Below are positions 1 to 64,000 of a stretch of DNA of 64,000 bases, piece by piece. Under the pieces are notes generated by a model that saw nothing but the letters and a program-made list of their open reading frames with translations, searched no databases and was not told the origin of the DNA. The stretch spans positions 310,001-374,000 of the forward strand of contig NW_021836291.1 of NCBI RefSeq assembly GCF_006345805.1, in the 5' to 3' direction. A program made the position numbers and the translations under genes. This stretch comes from Octopus sinensis (taxonomy: Eukaryota). Position 1 is the first letter of the stretch, and each line of letters begins with the position of its first letter.

Positions 1-404
1 GCGTAATTACAGAAATCGACGTGTTCACACAGTTATAATAATGATTATAATTAGACTAGCGTTCAAGTCAGAGTGGAGATTTCGGTCTAGCACAGACAAT
101 GCCCACATTAGAGTCGGAACTTGAGGTGTGTTTAATTTATAAAGTTAGAAATACAAGAGGAATAAAGTGGGGGAAAATTGGTCTAACGTACGAATATATC
201 GCCACAGTGAACAAAATTAAATACATCTAATTACGATTTCTTTTTTTCTAAAATATATTTTCAATAAGATTTGTTAGTTTTTAGAGTTTTGATTCTCAGG
301 AAGAGTCTGAAAGTGTTAAAAATCTTTTGGAGAACAATCCTTAATTATTTGACATAATTTTAAATTTCTTAATATAAAGTCAAAATAAAGATGTTGATAA
401 ATTC

Positions 405-725
405 TGGCTGTCGGGGACCTAGAGAGTCAGTCCGGTGACGAAGCACTGCGGATTGAGAGGCAATTCCCGAACTGGAAGAGCCAGCTCGCCTCCTTCCGGT
501 CATTCGTTTTTAAGAAGATTTTCTCGCCAAGCATTCGCAACAACTTTTCTGCCTCCTTACCGTTCACGCCAGTGGTCTCAAAAGCAATGGCCACGAACTC
601 GTAAGCGTTAGAAAGGACTAAGTATTTCGACCTCTTTAGAATTTCTACGTTTTCTTTTGAGCTATTCTCACCATATTCTCAGATCTCTTTTTGTCAGGTC
701 TAGCAGTGACTTTCATTTCAAGTTA
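405..725 (-). mobile_element. CRE-like non-LTR retrotransposon, 3' fragment (end of RLE domain)
   Basis: Minus strand reads ..KRSKYLVLSNAYEFVAIAFETTGVNGKEAEKLLRMLGEKIFLKTNDRKEASWLFQ, homologous to the C-terminus of the 4840-7847 ORF (FVPVAVETSGVTG..EPTWLRQRI). Confidence 0.8.
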
Positions 726-1406
726 ATAATCTTCTTAGCTACTTCTCGGGCATTGTTCTTAATCTGCTGTTAGTTATCCCTGGCAATCCGCTCATTTCTT
801 ATTCGGTTTGCATATAACTTGTTTCAAAAGTTGATTCCAATTTTAATTAAAGTTATAAAAACACGAAAATATCTATGTTCTCGACAATGATGTCCACAAC
901 CCAGTTTCACATCAGGATATGAGACCAACGGCTAGCAGAAAAAATATTTCCTTTACGGGGATTTAACAGCAAATTTTCTGCAGATAGGAAAATTAGGACA
1001 GTGAAAAAAGTGCTCATCAACACAGCCAAGGCTACAGAAGGAAGAAATCAAATTGTTCATTGAGTGAGAGTAGAAAGTCTAATTATTGGTGAGCAAGAAA
1101 GATTGATATCAGCAGAACGGTCAAAAAGCATTTCAGAGGGGTAAACTTCCTTTGGAAGTTTGTTAAGGCCGGGGAGTTAGGCATCAGCCTTAGAATTGAC
1201 AACGTTGAAATAAAATTGTAAATTTTTTTCATTGGATTTGAACGTTTAGGCCAGGGATTCTCGACGGCCTTACTCCTCATTTTGATAAAATAGTAGACGC
1301 CAAACAAAATCAAAATTCTTGTATTACGCAATAAAGTTTTTTTCTTTCATCAAATAAAATATACCGCAAAGATACTCTTTATTATCAATTTGGTCTCTGA
1401 GTTAAG

Positions 1407-1423
1407 AAGGTTGAGAACTCCTG
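1407..1423 (-). mobile_element. Isolated hAT (Buster/Charlie-type) terminal inverted repeat
   Basis: aaggttgagaactcctg is the reverse complement of caggagttctcaacctt, like the TIR at 22388. It is flanked by gtttagac (nnnTAnnn). No partner end found. Confidence 0.45.
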
Positions 1424-1431
1424 GTTTAGAC

Positions 1432-2540
1432 CATTGATTTTAGCAAGAACACGGGAGTAATGTTTACCGTGCGTATTCTTTAGTGCATGGCCATTGTCAT
1501 TTAGCATGTTTAGGGCAGTTCAAAGGTGTTAGGATTATCGCAAAACAAATATTGTGCTCCTTTTATATTTAGATGTTCTTCTATCGTGACAAAATTGGTT
1601 TCGCAGTGCAGATGCTCGATGGATGTTGATTTCAGACACCTGGATATAATGAGCCTAGCAATGTTTTGAACAGATTGGAGTCCCACAGTGGAGCTAGTAG
1701 ATAGACTGAGAACCCAGCTTAAACTTCCGTAGATTATAACGGGGCGGATGTACTGTTTTAGAATTGCTTTAAAAATTGTTTCTGGGCATCAGTGATCCGA
1801 CCACTTATTGCTTTTAAAATGTTTGTACGCCTTTGAGGGTCTATCGAATTTTTGGAGCTGTTTGATCTTTAGCTGATTAAGGCGATAATTTGATTCTACT
1901 TTGAACCTGTGTGCTAATTTATGACAGCGTTAATTTGTTTTATAGAGGACTTAGCAGAGTGCCCTGTTATCTGTTTCAGTTTGTTGCGAGTCTTCATAAG
2001 AGAGTTTATTTCGTGACTGTAATCTTGACGGAACTTTTTAATTGTTTCTTGAAGGATGAATTTTTTGGAGTTGATAATGATGAGAACATTTAGGTAATTG
2101 ACTGCTGCATCAGTCGAGCCAAAGCTGCTGATGTTGAAATCGTTCAGAGAATTTTTTAAGCAAGGTGCTAATCGTCCCAAGAAGCTCTTTTGTAGTTAGT
2201 GTAACAGGGGTTAGGTTTCAAAGCATACAAGATTATGATTGGGTTATGGTCAGTGGTTAGGTCATAAACGACCTTCCAGGATGTGGCAAGGCCAAAACAG
2301 GACGAATGCGTGAAAATATACATATCGATCAGTTTTCTGGTTGAACACCTTGTTGAGACTGTTATAGCTGTCAGCTCAGTCACTGGGTCATTATCAATTA
2401 GTTAGTGGGGTATTGTGTACAGTTAGTGAAAGGGTTAATTTTCTGAAAAAAGTTTGATCATTTTCTAGTAGAAGTTCGAGCTTAACTTTGAGTTGCTCTT
2501 GTTTAGTGAATTAGCATCGAGTTCAACGCGACTCATTTTT
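1432..2540 (-). mobile_element. Degraded APE-type LINE (I/Jockey/CR1-like), end of endonuclease to start of RT
   Basis: Minus-strand peptides WKVVYDLTTDHNPII (SDH motif of APE) and NITPVF (RT domain 0-like); many stops. Confidence 0.6.
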
Positions 2541-2559
2541 TTCCATTTAAATCAAACTC

Positions 2560-3070
2560 AAGATTGACATTTTCAAATGAATGAGAAAACGCGTCTTCAG
2601 GTTGAATCTTTTTCATAGAAGTGATTGCACCAATTGCTTGTGAAAAAGGCTCTTTTTTACTGAGTGCTGATCTGAAAAGAATTCTATTGAAAATCCCCTC
2701 CAGAAACGGAGAACAAAAGGATCAGCATTAATACATGAGTCATCCGGAGAGCCATCCGGAGACTATCTCCAAGATAATAAAAAAACCACCTTCTGAAATC
2801 AATGAATCAGAATTACTATTGCCAAGAAAAGAACATATGATTATCGTAAGACTAAGCTGCGGACATCATTCCACGATTACATGGGGATAAAACCAGAAAA
2901 AAGGCTCTGCCACGTGTGTAACTCCAATCCAATCTTTGTCCACCATTTTTTTTCGTGTCACACGCAGCTTTTCGAAATCTCCGGAAGCGACCAGCCCACG
3001 CTGTGTGCCGCTTAATAGCCACTGGCTTCTTGCATGTCAGGGAATTTGGGGCTACTAACTAACTAACCAT
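2560..3070 (+). mobile_element. 3' end of I/Jockey-like LINE with C-terminal Zn-knuckle and (CTAA)n tail
   Basis: ELLLPRKEHMIIVRLSCGHH and LCHVCNSNPIFVHHFFSC, then ctactaactaactaac at about 3052-3068. Same family as 57955-58310. Confidence 0.65.
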
Positions 3071-3429
3071 GTAGTCTACAAACTCTGTTACTAAGTTGCA
3101 TGGATTTAACATACAGGTAATTCGCTTCAAGTTGTTTTAAAAACAAGGAAGTGATTCCCTCGTATAATCTACCGGATATTCTACATGTATTATTTTAACC
3201 GACTTGTTACAGTGAGAATTTTGGAATGAAGTTAACCTTTTAAGAAATTAAGACTCCTTCAAACCCACTTGTTTTTTAGTTAAGAAGTATTTTTGTTATG
3301 CTTTCCATGCTTCTTTATTACAATATTGATCTTGTCTTACACACATCCAATCCTAATTAACAGATTCACTTTTATTCCTTGTACAATATCCAGGCTGACA
3401 TAACAATTCTTTTGTCGTGTTATTGGTTT

Positions 3430-3860
3430 TTTTAAAAGCTTTTCTCCTGCTTTACCCAATTACCCCTTATTATAGCCAAGGAGACTTGTTCCACCAGATA
3501 ACGGTTTTCAAATAGGTCGCCGGTAGCTCCAAAAGTGATCTGATGCGACGAGAAAGGCTCCGACTGGAAGGTCCCTATATTCAAAGTATCTCGACTGTCA
3601 GGGGGACAAACACTCTGCCATTTTATCATCAGCATATTTCTCGAACTTCTTCCTTTCAGCACGTTTGGATGTGGCTTTAGGGTTTTTAAGTGATACTTTT
3701 ATGTTCTGGCAAAAAAAAATTTCACACACATGACGTCCATAACTAGACGGTGCATCTTGATACCCGAACTCGTATGTATTTACGCTGCATCAACATTGGT
3801 GTTGTCCTAAACCGAGACGTAAGCAGGTTCTGATCCTCATAGATTCTTCGTAGAAAGCAC
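3430..3860 (-). mobile_element. CRE-like retrotransposon 3' fragment
   Basis: MRIRTCLRLGLGQHQC (3790-3850) and ENRYLVEQVSLAIIRGN match the CCHC and RLE tail of the full-length CRE copies. Confidence 0.7.
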
Positions 3861-4292
3861 CAAGTCATCTCACATAAATAGTTATCGAAAACACATTAAA
3901 ATAGCAGTCTTAATTATTAAGTATCGCTTGTTCTAAAAGCAATTTGGTATTTTCCCTATAAAAAAACTTGGACTGTGACACGCATCAATAAAAAAGTTCA
4001 AAAAAGTTTAAAAGATTAGGATTTAGTTAAACTGAATCGAGACACCCTTGAAAAAATTAGAGAGTATTGGTAATCAGGCCATTTCAATGACTATATGAGT
4101 TCGGAAGAAAAGCCACAAATACGAAGATATGCCAAAAAATTCTGTTTTAAGGGGATTGACATCTACATTACAAAAATTGGCTCAAAATTGTTTGGAAGAC
4201 CCTGAGCTTAAACCTAAATTCATTGAAGTAATGTAAAAATGTTTCGAATGGTAGCTTTGAATTTTCTAATTTCGTCTTAGAATCATATAAGT

Positions 4293-4560
4293 ATGACAAC
4301 TGTGGTGACCATACCCTATCTTGGAGGGGTTGTTCTTGCCGCAGATAGCAGAGTAACCCAAGATGCGAATACTCCTAACGAAAGCTGTAATAAATTGTTG
4401 GACTAACAAATTGGATAATGACACGTCAAACAAAATATTTCAAATTACGAACAACTCAATTATTGGGTTCACGGGGAACATGCACGTTTATGAGAGATTG
4501 TTCGGTGCATGTCGTCTTAATTATTTGTATTTTTCTGATTAATTTGTGTGACCGGTTGAA
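4293..4560 (+). pseudogene. 20S proteasome beta-subunit-like fragment (N-terminal part only, frameshifted)
   Basis: MTTVVTIPYLGGVVLAADSRVTQ matches the beta-subunit TT..GGVV.AADSR motif. In another frame, DTSNKIFQITNNSIIGFTGN follows. No canonical micro-intron joins the frames and no C-terminal half is seen. Confidence 0.5.
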
Positions 4561-4839
4561 TACGAGCCCTGCCAAAAAATTTGATGTAAATTATAATTTG
4601 CTAATGTTGCAATTTATAATATCAAAAATAAAAATAATTCACATTATAATTTGCTAATGTTGTAAATAATTTTACTATTTTAAAGAAAACATGGTTCAAA
4701 TATAAAACATCATTTTTGCAAAAATTTAAAGTTCAATCATTAGTTCGGAACGTTTGCCTTTATTTTAATTGGCCTTTTGAATCGGTATATTAATTATCGA
4801 TTTTTTAACGGCTCGTAATCAACCGTATCTCATTACGTG

Positions 4840-7800
4840 ATGGCTGATGTGGGGTTGAATTTTGCTGTGAATAAGCAAGAAACTTTGATGCTTACGGACA
4901 ACGACAATGAAGAAAAATGCATGTTGTTAAGTGAAACTATCATTCCGAACATCATTCCAAAAAGAGAGAACACGATATGCTCTTCCTGCGAACTGAGCAA
5001 CAAACGCCGGTTTGGCATGAACTGTTCATCTTGCGGTGAATTTTTCCATCTTTCATGTATTAAAATCACCAACAAAGCAGCAAAGACGCTATACAAATGG
5101 GACTGTCGTCGATGCATGAGTTCTTGTACAAACCGAAATTTCAATCCTCCTGAAATAAATATTGCGCCTAACCAGCCTGATCTTCCCTCAAATACAGACC
5201 TCATCCTTCTACACCTATCGGAGCTACGGAAGTCCAGGAAGATTCCTCTAAGGATTCCGAAATCCGCCCGTATTTCAGCTGCTTCATGTCTTAGCCAGCT
5301 AATTGATAATGCTCTCTCCACTAACAGCTTGGCTTCTTGGGTTCAATTGCTGAGCTTTGCACCTCTTGCTCTTGGAGTACAATTCAAAAACGCTACGCAG
5401 AATGAGTCATATCCTGTATTATCAAGAGAAATATAAAATCAATTGATGACAAAGTACACCACACAAAGCTGAATGAAAGACGAAATATAACTCTAAACCA
5501 GGATAGCATAAGAGATAGAGTGAATAGGAAACTCATTTAGGGTGATATCCGTGCTGCTTTGCGCGTCGTGAGCAACGATGATACGGTTTTAGCCCCGACT
5601 CCTTCAGTGATCGAACATCTGATACGTAAACACCCTTACCCACCTACGGACTACCAAGAATTCGCTATGCCGGAAAATTTGCCCAGCATTATCATCACCG
5701 AACAGGAGGTGATTTCCGGAATCGCGTCGTTTGCTCTAAGCAGCAGTGGAGGCTTGGAGGGCCTGCGACCGGGACATGTCAAAGATCTTACTGCGAGATC
5801 AGTTCATAGTTCAAATTTGGTTAAATCCATTACGTCGCTGGTTTCTAAAATTGTCAATGGAAAGATCCCTTCTTATGCAAGGGAACTACTATTCTCCGCG
5901 CACCTATTGGCCTTTAAAAAGAAGGACGGGGGAGTAAGACCGATCGCAGTTGGTAATTACTTCAGAAGACTTGCGGCAAAGATTGTCGCTAAAAGAGTCT
6001 GTCCGCGGATAAGCGGAGAACTTTCGCCAGTCCAATTGGGAGTCGGTATTACAAATGGATGTGAGGCCTCTGTGCATGCGACAAGATGCTACTTTGGCTG
6101 TAGTGCGAAAACCCCCCGCATGGGGCTCAAAATAGACATATCTAATGCTTTCAACACACTGCGACGAGATCGACTTATGGAATCGTGCTGGAAGAGAGTT
6201 CCGGAGATAATTCAGATAGTTAACCTCTCTTATGGGAAAGAATCGTCTCTAGTCTTCGGTAACGAAATTATCAAGTCACGAAGTGGAGTACAGCAAGGAG
6301 ATCCACTAGGACCTTTACTGTTTTCGTTGGCCATCGATGATGTTGCACGTTCAACTGGAACAGAACTCAATCTCTGGTATCTCGACGATGCCACTATCGG
6401 TGGAACTTGGGAATCTGTTTACGATGGAATTTCGCGAATTGCTCCTGCTTTGAAAAGCCTCGGTTTGGAAATTAATACAAACAAATCGGAATTGATCAAT
6501 ATTACGTACTCCAATGACGAATTCATGCGAATTACTCAACAGTTCAACCATTTGCTTAAAGGGATTTCTACCACGGCTCGGGACGAGGTATATTTCCTCG
6601 GTGGTCCACTTGGTGACGCAGAATTGCGTAAACACCTTCGGAAGAAGGCAGAAAACCTATCACTATTTACACAACGAATATCCCTCCTTGATGCGCATAC
6701 TGCGTTTTTTCTCATGAGAGCGAGTATCTGCATGCCAAGACTTCTTTATGCTCTAAGGAGCTGCCCTTGCTATGCACAACGAGACAGCCTCTTATTACTT
6801 GATCAGACACTGAAAGACACGGCCGAAACTATTTTAAACGTTCGTTTTGATGATCTGGGATGGATTCAGTGTAAACTGCCAACGAAATTGGGTGGAGTTG
6901 GCCTCAGGTCCGCATTGGAAGTAGCAGCACCAGCTTATCTCTCGTCGCTCTCAAGCAGCCGGGATCTGGTCCAGGAAATTCTACGTAACCCTTCTGAATT
7001 TTCCTTGGAGCCGGAGTTCGCTAGAGCTTGTGAACGATGGAGTGGAACTGGGTTGATGATTCCGGCGGAGACATTCAAACAGACTAACTGGGATTCGATT
7101 TTATGCAACGACATCGTCCAAAAATACAAACAGAGGGCCAACCAGCATCGACTCACATGTCTCTTGTCCGGAGCACGCCATCATAGTGGCGCGTGGCTTG
7201 ATGCTCTCCCGTGTCCTGCTCTTGGCAATCTATTGGACAATAATTCTATGAGAATCGGTGTAGCACTTCGTCTGGGACTGGATATTTGCCAAGTTCACGG
7301 CTGTCGTTGCGGAGGCCTTGTTGATGCCAAAGAACTGCACCCTCTATCCTGCGGAAGAAGTGCAGGTCGAACCCCTCGACATGCCGCATTGAATGATGTG
7401 ATACGACGTGCCCTAGAGGCAGCAGGATTCCCAGCAAGACTGGAACCTGTGGGTCTTAACCGTAATGATGGGAAAAGGCCAGATGGAGTGACTCTTTTCC
7501 CCTACTCTGGGGGAAAACCACTAGTTTGGGACTCGACATGCGTGGACACTTTCACTCGAAAGAACATCAACATTTCTTTGCGTTCACCTGGATCGGCCGC
7601 TAACTTTGCTGAAAAAGCAAAAATTGCCAAATATTCCACAATCGGGGATTCGTACCGCTTTGTTCCTGTGGCAGTCGAGACTTCGGGTGTCACAGGAACT
7701 GTAACTGAGTCATTCCTTAAAGAAATCGGACGTAAAATCGCTCATATAAAAAACGACTGGAGGGAACCCACATGGCTTCGACAAAGAATAGGTTTGGCCG

Positions 7801-7847
7801 TTGTTCGCGGCAATGCCTATTCGATTATGTCGTCAGCCGCGAATTAA
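4840..7847 (+). mobile_element. Near full-length CRE-like non-LTR retrotransposon: PHD finger + RT + CCHC + restriction-like endonuclease in one ORF
   Basis: C4HC3 PHD (CSSC..CSSC..HLSC..WDCRRC); RT motifs GGVRPIAVG, DISNAFNTL, GVQQGDPLGPLLF, WYLDD; HGCRCG..HPLSC; RHAALN..GKRPDG..WDSTC..KIAKY (RLE). One 1-nt deletion near 5410 and one in-frame TAG near 5538 split the ORF. An A-rich tail lies at about 7889-7899. Confidence 0.92.
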
Positions 7848-7994
7848 TTATATGCGCTTTTTACAGCTCGTCTAAAACCTTTTTGATTAAAAAAAAAAAT
7901 TTATTAGATTCGACCATAATGTCGATCCAGGGAATTTGACAATATTCATTAAAGGAATTTTGGCAAATTATACACTTCCATTTTGTATAAATAA

Positions 7995-8720
7995 TGTTTT
8001 TTGTATAAATTGTAGTTGGTTGTGGTTATAGACTCATTTTCTAAATTCGCAGTTGTAAAACTTGCCAGGCGGAAATCAGCGGAGAAAATTACTAGAAAAA
8101 GAATATTTTTTACATGACTGGTCCCCCATTTATTCTACAGACGGATAATGGGAAAGAATTTAAGAACAAATGTATGGAAACAATGTGTAATGATCTAAAA
8201 ATCATACATATAAGTGGACGCCCTAAAGCACCATGGATTCAGGGTCATGTAGAAAGGCAAGTTATTTGTAATTTATCTTTAGATTCAATCAATCGATCAA
8301 AAGGTCAACTAGTGCCTCAAATTGGTCTTTTGGAAGCTATAAAGACTTCTATCAAGAAATCGTTTATAAATATAACATGGCAAAGCATGAAACGACCAAG
8401 AGGACACCTTTCGAAATTTTTATGGGAGGAAATAATTTAATCCCGAGGGAAATAAGATCGGCTTTATTGTCATTCGATGGATATGAAGCGGTTGAATCAA
8501 ATCAATCGGAGATAATTGGATCCGATTATTTCGAAAACGAGGACGATTGTTTGAATCAACAAAGTGTGTATGAAAGCCATGTTTTCGCCGGAGAAAAAAT
8601 GAAAAGGAGGCGGAAATAGAAATTTAATGAAGATTTAGCCGTAGGAGATAATGTCCTACTGAGCCATGATATTGATGCAAATCCAAATAATCGAAAATAC
8701 CCCCTATACGATCTGTATAA
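7995..8720 (+). mobile_element. Gypsy-like DDE integrase with a spliceosomal micro-intron (Ginger-like DNA transposon or domesticated integrase), degraded
   Basis: VIDSFSKFAVV..GPPFILQTDNGKEFKN..SGRPKAPWIQGHVER, then after removing 8257-8282 (GC..AG) FNQSIKR..YNMAKHETTKRTPFEIFMG. These are typical rve motifs. Confidence 0.75.
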
Positions 8721-10667
8721 TTATTGGCAGTCACCCCGGAGTAGTGATAATTAAATCAGCCCACGATGCTATAAAACATGCAGCGCAAAAGGACCGATTA
8801 ACAGGAGGATTTTCCCAAAGTATATTTTAATAAATAATATCTTAGTTCACACAATATCTTTATTTGGAATTAGTTTAGTGGGATAACCCCACTACAATAA
8901 CTTCTGAAATTCATTTAGTGAAAATGTTGTACGACTCAAATTCTTTAAAACGTATTAACTTTTTTAATCTTGTAAACACAAATGGAGTTGAAAAAATCGA
9001 AGTTTTTTCAAACAATTCTGCGGGATTTTCGGGAGATGTGAGGCTAATACACGAATTAATGTATTATCAATATAAAATACACCCCGTGTTATTGACATCT
9101 GGAGACATTAAAAAAATACGAGAGACAAATCAATCAAGGTTGTGTGCTTCCTCTACAACAAGCATTTTTAGTGATTTTCGTGGATCACGATATAGCCAGA
9201 AAGTAAAGACGCCAAAAAAAGACAAATCAAAAACTTAATTTTTCTGGATGTCTGCTATTGATTGATTTTAGTTTTATTTGATTCTTTTTTGATTCCTCGT
9301 TATTTTTAATAGATTTCTTGTTAATAGATAAATCAGAATAAAGATAGAGTAAAAAAATTCAAAAAGATATAAAAAAATCATTATAAAAATGTCAAAATAA
9401 TAAGAGATTGACTTTTAAGGAATAAAATCAAAAAATGATGAAAATGATAAAATTTCAAATTCTGTAATCAGGAAATGAAAGTTCATAAAGATTTATTCCT
9501 TACAAATCAAATTAAATAAGAATGTAAAAAAGTACACATAAAATACCAACAAACTAAGTCAACTACATGTATCAACGTGTTATAATTTATTAGGCTTACC
9601 TTTAAAAATAGGTTAACCATTTGTGTAATGATTTTAATTTTAATAAATATGAATTTTATTTATATTTTCGAGAAGCTTCTCCTACCAATGTCAGTGAGAA
9701 ATTGAATCACGGCCTAGCCGACGATTCCTGAGGTCTCTATAAACTTGGAACTCTCTCTCTGGATTGTCAATTTTGTGAAGAACTATGCCTTTACTGACGA
9801 CCTGAGTATCAGATAAGTTTGACATTTTTTTAGTGAGGACAGAAGGAATGTGAATATTCTTCATGTCGATCAAGTTACTGTTTACTGAAATGTGCGATGA
9901 GACACCTTATTTGGCATTGGAAATTGACTTGATGTCCCCTTGGTAAATTCATTTGGGTCTTTCGTTGTTTCTGCGTTGAATCATTTATTGGATTGAGAAA
10001 AACTAAAAATCAATGTTTTAAAAAGAGGGAAGAAATATTTTTTTCAACTGTGTGGTTATGGAGGTTTGTTTTCAACTTGTTACAACAATACCCACTACCA
10101 CTGATATCCTGAATACATCAAAAAAATGTAAACCAAAAAATCAATCGCGTTTGTGTATTTAATTTAGAAAATCCTTTTTGTGGAGACAGTGTTGGGAATT
10201 GTCATTCGTGTTGACATATTCCTGCCATAATTCAGTTAAAGAAGATGTTTTTTCTATCGGATCTGTCAAAAAATATGTTTACCAGTACAAATCATTGTAT
10301 ATATTTTTAATAATCAATATTTTAGATTTCGCAAGAATAAAAATCGCTCTTTCAGGAATGCGCTATCTCTGGCACACAATTGTCTGGAGTTCGCCTCTTG
10401 GAAGAGCACAAGTACTGGAAGGAATTCAAATAGTAAGAAAGTATTTTTTAACTATTTAGTCTGGTCTATAACGAAAAAGGGCTGTCTTTAAGGGTTAGAA
10501 TTGAGAGAGTTGAAAGAATTGAGAGATTATTCAAAATTGAGTTGAAAATTGAGTCTTGAAAACAAAAAATTCTAGAAACCGAAACCTTTGATGCAAGGGT
10601 GTCAAACGAATTTTGTGCCTCTTTTTAAATAAATATTTTTCCTTTCTTTCCTTACAGTTAAAAGTTT

Positions 10668-12029
10668 GCGGCAAGATGAAACATATTTGCAGTGAATGGT
10701 GATCAAAAAACACTCATTTCTTTTTCAAGTTCACTGAAAATTTAAAAAAGTGTCTCAAATTGTCAAATCAGCATTGTCTCAATATCAGCATTCGATGTGG
10801 GGGAAATTACATTTTTTAAGCACAAAAAATATTCAATGTTTCGGACTGTCAATCTTGTTTGCCGTAGTGGATTGAATATTTCATTTGGTGTAATGATGTG
10901 TATTATAGGTAACAAATCAAGCAATGCCTTGGGGAAGCTTTTCTAACGAGCCTGCCACAATGAAGGCATCTGCCACGGTCTTCACCTCTGAATACAGATT
11001 TTGGAAAAGTCTGGTCTACCTTGTCAATTGTATTCTATATTTAGCATTTTCAAAGAAATTTGATCCATATAGGAAAGAAACTCGAATTTTTGTATTTAAA
11101 GGCATCCTTGAGTTTTCATCGAATTATCTAAATGGGTAAGTTCCCATTACACTAATTATGTGTGCTAAAATTTAACAGCTAATGAGAGTCATTAAAGACT
11201 CAGATTAATCTTTTCATGTATACATTCCATTTGATGTTTGCTCAACTATTCACATTAAAATAGAAAAATGATGACAATTAAATAGTAAATAAATATCCTG
11301 CTTTTAAGATGAATAACAAAGCCGTTTAATTCAAAAAAATCATATTACAAAAGCTTAAACCACTACGTGCTATGACTACATCAATGTGAAGGTTTTATAT
11401 ATAATTATCGGAATAAATGGTTTTGGGCAAATGTAAGTTTATCACCTTCCCAGGAATATTTGACAAATTCTGATGATTCAAGAATCTAGCAGCATGCACA
11501 ATTGAATACTCCACTCATCTGTCCAGTAAATATTCATGTTGATTATCACTAGTTAATGTACTCTTTCTGTCAATATATGACTCTCACCGGGCATATTCGT
11601 TTCCTAAGATCTGTGTATGGAGATGACCATTTTTTAATGTATACAAAATCCGAACAAGAAAAGGTCGTAAAATTTTTTCCCAAAAAAGATAAGCTCGCAA
11701 AATTTTTTTCCGAACCAAATAAAGTCGCAAAATTTCTTTCCTACCAAAAAAAAGTCGATTTTTTTGTTAATTGTTTTTGTTTAATAAATTTCATATATTT
11801 TTATTAAAAAATTAATTTACCTGAGTGATATCTCAAATCAATTATTTCCAATTGTAAGTTAGCGGCAAGATGAAACATATTTGCGGTGAATGTGATCAAA
11901 AAACACTCATTTCTTTTTCAAGTTCACTGTAAATTTTAAAAAGTGTCTCAAATTGTCAGAAATCATGTTATTTTCTTTTTTATCGATTCATATCAGCATT
12001 CGATATGAAGGAAATTACACTTTTTAAGC
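10668..12029. repeat. Pair of about 160-bp direct repeats (10668-10821 and 11862-12029)
   Basis: Both start gcggcaagatgaaacatatttgc..gatcaaaaaacactcatttc..aaaaagtgtctcaaattgtca and end atcagcattcgat..gaaattaca..ttttaagc, with small indels. Confidence 0.85.
11651..11763. repeat. 30-bp tandem repeat, about 3.5 copies
   Basis: Units at 11661, 11691, 11721 and 11751; consensus about aaagtcgcaaaattttttccnaaccaaaat. Confidence 0.85.
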
Positions 12030-12769
12030 CAGAATGAATTTGTTGATTATGGATATAATGAAAATTATGAGCTAATTGAATATTTGAAAACAAGCATTCA
12101 AATAAAGTTCAATCATTTTATTGAATAATCTAAAACTTACAGTTATGTTTGTTGTAGGTTGGTATGTTTGGCTCTTCTATAACTGAACACCTGAACTGCA
12201 GTGCCGAAACTAGTACAGAACCTGTAAAAAGTACGGTCATGGAGGATATCCAGACTTGTTCTGTTGATGAAAGTTCAAGTCTCCTCTACCTGGGAACGAA
12301 CTCAAAATTCAATGCGTTGAAAGCAATTATCTCCTCTATTGATGTTGAAGATAGAATAAGGTTCACATCTCCGAAATGAACTGATAAACCTGTTAGAAAG
12401 ATATAAATGATTTCTCCTCGAATTATGCTTTTCGATTATAGACAGACTCAACTGAGAGTCACAACATAGACCAACCACAGGACCACTCTTCATCAAAATA
12501 GTCCCGTTGATATGCGTTATGACAGTCCCAACTTTAAGACCAGCATCAACAGCCGGTCCACTTACAGACTACTCATATTAGTCAACATCAATCACGTGCT
12601 TAAGATATTCAGACGAGCGTTTAGGGAGAGCCAAAACACGAAAGCGAAATCCCCACAATCCACGGTGAATGACCACATTCCTACGCAGTCTGGAAACGTT
12701 TTTCGTCTTTGAGGTGTTGGAGGCAGTGCTTTTAATCAGGCAGCAGATGTATTTTAAACCACTAATTAA

Positions 12770-13500
12770 CTAAGTAATTTTTCAAACTAAGTCCAGAACC
12801 TTTGGAGTGAGCAGAGGGTGGCACTCCACGCACCTCCTCCCCTTCTTTCTCCTCTTCTCTGGCACTGTAAGCAGCCCAAGCAGGACTAGCGTAGTTAAGG
12901 GAGGTCCTGACATATTGTTTATAGATTATTCTTAGCGTTTCTTTGTCTTGACCGAAGAGGATCCGGCCACTGGGCATTCCTCTTTTTGTTTACTTTTTTG
13001 ATTATGTGGTCAACATGAGAGGAGAAGGTAAGACATTGGTCGTAGATCACTCTCAGGATTTTCGGAGTTTTGAGATGGGGAGGCGTTCTCCAAAGATTTT
13101 CAACTTTGGATACTGGTCTAGCTGGCGACGGTCACTGGTGAACAACGTAACACTGGACTTGGAGGGGAGGGTGAGAGGTGGTTGGTTACAAACCAAGACT
13201 CCAGTAAATCCAGATGAGTTTGTAGGCGTTTGGAAGCAGTTGAAATGTTCTTGTCCCGAGCCGCCGAAATCAAATCATCAGCATAAGACAGGATCAAAGT
13301 GTCTTCCAGCTCAGGTAAACTGCTCAGGTGGAGGTTAAACAAGGCCGGGGAGAGGGCCGATCTTTGCGGGACTCCATTCGATAAGTATCGCGCGTGCGAC
13401 GTCCCTAACATGAACAAAGTGCGAGCCAGTCTGCCGGATATGAACGACTTGAGTCATTTTTAAATCATGGTCGGAAGGGGTGAATAACATGCATCCGGTA
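12770..13500 (-). mobile_element. I/Jockey-like LINE fragment (APE end, RT core and thumb, internally deleted)
   Basis: SPPSDHDL, GVPQRSALSPALFNLHL..ILSYADDL, KETLRIIYKQYVRTSLNYASPAW. The terminal about 90 bp (12785-12870) recur at 42485-42570. Confidence 0.85.
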
Positions 13501-14205
13501 ATTGTTCAGAAAGCACCTTTTTTTAAAATTCGTCGTGTTTTATTTTCAGTCACGGAGAAGATAAAAGGATGGGATTATTTTTGGTGATGCCGCATCGACT
13601 TTTTCCATTAGAATGTCATTTCATATGATTGGTGCACGTTTGTTTGGTTTGGATTGCATTTTTCCAGGGACGATTATTGGAAGCACAATACATTGTGTGG
13701 AGTGTTTCCTGGTCTGCATTTCCTCTAAATTTGGGTTCTCAATTGGTTATAATAAAGTTGAGGTTTGTGAGAAGTTGATGGAAATTGGGTACGTTCTGAT
13801 TCTGTTTGATTTAATTGAAAATATTTTTTGCTGTTTTTTCACATATTCTCGATTTTATGCTGTAAAGTATACTTTGCTAAAACCAACTAGAACCATTCTT
13901 AAAAGGATTTCCTAAAAACTCACGACCAAGTTCTACGTAGCTAATTTTTCTTCAGTGAATTTGGCTGACGATTATATTTTTATCAATATTTAGCAATTTA
14001 ACGATTCTTGATTATATCGTTCCCTTTGAACATTATTTTGAGAAATATCCAAATCTAATGACAGCTTTTCCCTTTTTAAAAGTGAATTTTATTGTGGGAG
14101 AGTTGGCCAATTGTTATTTTAAAGCTAACTAATCTAGAAAACAGAAAATGAGTATTTAAAACAAAATGGATTCTAGTTAATTAGTAATGTGATTAGATGT
14201 TAGAA

Positions 14206-14529
14206 TTAGTCCAGTTTGAAAGGGTAGACGTTCCTTTCACGTTGGCCATCCCAAATCTCAGTCTACCAATAATATAGAGGGTTAATAACAAATATATTGG
14301 GGCATATAGTTCGGTATATATTATAAAAGTATTCGCACTTTTCCTTGTCACTTTCGCTAGCGTTGTTCAAACAACGATAGTACATGTTATAATTATGAGA
14401 ACAACGCCTATCAGTCAATTTTATTAATTTATACAGTGTTTGGTTCGAGTTTGGAAAGCGAGGATCACGTTCTAAGTTATTGGAAGGAAAGAGCATTCCT
14501 TTACCATCCTGGTCTATATATTCCTCCAT
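14206..14529 (-). CDS. COX6B: Cytochrome c oxidase subunit 6B
   Basis: Removing two 27-nt GT-AG introns (14408-14434, 14263-14289) gives DPRFPNSNQTLRCSHNYNMYYRC..CEYFYNIYRTICPNIFTEIWDGQRERNVYPFKLD*, with the COX6B DPRFPN motif, twin CX9C/CX10C and the WD.QR tail. Confidence 0.93.
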
Positions 14530-14808
14530 TATTCCTGAATATCACAAAAACAACCTTTACCGTACAACAAAAATAGAATATGTGAATTAATATTATTTTA
14601 TTTATCATATAAATTAAAAAAAATAATTTAATATATCAGTTAATAATTCGAATTTTTAATAGTAATCCTTATTATATTTTTAATCATACATTATTGTGTC
14701 GTTTTATTATCATTCTTTCAAAAAATATATATTTATAAAATTAAATAACAAATATTTTTAATATTTTTATTATTTAATTAATCCAACGTGGTCCACTTTG
14801 TACCCACG
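14530..14808. promoter_or_regulatory. Putative bidirectional promoter between COX6B and AGK
   Basis: 279-bp extremely AT-rich spacer between head-to-head start codons. Function is inferred from geometry only. Confidence 0.45.
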
Positions 14809-16288
14809 ATGATGAGAATTGCAACGACTTTTCGCGTCCATTGGAAAAAATCAATATTCTTCAGCATTCTGGGCTGTTATTGTTGGTCATTGGCATCAAA
14901 CAAGCTCAAGTATTAATTATAAATATATTTCAGAGAACATCAACTAATAAAAATATATTGCAAGAGAGCTTGTGTATATTCCTTACAAATCACCCTTAGA
15001 CATACGGAGATGGCAATATTCCTTCAGAAGGTTTAAAGAAAGTCCTCGTTGTCCTTAATCCAGCAGCTCATCTTGGGTAGAATTTTATTTTATATTTTAG
15101 AGGGGCTAATAAACTATATGATAAATTTATATCACCAATCCTGGGCCTTTCTGGTCTTCTGGTCGACGTTGTGAGGACTGAAGGGGAGGGATATGCCAAA
15201 GACTACATGAGAGAACTTGATCTTGGAAAATTGGATTTCTTACTGGTGGTTGGAGGGGATGGGACTCTCCAAGAAGTAATTCCTCCTACCATCTCATTAG
15301 GTCATTACTGGGCTTATGAGAAGACCTGATCGAGTTTTTTTATCAAATTTTAAAATATAGACTACAGTTAGAGGACTTCCCATCGTAGTGGTTCCTGTGG
15401 GGATTAGAAACACTGTTTTTAACTATCTTCACTCCTCCCAGCCTCAAAAGAACCTGACAGAGTGGACTTTATATTTCTAATCATAGGACACTCTGCAGTG
15501 CTGTTATGACAATTTTTGAGGGGACTAATAAATTGACGAATGTCATCAAACTTGAGGTTATTTTTTCCAATATTTTAAGGGAAGTGATGGGGAACCAGTC
15601 TATGCTATCAAGTCAGTGTCAGTCGGTCTATTTGAAAGTCTTCTCTTAAAGCTGAATCCGTTTTTTTGTTAGTTTGAGGCAGTTAGAAATTCAATGTTTT
15701 TTGATGTTAAAAAAATGTGGACGATTTTGAAATTTGTTGTTTTGGGGAAACATCGGTCACCCTCGGCGAATTATTCACTTTCTTTGGAATATTCTAATCC
15801 CTGTGAAGGCTGTTCAATCTGTCAACCTGTTTCTGAGGTTCCTTCGACGTGGTGGAATGCTTTTTCTAAACAAAAAAGCATGTGGTTTGTTTTGACTATT
15901 TTAGTGCCATTTCGAGACAGTTGTAGACAGTTTGTTAACCAGCTTGGCTTGGAGTGTAGCAGACTTGATATTCAAGTCGAAAATGACAGGCTTGGTTTGA
16001 CTTTTAGTCCTAAATTGCCAACGTGGAGGGAGGTTGTTGATCGGGGGTTTTATTTTGTTTGGTTTATTGATAGGATGGGGAGAAATGGTGTGTCGGAGGG
16101 TATTTTGACGAATTCTCTGGATCTGTGTGTTGATGGAATTGTTTGATTGATTAAGATAATTGTCTTAGGACGAGGGTACTTCTTTTCAAATTGACGGGGA
16201 ATCGTTTCCAGCTCGTAATATAAGAATGACGCTTCTTAGAAATCAATTGACGTTTTTAACTAAAAATGACGAATCTTTTCATTTATAA
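14809..16288 (+). CDS. AGK: Acylglycerol kinase, mitochondrial (DAGK-cat family)
   Basis: At least 9 introns of 23-28 nt. Spliced product: MMRIATTFRVHWKKS..KKVLVVLNPAAHLG..VVGGDGTLQEVITGLMRR..EGSDGEPVYAI..SFQIDGESFPARNIRMTLLRNQLTF. Matches AGK (HWKK, LNPAA, GGDGTLQEV). One apparent 1-nt deletion in an A run near 15530. Confidence 0.88.
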
Positions 16289-16657
16289 ACATATCATTTG
16301 TCTCAGTCTTTCTTTGGTGTTTTTTGATGTGAATATTCTCCAATAACGCAACCCACATCGGTCAAAAAACTTGTTTTTAGACGGACCAAAAAAATTGCAT
16401 ATTCAATAATTTATAAAACTTTTTTGATTTTATCGTATCTCACAAAACCAAAATACCCTTTAACAGTTATTTTTAAATTTTAAATACAGTGACTCGCAAA
16501 TTGGCCACAATTTTTTAGATTTATTATTAATAATCTTCTGCTTAATAAAGACTATTTTGCGGGATTCGAAAATCAATTAAAAATTTTTAAAGCTACCCAC
16601 AAACCAAAATTTCCTACGTTGAAGAAAAATTGGTAGAATGTATGGATACAATAGAGT

Positions 16658-17145
16658 TAGTTAGTTAATGCACGTTCGCATTGCCAGTAAACAAAGTTAA
16701 TGGTTTCGCTTGTTCCATGTTTTTAACAATTCTTGTCGTTAGCCCCTTCCATCCCTTCCGTCGTCTTGCCCTCTTTCCGATTTCGTTCAGATCGTCTGCA
16801 TCCATCAATCGGCCTCCAATCATAGCATATTCCTTTGTAAGTATTTTCGGAAGACAGTCTCTTGGACCTGTCCTCATGTACAACGCAGGTACTTGGGGAA
16901 CATCAAAGAAAAACATGGAGCAACTTGACTCTTTCCACAAGGGTCAACTGAGAAAACTCCTCGGCTATTCATGGCCAAAGAAAATATCAAATGATAAATT
17001 ATACAGATTAGCTAACTGTGGGCCTATAAGTCTAAATGTACTTGAAACCCGCTGGCGCCTGTTTGGACATATTTTTTCGAATGAAGAAAGAAACACCTTG
17101 CAATATGGCCATGGAAGAATTTTTCGGCCATACTGAATACTCTAA
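16658..17145 (-). mobile_element. 5'-truncated, 5'-inverted RTE-clade LINE insertion with 12-bp TSD and (TAAC)n tail
   Basis: TSD atacaatagagt at 16646-16657 and 17146-17157. The minus strand from about 16870 encodes GPRDCLPKIL..DADDLNEIGKRARRRKGWKGL. The plus strand from about 16870 encodes the immediately upstream part, LMYNAGTW..LDSFH..RWRLFGHI..NMAMEEFF. Confidence 0.85.
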
Positions 17146-17159
17146 ATACAATAGAGTCT

Positions 17160-17960
17160 AAAGCTATTAATTGAAAATTAATTTCTAAACGGTTTTTTGA
17201 ATGATTCCTTAATATCGTGTAAGGTTGCGCATTTTGCCAAAGAGTTTCAACTTAATAATTTTAAATATTCTAAAGGATTTCTGGCAAAATTCAAAAGAGC
17301 CATAATTTTAGAATGCGAAAATTACAGACCATTGTCTTGCACATTGTATCTCTCAAAACTTGTATTGTATTAAAATTTTATTTTTTCATAAAAATTTTAC
17401 TGGATTACTACATCCAATAAATATTAGAATTATAAAAACATTTAAGACTCATTTCATGAAAAGAAAGCTACAGTACTTAACTGATTTGCTCGAAACTGAA
17501 AATGTTTCTGTATACAATTCAAAAAAATGACATTAAAAGATCCAATTTTGTTTGTCAGTATGGGTTGGGGTGACTTATCTACTGAAACCATGCAAAATTA
17601 TTTTAAGATTTTAAATCAATCTAATCACGCAAATTTAATAATTAAACACTATGATGCTGAAATTGAAGGAACTGATATTTTCAATCATTTAATGAATAAA
17701 GACTTTTTCGCTATCGAGTACAGAGAAGTTCAAAATATACACGAAATTTGTTTACAAGAGGATCAAGAGCCAGAAAGCAACGACGAAGATACAAAAATCA
17801 CATATCCACTTGATAGAAAAGACATTGCAAGAAGATCAACCGAAATAGAAAGGGAACTTTATTGTAATGCATAAAATGAAAATAATGTTGCTCTCATTAC
17901 TGCAATAAGAAAATATAAAGAAAACATAAAACGGGCAAATAAAAAAGAATGAGGGATTAA
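17160..17960 (+). mobile_element. pogo/Tigger-like transposase remnant
   Basis: FAKEFQLNNFKYSKGFLAKFKRAHNF (CENP-B HTH, FKAS.GWL..FK type) and TLKDPILFVSMGWGDLSTETMQNYF (Tigger C-terminal W....TI.N.F); the DDE core is deleted. Confidence 0.6.
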
Positions 17961-18099
17961 ATCCAATTTTAATTAAATTTTTGTTTTTACTATCGATAAT
18001 TAAAAATTCAGATATTAATTAAACTTCTCGAAAATCTCACTACTTCATCATGCCTTCATAATCCTCATGTAACATCCTCTCACATCTAGTGGCACAGTG

Positions 18100-19100
18100 A
18101 TCGACGGTCTTCTTTTATCTCATGTAGTGAGAACACATTGAGTTATGTTCTGCAAAGAATTAATTTCTATTTTGCACGAGACAGAATAAGCCTTCAAACC
18201 GTTGGGAGTTATTGCTTTTGGCCAGCCAGTGACTAAAGTTTTTGCATTTGCAAAATTCTCAGTAGCACTTTTGTATAGGAAGGAATGAAGACATTTTGAA
18301 AAAATCTGGTCCAGTAGGTACTTGTTCTGTCCACCGACCACCAGTTTTTTGTCAAGTATTCTTCAATAGTGGCCAGATGAGTTTTTTCCAGCATTTCTGC
18401 CTGAAGAATCAAAAAGCTTCTTTTGCAGACACCACTTCGGTTTTTTAAGTCCGTAAGGAATCCAAAAAGCATGCGTACATTTAGTAAAAAAATTGAGTTA
18501 AATCCTCTACCAAAATTGTTGCAGGGAAGGTATAATCTCTATATGTTTGCCGGTTGGAAGTGTATCTTGTATTCTATTATCGTATAGTCTACCATTTCAT
18601 ATTCAAATGGCTAATATCGACTAATCCAATGTAATAGTTGTACAGTGAGAGAGAGTGTTCATTAATTGCTTTGAACAGGTTTACTCCATTCAGTTTTGTA
18701 TTTGAAATTTTTCAATTCGCGTTATTAGTTTTCCAAGAATTATTTTCAGCATGTCAGGTTTTTGAATTTTTCTAGCTGAACTCTCAAGTACTCCGAAATA
18801 TATCTATCAAGTTCGTCGAAAACTTTTGCCTCCGCTGATAACAATGGGGAATTCGTGGTTAACTTTTCTAGATTTTTCTCCAGCCCAGTTGCACGGAAAC
18901 AACGATTGACCTCTTCCATCATTCGAACAATTACATCCTCACTTTTTGAGACAAGTCATCAATGCAGAGAAGGTAATTTGTCGAAAACAACGTGTCCTTC
19001 GGGAATTTAAGAGACCTTCGGGAATTTATGAGATAATAAACAGCTCAAAGGGTCTAATACAAGGACAAATAGCATGGGGGACAAACTATCGCCCTACATT
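18100..19100 (-). mobile_element. R4/NeSL-like RLE LINE, RT fragment
   Basis: GDSLSPMLFVLVLDPLS..GLEKNLEK..TNS..KIHFQPAN..RLYLP..GRG..KTHLATIEEYL; multiple stops and frameshifts. Confidence 0.8.
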
Positions 19101-19649
19101 GATTTTTTGCTTTTGTTTCAGATTACATATCTCTGCGAACAAGGATTTTTATCGTTGTTTAGTTTAAAATCAGTTCATCGATCGAGACTGAATGTTGTTC
19201 ATAGTATTCGGGTGTGTCTTTCGCCAAATAATCCAGAAATTGATACAAGAAACTCCAGCGGCCGTCCATGATGCTACGGCTGATTGCCCCGAGTTGCTGA
19301 GCCTGTAGAGTGATGAGTTGTCGATTTTCTGAGGTCAGAACTTTCATTGTTTCCGTAATTTATGTTAAGAATGCTATCGTCAATAAGCCGATCTTTTATT
19401 CGTAATTCCAGCTCTAGGATTTCTTCCTGACTAGCTAAATCAATAATGTTTATGTTCATTTAGTAATTCTCAGAATTCCTTGATTTATAGAATTCAAATT
19501 TTCATTTAGAGCAAAAGCATTTTTAACTCTACTTAATTATTCAGATAATTTTTAATAGCTCAACGATTGGTTTCCTTTTTGAATAGCAAGGAAAATATTC
19601 TTTAAACCCTAGTATGTTTTACATTTTTGTTTTTTTGCAGTATTCGAAT

Positions 19650-21890
19650 TTTTCTTTTAAATTCAGAGATTTGGAGGGATTGCTAATTATCAGCGACATA
19701 GTTTTTTCATACATAAAGAGATGTCCCGTGCCGATATGTCGATATGTGCTTCACTATGCCTTCAGGATCCCCCCTGTTCTGAACAACACGAGCACAAGAG
19801 TATCGAGTTAATGATACTCTTGTAGGTTAAGGAAATATTTAGTAGGCATATCTCTGCGAATCGTGTTGTTCCCCTTGCGGACCGCAGAGTGACCCGAAAG
19901 ATACCTCGGTGGCAACTCAGGAGCGACGTGATGAGCTGCATCAATCGTGGCATATCTTACGCGATTGTGCGTAAGGTTCCGGAGACAATGGACGAAATTT
20001 CTCTCTATTTGTACTCGACACAAACACCTATGACGAAATCACCGAGGCCAAGCCCACAGAGTTGGTGAGAGGAGAATATTGCCCCGAAGATTGTTGCAAG
20101 AAAGGCCGAGATGGAAGTGCTGACTGGGCACATTTATAATGTGAGCAATGAGGTCAAGGGCAAGACTCCCCCTTTAGTGCGTACTGTACTTTTTCGGGAA
20201 CGACCTCAACGAGTTGAGTCGTGTCCGGGCAGAGAGTGAGCAGCTGATTCTTGTTTATCAGCAGTTCTTAATTCATGAGTATCGGTGTCAGCACAGGCGA
20301 GAGAATAACCTTTTAAGTTTAATCGCAGGCTATTAAATTGGTGGCTGCACGGAGAGATCCAGCAAAATGCCGAAATGCTTGAAACATGTGAGAGTATGTG
20401 AAAAGCACGTCCTTCCAAGGGTGTGTCGTTTCCGGTTTGTGGATAAGATGCTCCCTTGATGACCGAAATTTGTGGTGTCTCTGACATCCGATGAGGAAGT
20501 AACCCGTCTCTCTGACTGAAAAACACCTGGGGTCGATAAGTTGTATAATTTCTTTATAAAAAATTGCAAACCAATCCATAATTGCATGTGTCGAGCAATC
20601 GAACAGTTTACACTCGATCCTGGCTCGATTCCAGACTGGGGTCACTTATTTGATTCCTAAAGTAGATTATCGTCCGATAACCTGTATGCCCAACCTATAC
20701 AAGTTGATGACTAAGGTGGTGGCTACTGAGGTCAAAAATTTCGTGGAGGTGAATGGGATTCTGTCTGAGAACCAGCTAGGTACTCGGCGGGATTGCTAGG
20801 GAGCTAAGGAGCAGGCACTGATCAACAAATATTTCGCAAGAGCCCACGGAAACTCACTAGTGTCGATGTGGGTGAATGTGAAAAAGGAATATGACTCGAT
20901 TGATCATGCCTACCTCGTTGAGTGTCTGCGAAGGCTCAAGTTGCTTTCTTGGTTTATCAAATTTGTTGCAACTGTGATGGACAAGTGGAATGTGATCTAC
21001 ACTACAACAAATACGATATAGGTGAGGTTAACCTAGAAACGGGCATATTAAAGCTGCTGTTTGTCCTCTGCCTAGAACCGTTGAGTAGTGTTTTCACTAC
21101 AAAATTCAGACAAATGTCGATCGAACATGATGGAGAGTGTTTTAGCATTAACCATCTCATGTTCATAAACGACATTAAACTGTCTTCAGAGATCCTCCAT
21201 TCGATGGGAAAAGCCTTGGAAGGTTTTATGAAGGCCGTAGGTCTGGAGCTCAACTACAACAAGTCGGCGACTAACACCCTTGTGTGATGATCTAGTCAAA
21301 GTCTTGAAAGAGCACCAAACATATAAGTATCTTGGCGTGGTTGAGAGCCCAGCCTTATTAATCACCCAAAACGAAAAAGTATGTAGTGGAGGGTGTGCGT
21401 ATTAGGACAGCAATATTATGTAAAACTTGCCTTAATGCACTAAACTTATTTCATGCCTTGAACGAATACGCGATCTCACTGCTAAACTACTACGTTGCCC
21501 TGATCGAATTCGAGTCGAGTTAGTACAATGAAATGAACCTTATTGTCCGAAGAGTACTTAGAGAGAATCACGTGGGTCAAGTGTATCCCAAAGGAAGGTT
21601 GCCATCCTTTCTGTTGAAAAGGCACGTAGTACAAACCTTGGGACCATAAAAGGCTATGTGTCGACTAAGTATGGTCTGGGTGCTATTTAAGTTAATGTAA
21701 AAAAGTTGATAAAACTTCAGAGGGAATCGCTAATAAAAAAGATCAACTTAATCGTTGGCAATTTACCCACAAAGTGCGAGGGTATACTGTACCATGATTA
21801 CACATGGAGGCATAACGAGGTGGTGAGGTCCCTCTATCTCCTGTTTTTTAATAAGTATGGCTTGAGGCTTGCTCGACAATCTAAAGTTCT
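19650..21890 (+). mobile_element. R4/NeSL-like RLE LINE, long degraded copy with an unrelated insertion at about 20190-20640
   Basis: VTYLIPK..YRPITCMPNLYKL..LSENQLG..GAKEQALIN..YDSIDH; NHLMFINDIKL; GLELNYNKSATN; YKYLG; LPTKCEGILYHDYTWRHNEVVR. Confidence 0.85.
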
Positions 21891-22380
21891 GCTTAATCAG
21901 ATCCTCTAGAGGAGTCGGTCCGGAATCTTTGTTATCAAAGGACCAACGTTCGGTTAATCTGTACATCCTTAGTTGGGCCTCTTCGATTCATCTTTTGTCG
22001 GTTCAAAATAGTACTTGTCCCCATGATGGAGATGGAAGATTCAAAGTATTCGCGATAAATGTTCCTCAAAACATGGTGAGGACCGTCCCTCCATAATCCG
22101 AATAAACTTCTCAGCACGTTTGTTTTCAGTTCGCATTTCTGAGGTGTGTTGTCTGCGTGTGGAGAGAAGCAGAGATGCATGTCGACAGTCACTCCTAGGA
22201 CCGTCTGACTTCTGTTAAACGGCATTACACAATGTTCAGGTTTGTCTTCTTTCCCAAACTTTAATTAGATGCGATAAGAGGCGTAGCGGAATTCGCAGCG
22301 TTCACAACGAGCCGGTTATCATCTAGCCAAACGTTGAGCCGATCCAAGTTAGCTTGAAGCCTTCCACGGATTCTTGATTG
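21890..22380 (-). mobile_element. I/Jockey-like RT C-terminal fragment
   Basis: GRLQANLDRLNVWLDDNRLVVN and VLGVTVDMHLCFSPHADN..LRNIYREY. Confidence 0.75.
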
Positions 22381-22387
22381 TTTAAAT

Positions 22388-23460
22388 CAGGGGTTCTCAA
22401 CCTTTTTTACTCGTCGACCCCTTGATTTTTTTTGACCCCCTTAATATTTAATCGACCCCCTTAAAAATTTTATATACAACAGACAATATAATTATTTGAA
22501 AAGTCCAGATAAAATTGATTTTTAGTTATTGCGTCTGCTTTCAGTCGATTCTCCTCCTCTTCGAGTCCGAGCAAATCTTCGACGGGTAGACTTATCCATT
22601 TTACAGGGCAGGCCACTTTTGTGATTGTTCTCGACTCCGATTTTTAAATTGCATGCTTCGCCGCTGTAGGAAGGAGTTTATACTCCAGGCGCATGCTTTC
22701 CAATATAACAGAGAATACTAACTAATTATCAAACAAAACTCAATGGAAAAACTCGATGCTAAGTTAGTATTTTACCATAAATCTATGATAAATAACAATT
22801 AAATACTAATGGGACCCCTGTGACTGATGTTTTTTGACCAAAGATTCGATATCCGGCGTTATTTGTGTTATTTTTAAACAAATATCTACTCTAATGGACA
22901 CATCCAATCTGTTTCGTTCTTTATTTATAATTCGATGTAGAATGCTAAATCCACATTCAACACAGTATGATGTCGGAAAATAAAGTAGCAATTGTGCTAT
23001 TTCGTTGGATAAGTCTTTTTCACTTTGATATTTTGCCAAAAAATAACTGACGTTTTTGAATTTTCATAGTATAGTTTTAATTCTGGATTGAATTTGAGAG
23101 TAATTAATTCCTCTTGAATATTTTCTTTTTCTTCTTCTGGCTTTGACAAAAAAGGATTAATCTTCCAAGATGGAATTTCTAATTCAAGAATATCTTGGAA
23201 TCGGAGAATCAAATCTTTTTTATACTTAATAAATGTTGCGAAAAGTTGTTAATATCTTCATCATCAAATGTTTGATAAATTGATTGGAATTCTGGAATGT
23301 TATAATAATTTCTTTTTTCCAAGTTGTATTTATATAACTTAGCTTCTAAAGCACTTAAAACTCTTTAAATTTCCAATGGCTAACAACTTTTTAAACCGTA
23401 CCTATCATATTTGAGTTGAGCAAAATTGTTATCTGTCGTATTGGTAAATTACTTAATTTT
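22388..23460 (-). mobile_element. hAT Buster-type transposon, 3' part
   Basis: TIR caggggttctcaacc at 22388 after gtttaaat. The minus strand encodes LLLYFPTSYCVECGFS..KERNRLDV..DIESLVKKHQSQGSH* (Buster/ZBED5-like C-terminus). The far end was not found. Confidence 0.8.
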
Positions 23461-23989
23461 TCAGTGAAAAAAATCAAGTTCTATTAAAAATATGGCGAAT
23501 TACACAATTGGACAACTTACAGAGTTTACTGTAACTGACGAACAATTGTCTCTCAGATCCTTCTCTTGAATTTGCCAAACTCTCAAATCCGCTGTAATTT
23601 CCCAGGTCCTAAATTTGCCGGATTCGAGAGGTTTTACTGTAATTATAGTCTGCCTAAATTTTTTAACTTCTTCGAATACTATAAAAATTTTTTGCTCGAG
23701 TTCTATTCATCCTCATAAAAAACGTAACCGCAGGCTCTTATTTGAACATTGACTTTATTTTCTTCAAATATCAGTTTACAAAGTTTACTGTAACTGACGA
23801 AAATTTGAACAATTTTTAAGCGATATATTCTATTCTCTGGACGGTCACATATTTAATTAATATAAAAAAATGATTTTTCAATCACTTTTGTATAAATTTA
23901 GCTTTTTATTTTGTGTTTTAAGCCTAGTTTCCATTCTCTGGGCGGTCATACAAAATATTTTTACTTGTTTAACATACTTTATCACATTC

Positions 23990-25845
23990 CATATTTTAGA
24001 TTTTTTAGAGCACCTGCAACGGGAGTACCCAGTGCCTCTGCCATTGCACGCTTCAAGCAAGGTTACCGCCCTCTTGAAGTGGTAGAGGTCACCCTGGGAT
24101 CTCGTGCGAAAGCCGAGCGCCTAGTACTCTTGGCTACTAGGGTCGATTAAGTCAGGCTTCGTGCTCTCCGGCCTCGACCGAAAGCCACCCGATGCTCTTG
24201 GTGTCAGGGTTTTGGACACATAACCACGAAGTGTCCGGAGAAGGCAATACCTTCCGAGTGGGCTACAGGTAGTACCGCCCAGCGAAACCTGGGGGGGGAA
24301 AGGCGTACTCCATATGTGGAAATGCCACTGCACTTCCCCCTTGGCGAGCGTGTACCCCAGGACAGCGTTAGTCCTCCAGTGCAGTTATGTGTGGGTTTAC
24401 TGAAACTATGTAGGGAGACGAAGTGCAGTGTAGCGGATATACTACTCTGCAAGAAGATCCTTGGCGAAGAGCTGACATGATGCTCAACATCATATCGGTG
24501 AACGCCGTTCGGAGAATGTTGGCCACCACGAGTGCGAACATTCTGGTAGTCAACAAAACGAGGGTAAAGGCGGTTCCGTACGTAGTTGATGGCTACGACT
24601 CATAAACTAGTGTAGGAGTAGGATGCGTGAGGACAAGTGCAGTGTCCTCAAAGTCTGTATAAAGACGAGAGGTCACACTAATTACGTCCCTTGGTTATTG
24701 CTGAGCGGGTCAGCAATCGCTGCAGTCGATCGGATGACTTATTTGGGCGTGCTCTTCAAGCCGTCAGGTAAGTTCGATGATCACATTGGAACGTACAAAA
24801 ATGCGTGCAATGCAGCGACTGGGCGCGTTGCGTGCTTTCTTTTTGAAAAGGTGCCTGGCTACGCGTGTTTAACGAATGACATTTTACTATCATATGGGAA
24901 GGATATAATCGTTACATCGAGAGATATATGTGTCAGCGAAGCTACAAGAAGATTACAGAAAAATATAAATAAACTGTGCATATGGCTCAATGACAATCTG
25001 TTAAAAGCAAGCCCGGAAAAGTCTGACCTAACCTTTTTCACAACTAACAAAAGACTGGGGAATTTGTCGATAAATGTGACCATGGAAGAAAAATCAATTC
25101 CTCAAAATAAAACTCTAAAGATACTAGGGATCACCTTTGACACCTCTCTAACCTTTACTCCACATACGGAAAACGTGTTGACGAAATACAATAAGAAACT
25201 AAACTTTCTATAAGCATTTCTAGGAAATATGGAAGACGCCAAAGGAACTTACGGATTAGAGTCTCTATACACCAAATACATTAAACCGACAATTGGTTAC
25301 GGATGTACAGTTTGGGGAAGCAATCTAGCATATACAAATGTCAAAAAAAATCAAAAATATTCAAATGGAGATTTTAAACCTCCTAGCGAACGTAGAACAC
25401 AGAGAAAAGATGTAAAGGTTTCTAAAAGAGGCTGGAATCACCTGAAATAGTTAATTATGGTTATGACGGTGTTTTTGGTCCTAATAAATAAATAAAATGG
25501 TGTTACCCGTGTTGACCTATGGCGTACATGCCTGGCACTTCTGTAAGGACAGGGAGAAGTACTTTGACGCGCTCAAGAAAGTCAGAAGACGAGCCATCCG
25601 GCTAGCCCATGGCTTATGATGGCGAGGGGAGTTCTCGGACACCCAGGAATTGTCCCTCAAAGCCCTCCCTGAGGTCCTAGAGAAGATAATGTTTGGGTGG
25701 CAGGTAAGGCTGTAAGTCTTATCTTGTAGCTGAGAGGCGAGCATGTGTGCAAGACTGAAAAGGCAGGAATGCCGAAGCTCTTTATTTACCCTCTACTAAC
25801 AGCCTCTATTTAAATAAATATTTTCCTTCCTTTCCTTCCTTCCTT
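23990..25845 (+). mobile_element. Heavily deleted CR1/L2-like LINE (ORF1 knuckle, APE start, RT thumb, (TTCC)n tail)
   Basis: RCSWCQGFGHITTKCP (CCHC); NIISVN..ILVVNKTR; YLGVLFKPSGKFDDHI; VLPVLTYG..ALKKVRRRAIRL; tail ttccttcctttccttccttcc at about 25820-25845. Homologous to 44860-45290. Confidence 0.75.
24875..25496 (+). mobile_element. Nested 5'-truncated I/Jockey-like LINE with (TAAA)n tail
   Basis: ILLSYGKDII..LQKNINKLCIWLNDNLL..KILGITFDTSLTFTPH, ending taataaataaataaa. It splits the CR1-like sequence that is contiguous at 44950-44975. Confidence 0.75.
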
Positions 25846-26104
25846 CCGCTGTTCTTTGCATCATACTGATGTTAGATGACTGTCAAGAGTTCGTGTTTTG
25901 ACAAGATTTTTTTATTCTCAGACTTGAAATCAAGCAATTTTTATTTGAAAAAAACTCTGAACTACTTTATCGTTTTAAATCTCCAGATTTTGTTATTTTT
26001 GTGGCATATTTGCCTGACAATAATTTTGCGAATTGTTCAATACTGGATCACGTTGCTATTGATTCCGACTTGAATTTTGATATTATTATTATAGGCACTT
26101 TCGA

Positions 26105-26615
26105 GATGCCATGGATCATGACAAAGCTTGTGCAGCACAGGAAACAATACGAGTAATTAGTTTATTCCATTTCCCGCGATCTTGGGCGACGTCCCGTAGT
26201 GCATCGAGATCGTCCCCGTCCTTCAGTTCTTTACCAGCCCTCTTTAGGTCTATATCCAGCGTACCCGGGAGAGTATTTCTTGGTCGCCCACGGAAACGAT
26301 GATCCCCAGCTTCGAAATAGTCCTCCATAGCGACGTTTGCCGGTGCATCCAAATCCATCCTTAGAATATGTCCAAACAGCCTTCATCTGCATTCGGTAAT
26401 TTCGAGCGAGATTGGTTTGCTTGATGTTCTGGCATAAACTGTTCTGCAACTCAGCCTTGAATGCCACTTGGAGGCTAGAGTACGTCGGAGGTGATCTCTA
26501 TGGAGAGTCTAGGTTGTCATTGTCTGTAGCGGAAAGTCTCCAAGTTCCGGCGTTATATAGGAGTATTGGCTTCACTATTGAATTGTATAGTCGTATCCGT
26601 GTTTTTGTGCTGAAA
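26105..26615 (-). mobile_element. RTE-clade LINE 3' fragment
   Basis: TRIRLYNSIVKPILLYNAGTW and ANVAMEDYF..FRGRPRNTLP..AQDRGKWNKLI. Confidence 0.85.
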
Positions 26616-29600
26616 CCCTGGGGTACACTATTGGGCAATAAGCGTGATCTTGAACTCTCGTTCCCGACGCACACTTTCCCACGACGTCCGCTCAAAAAAT
26701 TCGCTATCCATAGCTTCATAGGTGTAGAAATTTTTGTACCAAATATCTTTTGAATTAGGATCTTTCTTGGGACGGAGTCAACGCTTTTTCAATGTCGATA
26801 GTGCATACAATCGATTTCTCCTGCAATTTCTTCTTTTGTGTCCCTTCATTTATGAAATCTGTTCGTGTGGTAAGGAAGGAGGTCGTTGACAATCCTTCCT
26901 TGAATCCATGTTGGAATGTAGATTGTGGGAGGAAAGGGCGAATATGTTTTAGGACCAGTTTTTCCAAGATTCTTGACAACACACATATAGGGATACTGGT
27001 CTATAGGAGCCGGGGTCGTTCTTCGGTCTTCCAGGTTTTAATATTGGCCGGATTTTTATAGTTTCCATAAGTTCGGTATAGAGTTCGTGATTAATGACGT
27101 GTTATAGATCGTGGTTAAAGCATTTAATGAAACAGGGCCCAAATGTTTTTAGTAGAATAAGTGGAATTCCATCCGGTCCACATGAGTTTGTTTTCTTCTG
27201 ATTCGAGATTGTTTCAGACACCTCTTCAGAAGAAAATAAGTCGTTGGGGGCTTTTGGATGGCTTTGATTTTAATCTTGACTGTGAGTTCATTTTTATAGG
27301 AATATGACTAATCTTGACACAGTGTTTCATAAAATTGTTTAGATTGAGCTGGTATGTTTCTGTTTTACGCTCGTCAGGATTCTTCAAGCGTCTCAACATC
27401 GTCCCCATGGTCGAAATAGAGGCTTGTTTATTCATAGCTCTTGAGATTCGGCTGAGCTTCTTCCTTTGGACTTGGTTGGTATTATTCGTAATAAGCATGT
27501 TTAGAGCCCTGATTCGATCGATGATTCCTTTGGGTCGATACTTTCTTTTCTTGAGGCTGATTCTTTCTCTAATTAGTTTTTTCGTTCTTGAATCATATTT
27601 TGAGCTCCCACTTCTTATACATGCTCTTCTGATAATCAAATTCCTTGCATCTATGATAGTTTTGTTGAAGCTTTCCACTACTCTGTCCAAGGAAGAAAAA
27701 TTCTCAGGGTGGAAATTCTGGAGTCTTGAATCGACGTAATTTACGAAAGCATTCCAATCTGCGTTTTCGTAATCATAGAGATAAGTTTGTTTCAGTATGG
27801 GATGTGGAGAACAGTTCATTCTCATTATCATTGAGTGGTGGTCACTTCGGAGATCATAGCGGACCGACCACTTGATGATAGGGGAAAGCCGAGGCGAGCA
27901 GATTGATAGATCTGGCGATGTCTTCGTGTCCTTAGAGTTGTAGGGTGTCCGAGTGTTCTTTTTCGGGTTGTTAAGGATTATTAACTTCTGCAATTGCGAT
28001 ACCAAAAAGTTTCCTCTGGCATCGGCAGTCTGATATCGGAACCAAGCGGGATGCTTCGCGTTCAGGTCTCCGCATAAAAGTAAGTTATCCAATTTACCAA
28101 GGCTTGACAGGTCAAAACGATAACCCTTCTTGCATGAACCTGGGGGAGGTACGTAGTCATTTGCGATTTCAAGTCTTCCGTAGGAGGTCATAAGTGGGAT
28201 TCCAATTATTTTGGTGTTGGAGTCCTTCCTTAAGCTTATATACGGTAAGGGATTCTCAAAATATTTTATTCCTCTTTTTATAAGGGTCAGTAGACCCCCT
28301 CCATGCTCAGACTTGCGGTCACATCGTAGTGCATCATATCCAGGGTTGTTAGATTTAAATCATTTGATTTTAATCAACAATAAAAATCAATGATTTAAAT
28401 CATTAAAAAAAATCAAAAAAAATCATTTAAATTTTTTTAAATGTCTGGAAGAAAGCGTGATTCTTTGTGGGCTTATTTTGATAAACGTATTATTCCTGGA
28501 AAGACCGGAAGCCGTGCCAGATGTCGTAATTGTGGGAAGGACATACAAGGTCTTGTATCTCGGATGAGGCAGCATCATTTATTATGTCGAAGTAATATTG
28601 ATATCCCTGAAAAATGCCGAGACCTGAAAGCGAATTTCCTCCAAGGATGAAGGACCATTCATTAATCAATTTCGTAACTACGACGACTTCATCTAAGAAA
28701 GATTTGATGGATCTGCAACTCGCTAGATACATATTTTCTACAAACACTCCGTTTGCTGCTGTAGAACATCCCGAATTTGTCAAATTCGTCCAAATGCTTC
28801 TTCCTGGGTATCGTTTACCCTCTCGTCATCAAATTGGTGGTACATTACTTGATCATGTGTACGACCAAATACATGAAGACTGTCGACAAAGACTCCAGGA
28901 CAAAACAGTGTCTATGATGTTGGACGGGTGGAGCAACATTCATAATGAACCCGTTATTTGTGTCTCGGTTGTGACATCAGATGGGGAAAATTATCTCATT
29001 GACACTGTGGACACTTCTGGATATAGCCACACTGCGGAATATCTTCAATCTGTTGCTTTAGCCTCCGCACAATTGGCTGAACAACGGTTTGGATGTAAAA
29101 TCGGCAGTCTTGTAACGGATAATGCTGCCAACATGACTAAAATGAGACGGATAATGATGGAAGATGGCAATGAAATAATTACTTATGGTTGCTCGGCACA
29201 TTATCTCAACCTTCTTGTGAAGGATGTCGAGTAGCGGACGTTAAGGAACTATTGTAACAATCAATAAATATTTCCGAAACGTCCATCTTCCAGCTGCATG
29301 GTACAAATCTAATGGAGGAAAAAAACTCGTTCTTCCGATTGATGTACGGTGGAACACTTTATCAGACTGTTTTCAATCTTATCTGGATAATTGGTCTATT
29401 ATTTTGAGAACTTGTGAGGAACACAGAACGGATATTGATACAGAGATTTTTTCCAAGGTCCAAAATATTTCCCTAAAACGACGCGTTGAAGAATATCTGA
29501 TGCTTATTAAACCAATTGCTGTCGCTTTAGATAAAATTCAGAATGATTCTACCACGATTAGTCATGCTGTAGAAATTTGGAAAGAACTTGAACAGACATA

Positions 29601-30620
29601 TATTGACAATGGATGTACGAATATTTTAGGAAAAGTGAGAATTCGAGCAAAACAAGCATTAACACCTTTCCACTTACTTGCGAATTTGATCGACCCGACA
29701 TGTAGTGGGAAATCTCTTTCAAATGTTGAGATTGACATTGCATTGAGTTATTGTGCTCAAAATTATGAATATGCACTTCCGACTCTGATTAATTTCAGAG
29801 CAAAAGCTGATCCATTTAAACAATACATGTTTGCTCCGAATTTATTGAGTAAAGTATCACCTATAGCTTGGTGGGAGTCGAATTCATACCAGTTACCTTC
29901 ACAAGTAATTTCACTATGCAAAAAAATTCTTGGAGCAGTTGCTTCGACAGGTGGAATAGAAAGAATCTTTTCAACATTCGGATTTCTACATTCAAATGTA
30001 CGCAATAGGCTGGGGATCGAAAAAGCAGCCAAACTTGTTTCCATTTACAAGCTTTTAAATAAATAAAAACGATTTCCATTGTTTTTTATTTTAGTTCGCT
30101 TTGAAATATTTTTTTATTTATTAACCCGAAGACCACAAAGAAAGAAAGCGTAATGCAAACTAGTTAAGTGATCCCGGTGGACATAAGGAACTACGATAGA
30201 TCGTTCTGCGTGGCCGTTTTTCAGTGTTTATGTACAAAGAGAGAGGTTCTCTGATAAGCCAGGTGGAAAGGGTCGTTTTGAAATAAAGATCATTTAATTC
30301 AAAAAAATCTGATTTAAATCAAAAAAATCGTGATTAAATCAAAAAAATCAGATTTTTTGATTTTTTTTGAAAAAATCATGATTTTTAAACAACCCTGATC
30401 ATATCCAGCAAAAAGAGGAGTGATCCCGAATTCTCCCCAGATTTGTTTCTAGCGATACAACTGTTCTTCTTGAATGCCGAGGTATCCGTCTGCAGAGAAA
30501 TTCAACTGGGGTGTTTTTTATGACAAATTCGAATTCTTCTGTTTTGATCAACCTTCCTCTGAATTGATTTTCTGGCTTCTTGCAGAAATTAAGAATACCC
30601 CGCCCGTCATTTAAAGCCGT
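26616..30620 (-). mobile_element. I/Jockey-like LINE ORF2 (APE + partial RT), interrupted by the hAT at 28341-30397
   Basis: APE motifs LLCGDLNAKHPAW, SPDLSI and LRSDH; RT motifs QHGFK, DIEKA and SVPQG. Excising the hAT plus one TSD restores PLFAGYDALRCDRKSEHGGGLLTLIKRGI. APE start NQFRGRLIKTEEF lies at about 30570. Confidence 0.88.
28341..30397 (+). mobile_element. Full-length hAT DNA transposon (BED finger + DDE + dimerisation domain) with 8-bp TSD
   Basis: TIR cagggttgtt..aacaaccctg; TSD atcatatc at 28333-28340 and 30398-30405. Transposase 28441-30066: SLWAYF..ARCRNC..MRQHHLLC, MLDGWSN, LVTDNAANM, CSAH, DVRWNT, ERIFS. Three 1-nt frameshifts. Confidence 0.95.
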
Positions 30621-30829
30621 TTTCTTGGATGCCAGATCGGAACATACCATATCGGTTAATTGTTTGCAATTGTTCCTCTGAGAAAGTCAATCGGCTTTAT
30701 CCTTGAAGAGGAAAGGGCGAATCTCAAGCGGAGCAGCAACACTCTACGGCTAAAGAGATTATTGATTGTATATTTTCTTGATATAGGCTTTGAGTGGACA
30801 CTTTTTTAAAATTGCCTTCGGTCATTTCA

Positions 30830-31300
30830 GAGACCCGTGGTTAGTACTTTCTCCGCATCATCAAATAACTTGATTAAATATTCTGAAATTACAAGGAGAA
30901 TCTGCTGGTTATGCATGTATAAAATACAATCGTCCCCAGTAAATAACCTGAGTCTTCTTTTAGATCTTTTTTTTGTAGTAAATAACTGGAACTTTAATGG
31001 AAACGCAGACAAAAAATTAGCTGATAACCAGTCACATGTCGGATTGAGGAAGGAACTAAACAACTGCCATAGACAAGAAGGAAATTTATCTCTTGAGCGA
31101 TAAACAGATCATCCGCATATGATAAAATAATATCCTTATACCAATAATTTGATAAGTCGTGTAGAAATAGGTTAAAATAGAGAGAATAAAGGATAGTCTC
31201 AATAAATCCCATTGGGGGGCAATCTTGATTTTGACGTAGTTCTTTCTATAGTCTTTTCCACGACGACCAGTTAGAAAATTTTATAGAAATTAATGTCAGC
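30830..31300 (-). mobile_element. LINE RT core fragment
   Basis: SLYFNLFLHDL..ILSYADDLF; second frame LFTGDDCIL. Confidence 0.6.
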
Positions 31301-31467
31301 CAAAAAGTGAAAAACTTGATTAAAAAACCAAACAGATTATTTATAATTCTAGTTACAAAAAAGTTTGATTTTCCGATAAAATCTCATTCAAATCAAATAA
31401 TTTCAAGTAAATAAAGAATAAAATTAATTAAAATCAAGAACAAAAGTAAAGAGAACAGACAAGTAAA

Positions 31468-32030
31468 CTAGATAGGGTTGATCTTAAAGTGGAGTCGAAC
31501 CAACGAAAACACAAAAGTCCTCAAGTTCTGAACGAGATCGTAAAAAATCCGAATTCCTTCCATTTCGGAACTACACATAATCACAACCAAAAACCCCAAT
31601 GATTTCTCCATTTCTACAATTGAACCGATCTTCGAAGTGACAAAAGAAACGTGTCGATCACCCAAAACTATTTCCAATTCCTTGATATTTGGAATTTTTA
31701 AGAAAAACCTGTTTTCCGTCAGAATTTGGCTCAGGCCACTGAGAATCGGACTCTGATAGGATCTCGGAGTCTTCAAGGATTCTTGCCAGTTCGTCGAGGA
31801 CTTGAGGGGATATGTATGACTATGGATTATATATAAACATCAAAACATCTTTGCGGATCATAATGTCGTTTTTGTAATTACTGTTGTTAACATATTGAAA
31901 ATGACCTAAGATTCATAAATATTGAAATATATTTTCAACCATTTGGATTAAATGTAAATTCAAGAAATTCATGACCATATTGTCCACGATGTCCAACGTA
32001 ATATCTTAGAAAGACTTCCGATTTTGACAT
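31468..32030 (-). CDS. MAGOH: Mago nashi (exon-junction complex core)
   Basis: Four GT-AG introns (34, 27, 28, 24 nt). Product [95 protein letters not shown] aligns end to end with Mago. Confidence 0.97.
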
Positions 32031-32205
32031 TGCCACACAAGAATTAATCAAACTCTCTCGTTTATTTAATAAATAATTATTATCTTTAATTATTTTTAAA
32101 TAATTTAATATATAAATCATTTAAAATTTGTTTCAAAAATTTTAATGATTTTATAAAATTAGTAACGATGCCGACTTTGGTTTGAATAACAAAGATGCTC
32201 TAATC

Positions 32206-33596
32206 CAGGGGTGTCAAACATGCGGCCCTCAGCGTATTTTGCCAAACATAAGTGCGGTCTGATTTAATGGCTATAAAATGCAAAAAATTATTTTTATTTT
32301 TTTACATTTAATTAAAAATTTTAATTGTATTTTTAAAGAATACAACCTAAAGACCCATTATCAATCTAATGATCTATCATACAATTATTTCGAAGGTATT
32401 AAGTTGTTTATTAACCAAGAAGGTCCAATGCGTGTTTCAAAGCTAAATGAATTGCGAAAAAAATTATCTGCGTTACAAACTCATTTCACACAAAATCATA
32501 ATCGAAGTACTGCATTAGTCAGTAAACTATATCAGAGGTCATCCCCTCAACCACCGGCAGTTTAGTATACTGCTGACAGATATGAATAATCAGTTCAGCG
32601 ACATTCCTTTTTATACTCCAGTCCGCTGGTTATCACTTCACAAAGTTGTTAAAAGATTTTATTTGTTGAGATCGGAAATAATTTTATTTATGGAGATGAA
32701 AGGGCAAAACACAGACGGAATGAAAAGTCAATCTTGAAACAAAGATTTGGCATTTGCAGTGAAAATTACCACATATATGAACGACCTTAATTTAGAATTG
32801 CAGGGTAAAGACAAGCTCATAACTCAGTTGTCAGATCATATCAAGTGTTTTATTTTGAAAATAAAATTATGGAAGTTTCAGCTATTAAATGAAGATTTAT
32901 CTCATTTTCCTACGTGCAAAGAGCTCAGGAGTACTGTTGATGCACATAATGTAATGAATTTTTCTCAGTATTAAAGACAATTAGAATCGTTGTTAAATGA
33001 ATTTCAAGAAAGATTTAACGATTTTTCGTCTTTTGAACAACAATTTTCATTATTCGCATCACCATTCTCTTTTAATGTTTCCAATGCAGATGAAAGTTTA
33101 CAAATGGAACTATTGGAAATCCAATCAGATTCTATATTTAAAGCTAAATATTTGGAGGTTGGAATACCTGCTTTCTTTTCATATCTTTCTGGAAAGTTTA
33201 ACAACTTTAAAAAGTTTGCAACAAAAATCATTGCTATGTTTGGTTCGACATATGTGTGTGAACAGCTTTTTTATTTATGAAAATGACAAAAACTGCTCAA
33301 AGAACAAGACTAACTGATAAACATTTATCCTCTTTAATAAAAGTCGGAACTACACGAATAGCTCAGCCTGACATATCAAAAATTGTATCTAAAAAAAGAT
33401 GTCAATCCTCTGGAAGCAGCTCTTACAAAAATTAAAGGGCGATAATTGAATAATTTAGTTTCTCTTATTTTTGTTATTCATCATAATAAATATCAGAACT
33501 AATCTTCTTTTAATGAGAAATTATTATAAATGCGGCCCTCGAGGCGAAATTTTTACAAAATGCGGCCCTCAAAGCGAAATGAGTTTGACACCCCTA
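32206..33596 (+). mobile_element. Internally deleted hAT Buster/Charlie (GTF2IRD2/SPIN-like) element with 8-bp TSD
   Basis: TIR caggggtgtcaaac / gtttgacaccccta; TSD ctctaatc at 32198-32205 and 33597-33604; LNLELQGK..FQERF..LQMELLEIQ..MFGSTYVCEQLF. Confidence 0.93.
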
Positions 33597-33959
33597 CTCT
33601 AATCAATCTTCTAAACAATTTTCCGAGAACATTTAATAACTGATTCCGCACAATCAACACTTCTTAGAACAAATACACCGAGATAAAACGTATGTACATC
33701 AGAGTTGGTGAAAAAGTGAAGACATTGCCCACAGAAAGTTTCTGGCTACTGCGGTTTTAAGCAGAATACGCAGAGCATGGCTCCATGCTCGGCCTGTAGA
33801 TCGTTTATTCTGATCAAGGCTTTATAATGCCTTCGTGAAACCTGTTCTATTTTATAATTCCCTAATATGGGGGATTTTGAATACTGAACTAAAGACCATA
33901 GACTCTTTTTACCCCAAGCACCTGTGCCTTCCACACGGAATTTACTGAAATCAATAATC

Positions 33960-34420
33960 AGTCACTCTACAAACACATACACCGGTGATTGCAGAAATTG
34001 TGGCAGGATCCTGGAAATTGTTTGGCCGCATCTTGAGACTGTGCCCAGCCATTCCTGCTAATTTCGCTATGAATGAATACTTAATGGATTATGGCAATAA
34101 ATGTCGCAGACGACTAAGATTTACCCCTTCGGGAGTCCCCACATTTAAGCTTTCTTCCAATTTTAGTAAGATCCTTATTTAGAGCAACAGGGAGAGTGAA
34201 TCCAGGTCTTTCAGTAAAACGATGTTCTGTTTTCATTGTTAAAGTATTTGTTCATCGTTATGCTTGCAGGAATGTTTATATTTATTCTTAGTACATGTTC
34301 AAATAGCCGCCATTTTGATTGAATAATTTGGGTGCTTATTGGAACTGATTGTGTCGTAGAGTACAATTTATTGTTTGAAATCTTCTTTGGCAAATCTAGA
34401 CCAAGTAAATTGTGTAATAG
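33960..34420. mobile_element. Two tail-to-tail RTE 3' fragments (about 33960-34190 on +, about 34200-34420 on -)
   Basis: WKLFGRILRL..PANFAMNEY on plus; PKKISNNKLY..KWRLFEHVLR..PASITMNKYF on minus. Confidence 0.7.
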
Positions 34421-34619
34421 CTTTCGATGAAATATGTCATTTTTTTGAGTTCTAACTCTGTAACTCCTTATGTGCTAGTTTTACATGAATACCGGCTATA
34501 TTTAAGTTGTATAGTCTTATTTGCAGATTTTTTTGATTCTTTTCCGTTGAATCTATATTTGTTGAATTTTTCTATACATTCCAGTCGCTAGGACTCGTTT
34601 ATACATCATTTTCTCACTA

Positions 34620-37600
34620 TCACCAAATAAGAATCCCTATTTCATTTTTTTCTTCCAGTTTTCATCAATATATTTTAATTCCCGAAGTGGACCCCGCCAA
34701 CATAATTGACGTTGCGTTGCCTCTCACGATAGCAACGGAAATCAACTGGAGAAGCCACCGGGTCTCACGTGTGTCGTGGCTTTTTAATGTGGCTAAGCGT
34801 CCAAGCTTCTTTAGGAAGCGAAGCGATTTCCCACTTATTCCTCCAGTTGTCTCGACCACAATCGGACAGAACACAAATCGATCTCGCAGGGCTTCATATT
34901 TTCTCTCCTTTGCCCTCATCGTTTTTTCCGCGGCATACAGTCTGTCCACTGCGCTCCCGGCAATGTTGGACGGGCAGAGAATGTCCACACAGGTTGCGTC
35001 CCAGACTAGGGGTTTCCCCTCTTCAAATGAGAAAATTGTGATCCCATCAGGACGTTTTCCATCTCCTCAGTCAAGCCCGACCGGTTCAAATACGGCTGGG
35101 TATCCTGCAGACTCCAGGGCTCGCTTGAGATGTATGGTTATCCGGATATTTTTGTGACAATTTCGTTGATCGCCTTGTGTCTTGGGAATCGTCCTGCACT
35201 TCTTCGACAAGAGAGAGCATGGTGTCCATAACAATCGACGGTGGCCTCACACCGGCATTTGTGAGTCCGGCAAATCTCCAGTCCAAGTCTGGTGCTGATG
35301 CCAATGCGGACAGTATTGTCGTCAAGGTGGGTTCCGACACTATCAACGGGGAGTGCATTGATCCAAGATTCACTCGATTCGCATCTTCCAGTCACTAGAC
35401 AGGCACGTCTGTGTTGGTTTGATTGGTTCAGAAGCCTCTCGTATTTATCCTCGCAGATGGTCTTGTAACGATTTTTCTGCTCAGGCATCATCCCTCTCGA
35501 ATGCTCCATCTCTGTGATTTCAAATGATTCAGTTTGGAGTTGGAGAATCATCCTGATCAGCAGTTGGCTGGAGTCCAAAGAGGATATGCGGGGCAAGCCA
35601 GATCATTCGGAGAAGGGATACCCAGTCCGCCCAGGTTAACGGGTAGGGTCGCTTGGTCCCACCCTTGGTCTTCGAATTTCACATTCGTAATGCGTTCAAT
35701 TGTGATCCGAAAGAGACAATCGATATTGTCGAGCTGTTGCGTTTTCAGGTAGCAGGGTGCACCCCGAAGAACGTAAGCGGAAATCCAAAATTGATAACTT
35801 CGCACTTATTGGTGTTCAGGGTTAGGCATAGGGATTCCAATTGGGCTATCAGACTTTTAAGGCAATCTAGCACATCCTTCGGCTGGCCGCCCATTGTGCA
35901 ATCATCCAAATACCATACCTTCAGAGGAGTCGAACAATATTTGGTGACACGGGCAATTCCCAGGCTAAACAAGGCAGGGCCCAATGGGTCTCCTTGTTGG
36001 ACTCCAGAACACAATGGGATGTGATATTGGCCGTGCACCAAACTCGATGGTTTTCCATAAGAACTATGAATATAGCTGTACACTGATGGGTAATGTGTGG
36101 GGCAATCCTCCAGAATTGTATCACGTCGTATCGAGTTGAAGACGTTTTTAATGTCGATTTTGACGATTACAAAAGGAGTGTCTCGTTCTTTTCAGTGAAT
36201 CTTCGGACAGCATGGACTGCCGCCTCACAACCCCCCGGTGAACCGACCCCAAATTGGGCTGGTTGTAATTGTGTTATCAACGTAGGCAGGATTGCTCTGC
36301 CAACAAGCTTTGAGGCCAAACGACGAAAGACCAGGCCAACAGCAATAGGGCGTACTCCCCCTCCCTTCTTGTCGAATGCGATTAGCTTGGCAGAGAAAAT
36401 TACATGTCGAATTGTTTCTGGTAGTGTCCCTGATAGCATCCTGTTCATTAGTTTGGTGATAGCCAGCACAAGCCGGACCCCAGAATTGCCCGTGTTGCGA
36501 CCAATAAGATCTTTGAGGTGGCCCGGACGGAGCCCATCTAGTCCACCACTGCTGCTCGGTACAAAGGAGAGAATCCCATCTTTTACGTCTTCTTCGGAGA
36601 CAAGTAGATTGGGTAATTGTCCTGGGCAAGGAGCAATCCGATGATCGTCTGGGGGACTTGGGTGACGATCAACAAGTGATGCGTAGGACTGTTCAGACGG
36701 CTCAATTATACGGTGTTGGTCTGCCAGAGTCCTCACAGCAGCACGTATTCCACCTTCCAAAAGTTTTCGACGGATCGCATTTCGTAGTCTCTGAGTGTCA
36801 GAGATAGGCTTCTCAAAAAAATTAAACTAATTAGACACATTAATGAGAAATGTGATTCCTCAAAGACAGCGAACTTTGTTGTATTGAAGTAGATCAATAT
36901 ACTCGTTGTTGGTTTCGTTTAACAACTCTTTAAATAGCCGATGATTAAGTCCCTTAAATATATAATATATTACTCTTGATATAATGAAGTTAGTAATCTT
37001 TATGACCAATTCCATCACTTCTAAAATTTCTTTCGGAAACGTTTGCGCAGAGAGTGCTTCTAGGTGGATAATACAATGTAGAGTAATCACTTCATGATCA
37101 ATTCACCTTTTAATTAAAGTTATAAATCCCTTTCTCGATCCCAGCATGCTTGCAGCACCGTCAGTTGAAATTGAAACGATTTTATTAAGAGGAATATAAT
37201 TCGTTTCAAAATATTCTACGACTGCGCCAACAAGATCTTCACCACGGGTTTAGAGGCAATAATGGCAAAAGTTCTTGCCTCAAGAAACCTCGAGACACAT
37301 AACGAACAAACAGAGACACCTAAGTATGACATGAACAATGATACTTGTGCAATGTCATTTATATCACATGATTCATTTATTGCTATTGAAATTGAATTAG
37401 ACAATTTCATGTCAGAAACTTGTTGAACAGATACATTCGAAGACATCTTAAAAGTCCTGTCGGCTACTATTTTCGCAGATAAAAGGTATATTCATTATCT
37501 TATTCACGATTTCTGCCTTATTTGAAAAATCGTGAAAAAGTTCTTCAGAGGTTTTAATGAAACATGCCTTTATAAATTCGCCATCGGTAAATGGTTTTCC

Positions 37601-38420
37601 CCTTTATGCGATCTCGTGGCATATCAAAAAACAGGCAATATTTGCAATCCTGGCATTGTGATGCCAATATTTAAAACCGGAATTCTCAATTTGATTATTC
37701 TTTGCAAGTTCTTCTACAGCTTTCTTTCGCAAATCACCAATTGGATATTTTTTTGCAAAATTTGAGTGTTTTGTGTTAAAGTGTCTCTCTAAATTTGACT
37801 TTTTATTTTGATTCAAAGTTTCCTGGCAAATGAGACATTTCGGTAGTTGTTCTGAATTAGACGTGAATGCAAAAGTTTCAGTCCATTTTAATTGGAAATG
37901 TCGCGCATTATCGATTTTTTATTAATTTTGTTTTTGCTAGGCATATATCGATGTAACACAAAAATTAATGTTAAACGTGAAAAGATTTTTTATTATTAAC
38001 AAAACAAAAAAAATAGTTAAAAATGAAAGAGCCTACTTAAGAGTTAAAGAGCCTCTAAAGGCTCGCGAGCCCGCTTTTGCCGACCCCTGGTCTAGTGGAA
38101 CATGTTTGGAAGGGTAGCGTATGGGAGAGTTTGTCGCATTCTCTGGTTGGAGACATGCCCGACAATGCCAATCAGAAATGAGTGCCAGGGCTCTTTTAGT
38201 CATTCCGGCACAGGACATGTGGAAGCCACACGAGCAGGCCGTGCAATGAATCATCCTCTTTCTTTTGTTCATCGTGTTGCATTTTTTGCAGATCTCATCT
38301 TCTTTTGCAGTTTCTTGCATGTACTTTTCCGATTTTTCCTTTCTTTTTTTTCTTATTTTTTCTTTTTCTTCACACCACAACAGCGCCTGTTAATTATAGT
38401 GTTTATAATTATAGTGTTTA
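34620..38420 (-). mobile_element. Second near full-length PHD-bearing CRE-like retrotransposon, interrupted by a hAT
   Basis: PHD CKKC..CTAC..HMSC..WHCRAC (38130-38290); RT GGIRAAVR, SSGGLDGLRPGHLKD, GVQQGDPLGPALF, WYLDD; HKCRC..HALSC; RLE ..KERKY..VETTG..AIVRGN. Several frameshifts; the segment between PHD and RT is lost at the hAT. Confidence 0.9.
36800..38089 (-). mobile_element. hAT Buster/Charlie (GTF2IRD2-like) 5' part nested in the CRE element
   Basis: End ..ggctcgcgagcccgcttttgccgacccctg followed by gtctagtg; KKSNLERHFNTKH, DES.DINDIAQ, STDGAASM and HCIIHLEAL motifs. The left end is truncated. Confidence 0.85.
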
Positions 38421-38421
38421 A

Positions 38422-38497
38422 TGGCTTCTCCAGTTGATCTCCGTTGCTATCGTGAGAGGCAACGCAACGTCAATTATGTTGGCGGGGTCCACTTCGG
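38422..38497 (+). repeat. 76-bp inverted copy of 34682-34757 (3' coding end of the same CRE element)
   Basis: Reverse complement matches at 75/76 positions by manual comparison. A perfect 15-bp tandem duplication, taattatagtgttta x2, precedes it at 38391-38420. Confidence 0.92.
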
Positions 38498-39244
38498 ATA
38501 GATGGCTTTGTTAACTTCTAGTAAATACCAGTTTCTTCCTTTTTTTCGAATTAAATCTTTTAATTCCCGTGTCTTTCTTAATGTTCGTAGTAATATAACT
38601 GGTCTTAATTTTTTAGCGGTCAATTGCTCTTTTCCGGTTTATGCTAAGGAATTAAAATTTCATCATAAAGTTTCAAAGATGAATATGAGTGGGATTATAA
38701 CTTTTTTATGCTTCTAAGCAATGCGTCATAATAATGAACCATCGAGACTATATTCGAGTTTTTGTTACAACCCGGCTGTCATTATAGCAAAAAGATTTTT
38801 TTCCAATAGACAAACGGTTTTGAAGGCCAGAATTACTTTACTTAAGTCATGAGAGTTTACCTGAATTTAGTTGCTCCGCTGATCCAAAAGGCTTTTAATT
38901 GAAATTGAATTTGAACGTCAATACTCACCCTAACGTGTTTTTTAATTCTAAAAGGCATTCCATACTGATATCCGATCAGGACGTCCATCAGGCAAAAACT
39001 ATATACTGCTCTATAGCGATGTGTCATAAACGGATACAAATAGGCTGACTTAACAGAGTAAACAAACCTATCTGATCCGGTTCCAAAACGGGAGATCAAT
39101 AAACATTAACCCTACCCCTTGTAATTAATTGATATTCGGAATAGAATTTTCTGCACTTGCTCATTTTTTACCAAGTTTTGCGTAATCTTGCTCACTCTCT
39201 ATTCACTTATAAATAAATGTCCGATAATAAAACACAATTGCATA

Positions 39245-41221
39245 TTAATAAAGTGACAGGTTATTAAATAGTAAAATTGCTTCAATTCTGAATACTCCCT
39301 CTTCGTTGGTCACATAATAAGGATGATATGTTCTCTCAATAAATATCCAAGAATTGCCTTCCTTTTTCCAAATAATATAGTAATCCACATTGCATATGTC
39401 TTGAAAGACTAGGAGATAACCACCCTTTTCCAATAAATCCATGCGGAATGAAACATCCTGAGTAGACCGATCGTAGCAAAGAGGAGATTCGCCATTCTTA
39501 AATACCTGACTTGATTAAACCATATCCAATTACTGCAAGACGCGACAGCAAAAACGTCGAGATGCCTCCTTTTTCAGCAATCGTTGGATTGAACAGAATG
39601 GAGACCAATTGAGGATATCCTTCCGATGTACGAGCTACAAAAATCCTACTAATAAGTACTAAATCTACTTTCTAGTCCAGAAACGATCAATTAATGCATC
39701 CTCATGGACATCTACACTCACAAATTGGCCTGTCGTCGTCTTGACTTGAAGTTGTATGTCGTGAGGGAATGTCACGTCGTGCCAATACTGAAATATAATT
39801 CTAATCTCAGAGGACTCGCAGGATATAGAAAGAATGTCCCTGACATAACAACTGACTGACTGTACTTGCAAATCGGCTCATCGGAAAAGGGAACTTGGAA
39901 GCTCAAACAACCTCCACCCAACCAGCCTGCCTTGTCGGAATATGTGACAGATACAACATTCAAATTATCCCCAGCAATCGTTCGACAACTATTCAACTGC
40001 AGTTCCTGAAGACCAATGTCGTACCAACAAGTATCCCCCACTTTCTAAAATTACTAGCACATGACACTTGTCCAAAATAGAAAGTACATGAACCCACTCC
40101 CCGACAGAAAGTGGTATCAAATGGCAGTCTGTATTCCCTATGCTCGACCAAGTCCCCCAATGATTCCCAAAAACTGAGAATATAAAAAGTGCCATACAGT
40201 GCCTCTATGTCATAATAAATGTTCTCATTCCCAAAATTTTCCCATGTCCAGCCCGGGGCGAAGAGTGCTACGTTCAGCTCATTTCGGATCACCATTTTTA
40301 CAGCCAAATATATAAAAGACTCAATAAACCTCAAATATATCAAATCCGGCACCCCCAACTCGACTATCACGACCAAACACGTCAATTCCTACAAATATTC
40401 TGTCAACAAAATCCGCATAGTTTTTTGTCATTGAGGTCATGTGCTTCTCTTCCCACCAGTAATTAGTAAACATATAAGCTCCAGTGTCCCTTATGAATAT
40501 TCTGGAATTGAAATTGATAAATCAGGACTCGTTGTGGCGATTGAGTTCATTCTGCCATAAAAGTTGTCCTCCAACCACAATGGAGTCATACCACACCACA
40601 ATTGGATTTTCTACCACTGCCCTCAGTCGTGTATTAAGCAATTTAAGCATTTGAACAATCCGTGATATGTGGGAAGGCTGAGTAGTTACAATTTGATTAC
40701 CAATATGTTATTCTCAATGTTAATGAGCCATCCACTTAGGCCAAACTCCTCTGCAATGGCCACCAATTGGTCAACAATTGACTCCACTATTTCCTCATCT
40801 GAGAACATGAAGGAACAAAAGGCAGTCCCCCAGTCTCCTTCTGTGATTACTGTCCCTACACAATGTCCCTCAGGGATCACCTAATATAGGGACACCGTTC
40901 TTATAAGCACATTTGCTCCAGGAAAGAGGAGGAATTGTAACAAAATGATGACTGAAGTACACGAATACGTCCACCAGATACCAGTTAAAGAAAGAATAGC
41001 CACTCCTTCCAGCGCCAAAATAAAATCTGGTCTAATTATAGTCATTGGAACTTGTCGTCGAGGTATCCGCCATTCATATCATGACAGAATAACACTTTTC
41101 CTTTCTTTTTTGATTTCCAGTTTGAGAATTGAAGTTTGCTGAATAATTTGGTGGAAGTGGATTTCCAGTTTAACAGTTCCTGGACTGATTTAAGAGGATT
41201 AGTTTGGAAATCACAGGTCAT
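39245..41221 (-). CDS. ENGASE: Cytosolic endo-beta-N-acetylglucosaminidase (GH85)
   Basis: About 10 introns of 23-28 nt. Motifs VLFCHDMNGGYLDDK, DVFVYFSHHFVTIPP, GTVITE, GWLINIEN, VWYDS..LLWQNELN, FTNYWW, FVGIDVFGR, VALFAPGW, PFDTTFCRGVG. One intron (40305-40329) ends in TG. Confidence 0.9.
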
Positions 41222-41272
41222 CAAAAATATTTTATTAAGATAAGTAAATATTGAAAAAATAATATATTAAAA

Positions 41273-41800
41273 TTATTCATTCTCCTTATTTTGAATCACC
41301 GTTTTCAAATTTCGCAGTTCTTCTATAAGCATTCGATTCTGCGTCTCCAAAAGTTTAACTCTCTGTTCCAGGCACTGCACGTACTCCTTTTTCTTCCGTC
41401 TACATTCCCTGGCTGCTTCCCTATATCCGTCCATCTCTGTCACAAAAAAACCTGTTTTTGACTAATCGAAGTTGCTGTTTTCTATGTACATCAGAAACAT
41501 TCTGATTGTTGCCATAAAAAGCAGGAGGGCTGTCGTGGAAAGGAACTGTCTCATACATTTTGTGAGTTCTGGGTTGAATCATTTCTGGTCTGTTAACTAT
41601 ATTAAGGTCTAATAATATGAACTAATACCTTCATAATTCCCCGACAAGGAATGCTGTTGAGAACTACTATTGAGTCGGGAAATGTTCATTTGATAAATTT
41701 GGTCATTTATATATAAAGACTGGTCACTGTGGGGTGTAGTGACTGTTGTAGTGAAATCTGAATTTGGATGGTATACTGTATCTGTGTAGGATTCCTCCAT
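41273..41800 (-). CDS. CREB: CREB/ATF1/CREM-family bZIP protein, short form
   Basis: After a 31-nt intron: HRKQQLRLVKNR|EAARECRRKKKEYVQCLEQRVKLLETQNRMLIEELRNLK, the CREB-family basic region and zipper. The first intron is 20 or 32 nt (two in-frame AGs). Confidence 0.88.
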
Positions 41801-42695
41801 CTCAAATCAAAAGATTAAAAACGACACCTTAACATTTTAATTAAATCATATCAACCCACGGGATTTGTGATTGCGTGTATCGCACTTTATAGTTTAATTA
41901 ATGTCGTTATCTCCATGTAAACCACTCAATATATTGATTTACTATTAAAAATCAAATAATTAGGTTTTTAGTTAATCTAATATAGAATCTTAGATTTGGT
42001 TGGATTTGAAAATTTTGAAATTTGTGGACTGAATTAAAGAAGGCAGGCAATGAACAGAATTTAACACGACTTAATTGATGTTACTAAGAAACGTAGATGA
42101 TCAAAAATCAGAGAAATTTTCTAATCTTGATTATCTGACTATAGTGTTAGATAAGTTCAAATTTATTTATTAAATCACCAAGACCTCGCTAAAAACCGAA
42201 CAAACGTCACGTGATCCAGATGCACTCAACCAGGGACCTAATCCTCGCTCGGTGATCTTTCCACGAGCCCACACAAGATCGCACTGGGCGGCAGGCCGTT
42301 TTTGGCGGAGCATTCGCAGGTTCAGCTTGATGAGGTCTTCCAGAGAAGTTGGACTCGGAAACTATAAAGTCATGAAAATTTAGTCCTAAAGTTGAAACTC
42401 TCTTTAAATACATAGTTTTTAAGAATTAAATACTGGATTCAATCATCATTATTAATAAAATAAAACAAATTAATTGCCTATGTAAATCCAGAGGCCTCAA
42501 AGTGAAAAGAGGATGGCACTCCACCCACCTTCTTCCATTCTTCCTCCTCTTTTCTGGCATTGTAAACCTCCGAGAAGGCGCAGTTCAGTGCCCCTCGCTG
42601 ACTAAATGTCAGGAAAGAACTGGATTGGGGAGCATTAAACGAGATATTCTCCAGAGTCGTCTGAAGAACATTTTACTGCATATAAGCCTGTACAA

Positions 42696-42790
42696 TAGCG
42701 GTTCTCAACCGTGGTCCCCACGAATTTTTACAAAATAAAAATATATTGAAGTTAAAACTTATGAAATTGATTTACTTAGCATGGTTTGTC
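42696..42790 (+). mobile_element. hAT Buster-type terminal remnant
   Basis: tagcggttctcaaccgtgg resembles the cagcggttctcaacc-type TIR; preceded by ctgtacaa (nnnTAnnn). Confidence 0.45.
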
Positions 42791-43561
42791 ATTCTAAGAA
42801 CATAACATTATCTGACGATTCACTGCAAAAAAAGCAGGCAGACTGTTGATCATCTAGCCACGCGGTTTGGTAGGATGCTAAACAGTGATTATTTCCGAAG
42901 ACACAACGAAGTGGTAAAGTGTATTCATCTCCACTAGTGTCGAATGTATGGAAATAAACGAAACAGGAAATTGAAAGGACATTCGGTTGTGTCAATAATC
43001 TCAACCCAAAATGTTGAAATCAGAGTTGACACGTCAATTATGACTGAAACGAAAGTTCAATTCAATAAACCTGATATTTTCGTTTATGACAAGAGGAAAA
43101 GAGAAATTCATTTAATCGAAGTGGGAGTTACCTCGCAAGACCGTTTAAAGCAAGTTGAAGTGGATAAATTTCACAAATACGACCTCCCTGCAAACGAACT
43201 GTCGGTTCTCTATTAAGCAAAAGTGAAGATTATTCCAATTGTCTTGACATGGGATGGAGTTGTCTCAAAGTTCTTAAAAAGTCATATGGACAAGTTATCC
43301 ATTGAAGAAGGAACGAGGACATACATCCAGTCCGTTTTGCTGAAGAGGACACTAGAGAGTATGCTTATCGAGCACAGACATGTGATAAAGGTAGACAACG
43401 AGGAGTACGCCTCTGCCGCCAATCAACTTGCGGAGCTGGCATGTCGTGAGGACACTCAGCTAAACAATTACTTTGACGCAGAAATGAAAAATGATGAGAA
43501 TTTTGTTGCAAACTCTTCTTCCAAGCAAAGAAGAAAAATCACTGACGATCTGAATTCTTAA
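42790..43561 (+). mobile_element. R4/NeSL-like LINE 3' end (RLE domain)
   Basis: RRHNEVVKCIH; NKPDIFVYDKRKREIHLIEVGVTSQD..DKFHKYD..L; KIIPIVLTWDG. Confidence 0.88.
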
Positions 43562-44859
43562 ATAATTTAAGATAGAATTTACATAATTAGTTCAACATAC
43601 TTATTAGAGGCTTCCAACCTAATATCTTTAAATTTCCTCTTCCATTTGGGCAATATACGCTTTTGAGTTGGAAACAAGATGAGCCTTTCCTCCAGGTTTT
43701 ACAGCTTTTAATACATCTCTCATGAAAGAAGTCTGAATAAGTCAATGTTTAGCATGGCAATCCAAGGGTCAGAAAACTCCGCATAAACTGTTTCCACAGT
43801 ATTTTCAGCAAGATATTCGCGTGTAAAAACTTGGGTTTCCCCACAAACAATGAACCAGTTTTTAATTTTAGTCCTTTTCGAATGAATTTTATGAGCTCTC
43901 TGAAACTTGAGCTTTACATCAACCCAATTTATTCCGGGATTTTCTTCAGCCTTATTTAGAATCCACTCTTTGTTTCCACTGCAGTACTCAATACGCACGG
44001 GTTTTTCATTTCTAAAAAGTTTTGTCTACGAAAGAAAGGAGAGTTCAGCATAATCGGGATAGTTGGTCGGTAAATAGAAGATTTGGATACACCCAATGTG
44101 CCTCTTTTTAACACTCCTATTTACCTTAGTTCTGTTTTTCCTCTCTGCAGAAGAGCTGATTAATTTCAGACATGTTTTTCATAATGCTCCCCTGATTTAT
44201 ATGATCCTATTTTTTTCTCAATAAGTAGTGTGATGATCTTTATCTACGCTTTTCTCTTTTCACGACTAAAGCAGCTCATGCCTCATAATTACTATAAAAT
44301 TTTTGCCAAAGCCATTTTGAATCGAAATAATTTTTCAGCGCTCGAGCTCTGTGAAACAAAGCTCACAGTGTTTAATCAGATGATCGAGGCAGGAATTTGG
44401 TCATCAAACAATGGTTGAAGTTATAAAAGAGCTGGCCGAGAGCAAACAACATCTCTTTGGCAAAAAGTTTATATTCTAAACAATATAGCAATTGTTGGAC
44501 TTCTAAGAACAGTTTCAAAGATGTTTTATGCATTTTCTGTTCTCAACCGCTTTTTAAAAAGCATTAATAGTTTTTTTGATTGACTAGGTATCTCAGTTAG
44601 CACAACTCTTGCCAGTTTAATTGTTGCCATTTTATCAATGATTTTTTGTAATGTTTTGCATTGTGGCATCTTGGTTCTAATAATAATAATCAATGATTTT
44701 TTGTACCTTACTGAAACATCGACTGACAAAGTCGTTAAAAGCAGTCTAAAAAGAAGTCCTATTGTATGTATAGAGGTTAATGCATAAGACTTGTACCTGA
44801 AGTTTTTTTGGAAGTCAGAAAATTGAAATTTTCGAGCGATATGCCAGAACTGATACGAG

Positions 44860-45290
44860 CCACATTGGGCCTGCACTTCAAGCCGTCCGGTAAGTTCGAT
44901 GATTATATTGCACGTACCAAAATGGGTGCAATGCAGCGACTGGGCGGGGTTGGGCGTGTTTAACGCCATGTTGTTATCCGTGTTGACTTATGGCCTACAT
45001 TCCTGACACTACTGCGAGGATAGGGAGAAGTACGTTGACGCGCTCAAGAAAGTCAGAAGACGAGCCATCCGGCTACCCCATGGCTTAGGATGGCGAGAGG
45101 AGCTTTCGGACGTCCAGGAATTATCCCTCAAAAGCCTCCCTGAGGTCCTAGAGAAAAAAATGGCAGGTAAGGCGGTAAGTCTTAGCTTGTGGCTGAGAGA
45201 CGAGCGTGTGTGAGAGACTGAAAAGGCAAGAATGCCGAAGGTCTTTATTTACCATCTTCTAACAGCCTTTCTATTTAAATAAATATTTTC
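44860..45290 (+). mobile_element. CR1/L2-like LINE 3' fragment
   Basis: Clear nucleotide homology to 24745-24874 joined to 25497-25820, including ctatttaaataaatatttt before the tail. Confidence 0.8.
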
Positions 45291-45653
45291 TTTAAAAATT
45301 TTCAAGCAAACCTTATGCAAGCAAAAAATTTTCGCATAGAGTAATTTTACATTTTTATGTTCGTTACAAATTTCTAAGTTTAATTTCCACGTTTTTGTTA
45401 ATTAGCTGGGTTACTTTTTTCAAATTTTAATAATTTAAAAAATTATTGAATTAACAAGAGTAATCGAAATCAATAAGAATTTCATATCTTAAACAAATAA
45501 TTTAGATGATTTGAAGTGATAAATCAGATTTATCACTTCGGACACTTAGAACGGGCCCAGACATTATAATTTATGACAATATTTAAATATTGTATTGTTC
45601 TAGATCATAACCGACAATGTAATATATTCATTAAATTGTTATATTAATTTAAT

Positions 45654-47615
45654 ATGTTTGTAAAATTCTTTAAGTTTAATAAATATTATTTATTTGACTT
45701 AATTTTTGTTTTTGTGATGTTAGCTGTGACCTTATTTGTGTTTTCCATCTCTTCGCTCCTTCCTGAAGAGGATATACATATAAAAATAACTTTGAAAGAA
45801 CCAAAAAACACCCTTAAAGCTGAAAAGGATTACAAAATTGGTTGGTTTGAGACATTTGTAAGCCCACATACTTTTACATGTCAGGTTGATCACTACAATT
45901 TCAACAACAACGACAAATTCGAAATAAAATATTTATATTCTGACCAATTCTACACCAAGGACGGGCCAGTTTTCTTCTATGCGGGCAACGAGGGGACAGT
46001 CGAAGGATTTGCTGAAAATTCGGTTCACATAAACCTGATTAATTTCAGGGCTTTATTTGGGAGATTGCCTCCTTATTTGGGGCCTATGTCCTGTTTGGAG
46101 AACATAGATATTATGGAGAGTCGATTCCCTACAAGAATGGACAAAATAACATTTCATTTGAATATTTGACTGCTGAACAAGCCATGTTGGACTACGTCAG
46201 TTTAATTGACTATTTATTTCCTCCCAAAACAAAAGTTATTGTATTTGGGGGCTCCTATGGGGGCATGTTGGCGGCTTGGATGAGAATGAAGTACCCTGCT
46301 TACATCACCGGGTTAGTATCCGCAGTTAATCACCTATTTGGTTGGGTGAACATGTCTATAGTCGTAGCACAGGTGACACAATTACGCTCTGGCTGTGCTT
46401 AACTGGCATTCTTTGGTTAGGTGAGCATTAACCTGTTTGTTAATGTTGGAGACATATCCTGGTTAAGTAACACATTTTGCATTCTTTCTTTGATTGGGTG
46501 ACCATTTCTGGTTCACTTAGCCTAGTTAAGTGTATATCACACTATAGTTTTGGTTAGCTAAGCGGCAGTCTTTCTTTGGTTAGGTGAGTGTTAACTAGCT
46601 AGCTAAGATAGGTTACGTAGTTTGGTTAAGCTTCAGTTTTTCCTTGTTTGGTGACTACTAATTGACTAGTGCTCTCGCATCGTCTGCGCCAATATTAATG
46701 TTTGAGGGGTACTCAGATTGTGGGTCCCCCTTTGTGACAATAACCAAGAATTTCCGAACAGAAGGACCCAATTCACCTGAGAACATTAAAACACTGTGGA
46801 ACATACTAAATGACCATAAAAATGGTTTATTTTATATATAAATGATTACTAGACACGAAATATTTGGATTGGTTGTGGAATGAATTAAATTTATGCAACC
46901 AGAATGAGAGAAATATCGAACTGCTCATTCAAAATATCACTAATCTATTTTTTGCCGCATCCATGGTGAACTACCCATCCCCCTCGACACTCTTGGTCCC
47001 CCTCCCTGCCTACCCACTCCGCGTAACCCCCCGATCTCACTGCCAGGCCATTTCCCAATACTTTAACGGGAAGGGAATGTCCGAAGAGGAGTTAGTCCGA
47101 GCACTGGCACTGTCCCTCAACCTGTACTTCAACAACACGGGCACTCGAGTCCTCTGCTTTGATTTTACCGACACTTATGGCTCAGTAGACTTGCTCCCCT
47201 GGGGGTACCAGGTGGTCATGTGTGAATAATATGACAGAGCTGTACTGAGATGGATCTTTATATGTGTTCGAGGGAGGGTGTGGACAATATGTTCCCCCCA
47301 ATGGAGTACAACAGTAGTAGGGTCAATAAGGAGTGCAGTGAGTTGTATGGAGTGACTCCACGACGGGGGTTTATCCCATTGGAGACGAATGTGCGTGATT
47401 TGTCTTCATTTACTAACATCATCTTCAGTAATGGAGACATGGATCCGTGGAGTGGAGGGGGTTTCTATCGACAGGACAATGAGGGAATTCACGTGGTCGT
47501 CATCGAAGGGGGGGCCCACCACGTTGACTTGAGGGAGTCCTCTGATAACGATCCCCCGTCTGTTGTGTTGGCCAGAAGACGTGAGATTGAGATCATACAG
47601 GGTTGGCTTAATTAA
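45654..47615 (+). CDS. PRCP: Lysosomal Pro-X carboxypeptidase (peptidase S28)
   Basis: N-terminal hydrophobic segment; VDHYNF, FFYAGNEG, EHRYYGES, LTAEQAMLDY, VFGGSYGGMLAAWMRMKYP, ALASSAPI, YQSCTEM, NIIFSNGDMDPWSGGG, GAHHVDLR. Five introns of 24-28 nt plus one of 358 nt (46312-46669). Confidence 0.93.
46312..46669. repeat. Degenerate about 70-90-bp-period repeat filling PRCP intron 3; same motif at about 47630-47720
   Basis: Recurrent core ttctttggttRggtga (e.g. tttggttgggtga, tttggttaggtga x2, tttgattgggtga, ttgtttggtga); ttttctttggttgggtgaccatt also occurs just after the PRCP stop. Confidence 0.7.
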
Positions 47616-48239
47616 TAATTTAATTAATTAACATTGGTTAAGCGGCACAGATCGCAGTTTTTCTTTGGTTGGGTGACCATTACCTCACTATTTAGGCGAG
47701 GTATTTGTTAGATTAGTTACCCTTATTTGTGCATTCTTGCATGCCTTAGTTGTTCTACTGGTGTGGTGGTACACACATTTTACTAAGCAAAGAGTTTAGA
47801 GCATAATTTAATCAGAAAGTCTGCAATGTCAATCCCAAATTACGCAAGAAAACCACAGGGGTGAGTAGAGTATCATCCAGACGAACAAATTCATCATTCT
47901 CCGACTTGCGGGTGATAAATCGACTTTATTGCACACCACAAAAAAAGAAAGGCGACTCAGTCCCTTCTTTGCACGCCTTATCAGCTTAAAATTATTCGAA
48001 GAAATTAAGACACTTGTTGCTATTTCACCAACATGTATTCTAATTGATTTTAAAAAGGGTTTGATTAACTCCACAAAATTAGTCTTTTTATCATCGAGTG
48101 TATTTGGCTGTAATTTCCATTTCGGTCAAATCATATGACGGAAAATACAATGTCTTTGTCTTCTCGGAGTTTACAAGGATGTCTCATCGTGGGCACGAAA
48201 ACTATTGAGGAAATGCTACCATTAAGTTTTCATCCCTAT

Positions 48240-48835
48240 TGAAAATGTTTCATTGGAATTTGAAAACCGGCGTCTCATTGCGTCTGGGATTAAACGTATG
48301 CCGAGAACACCGGTGCCGCTGTGGATCGACCGTTGACCCCTTTGGATTGCACCCATTATCCTGTCAGAGAAGCACCGGACGCTTTCCCCGACACGCTACT
48401 CTGAACGACATAGTCAAGCGGACTCTCGAAACTGCCGGATTCCCATCACAGTTGGAACCGGTCGGCCTGGTTCGGGAGGATGGTAAAGTCGCAAGTCGCT
48501 CATCTGGGACGCAGCTTGCACGGACACTTTCTCCGCCGGAAACATCTTTACGTCAGCCGCAGCTAACCTGGCAGAAACGCTAAAAATCAAGAAATACAGT
48601 GCATTATCGCCCCGGCATATCTTTGCCCCGATCGGAGGGTAGACGTCGGGAGTCCTCGGTCCCAGAACTAACAAATTTCTTATTAAACTGAGGGACCTGG
48701 CAAGCAGAAGGAAAAATGATCATCGGGAACGGACATGGCTTTTCCAACGCATATCAATAGCCATCTTGCGTGGGAATTGCCATTTCATCTTATCCACTGC
48801 TGCTAATTTAATACTAAATAATTAATTTGAAAAAA
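48240..48835 (+). mobile_element. CRE-like retrotransposon 3' fragment (possible remnant back to about 47830)
   Basis: [47 protein letters not shown]; WDAAC; WLFQRISIAILRGN; A-rich tail. Confidence 0.88.
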
Positions 48836-48879
48836 ATTTCTCATGATGCGACAGGAAAAGAAAACAACCAAAAAATAAT

Positions 48880-50800
48880 GAGTTTTTGAATTATTTCAGA
48901 AATAAATTTATTGCAGGTGATGTCACTCCCGGCCCATTTTATGACATTAGTTTTTGGAGTTGTTTTCATCGGGTATTAAAGTGAATGCACATGACAACCA
49001 ATTCATTGGAATATTGGCATAAAGTGTTGAACAGTTCATTTAACAGAGATTTGGCAGCTTTTGTTAATGTGTTAGTTAAGAAGAACAGAATATTTGTAAA
49101 AATGGGACAAATTAAGTCAGGAAGGTACAGTGGGCCCAAAAAGTCATGGCACCACTTAATAAATTTTAGTATTTTACGTTTTTACCCATAAAATATGAAG
49201 TATTTTGACTTTTAATTATTTTTTTGAAAAATTCAAGATTCTGATTTAGAAAATAATTTTAAATCCTTAAAATATTAATAATTGACAAAGAAAAAACAAC
49301 TTTTTTTAATTTTTAGCGTTATTGAAGGGTCAAAAAGTGTTGGGACTTTTATATCTACAGTTTTAGTTTAAGTGCATATGATAAGAGAATGTCATTCTTT
49401 CAGATTATTTCTTTTAAGTTTTTCTTCACAAAAGCTTTGTTATTACTTAATAACGCATTATTAATATTGATATTACGAAAACAGCCGTTTTTAGCACTAC
49501 TTTATGGGAAATCGGAAGGAATATTCTTTTGAGCTAAAACAGATGATCGTCAAGTCCCACCAAGAAAAAAAAAGTTACAACCAAATTTCCAGACAATTCA
49601 ATATTCCGAAAAGTTCAGTAAGGAATATAATAGTCCGTTGAAAAGAACAAAAAAATGTTTGCAATAAATCGAGGTCTGGTGCACCTAAAAAGATATCGAG
49701 CCGTTCTCATTCAATGAAAAAAAGGAGTGTGGCAAATGATCCCAGAATTATTAGAAGCAAGCTGGTAGATGATTTAGAGACCGTGGGAATCAAAGTTGAG
49801 TTATCTACGATAACTAATACATTGCGCAAACAAGGAATTCATAAAAGGAGGGCACGACATATTCCTCTACTAAGAAAAGTCCATATATCAGCGCGACTAA
49901 AATTCGCTCAGAATTTTTTAAATAAAGATTTAGAATATATAATGAACATATTATGGTCAGATGAAACCAAAATTGAACTTTTTGGCCTCAGGTAAAAAAA
50001 TCAAGAATATGACAAAAAATGTACCATACCTACAGTTAAGCACGGAGGAGGCAGCCTAGTGTTATGGGCGTGTTTTTCGTCTCAAGGAGTGGGTGAACTA
50101 TTTTTCATAGATGGAATATTGAATGCCAAGATGTACGTCGAAATTTTGGAAAATTGTTTAGTTCCGTCCATCAATAAATTAAAGCAAAGAAGCAATTGGA
50201 CGTTTCAACACGACAACGATCCCAAACATAAAGCTAAAATAACTACTGAATGGCTTAATAATAATAGAATAAATGTTCTGAAATGGCCTAGTCAATCTCC
50301 TGACTTAAACCCAATTGAAAATTTATGGAAAACGTTGAAAATAAAGATAGGAAACCGAAGACCTAGAAATATAGTGGAGTTAAAAGCATTCTGTCGTGAG
50401 GAGTGGAATAAAATTTCCAAAAAAGAATGTTTTAAATTAATAAATACATACAAAAGAAGATTAGAAGCAGTAATTGTTGCAAAAGGGCATGCAACAAAAT
50501 ATTAATAAGGCATCGTGCCAACACTTATTGACCCTTAAATAACGCTAAAAATTAAAAAAAATGTTTTTTCTTTGTCAATTATCGCTAATTTTAAAGATTT
50601 AAAATTATTTTCTAAATCAGAATCTTTTGAATTTTTCAAAAAAAATAATTAAAAGTCAAAATAATTCATATTTTATAGGTAAAAACGTAAAATACTAAAA
50701 TTTATTAAGTGGTACCATGACTTTTTGGGCCCACTGTATCTTAAAGTGTTAGCAACAGATTGCAAAAAACCTTGAACTGACAATAGCATTTGAAAATTTT
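48880..50800 (+). mobile_element. MULE-like transposase C-terminal remnant, interrupted by Tc1
   Basis: NYFRNKFI..FWSCFHRV..TTNSLEYWHKVLNS (W..Y.R....TNN..E.WH..LN pattern). The frame continues GR|YLKV across the Tc1 TA site. Confidence 0.6.
49128..50736 (+). mobile_element. Tc1 (DD34E) DNA transposon with about 220-bp IR/DR-type TIRs and TA TSD
   Basis: TA|cagtgggcccaaaaagtcatgg..ccatgactttttgggcccactg|TA. Transposase 49504-50505 has WSDE, KHGGG, QHDNDPKH and SPDLNPIENLW with 34 residues between D and E. It carries in-frame TGA and TAA stops and a short deletion near 49990. Confidence 0.95.
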
Positions 50801-50899
50801 TCTGAATTTGAAGTAGATTGCTATTTTAAACTAATTGATGGTTTGATCCACCTGATAATTTTTTTTAATCTTAATCAAACATCTCTAAAATCAAAAAAC

Positions 50900-51320
50900 A
50901 AAATTTGATAATTACTTTCCTGTTAAAGACCCAATTCCAAGCTGCATAGTTCAACTTTTCTTGACTTCGTTTAAATAATATTAGAAACTCAATTTTCAAC
51001 AGAGCTTAATTAAACATTAATGTAATCAGTCTGTTCAGATTATTTTAAAATGTACTTCATTCTTAGATTTTTAGTATTTCAATTAATAATCACTTCTTAG
51101 TTTTAGGTGTTAGATGGCTAAAGAATTACCCATTTTGAATAAAACTGCATTGGAATCAATACTTGCTTTCCTTAATACTTATCACCTTGAAATGGCGATG
51201 TCGTGTCTGCCTTTTCTAAAAATAAAACATAGAAATAGACTACGGGATGATATGCGACTAGCTTTGTCAAAGATATGGCCCGACATATTATTATTAATAA
51301 GCAAACCGCAAAATAACGTT
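50900..51320 (+). mobile_element. hAT Buster-type transposase C-terminal remnant
   Basis: ELPILNKTALESILAFLNTYHLEMAMS..IKHRNRL..DDMRLALSKIWPDI. Confidence 0.7.
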
Positions 51321-51324
51321 AGTA

Positions 51325-51790
51325 AAGTTATCTCGCTTGTGCCACCCTCTCCTAGAAGCGTCTTCTTAATCGCTCCAAAGTTCCTCTGTTCCTCGATAAT
51401 TCCCTCAGGTGCTCAAGATCGTCTGCTGATTTCAACCCTTTTCCAATCAAAGTTATATTTTGATACAGGAGGGTTGCTAGAGTGATTCGTGGTCTTCCTC
51501 GGAAGTTTGTTCTCGGATGGGGGACGTAGTGGTGTTCCATTGCGAGATTTGCGGGAGTTTTCCTGTCCATTTTTAGGATGTGACCGAATAAGCCCCATCT
51601 ATTACTTCATATTTCTTCGTCTAACGGATGTACATTGTAATTGGAGTAGAGATGTTTGTTTGATATGCGTTTTGGCCAAAAGATTCCTAGGATGTATTTC
51701 AGCTGCATTTTATAGGAGGAATTCAGATTTTCATTTCGTGCGCTATGAGTGCCCAAGAAAAAGAATTGTACCATAAGATTGGTTTTACGA
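51325..51790 (-). mobile_element. RTE-clade LINE 3' fragment
   Basis: LIRSHPKNGQE / DRKTPANLAMEHHY..NFRGRPRITL..ADDLEHLRELSRNRGT. Its terminal ggagagggtggcacaagcgagat (23 nt) recurs at 62623-62645. Confidence 0.8.
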
Positions 51791-51799
51791 ACATATTGT

Positions 51800-52405
51800 A
51801 TAGTTTGATTTTTAAAGACGCAGAAATTTCTTTACCTCTCAACCATACGTTGTTTAATCTTTTAAACGACCAAAACCTTCAAAGGAATACATAACCCGCA
51901 TATAGATTACCTTTTTCATCTACAAAAGAATCTACGTATCAAATACATAAACACCCACAACCAAGTGAAAGCAGCTGAGTTCAAAATCCAAAGAAACAAA
52001 ATCAAGAAAAAATGTTCGAAAAATCACGAAAAAGAGTTACAAAACTTTGAAAATAAATTAAGAAAGTACAAACACGAAGCACAAATGTATGCATCTGTAA
52101 AGATGCTAGCGCGAAAAAAGAAATCTGAAAACCTAACAGTTCATGATGAACTCAGAAGAACCATTTACAACAATCAGAAACGCACAGACACTACCCGACC
52201 ACTTTGAAAAATATTTCAATTTTGAAAATGAAGAAACACTTTATCCTTTCGATGGAGCGCTCAGAAAGCTATTACAAGAAATACTTTAACGTAAGTTAAA
52301 AAATCTGTGACCAGACTAAACAAGTCAAAAGCTCCAAATCCAGATAATGTTAATTCAGAGCTCATCAGATATGCCCCTGAAGAGCTTCAAAAACTCATTA
52401 CTTAC
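51800..52405 (+). mobile_element. RTE-like ORF fragment between APE and RT
   Basis: EAQMYASVKML..; KAPNPDNVNSELIRYAPEEL (K.PGPD.I..ELL motif). Confidence 0.6.
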
Positions 52406-52675
52406 ATGGAGGTATCCACTTTAATGCACACATTTGAGTTCTCACACACCGATTGAACTCGACAAGTTCGCAACTTTCTGGACCGCCTCAAAGCATACTT
52501 ATTGCAGAGCAGAAAATGGTGGCACCTCACCACCTCGTTGTGTCTCCATGTGTAATCATGGTACAGCATATTTCCGCACTTAGTAGCTAAATATTTAACG
52601 GTCATCGCCTTATTTTTACAGTGGTTACACTGTTTCCGTTGACCATTAAAAAAATTTCTATCCTGCAAATATAGA
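52405..52675 (-). mobile_element. R4/NeSL-like LINE CCHC/RLE fragment
   Basis: QCNHCKNKAMTVKYLATKCGNMLYHDYTWRHNEVVRC. Confidence 0.8.
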
Positions 52676-52679
52676 ATAA

Positions 52680-52925
52680 CCTTCACTCCCATCGCCGTCG
52701 AGACTTCCGGCGTCATCGGCGAAAAGTCTCTTCCCTTTCTAAAAAAGCTTGGCCGCATGATCTCCCATAAACGGGGAGACCCACGCGAGTCCAAGTGGCT
52801 TTTCGAAAGGATTTCCTTGGCCATAGTACGTGGAAACTGTGTTTCCATTTACGAGGCCGGAAATTTAGTTAGTTAATAACTATTTGTTAATTACATATAA
52901 CTTTTTCATTAAAAAAAAAAAAAAG
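52680..52925 (+). mobile_element. CRE-like 3' fragment with poly-A tail
   Basis: FTPIAVETSGVIGEKSLPFLKKLG..ESKWLFERISLAIVRGN; A14 at about 52911-52924. Confidence 0.85.
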
Positions 52926-53039
52926 AATAACCTTTCTCCTCAAGGAGAGTTATTCCCATTCTTCAGACACATTGATGATGACCATACGGGATTCAATTAT
53001 TAAATAAATCCACCTCAATTAGTTAAAATCAAATTAATG

Positions 53040-53706
53040 TTAATTATTTCCTGGTTTTTGGTTATACGTTCCAATATCACGTCTTTTATGGATTTGAGGT
53101 GTGGAGGGAGTATTATAATGACCACTCATCAAGCCAGGGGTATTTTCGGCCTCCTTCAGCTGCTGCTCTGTGAAATTTCGAGTATTTTTGCGCGATTCTT
53201 TGGGACCAAATCCTTTATTGACTGCATGAGCCTGAAACATAATTTATTTGGACCGACTTTTCTCCCAATGGTTTCTATGGTATTCAAAACACTGCAAAGT
53301 CCTTGTTGCTCGAAGACATCTACAATTTGAAATTGTTCGCCAGTTGTCAGATTAAATGGACTTTTTCCAAGTTCTTTGAACGCTTGGTTGTAGTTCTCCC
53401 CTGCAGCAAAAATCGTGTTTCCCTTTTTTATAGATAATTGTTTGCCTGAAAGAACTTGGGTCAATCAATTAGAATATTTCATGGATTACAAACCGTATTA
53501 AAACTGTCCCATCTTTGAGCACTGAAGCAAAGTTATCCATGTCTCCTTCAGTAGAGAATTGACCGTCTATTAAATTCTTGATCCATTCGAGGAGTTCGTG
53601 GGCTTTTTTACAGTTGAATTTTTGTTTTTCCTAAATTTTTGTTTTATAGATTTACTTTCTCAAAAGATTCGCGAGTTAATCCTGATTTTTCCGATCTATC
53701 TGACAT
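53040..53706 (-). CDS. Transgelin/myophilin (Mp20)-type calponin-homology protein
   Basis: MSDRSEKSGLTRESFEK|..ELLEWI..FASVLKDGTVLIR|LTQVL..FQIVDVFEQQGLCSVLNTIETIGRK|..GPKESRKNTRNFTEQQLKEAE..GL (CH domain + calponin repeat). Introns 53631-53655, 53466-53493 (GT..TG) and a 26-nt third intron. Confidence 0.85.
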
Positions 53707-54551
53707 TACGAATTAATTTTCTATTCGGATATTATAATATATTATAATTTTTATGCTAATTAATTTTCTTCGAAAATATAACGTTTTAAGACTCAAAAAA
53801 AGAAGGACGCTCCTAGGATGCAAGAAGACTCTTTTTTCAGCCTGGACAACCACTACATTGACGTATCGTCATCAACGTGGCTAACGTATGTGAATAACTC
53901 TCCCCAATCAGAAGGATTTATTTTTACCTTCTCAGAAGTTGACAGAGACAAAGAAGATGAAGAAGAATGACACAAGGTTTGTGGAGTGTCATCCTTTGTT
54001 TATTCCGAAAATTCAGTTAGGCAAAAATTAGCTAATTAGTTTCTTTTTATTAATTATGACTGCAGTTGGGTTGTTACTGCCTGATATCTCAATTTGACTT
54101 AAGTATTTGTCCAAGGTTAGAAGGTCTATCATTCTGAATGAACAACGACAGAATGCCTCGACACTTGTCCTTTAACGATGTCTCTTAAAGGTTTCTCTCT
54201 TTCCCATCAACAACAAGATCGAATAAATACATTTCCTTTCCGTGGAGGCAGGTCTTTTATATGGGATCTTAAATACCCCGACATTTTCGCAAAATCCCTC
54301 CCGGAGACGACTGCTGGACATTTTTATTTATTTTAAGCAATTTATGTAATAAATTACTTAATTTGAAAGTCTTATTAAAAACATTGATGAGATTTGAATT
54401 AGTAATAAAAATGTATATTAGGAGAATTCCCAGACTATTTCTATTATGATTGACATACATAGTTGGATGAGCACACGTAGGACAAAATTGAGAATGTTTT
54501 AAAGTAGTCTTTAATTCAAATGTAAAACATATCTGTGGTTTTTACCACATA

Positions 54552-56123
54552 CAGTCAAATCCCTTTAAATCGACTATTCGCTATACCGGAATTCCTTTGA
54601 AACCGGACTAAACTTCTGGTCCCGATTCATCAATAGACTATCATTGCTAATTAATCTTCGATATATCGGATCCCTTCTATTCAGAATACCGGCCGTATTT
54701 GTGGTCCCAACATGAATTTTCTTTTATCGTAAACTGGCCTTCTGACATCAATCTTTGATCTAATCCTATTAATTGTCTATAATTCCTAAAAATGATATAT
54801 TGCAAAGAGTTGGCTTTGAAACCAATGGGGTTATTGGCCGAAAAGCTCTTAAACTCCTCTCAGAGATTTGTCTAATCATCTCGAGGAGTCATGACAGTCG
54901 CTAAACTAGCTGGCTTCTTCAACGAATATTGCTCGCGATATTACGTGAAAATTGCGTGTCCATTCGCTCAGCGACTAATCCAAATTATACTTTTCTCTTT
55001 TTCATGCATTATCTAAAAAAATGATAGGCCCGCAAAGAAAACGATCATCTTAAAGAACAAATTCCAAATAATAAATGAATCAAATCAAACACCTAAGCCG
55101 ACACATTTTTTTCAAGGACCGTTATTCAGTCTGCGTCATGTACTGCCTTCGCCTCTCACCGTGCCAAGGAAACCAAACGGAGGAAGTACGCGTCCATTCC
55201 TGACGCATACAATTTCGTCCTAATTGCAGTGAAGACAAGTGGTTTGATTGGGCCGGCTGGGAAGAGGATTCTGTCTATAATTGGGAAACTGATCGGAAAG
55301 AAAACCTTTGACCACCAGGAAACCAGCTGGCTGTACCAGATAATATCTATAGCAATCTCGCAGGTAACTCGCTTCTATTCCCGGTGCAGTCAATGGCGAA
55401 TCCTAATTGTTTTACCTTCCCTTAACTTTCTTTTATATTTTTGAATGTCTTCATTATTTTATTGTTATCGATCAATGTAACACCCATTCCTTTCAATAAT
55501 AGACATATATCGCTGATTTTCACATTTTATTGGAATGTTTTGTTCGAATGTGATTAGGTAACCAAAAAGACTTGATTGCTTTGTTTGACAATACTATTCA
55601 CAATATCAAACAAAATGGTTTCTGGATTGTTCACTAAAAGATACAAACACAAATTTAAGAAAGTTTTGATTGTATCAACGAATTCTACGGTTAAAACTCA
55701 TGTATCAAATTTTTGTCACGTGTATAAAGATAGGTTTGACGTTTAAAAATAATGTTAAAATTTTAAAATCACAAAGATTGGGAATCATCCTTAGTTGAGC
55801 AATACCAAATAGTATCAGCTTTTGAAGATGACTCAGAGTCTAATAAGCAAACAGAGCCAAAACATATAGAAAAATAAACACACACAAATGTTCAACAAAT
55901 GCTCGACTAAATCTGTCACTTTGCCTGCACTTAAAACCCTGCGTTACTCGATCCTGAACAACTATCTAAACAAAAAGCAATTGCGGAATCAAAGCTAAAT
56001 ACAAGGTAATCCTTATTAACATATTATCATCAATTTTACAGTTTCACTTATTTGTTATAAATAAATTTAATAACTTGTTCGATATACCGGACAATTCTGT
56101 CGGTCCCTAAAAGAGCTTGACTG
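54552..56123. mobile_element. pogo/Tigger-like degraded element (termini only)
   Basis: TA|cagtcaaa.. and ..ttgactg|TA, with a tataccgga..ggtccc motif near both ends; the TIR match is only about 7 nt. Confidence 0.4.
54810..55440 (+). mobile_element. Two tandem CRE-like 3' fragments (about 54810-55030 and 55100-55440)
   Basis: FETNGVIGRKALKLL..SWLLQRILLAILREN and KRRKY..FVLIAVKTSGLIG..ETSWLYQIISIAI. Confidence 0.75.
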
Positions 56124-57954
56124 TATTCAAAAAAATTTTTTCAGGCAACTAATCTTTTACTACAAAAAAATTAACAAAATAAAAAAACTGCGTCAGTAAG
56201 AAATTATAATCACGATTGCCTGCAGAACCCACAAAAAAAAGGAAATGCATTCAATTTCATAGAATGGATTATTAACATCATTCGCACGATAATGAATATA
56301 ACAAATTATTTACTTAATGAGGAAAAATTCTAATTCAAAAGAACTAATGTGTATTAAAATATTAATACGCGTAAAGCGCACAAAACAAATAAAAACCAGT
56401 CACATGCAAATAATAAATTTAAATATTCTAAAAGTTAAACCAATTAATTTTAAATTAACTATTAAAAAATTTATTTAAATTATTTTTTTGATCTCTAGAA
56501 CAAATTTCACTTTTAGAGAGTCGAATATCAAATCTCAAAACAAGAAAAAATCACATTTAGTCAGATCATTTGTGAAAATAATTCTTTTTTGAAATCAGAA
56601 TTTTTATTGCCAGTGCCTGAATCTTTAATAACGACGGGAGGAGAGCCGATAAACTGATCATATCTGTACGTCTCCTAGTTGCTATTTGACTTCTACACAC
56701 TAGGAAAGGCAGGATAATCAAATAATGAACATGTTATTAAATGTGTGTTTACTGGAATATTTACTAATTCTAAATTTTCAAAATTTCTCTCTCGACACTG
56801 TGTACATTCTTCTCCTCCTTGAGTCATCAAAAGAAGGCAGAATGGTCACTTGTTTTCAGTTATCAATTCGCAAGGGAGATTAGGAGTTATCCTTTATTTG
56901 TACTTCGTCAAACTTCTTTGTATAAAAGAATTGGTAGTCTGAGGGAAACAGGGTGTAGGTAAAGACAGCGTAAGTACACATAAATTATTTTATGAATAAT
57001 TCCCAGTTCGTTTGGTAATAGGCCTTAGTTGTGCATTTTTTCCACTTAAACATGTTTTAAAAGATTCTTGGAAGTTATTTTAGTCTTGATGAGTTTCTGA
57101 TTTTGTCTTAAAAAATACTTGGTTTACTAGTTCTTATTGTTATACGCACTCTTATTTCTAAAAAAATAATTACCTAAACCAATTAGATTGAATGGGTTTT
57201 GAATTTTGTGGTTAGACTAATTCCTAATTAAATGCACAGGTGGAAATGGAGACACTTAAAGATTTCATTCTTCTGAGATAAGAGATATTGAAAATTTTTC
57301 TAAACTTTGTAGTCAACTGTGTTTTTTGCTGAATTTCGTTGATTGGATTTATTTCAGTAGATGGAAAGTTATTTGTGTTTATTTGGCACGCTGCAGCTTT
57401 GATTTAAAAACGCAACAATAACAAAAATTATGGCAGTGCTTCTCTCCGGGTAAATTTTTAATTAAATGGTTCCACATTTTTAAGGCATTTTTATGGATAG
57501 TAGAAGGGTTGTATCTGGGCTGCCTCGAAAAAGGCCTGTATTTAAGAGATACAATTCCATTATGTCATTGTTAAGAGCAGCAAGATCCTCCAGGCTTCAG
57601 ATTTACACGTAGCACATAGATCCTTGTTTTTGATTACTTTTGGATAGAGTAAGATTTTTGTTGTTTTATTTGGAATGCATTTTCATTCAAGGTTTCCATT
57701 TTTATAGCAAATTAAAATGTGCTTAGCCATTTAGACTTTAATATTTTAAATAAAAATATTGCAAGTATTTTCTCTACTGTAAATTTTCCCAATTACCTAG
57801 AAATGAACCAAGTTTCCCTGTTCTTGTCCATTTTTCACCAATAAATTGGCTTTGTCGTTTTTAATTCATTTTCGAAAAAACATTCCACAGAAACTCGATG
57901 AGCATGATTGAGGATTGTCACGATTTCTTTGATGTTTTCCGAGACAAAGTCAAT

Positions 57955-58310
57955 TTTAGTAAGTTTCCCCAAACTCCCTGACATGAAGGAAGCCGGCGAC
58001 TGTTAAGCGATGAATCTCAGAAATCCCGGATCGCTGCATGTAGTAATGACATTGGCAGTAGTCTAGGACAGGAGAACAAACGATGAACGAAAATCGGATT
58101 GAAGTTACACACGTGGGAGGGCTTACTTTCTACTTTTCCCGTCTAATTTTGTCAAAGGCAGGGGTGATGTCCACAGCGAATTCTTGCGAGAATCACACGT
58201 TCTTTTATTGAAAATAGTAGTTCTGATTTATCAATTTCCGAGGGTGGTTCTTGAAGCATTCTATTTTTTAATAGTCCCTCGTGGAGAAAGTCACGCATTA
58301 ATGCTGATTT
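57955..58310 (-). mobile_element. I/Jockey-like LINE 3' end
   Basis: SELLFSIKERVILARIRCGHHP and SHVCNFNPIFVHRLFSCP; same family as 2560-3070. Confidence 0.7.
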
Positions 58311-58608
58311 TATTGCCCTCCGTTTTAAAGAAAATTTTTAATAGAATTTTTTTAGATAGCAAGGTAGATTGTATTTTTCTTTGTAAAGATTATGAGCCGA
58401 GTGGTTAGGAGCTGCGGATTCATTTAAAATTTTGAGCCCGCGCATTTTAAGATGGTTGTTTTTATGGAGGTGGTTAATAGAAAAGATTTTAAATATCCAA
58501 TTAAAGTCTAAGTCTATTTTAATTTTATTTAATTTAAAATTTTTAATATTCATTTATTAAAAAAATAATATTAAAATAAAATTATTGATATATTTTAAAA
58601 TTAGCTTA

Positions 58609-59732
58609 ATGCAATTCCATGATGATTTTCATAATCACCAAGATATATTTATATTAAATAAAGCATTATCCGAAACTGATGGAACTACTACTATTAAGCA
58701 CTTAATAAGAATATTGAACAGATCATCAATAAATGTAGACATTCTCTGTTCCGATATCGACAAAACTATTATGAGCGGGGACCATAAGAAAGCAATCAGA
58801 GCCATCTTCATATGCCACTACATTTTAGTTAATAACTCCATATCTGTACAAATAATTGATATATTTCAAAGGAGTATTTATTTAAATTCATATCCAATCG
58901 AGTCAAGAATAAACATGTGCTTCAAGTGTTACTAAAAAGTATATTTGCTGTGATATGATGATAGATAACTCCACAGATTGGGATAAATTTATCCTCTGTT
59001 ATTTTAGATATTTATCCACTAAATGTGGGGGAGGAATCACCTCCGAGGAGAATACATGTTCTGAGAATTTTATTCAAAAAACGAGAATTAAAGGAAATTC
59101 TTTGAGGCTAATGTTATCTGTGGTTAGATTAGTACTAAATATTTAGATTGGCCACTCAATTCTTATGAGTCAATGTATTTTTAATTTATTTATAAGGGAA
59201 TATAATGAGTTGACTCCCCTTTATTTCTTTGAAGTCCAAAATATTACCGAAAAGATATACAGTGATGTTGCTCCTGGGGATTTGAGATGTGCTTTTGATT
59301 GCATTCTGTCATACGAACACAACGTGAACATTTTAAAACAGATCAACGTGTCAGAAATGTCGTTTATTTTACCCTCATTGGTTCTCTGTTGCCCGTATTG
59401 TAGTGCAGATTGATCGAGAAGAACTCAGCTTAATCAACAAATATGTTAAATCAAAGGAAGAATCAATGTCTGTATGTGATCCGATAATTGGAACTAATTC
59501 TCCAAAAGTTGATGATATGGCTTATAAACAGATACTTTTACTTACCAAAATGGTTTGGTTTGACTTATATACTAGACTGGGTGGACGTTAGAACGAGCGG
59601 AGGATATCTTGGGATACAGTGAGATTTGCTATTTTATTTAAAGAGTGTCCTGTTGAAGAAGAATGTTCACAGAATTTGGACGATAGCTCATATTTATACG
59701 ATTTAGAAGAACTGGATTGGGGGGGACGTTAA
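58609..59732 (+). CDS. ANTH-domain protein (PICALM/AP180-like, divergent)
   Basis: Six 23-28 nt GT-AG introns give a continuous frame. NKALSE..KHLIRIL..INVDILCSDI..AIRAIFICHYIL and FILCYFRYL..K resemble ANTH helices; weak similarity only. Confidence 0.55.
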
Positions 59733-59844
59733 CAAGGTCGACAAATATGTCTCAGATGGTCAAGATCTTATTAAATTTGAATGACTAAATTATAAACATC
59801 GAGTTTTAAAATTTATTTAAAATTCAAAAAAATTATTGTCTTGG

Positions 59845-61071
59845 ATGATTGATGTGGAGCAGCTTGTGGATAATCTTGATTTATTATTAGAATTACGTAG
59901 GAAAAATTATTTAATGTCATAGATAAATTTTCCGACTGCTCTAGAAAAATTTATCTTGTAAAAAATAAACGAAATGGCATGTTTTACACTTCAAAAATGA
60001 TAGAATTAACCAATTCAAGCGAATCTGATTTAACGAAAATGATGGTTATTGAAATAAGGGTTAAAATAGAACGAAGTGAAAATAATGAACTCGTGCCACC
60101 ACCCGAACATACTAAACTCCCTATATTCCTTCATCCATGGTCACTCCGTTTGGCACGTGACTCCTGCAATGACATATGGTGCCACAGATCGACACAACCA
60201 CTAGGTTCTGCACAAGATCTCATTAAATCTCACTTTTGTTATGGACTGCCAGCAGATTTAATAATCTGGATATGTTTTTCAGTTCTCTCGGGACTGGAGT
60301 ACCTTCACGAGAACCACATCATTCATCGGTGGGACAGTCCCTGTTATAGCACAGGAGAGTGTCCTCATCCCATATCCTGATCAACCAAGAAGGGCACATT
60401 CGAATAGGAGGACTTTCCATGTGCCACGTCGGTGGGGAACCAGTTTATTCTTATCCTTCCTCATTGGCCGAATTCTGTGCATTGCAGGCCCCAGAAGTTC
60501 TCAAACAGGTTTTAAAGTGTTGATGACAGTCAGAATTTATCGGGGTATTCATCGAAATGTGATTTGTACAGTCTGGGGATTACTCTCTGCCATCTTCTCA
60601 ACGGGTTCCTACCATATCACGGACTGGAGAATACTCAGGTCCCTTTTCTGTTCTATTCTAGATTTTCTTACTTAAATATCACGGAGAGACAGTTAAGCCG
60701 TGCATGTCGACCACTTTTGGAGATCAAGTCGACAGTATTTGTTTCTCGATGATTTGTAGTTATTGATGACATTTTTGGCCACAATCACATTGAACGGGCT
60801 TATTCTATTTACAAGAGAAGGAAGGTAGATTCGAGACTGGTAGAAATGATTGATAAGTGCCAAAAGTATTGTCCTGAAGAAAGGTCTCGGGTATGACTAG
60901 CATTGTAGACCATCGGCTTCTCAACTATTGGTCTATCCTCTTATTCTTCGGGGTAAAGCTATGGGCAAGACAATTGGCAAACAAATTCGTTCTCTTCTTT
61001 ATCCAGTGGTCCCTGTTACGTGTGTTGAGTCATATGACAACGAAAGTTGTGGAACCGATGACGTTGTGTGA
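59845..61071 (+). CDS. STRAD: STE20-related kinase adaptor (STRAD) pseudokinase
   Basis: Eight 23-26 nt introns. [88 protein letters not shown]. It lacks HRD and DFG, as STRAD does. Confidence 0.88.
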
Positions 61072-61274
61072 TTTCTTGAAAATGATTATTTACATTTTTG
61101 CTTTATTTAAAAAGTACAAATTTTGTTCACATACTTGCGCAGCATTCAAAAAGTTATTTACTGATTTTTAACGTGTTAGATTAGTGTTTTAGTGGGTTTT
61201 ATAGAGAATTAGCGAAAAAATTTTCATAGTATCAAATTTTAAAATATGTTTTGGAAAATAAATTTTTAGAAGAT

Positions 61275-61680
61275 TTTTCTAGGCAAGCTAAATACAATCG
61301 AACTTGTCAGACCATGGCGGGACTATAAAGGTTTTGATATTTATGAAAATCATCTTATCAAAAGGACTTTTAGTAGGATGGATATTTATTAAGAAAATCT
61401 GTTACAGCTTGATTTTTTAACAATGTGCGTGTTGTTTAGTATCATCAGTTTTTTATTAACGAAAGAAGTGAAGTGTCCTTCTGAATATCTTCGCAAAGTT
61501 CTGAATATCTTCGAGCATAAAGCGAATGTCCATGCAAGTCAATTTGGCCTTGTCTGCTAAACCACTCATCGTCGTTTGAATCACTTAGACTCAGCATAAT
61601 TTGATTTCCGATAAAAATGCTGTTCCAGGAGGGCATTTTTCTCCTCGTTCAGGTCATGCCTGTGTCCTATCAATCTGAGG
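61275..61680 (+). CDS. Possible unidentified spliced gene
   Basis: Removing GT-AG segments of 21, 24 and 37 nt gives about 100 aa (KIFLGKLNTIELVRPWRDYKGF..KANVHASQFGLTQHNL..VPGGHFSPRSG). Start and family not established. Confidence 0.3.
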
Positions 61681-61809
61681 ATAACATCTTTGAAATCATC
61701 AAACTAATTTCTTCGGGTTTTGTGTTACCTAACAAGAATAACTATTTTATATAATGTAATAAAAATAACTAACATTTATAAATTGAGAACATGTCGCTAA
61801 GGAGATAGA

Positions 61810-62531
61810 ATGAAGTATTTTACTGCCAATGAAGTCTCGTATCACAATTCTGGAAATGACATATGGGTTTCCTTTCTCAACAAAGTTTATGACCTCACCC
61901 CACTTTTGAATGAGGAGATATGTGACAAGTCTATGTTTTAAATTTAGGTTCGACATTGACAAGGCCTCTTCTTTCAGTCGCAGGGAGTGATATTTCCCAT
62001 TGGTTTGATCCGCAGACGCGTTCGGTATGTAAATATGTATTATATTTTCAAGATGAAAGTATACATTGACCCTGTGACAAACTGTCAACTCACATACGCC
62101 CCTCGTGGATCTTTCCTTCATTGTCCTCCTTTCTTCCCTCGTTCTGATTGGAAAAATGACTTTTCCGTGCCTTGGTGGGAGGATGAGACATACTGTATTG
62201 GACGACTCTCTACGAAAACTAGACTAATTCGCATTCTCAATTCATTTACTTCGCAGGCACATGTAGTCGAGGTAAAAGAAATCCAATAATAACAAATAAG
62301 GTTTGTTCCGAAGAAAAAATTGATCAAATCTTGGAAAGATATCTCAAATATAACTCACACGCTCGTAGTTATACTTGGAAATACATGGGGAAACCGTTAG
62401 AGATGACTAAGACGTTGGAGGAGAACGGAATCACCGACGAAGATGAGCTATTTGCTGACTTGGGAATGGATTCCAATGAATTTCTTCCTACAATTCAACT
62501 TTACTTTAACGACGACTTGACTGTTGGGTAA
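61810..62531 (+). CDS. CYB5D1: Cytochrome b5 domain-containing protein 1 (ciliary/radial-spoke-associated)
   Basis: Introns of 26, 28 and 29 nt. [80 protein letters not shown] matches CYB5D1 along its length. Confidence 0.95.
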
Positions 62532-62949
62532 TTTAATTGTCATTACTAATATATTTCACTAACCATCTTTACAAATATATTTCATTAAAAATCAAACATT
62601 CTTTCATTTTATTATTTTTCCTGGAGAGGGTGGCACAAGCGAGATGAGGCTGCAAAGAGATTTTACTTTGCTATCGTTTAACTCCAGAGGTCTATCTGAG
62701 CTATACAAGCAAAAAATCCAATGCCAGGATCGGAATGTATACAGCCCCGTTGGCTGAAGAGTATTCTTAGGATGCTGGAGTACGGCCATCGTGGTTCAGC
62801 AACAAAGGAGTCTACTTTTGAGCTGGATCAATCTTTTCAACGTCCCCACCCGTGAGGCGGCGAGTCCTACTGGCACGACACAGTTGTTAAAAGGGAATCT
62901 TTATTTTTCCTGATTTACATTATTAATGAAAACTTCTAATTATGCAAAA

Positions 62950-64000
62950 CCTTTCCTTTTCAAAGTACTAAAATTCGGTCAGAGACAACAGGACTGACAG
63001 AAATTGGAACTGAGCCTTTACCATCTTTCTTTGACTGTTATGAAGATTTGGAGGTCTATGCTGATTGGCACAAACGATTCCTTCCTACTGTCTCTGCATT
63101 TGATTAGCTAGCTATGCTTGTTTTTTGTGCCTGAGTTGGCACTATGATGTGCAACTTGGGGAGGTTTTGAAAAAAAACCAAAGGGCAGACTAGGTGAGAT
63201 ACAACAAGTACCGAATTATTCTCTTACACTTCATTACGGGTAGGGGTTCGGGATTCATAAGACTTTTTAGAATTCAATTCACAAATACTACTTGTAAACG
63301 ACCGTATGTGTACTACAAAGGAGACAAAAAACTACGAGCAACTCGGATTGAATAATAAGCATTATTAGGTGACTGGAACGCGAAAGCAGGCAAAGACCAC
63401 GGCGAAGAAATGTTAATGGGGAGACATGGATGAGGGATAAGGAACCCACCAGGTGACATGCTTGTGAACTTGTGCAGCTTATTCAAACTACTGTAGGCAA
63501 TACGATCTTTCCTCATGGGGTACGTCATAAAACCACGTAGACCAAGACTAGAAAAAACAAAACGAGGAGTAAGTCAACATCTATAAACAAATTGATTATA
63601 TCATTTGGAAACTAGAAAAACATTGATTGCTGGATGTTGGGTCTTGCGGTAGGGAACTTACACTGGGCGACCACAAATTTATAGTGGCCCGATTAAAAGT
63701 AAAAAGATTCTTTAGATTGGCCATTTCAACAGAGAATGAATCAAATCGGATAAAATATTTAGTGCAAAAACTGATTACATCGATGTTACGAGAAAAATAT
63801 ACTTTCAAACAATCATCGAAAATCAACCAGTAACAGAGACGAGGAAAGACCAAAACAAAAGCTGGGATATCTTGAAAAAACTTATTTACAAGGCTGCAAA
63901 GAAATCAGATTGGAACAACTGTATGCTAAAGTTGCTCAAAGCTGTTGAATCCAAATATTGCTGATATACAAAAACTGAAAATCGAAAACACCAACGACTA
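62950..64000 (+). mobile_element. RTE-clade LINE endonuclease (APE) region, degraded, runs off the window
   Basis: LLGDWNAKAGK..GRHG.GIRN..GDMLVNLC..GNTIFPH..HKTT; QIDYI..GDHKFIVARLKVK. Confidence 0.8.

Follow-up and report, generated by a model that had tools for sequence, protein, structure and literature searches.

A candidate GT-TG micro-intron of 28 nucleotides in a transgelin-like gene from a contig of probable dicyemid origin

No signal of U2-type splicing is as invariant as the AG dinucleotide at the 3' end, and a TG serves vertebrates only as a minor alternative beside an AG. U12-type introns have their acceptor set mainly by its distance from the branch point, and termini other than AG are tolerated. 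TG 3' splice sites are functional in U2-type introns of 36 human genes, where they carry a pyrimidine at -3 and a purine at +1; an AG lies within 28 nt, the TG is never the sole acceptor, and human AG>TG mutations activate neighbouring AGs, not the TG (Szafranski et al. 2007, PMC2374985). The other system of immediate relevance is the ultra-short introns of dicyemids (Ogino 2010; Lu 2019, PMC6736024; Zverkov 2019, PMC6543705; PMC13644364), whose median length is 27 bp (PMC6543705); among animals, introns this short have been reported only from dicyemids and from myxobolid myxozoans (PMC13644364). Dicyema japonicum, with a GC content of 36.7%, was collected from O. sinensis (PMC6736024), and its splice signals have shrunk to "GTa" and "AG" (PMC13644364). 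The intron hints used for this species were TopHat spliced alignments, and the published splice logos were built from gene models (PMC6736024, PMC13644364). The 3' end of the introns in these dicyemid accounts is AG only, and a TG terminus is undescribed there.

The window, i.e. the whole stretch of 64,000 nt analysed here, corresponds to positions 310001-374000 of contig VCDQ01001777.1 in the "Octopus sinensis" assembly GCA_006345805.1. The contig has a GC content of ~37% and introns of 23-28 nt; judged by GC content, intron size and host, it is almost certainly a dicyemid contaminant of the octopus assembly. Two NCBI models that bear the name of the octopus are mis-modelled parasite genes: "lysosomal Pro-X carboxypeptidase-like [Octopus sinensis]" (P0009) is the S28 serine carboxypeptidase gene at 45654-47616, a neighbour of the transgelin-like gene discussed below, and comes from a locus (L002) that is 100% identical to the window over 34841-57615, while "glutaredoxin-3-like" (P0001) is a fusion of GLRX3 with the final exon of a transgelin-like pseudogene.

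The transgelin-like gene occupies 53706-53040 on the minus strand and comprises four exons, with a predicted transgelin/calponin-like product of 195 aa. Exon 1 (53656-53706, MSDRSEKSGLTRESFEK) provides the ATG, and its N-terminus matches MADRPTKHGLAKEAYDK of the rotifer Rotaria; exon 2 (53494-53630, EKQKFNCKKAHELLEWIKNLIDGQFSTEGDMDNFASVLKDGTVLIR) is placed by the gene model and by the Pfam CH domain (E=7.6e-8); exon 3 (53258-53465, LTQVLSGKQLSIKKGNTIFAAGENYNQ...TIGRK) aligns with KLVNQFKEGSVKKIN... of homologs and with PDB 1WYM; and exon 4 (53040-53231, AHAVNKGFGPKESRKN...KPGNN), which ends in TAA, is 94% identical to the last exon of the Gnomon model P0001. Intron 1 (53631-53655, 25 nt) and intron 3 (53232-53257, 26 nt) are both GT-AG and in phase 0, and both match introns of Rotaria in position and phase (DK/VQ and GRK/AQ, with the slash marking the junction). 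Intron 2 (53466-53493, gtttgtaatccatgaaatattctaattg), 28 nt in length and in phase 2, runs from GT to TG in the context ATA CG/gtttg...aattg/A TTG. The product is 38-42% identical, over 85-90% of the length, to homologs of 187-189 aa from rotifers, insects and other sources; its residues 27-133 match the CH domain PF00307 at a modest 33 bits (E=7.6e-8), and it matches PDB 1WYM (transgelin-2) with E=1.5e-5. The calponin repeat PF00402, present in homologs P0002-P0008, was not detected by Pfam in the product. Apart from the TG acceptor the gene is intact, with an ATG, three introns at conserved positions, a stop codon, and neither internal stops nor frameshifts. For the transgelin-like protein, as for the S28 protein that served as control, a search of the protein database found no transcript-derived dicyemid relatives; its matches from this source were limited to Gnomon models of the same assembly.

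The 28-nt segment, read on the minus strand from 53493 to 53466, has the donor gtttgt (53493-53488) at its 5' end and TG (53467-53466) at its 3' end, with ctaat at 53472-53468; it is 25% GC, shows T at -3 and -6, is followed by A at +1, and contains no AG. Retention in the frame of exon 2 leads into TAA at 53471-53469, and the frame of exon 3 is shut by a TGA (53467-53465) that spans the acceptor. Since the open frames of the two exons never overlap, a single indel cannot join them; the minimum to be removed is TAATTGA, and repair of the junction by a frameshift or indel was rejected as impossible because TAA and TGA leave no overlapping open window. Excision of exactly 28 nt yields LKDGTVLIR/LTQVLSGKQLSIKK, which aligns without gaps to LKDGTVLCKLVNQFKEGSVKKI of the homologous 187-189 aa transgelins and to PDB 1WYM; the predicted mRNA joins ...TTAATACG to ATTGACCC.... 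The boundary can be shifted by 1 nt, in that GG..TT would give an identical mRNA, and the donor is standard only in the GT..TG version; under the local base composition, a GT falls on any one given position with a chance of ~6%. Three claims of the initial annotation, which had been made from the letters and reading frames, are borne out by these observations: the GT-TG segment with CTAAT just upstream of the TG, the need for its removal if LKDGTVLIR/LTQVL is to be encoded, and the TAA encountered upon retention.

The nearest downstream AGs, at 53456-53455 (+11) and 53447-53446 (+20), would define introns of 39 and 48 nt and shift the frame. For the acceptors that end at 53455 and 53446, the frame is kept solely by the GT at 53563, which gives introns of 109 and 118 nt and costs the LKDG core of the CH domain, just as had been claimed for these two AGs. 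The accompanying statement that there was no canonical escape has to be withdrawn: a GT-AG intron of 67 nt (53489-53423, minus strand) stays in frame, reading ...VLIRF/GNTIF... and losing LTQVLSGKQLSIKK with its 14 conserved residues, and it is the shortest of a series that continues with in-frame variants of 82, 100 and 106 nt, which delete LTQVLSGKQLSIKK or more. If the true intron were the canonical one of 67 nt, or a longer one, the protein would lack at least 14 residues of the CH domain, and LTQVLSGKQLSIKK would be a recent relic; the standard GT and AG termini and the preserved frame speak for this, as does the mean intron length of 38 bp in D. japonicum (PMC6736024), according to which introns above 30 nt exist. 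Yet such an intron would drop residues that align gaplessly to KLVNQFKEGSVKKI in all homologs and would move the donor away from the position conserved in Rotaria; its length lies outside the span of 23-39 nt that holds 31 of the 32 curated introns described below, and its acceptor, ataaaaaag, has an A at -3, as found in 1 of 29 canonical introns. Isoforms were also scored with hidden Markov models built from 40 sequences, the transgelin-like profile itself comprising 7 homologs. The TG isoform, with 137.9 bits, ranks above all other in-frame isoforms; the best canonical alternative, that of 67 nt, reaches 124.1 bits, 13.8 bits lower, and the 109-nt isoform 87.6 bits. We regard a canonical intron at this junction as quite improbable. 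Many AT-AC introns keep the frame by chance, the sequence being AT-rich; none has U12 signals, and they were dismissed.

Compared with the described systems, the segment takes up a position of its own. It begins with GT, as required of a U2-type intron (GT or GC), lacks the AG at the 3' end, and has its position and phase in common with an orthologous intron of Rotaria sordida. With the published dicyemid introns it shares a length within 23-28 nt, AT-richness, a minimal 5' signal, conserved positions, the host O. sinensis and a GC content of ~37%, and it agrees with the local form of a dicyemid micro-intron (~20-30 nt, AT-rich, pyrimidine at -3); its TG terminus is what sets it apart from them. 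With the vertebrate TG-AG tandems, such as those of GNAS and TSPYL2, it has in common the GT donor, the TG end, the absence of U12 signals, a pyrimidine at -3, a purine at +1 and an AG no more than 28 nt away, the TG and the AGs at +11 and +20 (53446-53456, minus strand) forming such a tandem (Szafranski et al. 2007, PMC2374985). In human tandems, found in ~36 genes, the TG is an alternative to an AG that is used, whereas here the nearby AGs are out of frame and the TG junction, whose use we infer, is the sole one that encodes the conserved protein, in an intron of 28 nt and in about 2 of 32 local introns. U12-type introns differ by their /RTATCCTT donor and TCCTTAAC branch box; in the 28-nt segment the donor reads gtttgtaa and no TCCTTAAC-like box is present. 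On sequence grounds the segment would resemble a micro-intron of the U2 type whose acceptor is a TG-AG tandem, one that breaks the AG rule and is not a standard GT-AG intron.

Comparison with the orthologous intron in related species had been named as a check by the initial annotation. In Rotaria sordida, like the present animal a spiralian (locus L003, protein P0006), this intron reads TGC CA/gtatgt...tttttag/A TTA (LCQ/LMN); it lies at the same codon and in the same phase 2 as the 28-nt segment (LIR/LTQ), and it ends in AG, i.e. it is canonical GT-AG.

A second transgelin-like copy, the sole related genomic one, is found in VCDQ01000438.1 (locus L001), where positions 15979-16609 correspond to 53728-52918 of the window. 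Both loci have only a block of 2.7 kb in common (52017-54682 of the window), which includes a LINE-like fragment at 52017-52681, and their flanks are unrelated. The copy has suffered a clean deletion of 180 nt (window ~53552-53373, with ACT microhomology) that takes out intron 2 and its surroundings, a TGC>TGA change in exon 3 (window 53294), and a change of the stop codon from TAA to TGA; it would be a dead paralog or the copy of a second species. As the region of intron 2 is deleted, this copy is silent on the ancestral acceptor. Differences between the two copies amount to 7 of 439 positions in exons (1.6%), 4 of 51 in introns (~8%) and ~11.5% in the flanks. With exons far less diverged than introns and flanks, the transgelin-like gene was evidently under constraint for most of the time since the copies separated, and the pattern indicates purifying selection over the long term.

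To place the TG junction in its local context, 32 introns were curated by hand in host genes supported by homology, 28 of them in the window (transgelin-like, 3; S28 peptidase, 5; ENGase, 7; bZIP, 2; COX6B, 2; DAGK-like, 5; kinase-like, 4) and 4 in GLRX3 of the second locus. Automated intron finding, based on a self-trained codon-usage score and ORF pairing, had proved too noisy and was replaced by this procedure. Of the long ORFs, about half are remnants of transposons in which frameshifts occur naturally. Such remnants, with stops or frameshifts in long ORFs, lie at 4819-9235 and 28611-30063 on the plus strand and at 38389-34214 and 27229-28359 on the minus strand, and further ones with in-frame stops or frameshifts at 49642-50502, 51866-52453 and 42938-43558 on the plus strand. 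They include two elements with PHD finger and reverse transcriptase (one of them with an integrase-like piece), a LINE endonuclease, LINE-like fragments, a hAT transposase and a Tc1/mariner transposase, and in scans based on ORFs they imitate "non-canonical introns". What Pfam had matched as a "topoisomerase I" gene (42938-43558) was discarded, the match being weak and the ORF retroelement-like and interrupted by an in-frame stop.

Thirty of the 32 curated introns are GT-AG; the median length is 26 nt and the range 23-39 nt, plus a single intron of 358 nt. The latter (46312-46669, plus strand) sits in the S28 gene among introns of 26-28 nt and is filled with tttggttaggtga-like repeats; the same motif recurs just past the 3' end of the gene (~47650-47690), and the long intron may be a small inserted repeat element. 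The 29 canonical micro-introns all start with GT, 27 of them have a pyrimidine at -3, and 18 have T at -6. In 11 of the 29, a TG precedes the frame-required AG by 3-8 nt, so that TG is not generally preferred; this pattern is compatible with a TG being accepted solely where the permitted distance range offers no AG. Both GT-TG introns are without an AG in that range, the next AGs leading to introns of 39 nt in the transgelin-like gene and 52 nt in the second case, described below. The rate of GT-TG introns, 2 of 28 among those curated in the window and 2 of 32 once GLRX3 is included, agrees with the original assertion, put as 2 of about 50, that it would be far above typical values. No frameshift correction was needed in ~6 kb of curated coding sequence of the contig. 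A further GT-TG candidate of 26 nt (17504-17529, plus strand) is probably spurious, given that its TG lies within an ATG (17528) able to start the downstream ORF; neither ORF had a Pfam match, and there was no homology support for it. In a Methyltransf_4-like gene (44025-43631), whose only obvious junction lacks a GT nearby, a 26-nt GC-AG intron (gccatgctaaacattgacttattcag, 43733-43758, minus strand) seems to be needed.

The second GT-TG micro-intron resides in an ENGase/GH85 gene ~13 kb from the first. It measures 25 nt, is in phase 0 and occupies 40305-40329 on the minus strand (gtttattgagtcttttatatatttg, TTT GAG/gtttat...atttg/GCT GTA). Without these 25 nt the product reads GGAGFDIFE/AVKMVIRNELNVALFAPGW and aligns gaplessly with 11 ENGases of animals and plants (alignment A2), save for an additional residue upstream, at GRDSR; a canonical intron of Patella vulgata agrees with the GT-TG intron in position and phase (AGA GAG/gtataa...tttcag/GCA TTA). 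The TG isoform scored 422.3 bits, an in-frame GC-AG alternative of 31 nt (40350-40320) 418.9 bits, and GT-AG alternatives of 40 and 52 nt 405.7 and 400.3 bits. With the GC-AG alternative just 3.4 bits lower, ENGase is the weaker of the two TG cases, and the transgelin-like gene, with its 13.8 bits, the stronger one, as originally maintained. A 9-nt direct repeat, ATATATTTG, closes both the upstream exon (there followed by AG) and the intron. The same gene contains a 24-nt in-frame GT-AG intron without a stop codon (40174-40197, minus strand), invisible to ORF analysis and betrayed only by a gap of 9 columns against the homologs together with an intron of Patella at the same place.

The reading that competes most directly takes the TG for a lesion or an error and supposes that the intron is not productively removed, whether through a splice-null AG>TG allele on the assembled haplotype, through early decay of the gene, or through a wrong consensus base at 53467. 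In the version with decay, the gene would belong to a lineage that has lost many genes. Under this reading as a whole, transcripts would either keep the intron or be spliced at the +11 and +20 AGs, with a shifted frame. Reverting one A>T change indeed gives ...ctaatag/A, and splice-site null alleles share with the segment the same single-base state at -2; in human genes a site with such an AG>TG mutation is no longer used (PMC2374985). The dead copy, with its 180-nt deletion and TGC>TGA change, illustrates that in this genome members of the family can fall into decay, the transgelin-like gene has neither a transcript match in the protein database nor an NCBI Gnomon model, and its product shows a weak CH-domain match and lacks the calponin repeat. 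Against this stand the intact remainder of the gene and the far lower divergence of exons than of introns and flanks between the two copies; unlike in a null allele, the host gene is otherwise intact and conserved, and ENGase, an intact gene 13 kb away, has the same A>T state at -2. Two hits at -2 among 32 acceptors would be very unlikely to arise by error or decay, given the ~6 kb of coding sequence free of corrections, and decay would more often take the form of a frameshift or nonsense change, a single acceptor base being a far smaller target. On balance, we consider a lesion or error unlikely, at a level that still deserves serious attention. Loss of an "a" from "ttag" during assembly would fit as well, the junction being independent of intron length, and was judged unlikely because it takes two hits at the same base whereas indels are absent from the ~6 kb of curated coding sequence.

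Extrachromosomal circular DNA whose formation is regulated in development has been reported from dicyemids. Removal of the 28 nt by a process other than splicing, be it somatic programmed DNA elimination, IES-like excision or translational bypassing, may be considered in this context, all the more so as numerous contigs in Zverkov et al. (PMC6543705) are described as "circular" and the last bases of exon and intron resemble each other (TTTTAATACG and TTCTAATTG), an echo weaker than the repeat in ENGase. The segment nevertheless starts with GT and lies exactly at the position and in the phase of an ancestral intron, and its size and composition fit the local intron class; there are no TA boundaries, no terminal inverted repeats, and no matched take-off and landing codons are visible. 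Such a process would be a most improbable explanation.

The position and phase shared with Rotaria, the typical form of a micro-intron and the second case in ENGase argue for the 28 nt being an intron. The micro-intron reading of the initial annotation stands as far as position and phase, length and context are concerned, and falls short in its denial of a canonical escape. We hold, with slightly better than even confidence, that the segment is a genuine ancestral spliceosomal intron that is productively spliced at its TG acceptor. It can be rationalized as an ancestral U2-type micro-intron whose 3'-terminal dinucleotide changed from AG to TG and which the spliceosome would still remove at that TG, joining ATA CG to A TTG and restoring the full CH-domain protein. 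The likely mechanism is that introns of 23-28 nt have their acceptor chosen chiefly for its spacing from the 5' splice site and the branch point; with no AG in the distance range, the second catalytic step would accept a YTG that has T at -3 and a purine at +1. Early recognition may be aided by the AGs at +11 and +20, as proposed for the human TG-AG tandems; used in place of the TG, these AGs would lead to a frameshifted, unproductive mRNA. A wider proposal, offered tentatively and with less than even confidence, is that the dicyemid spliceosome has relaxed its 3' specificity, sets the acceptors of its 23-28 nt introns mainly by a distance ruler, and, in a few percent of ~30,000 introns, has YTG for a constitutive acceptor and no other.

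If TG is indeed used, these introns would mark how far acceptor specificity can relax when introns shrink to the physical minimum, with a bearing on how the site of the second step is selected. Independently of this, parasite genes with faulty models occur among the contigs and RefSeq-style proteins of "Octopus sinensis". A TG class would be absent from annotations that admitted canonical junctions only, and gene models of dicyemids, and perhaps of further micro-intron lineages like the myxozoans, would miss or break genes where they were built with such junctions alone.
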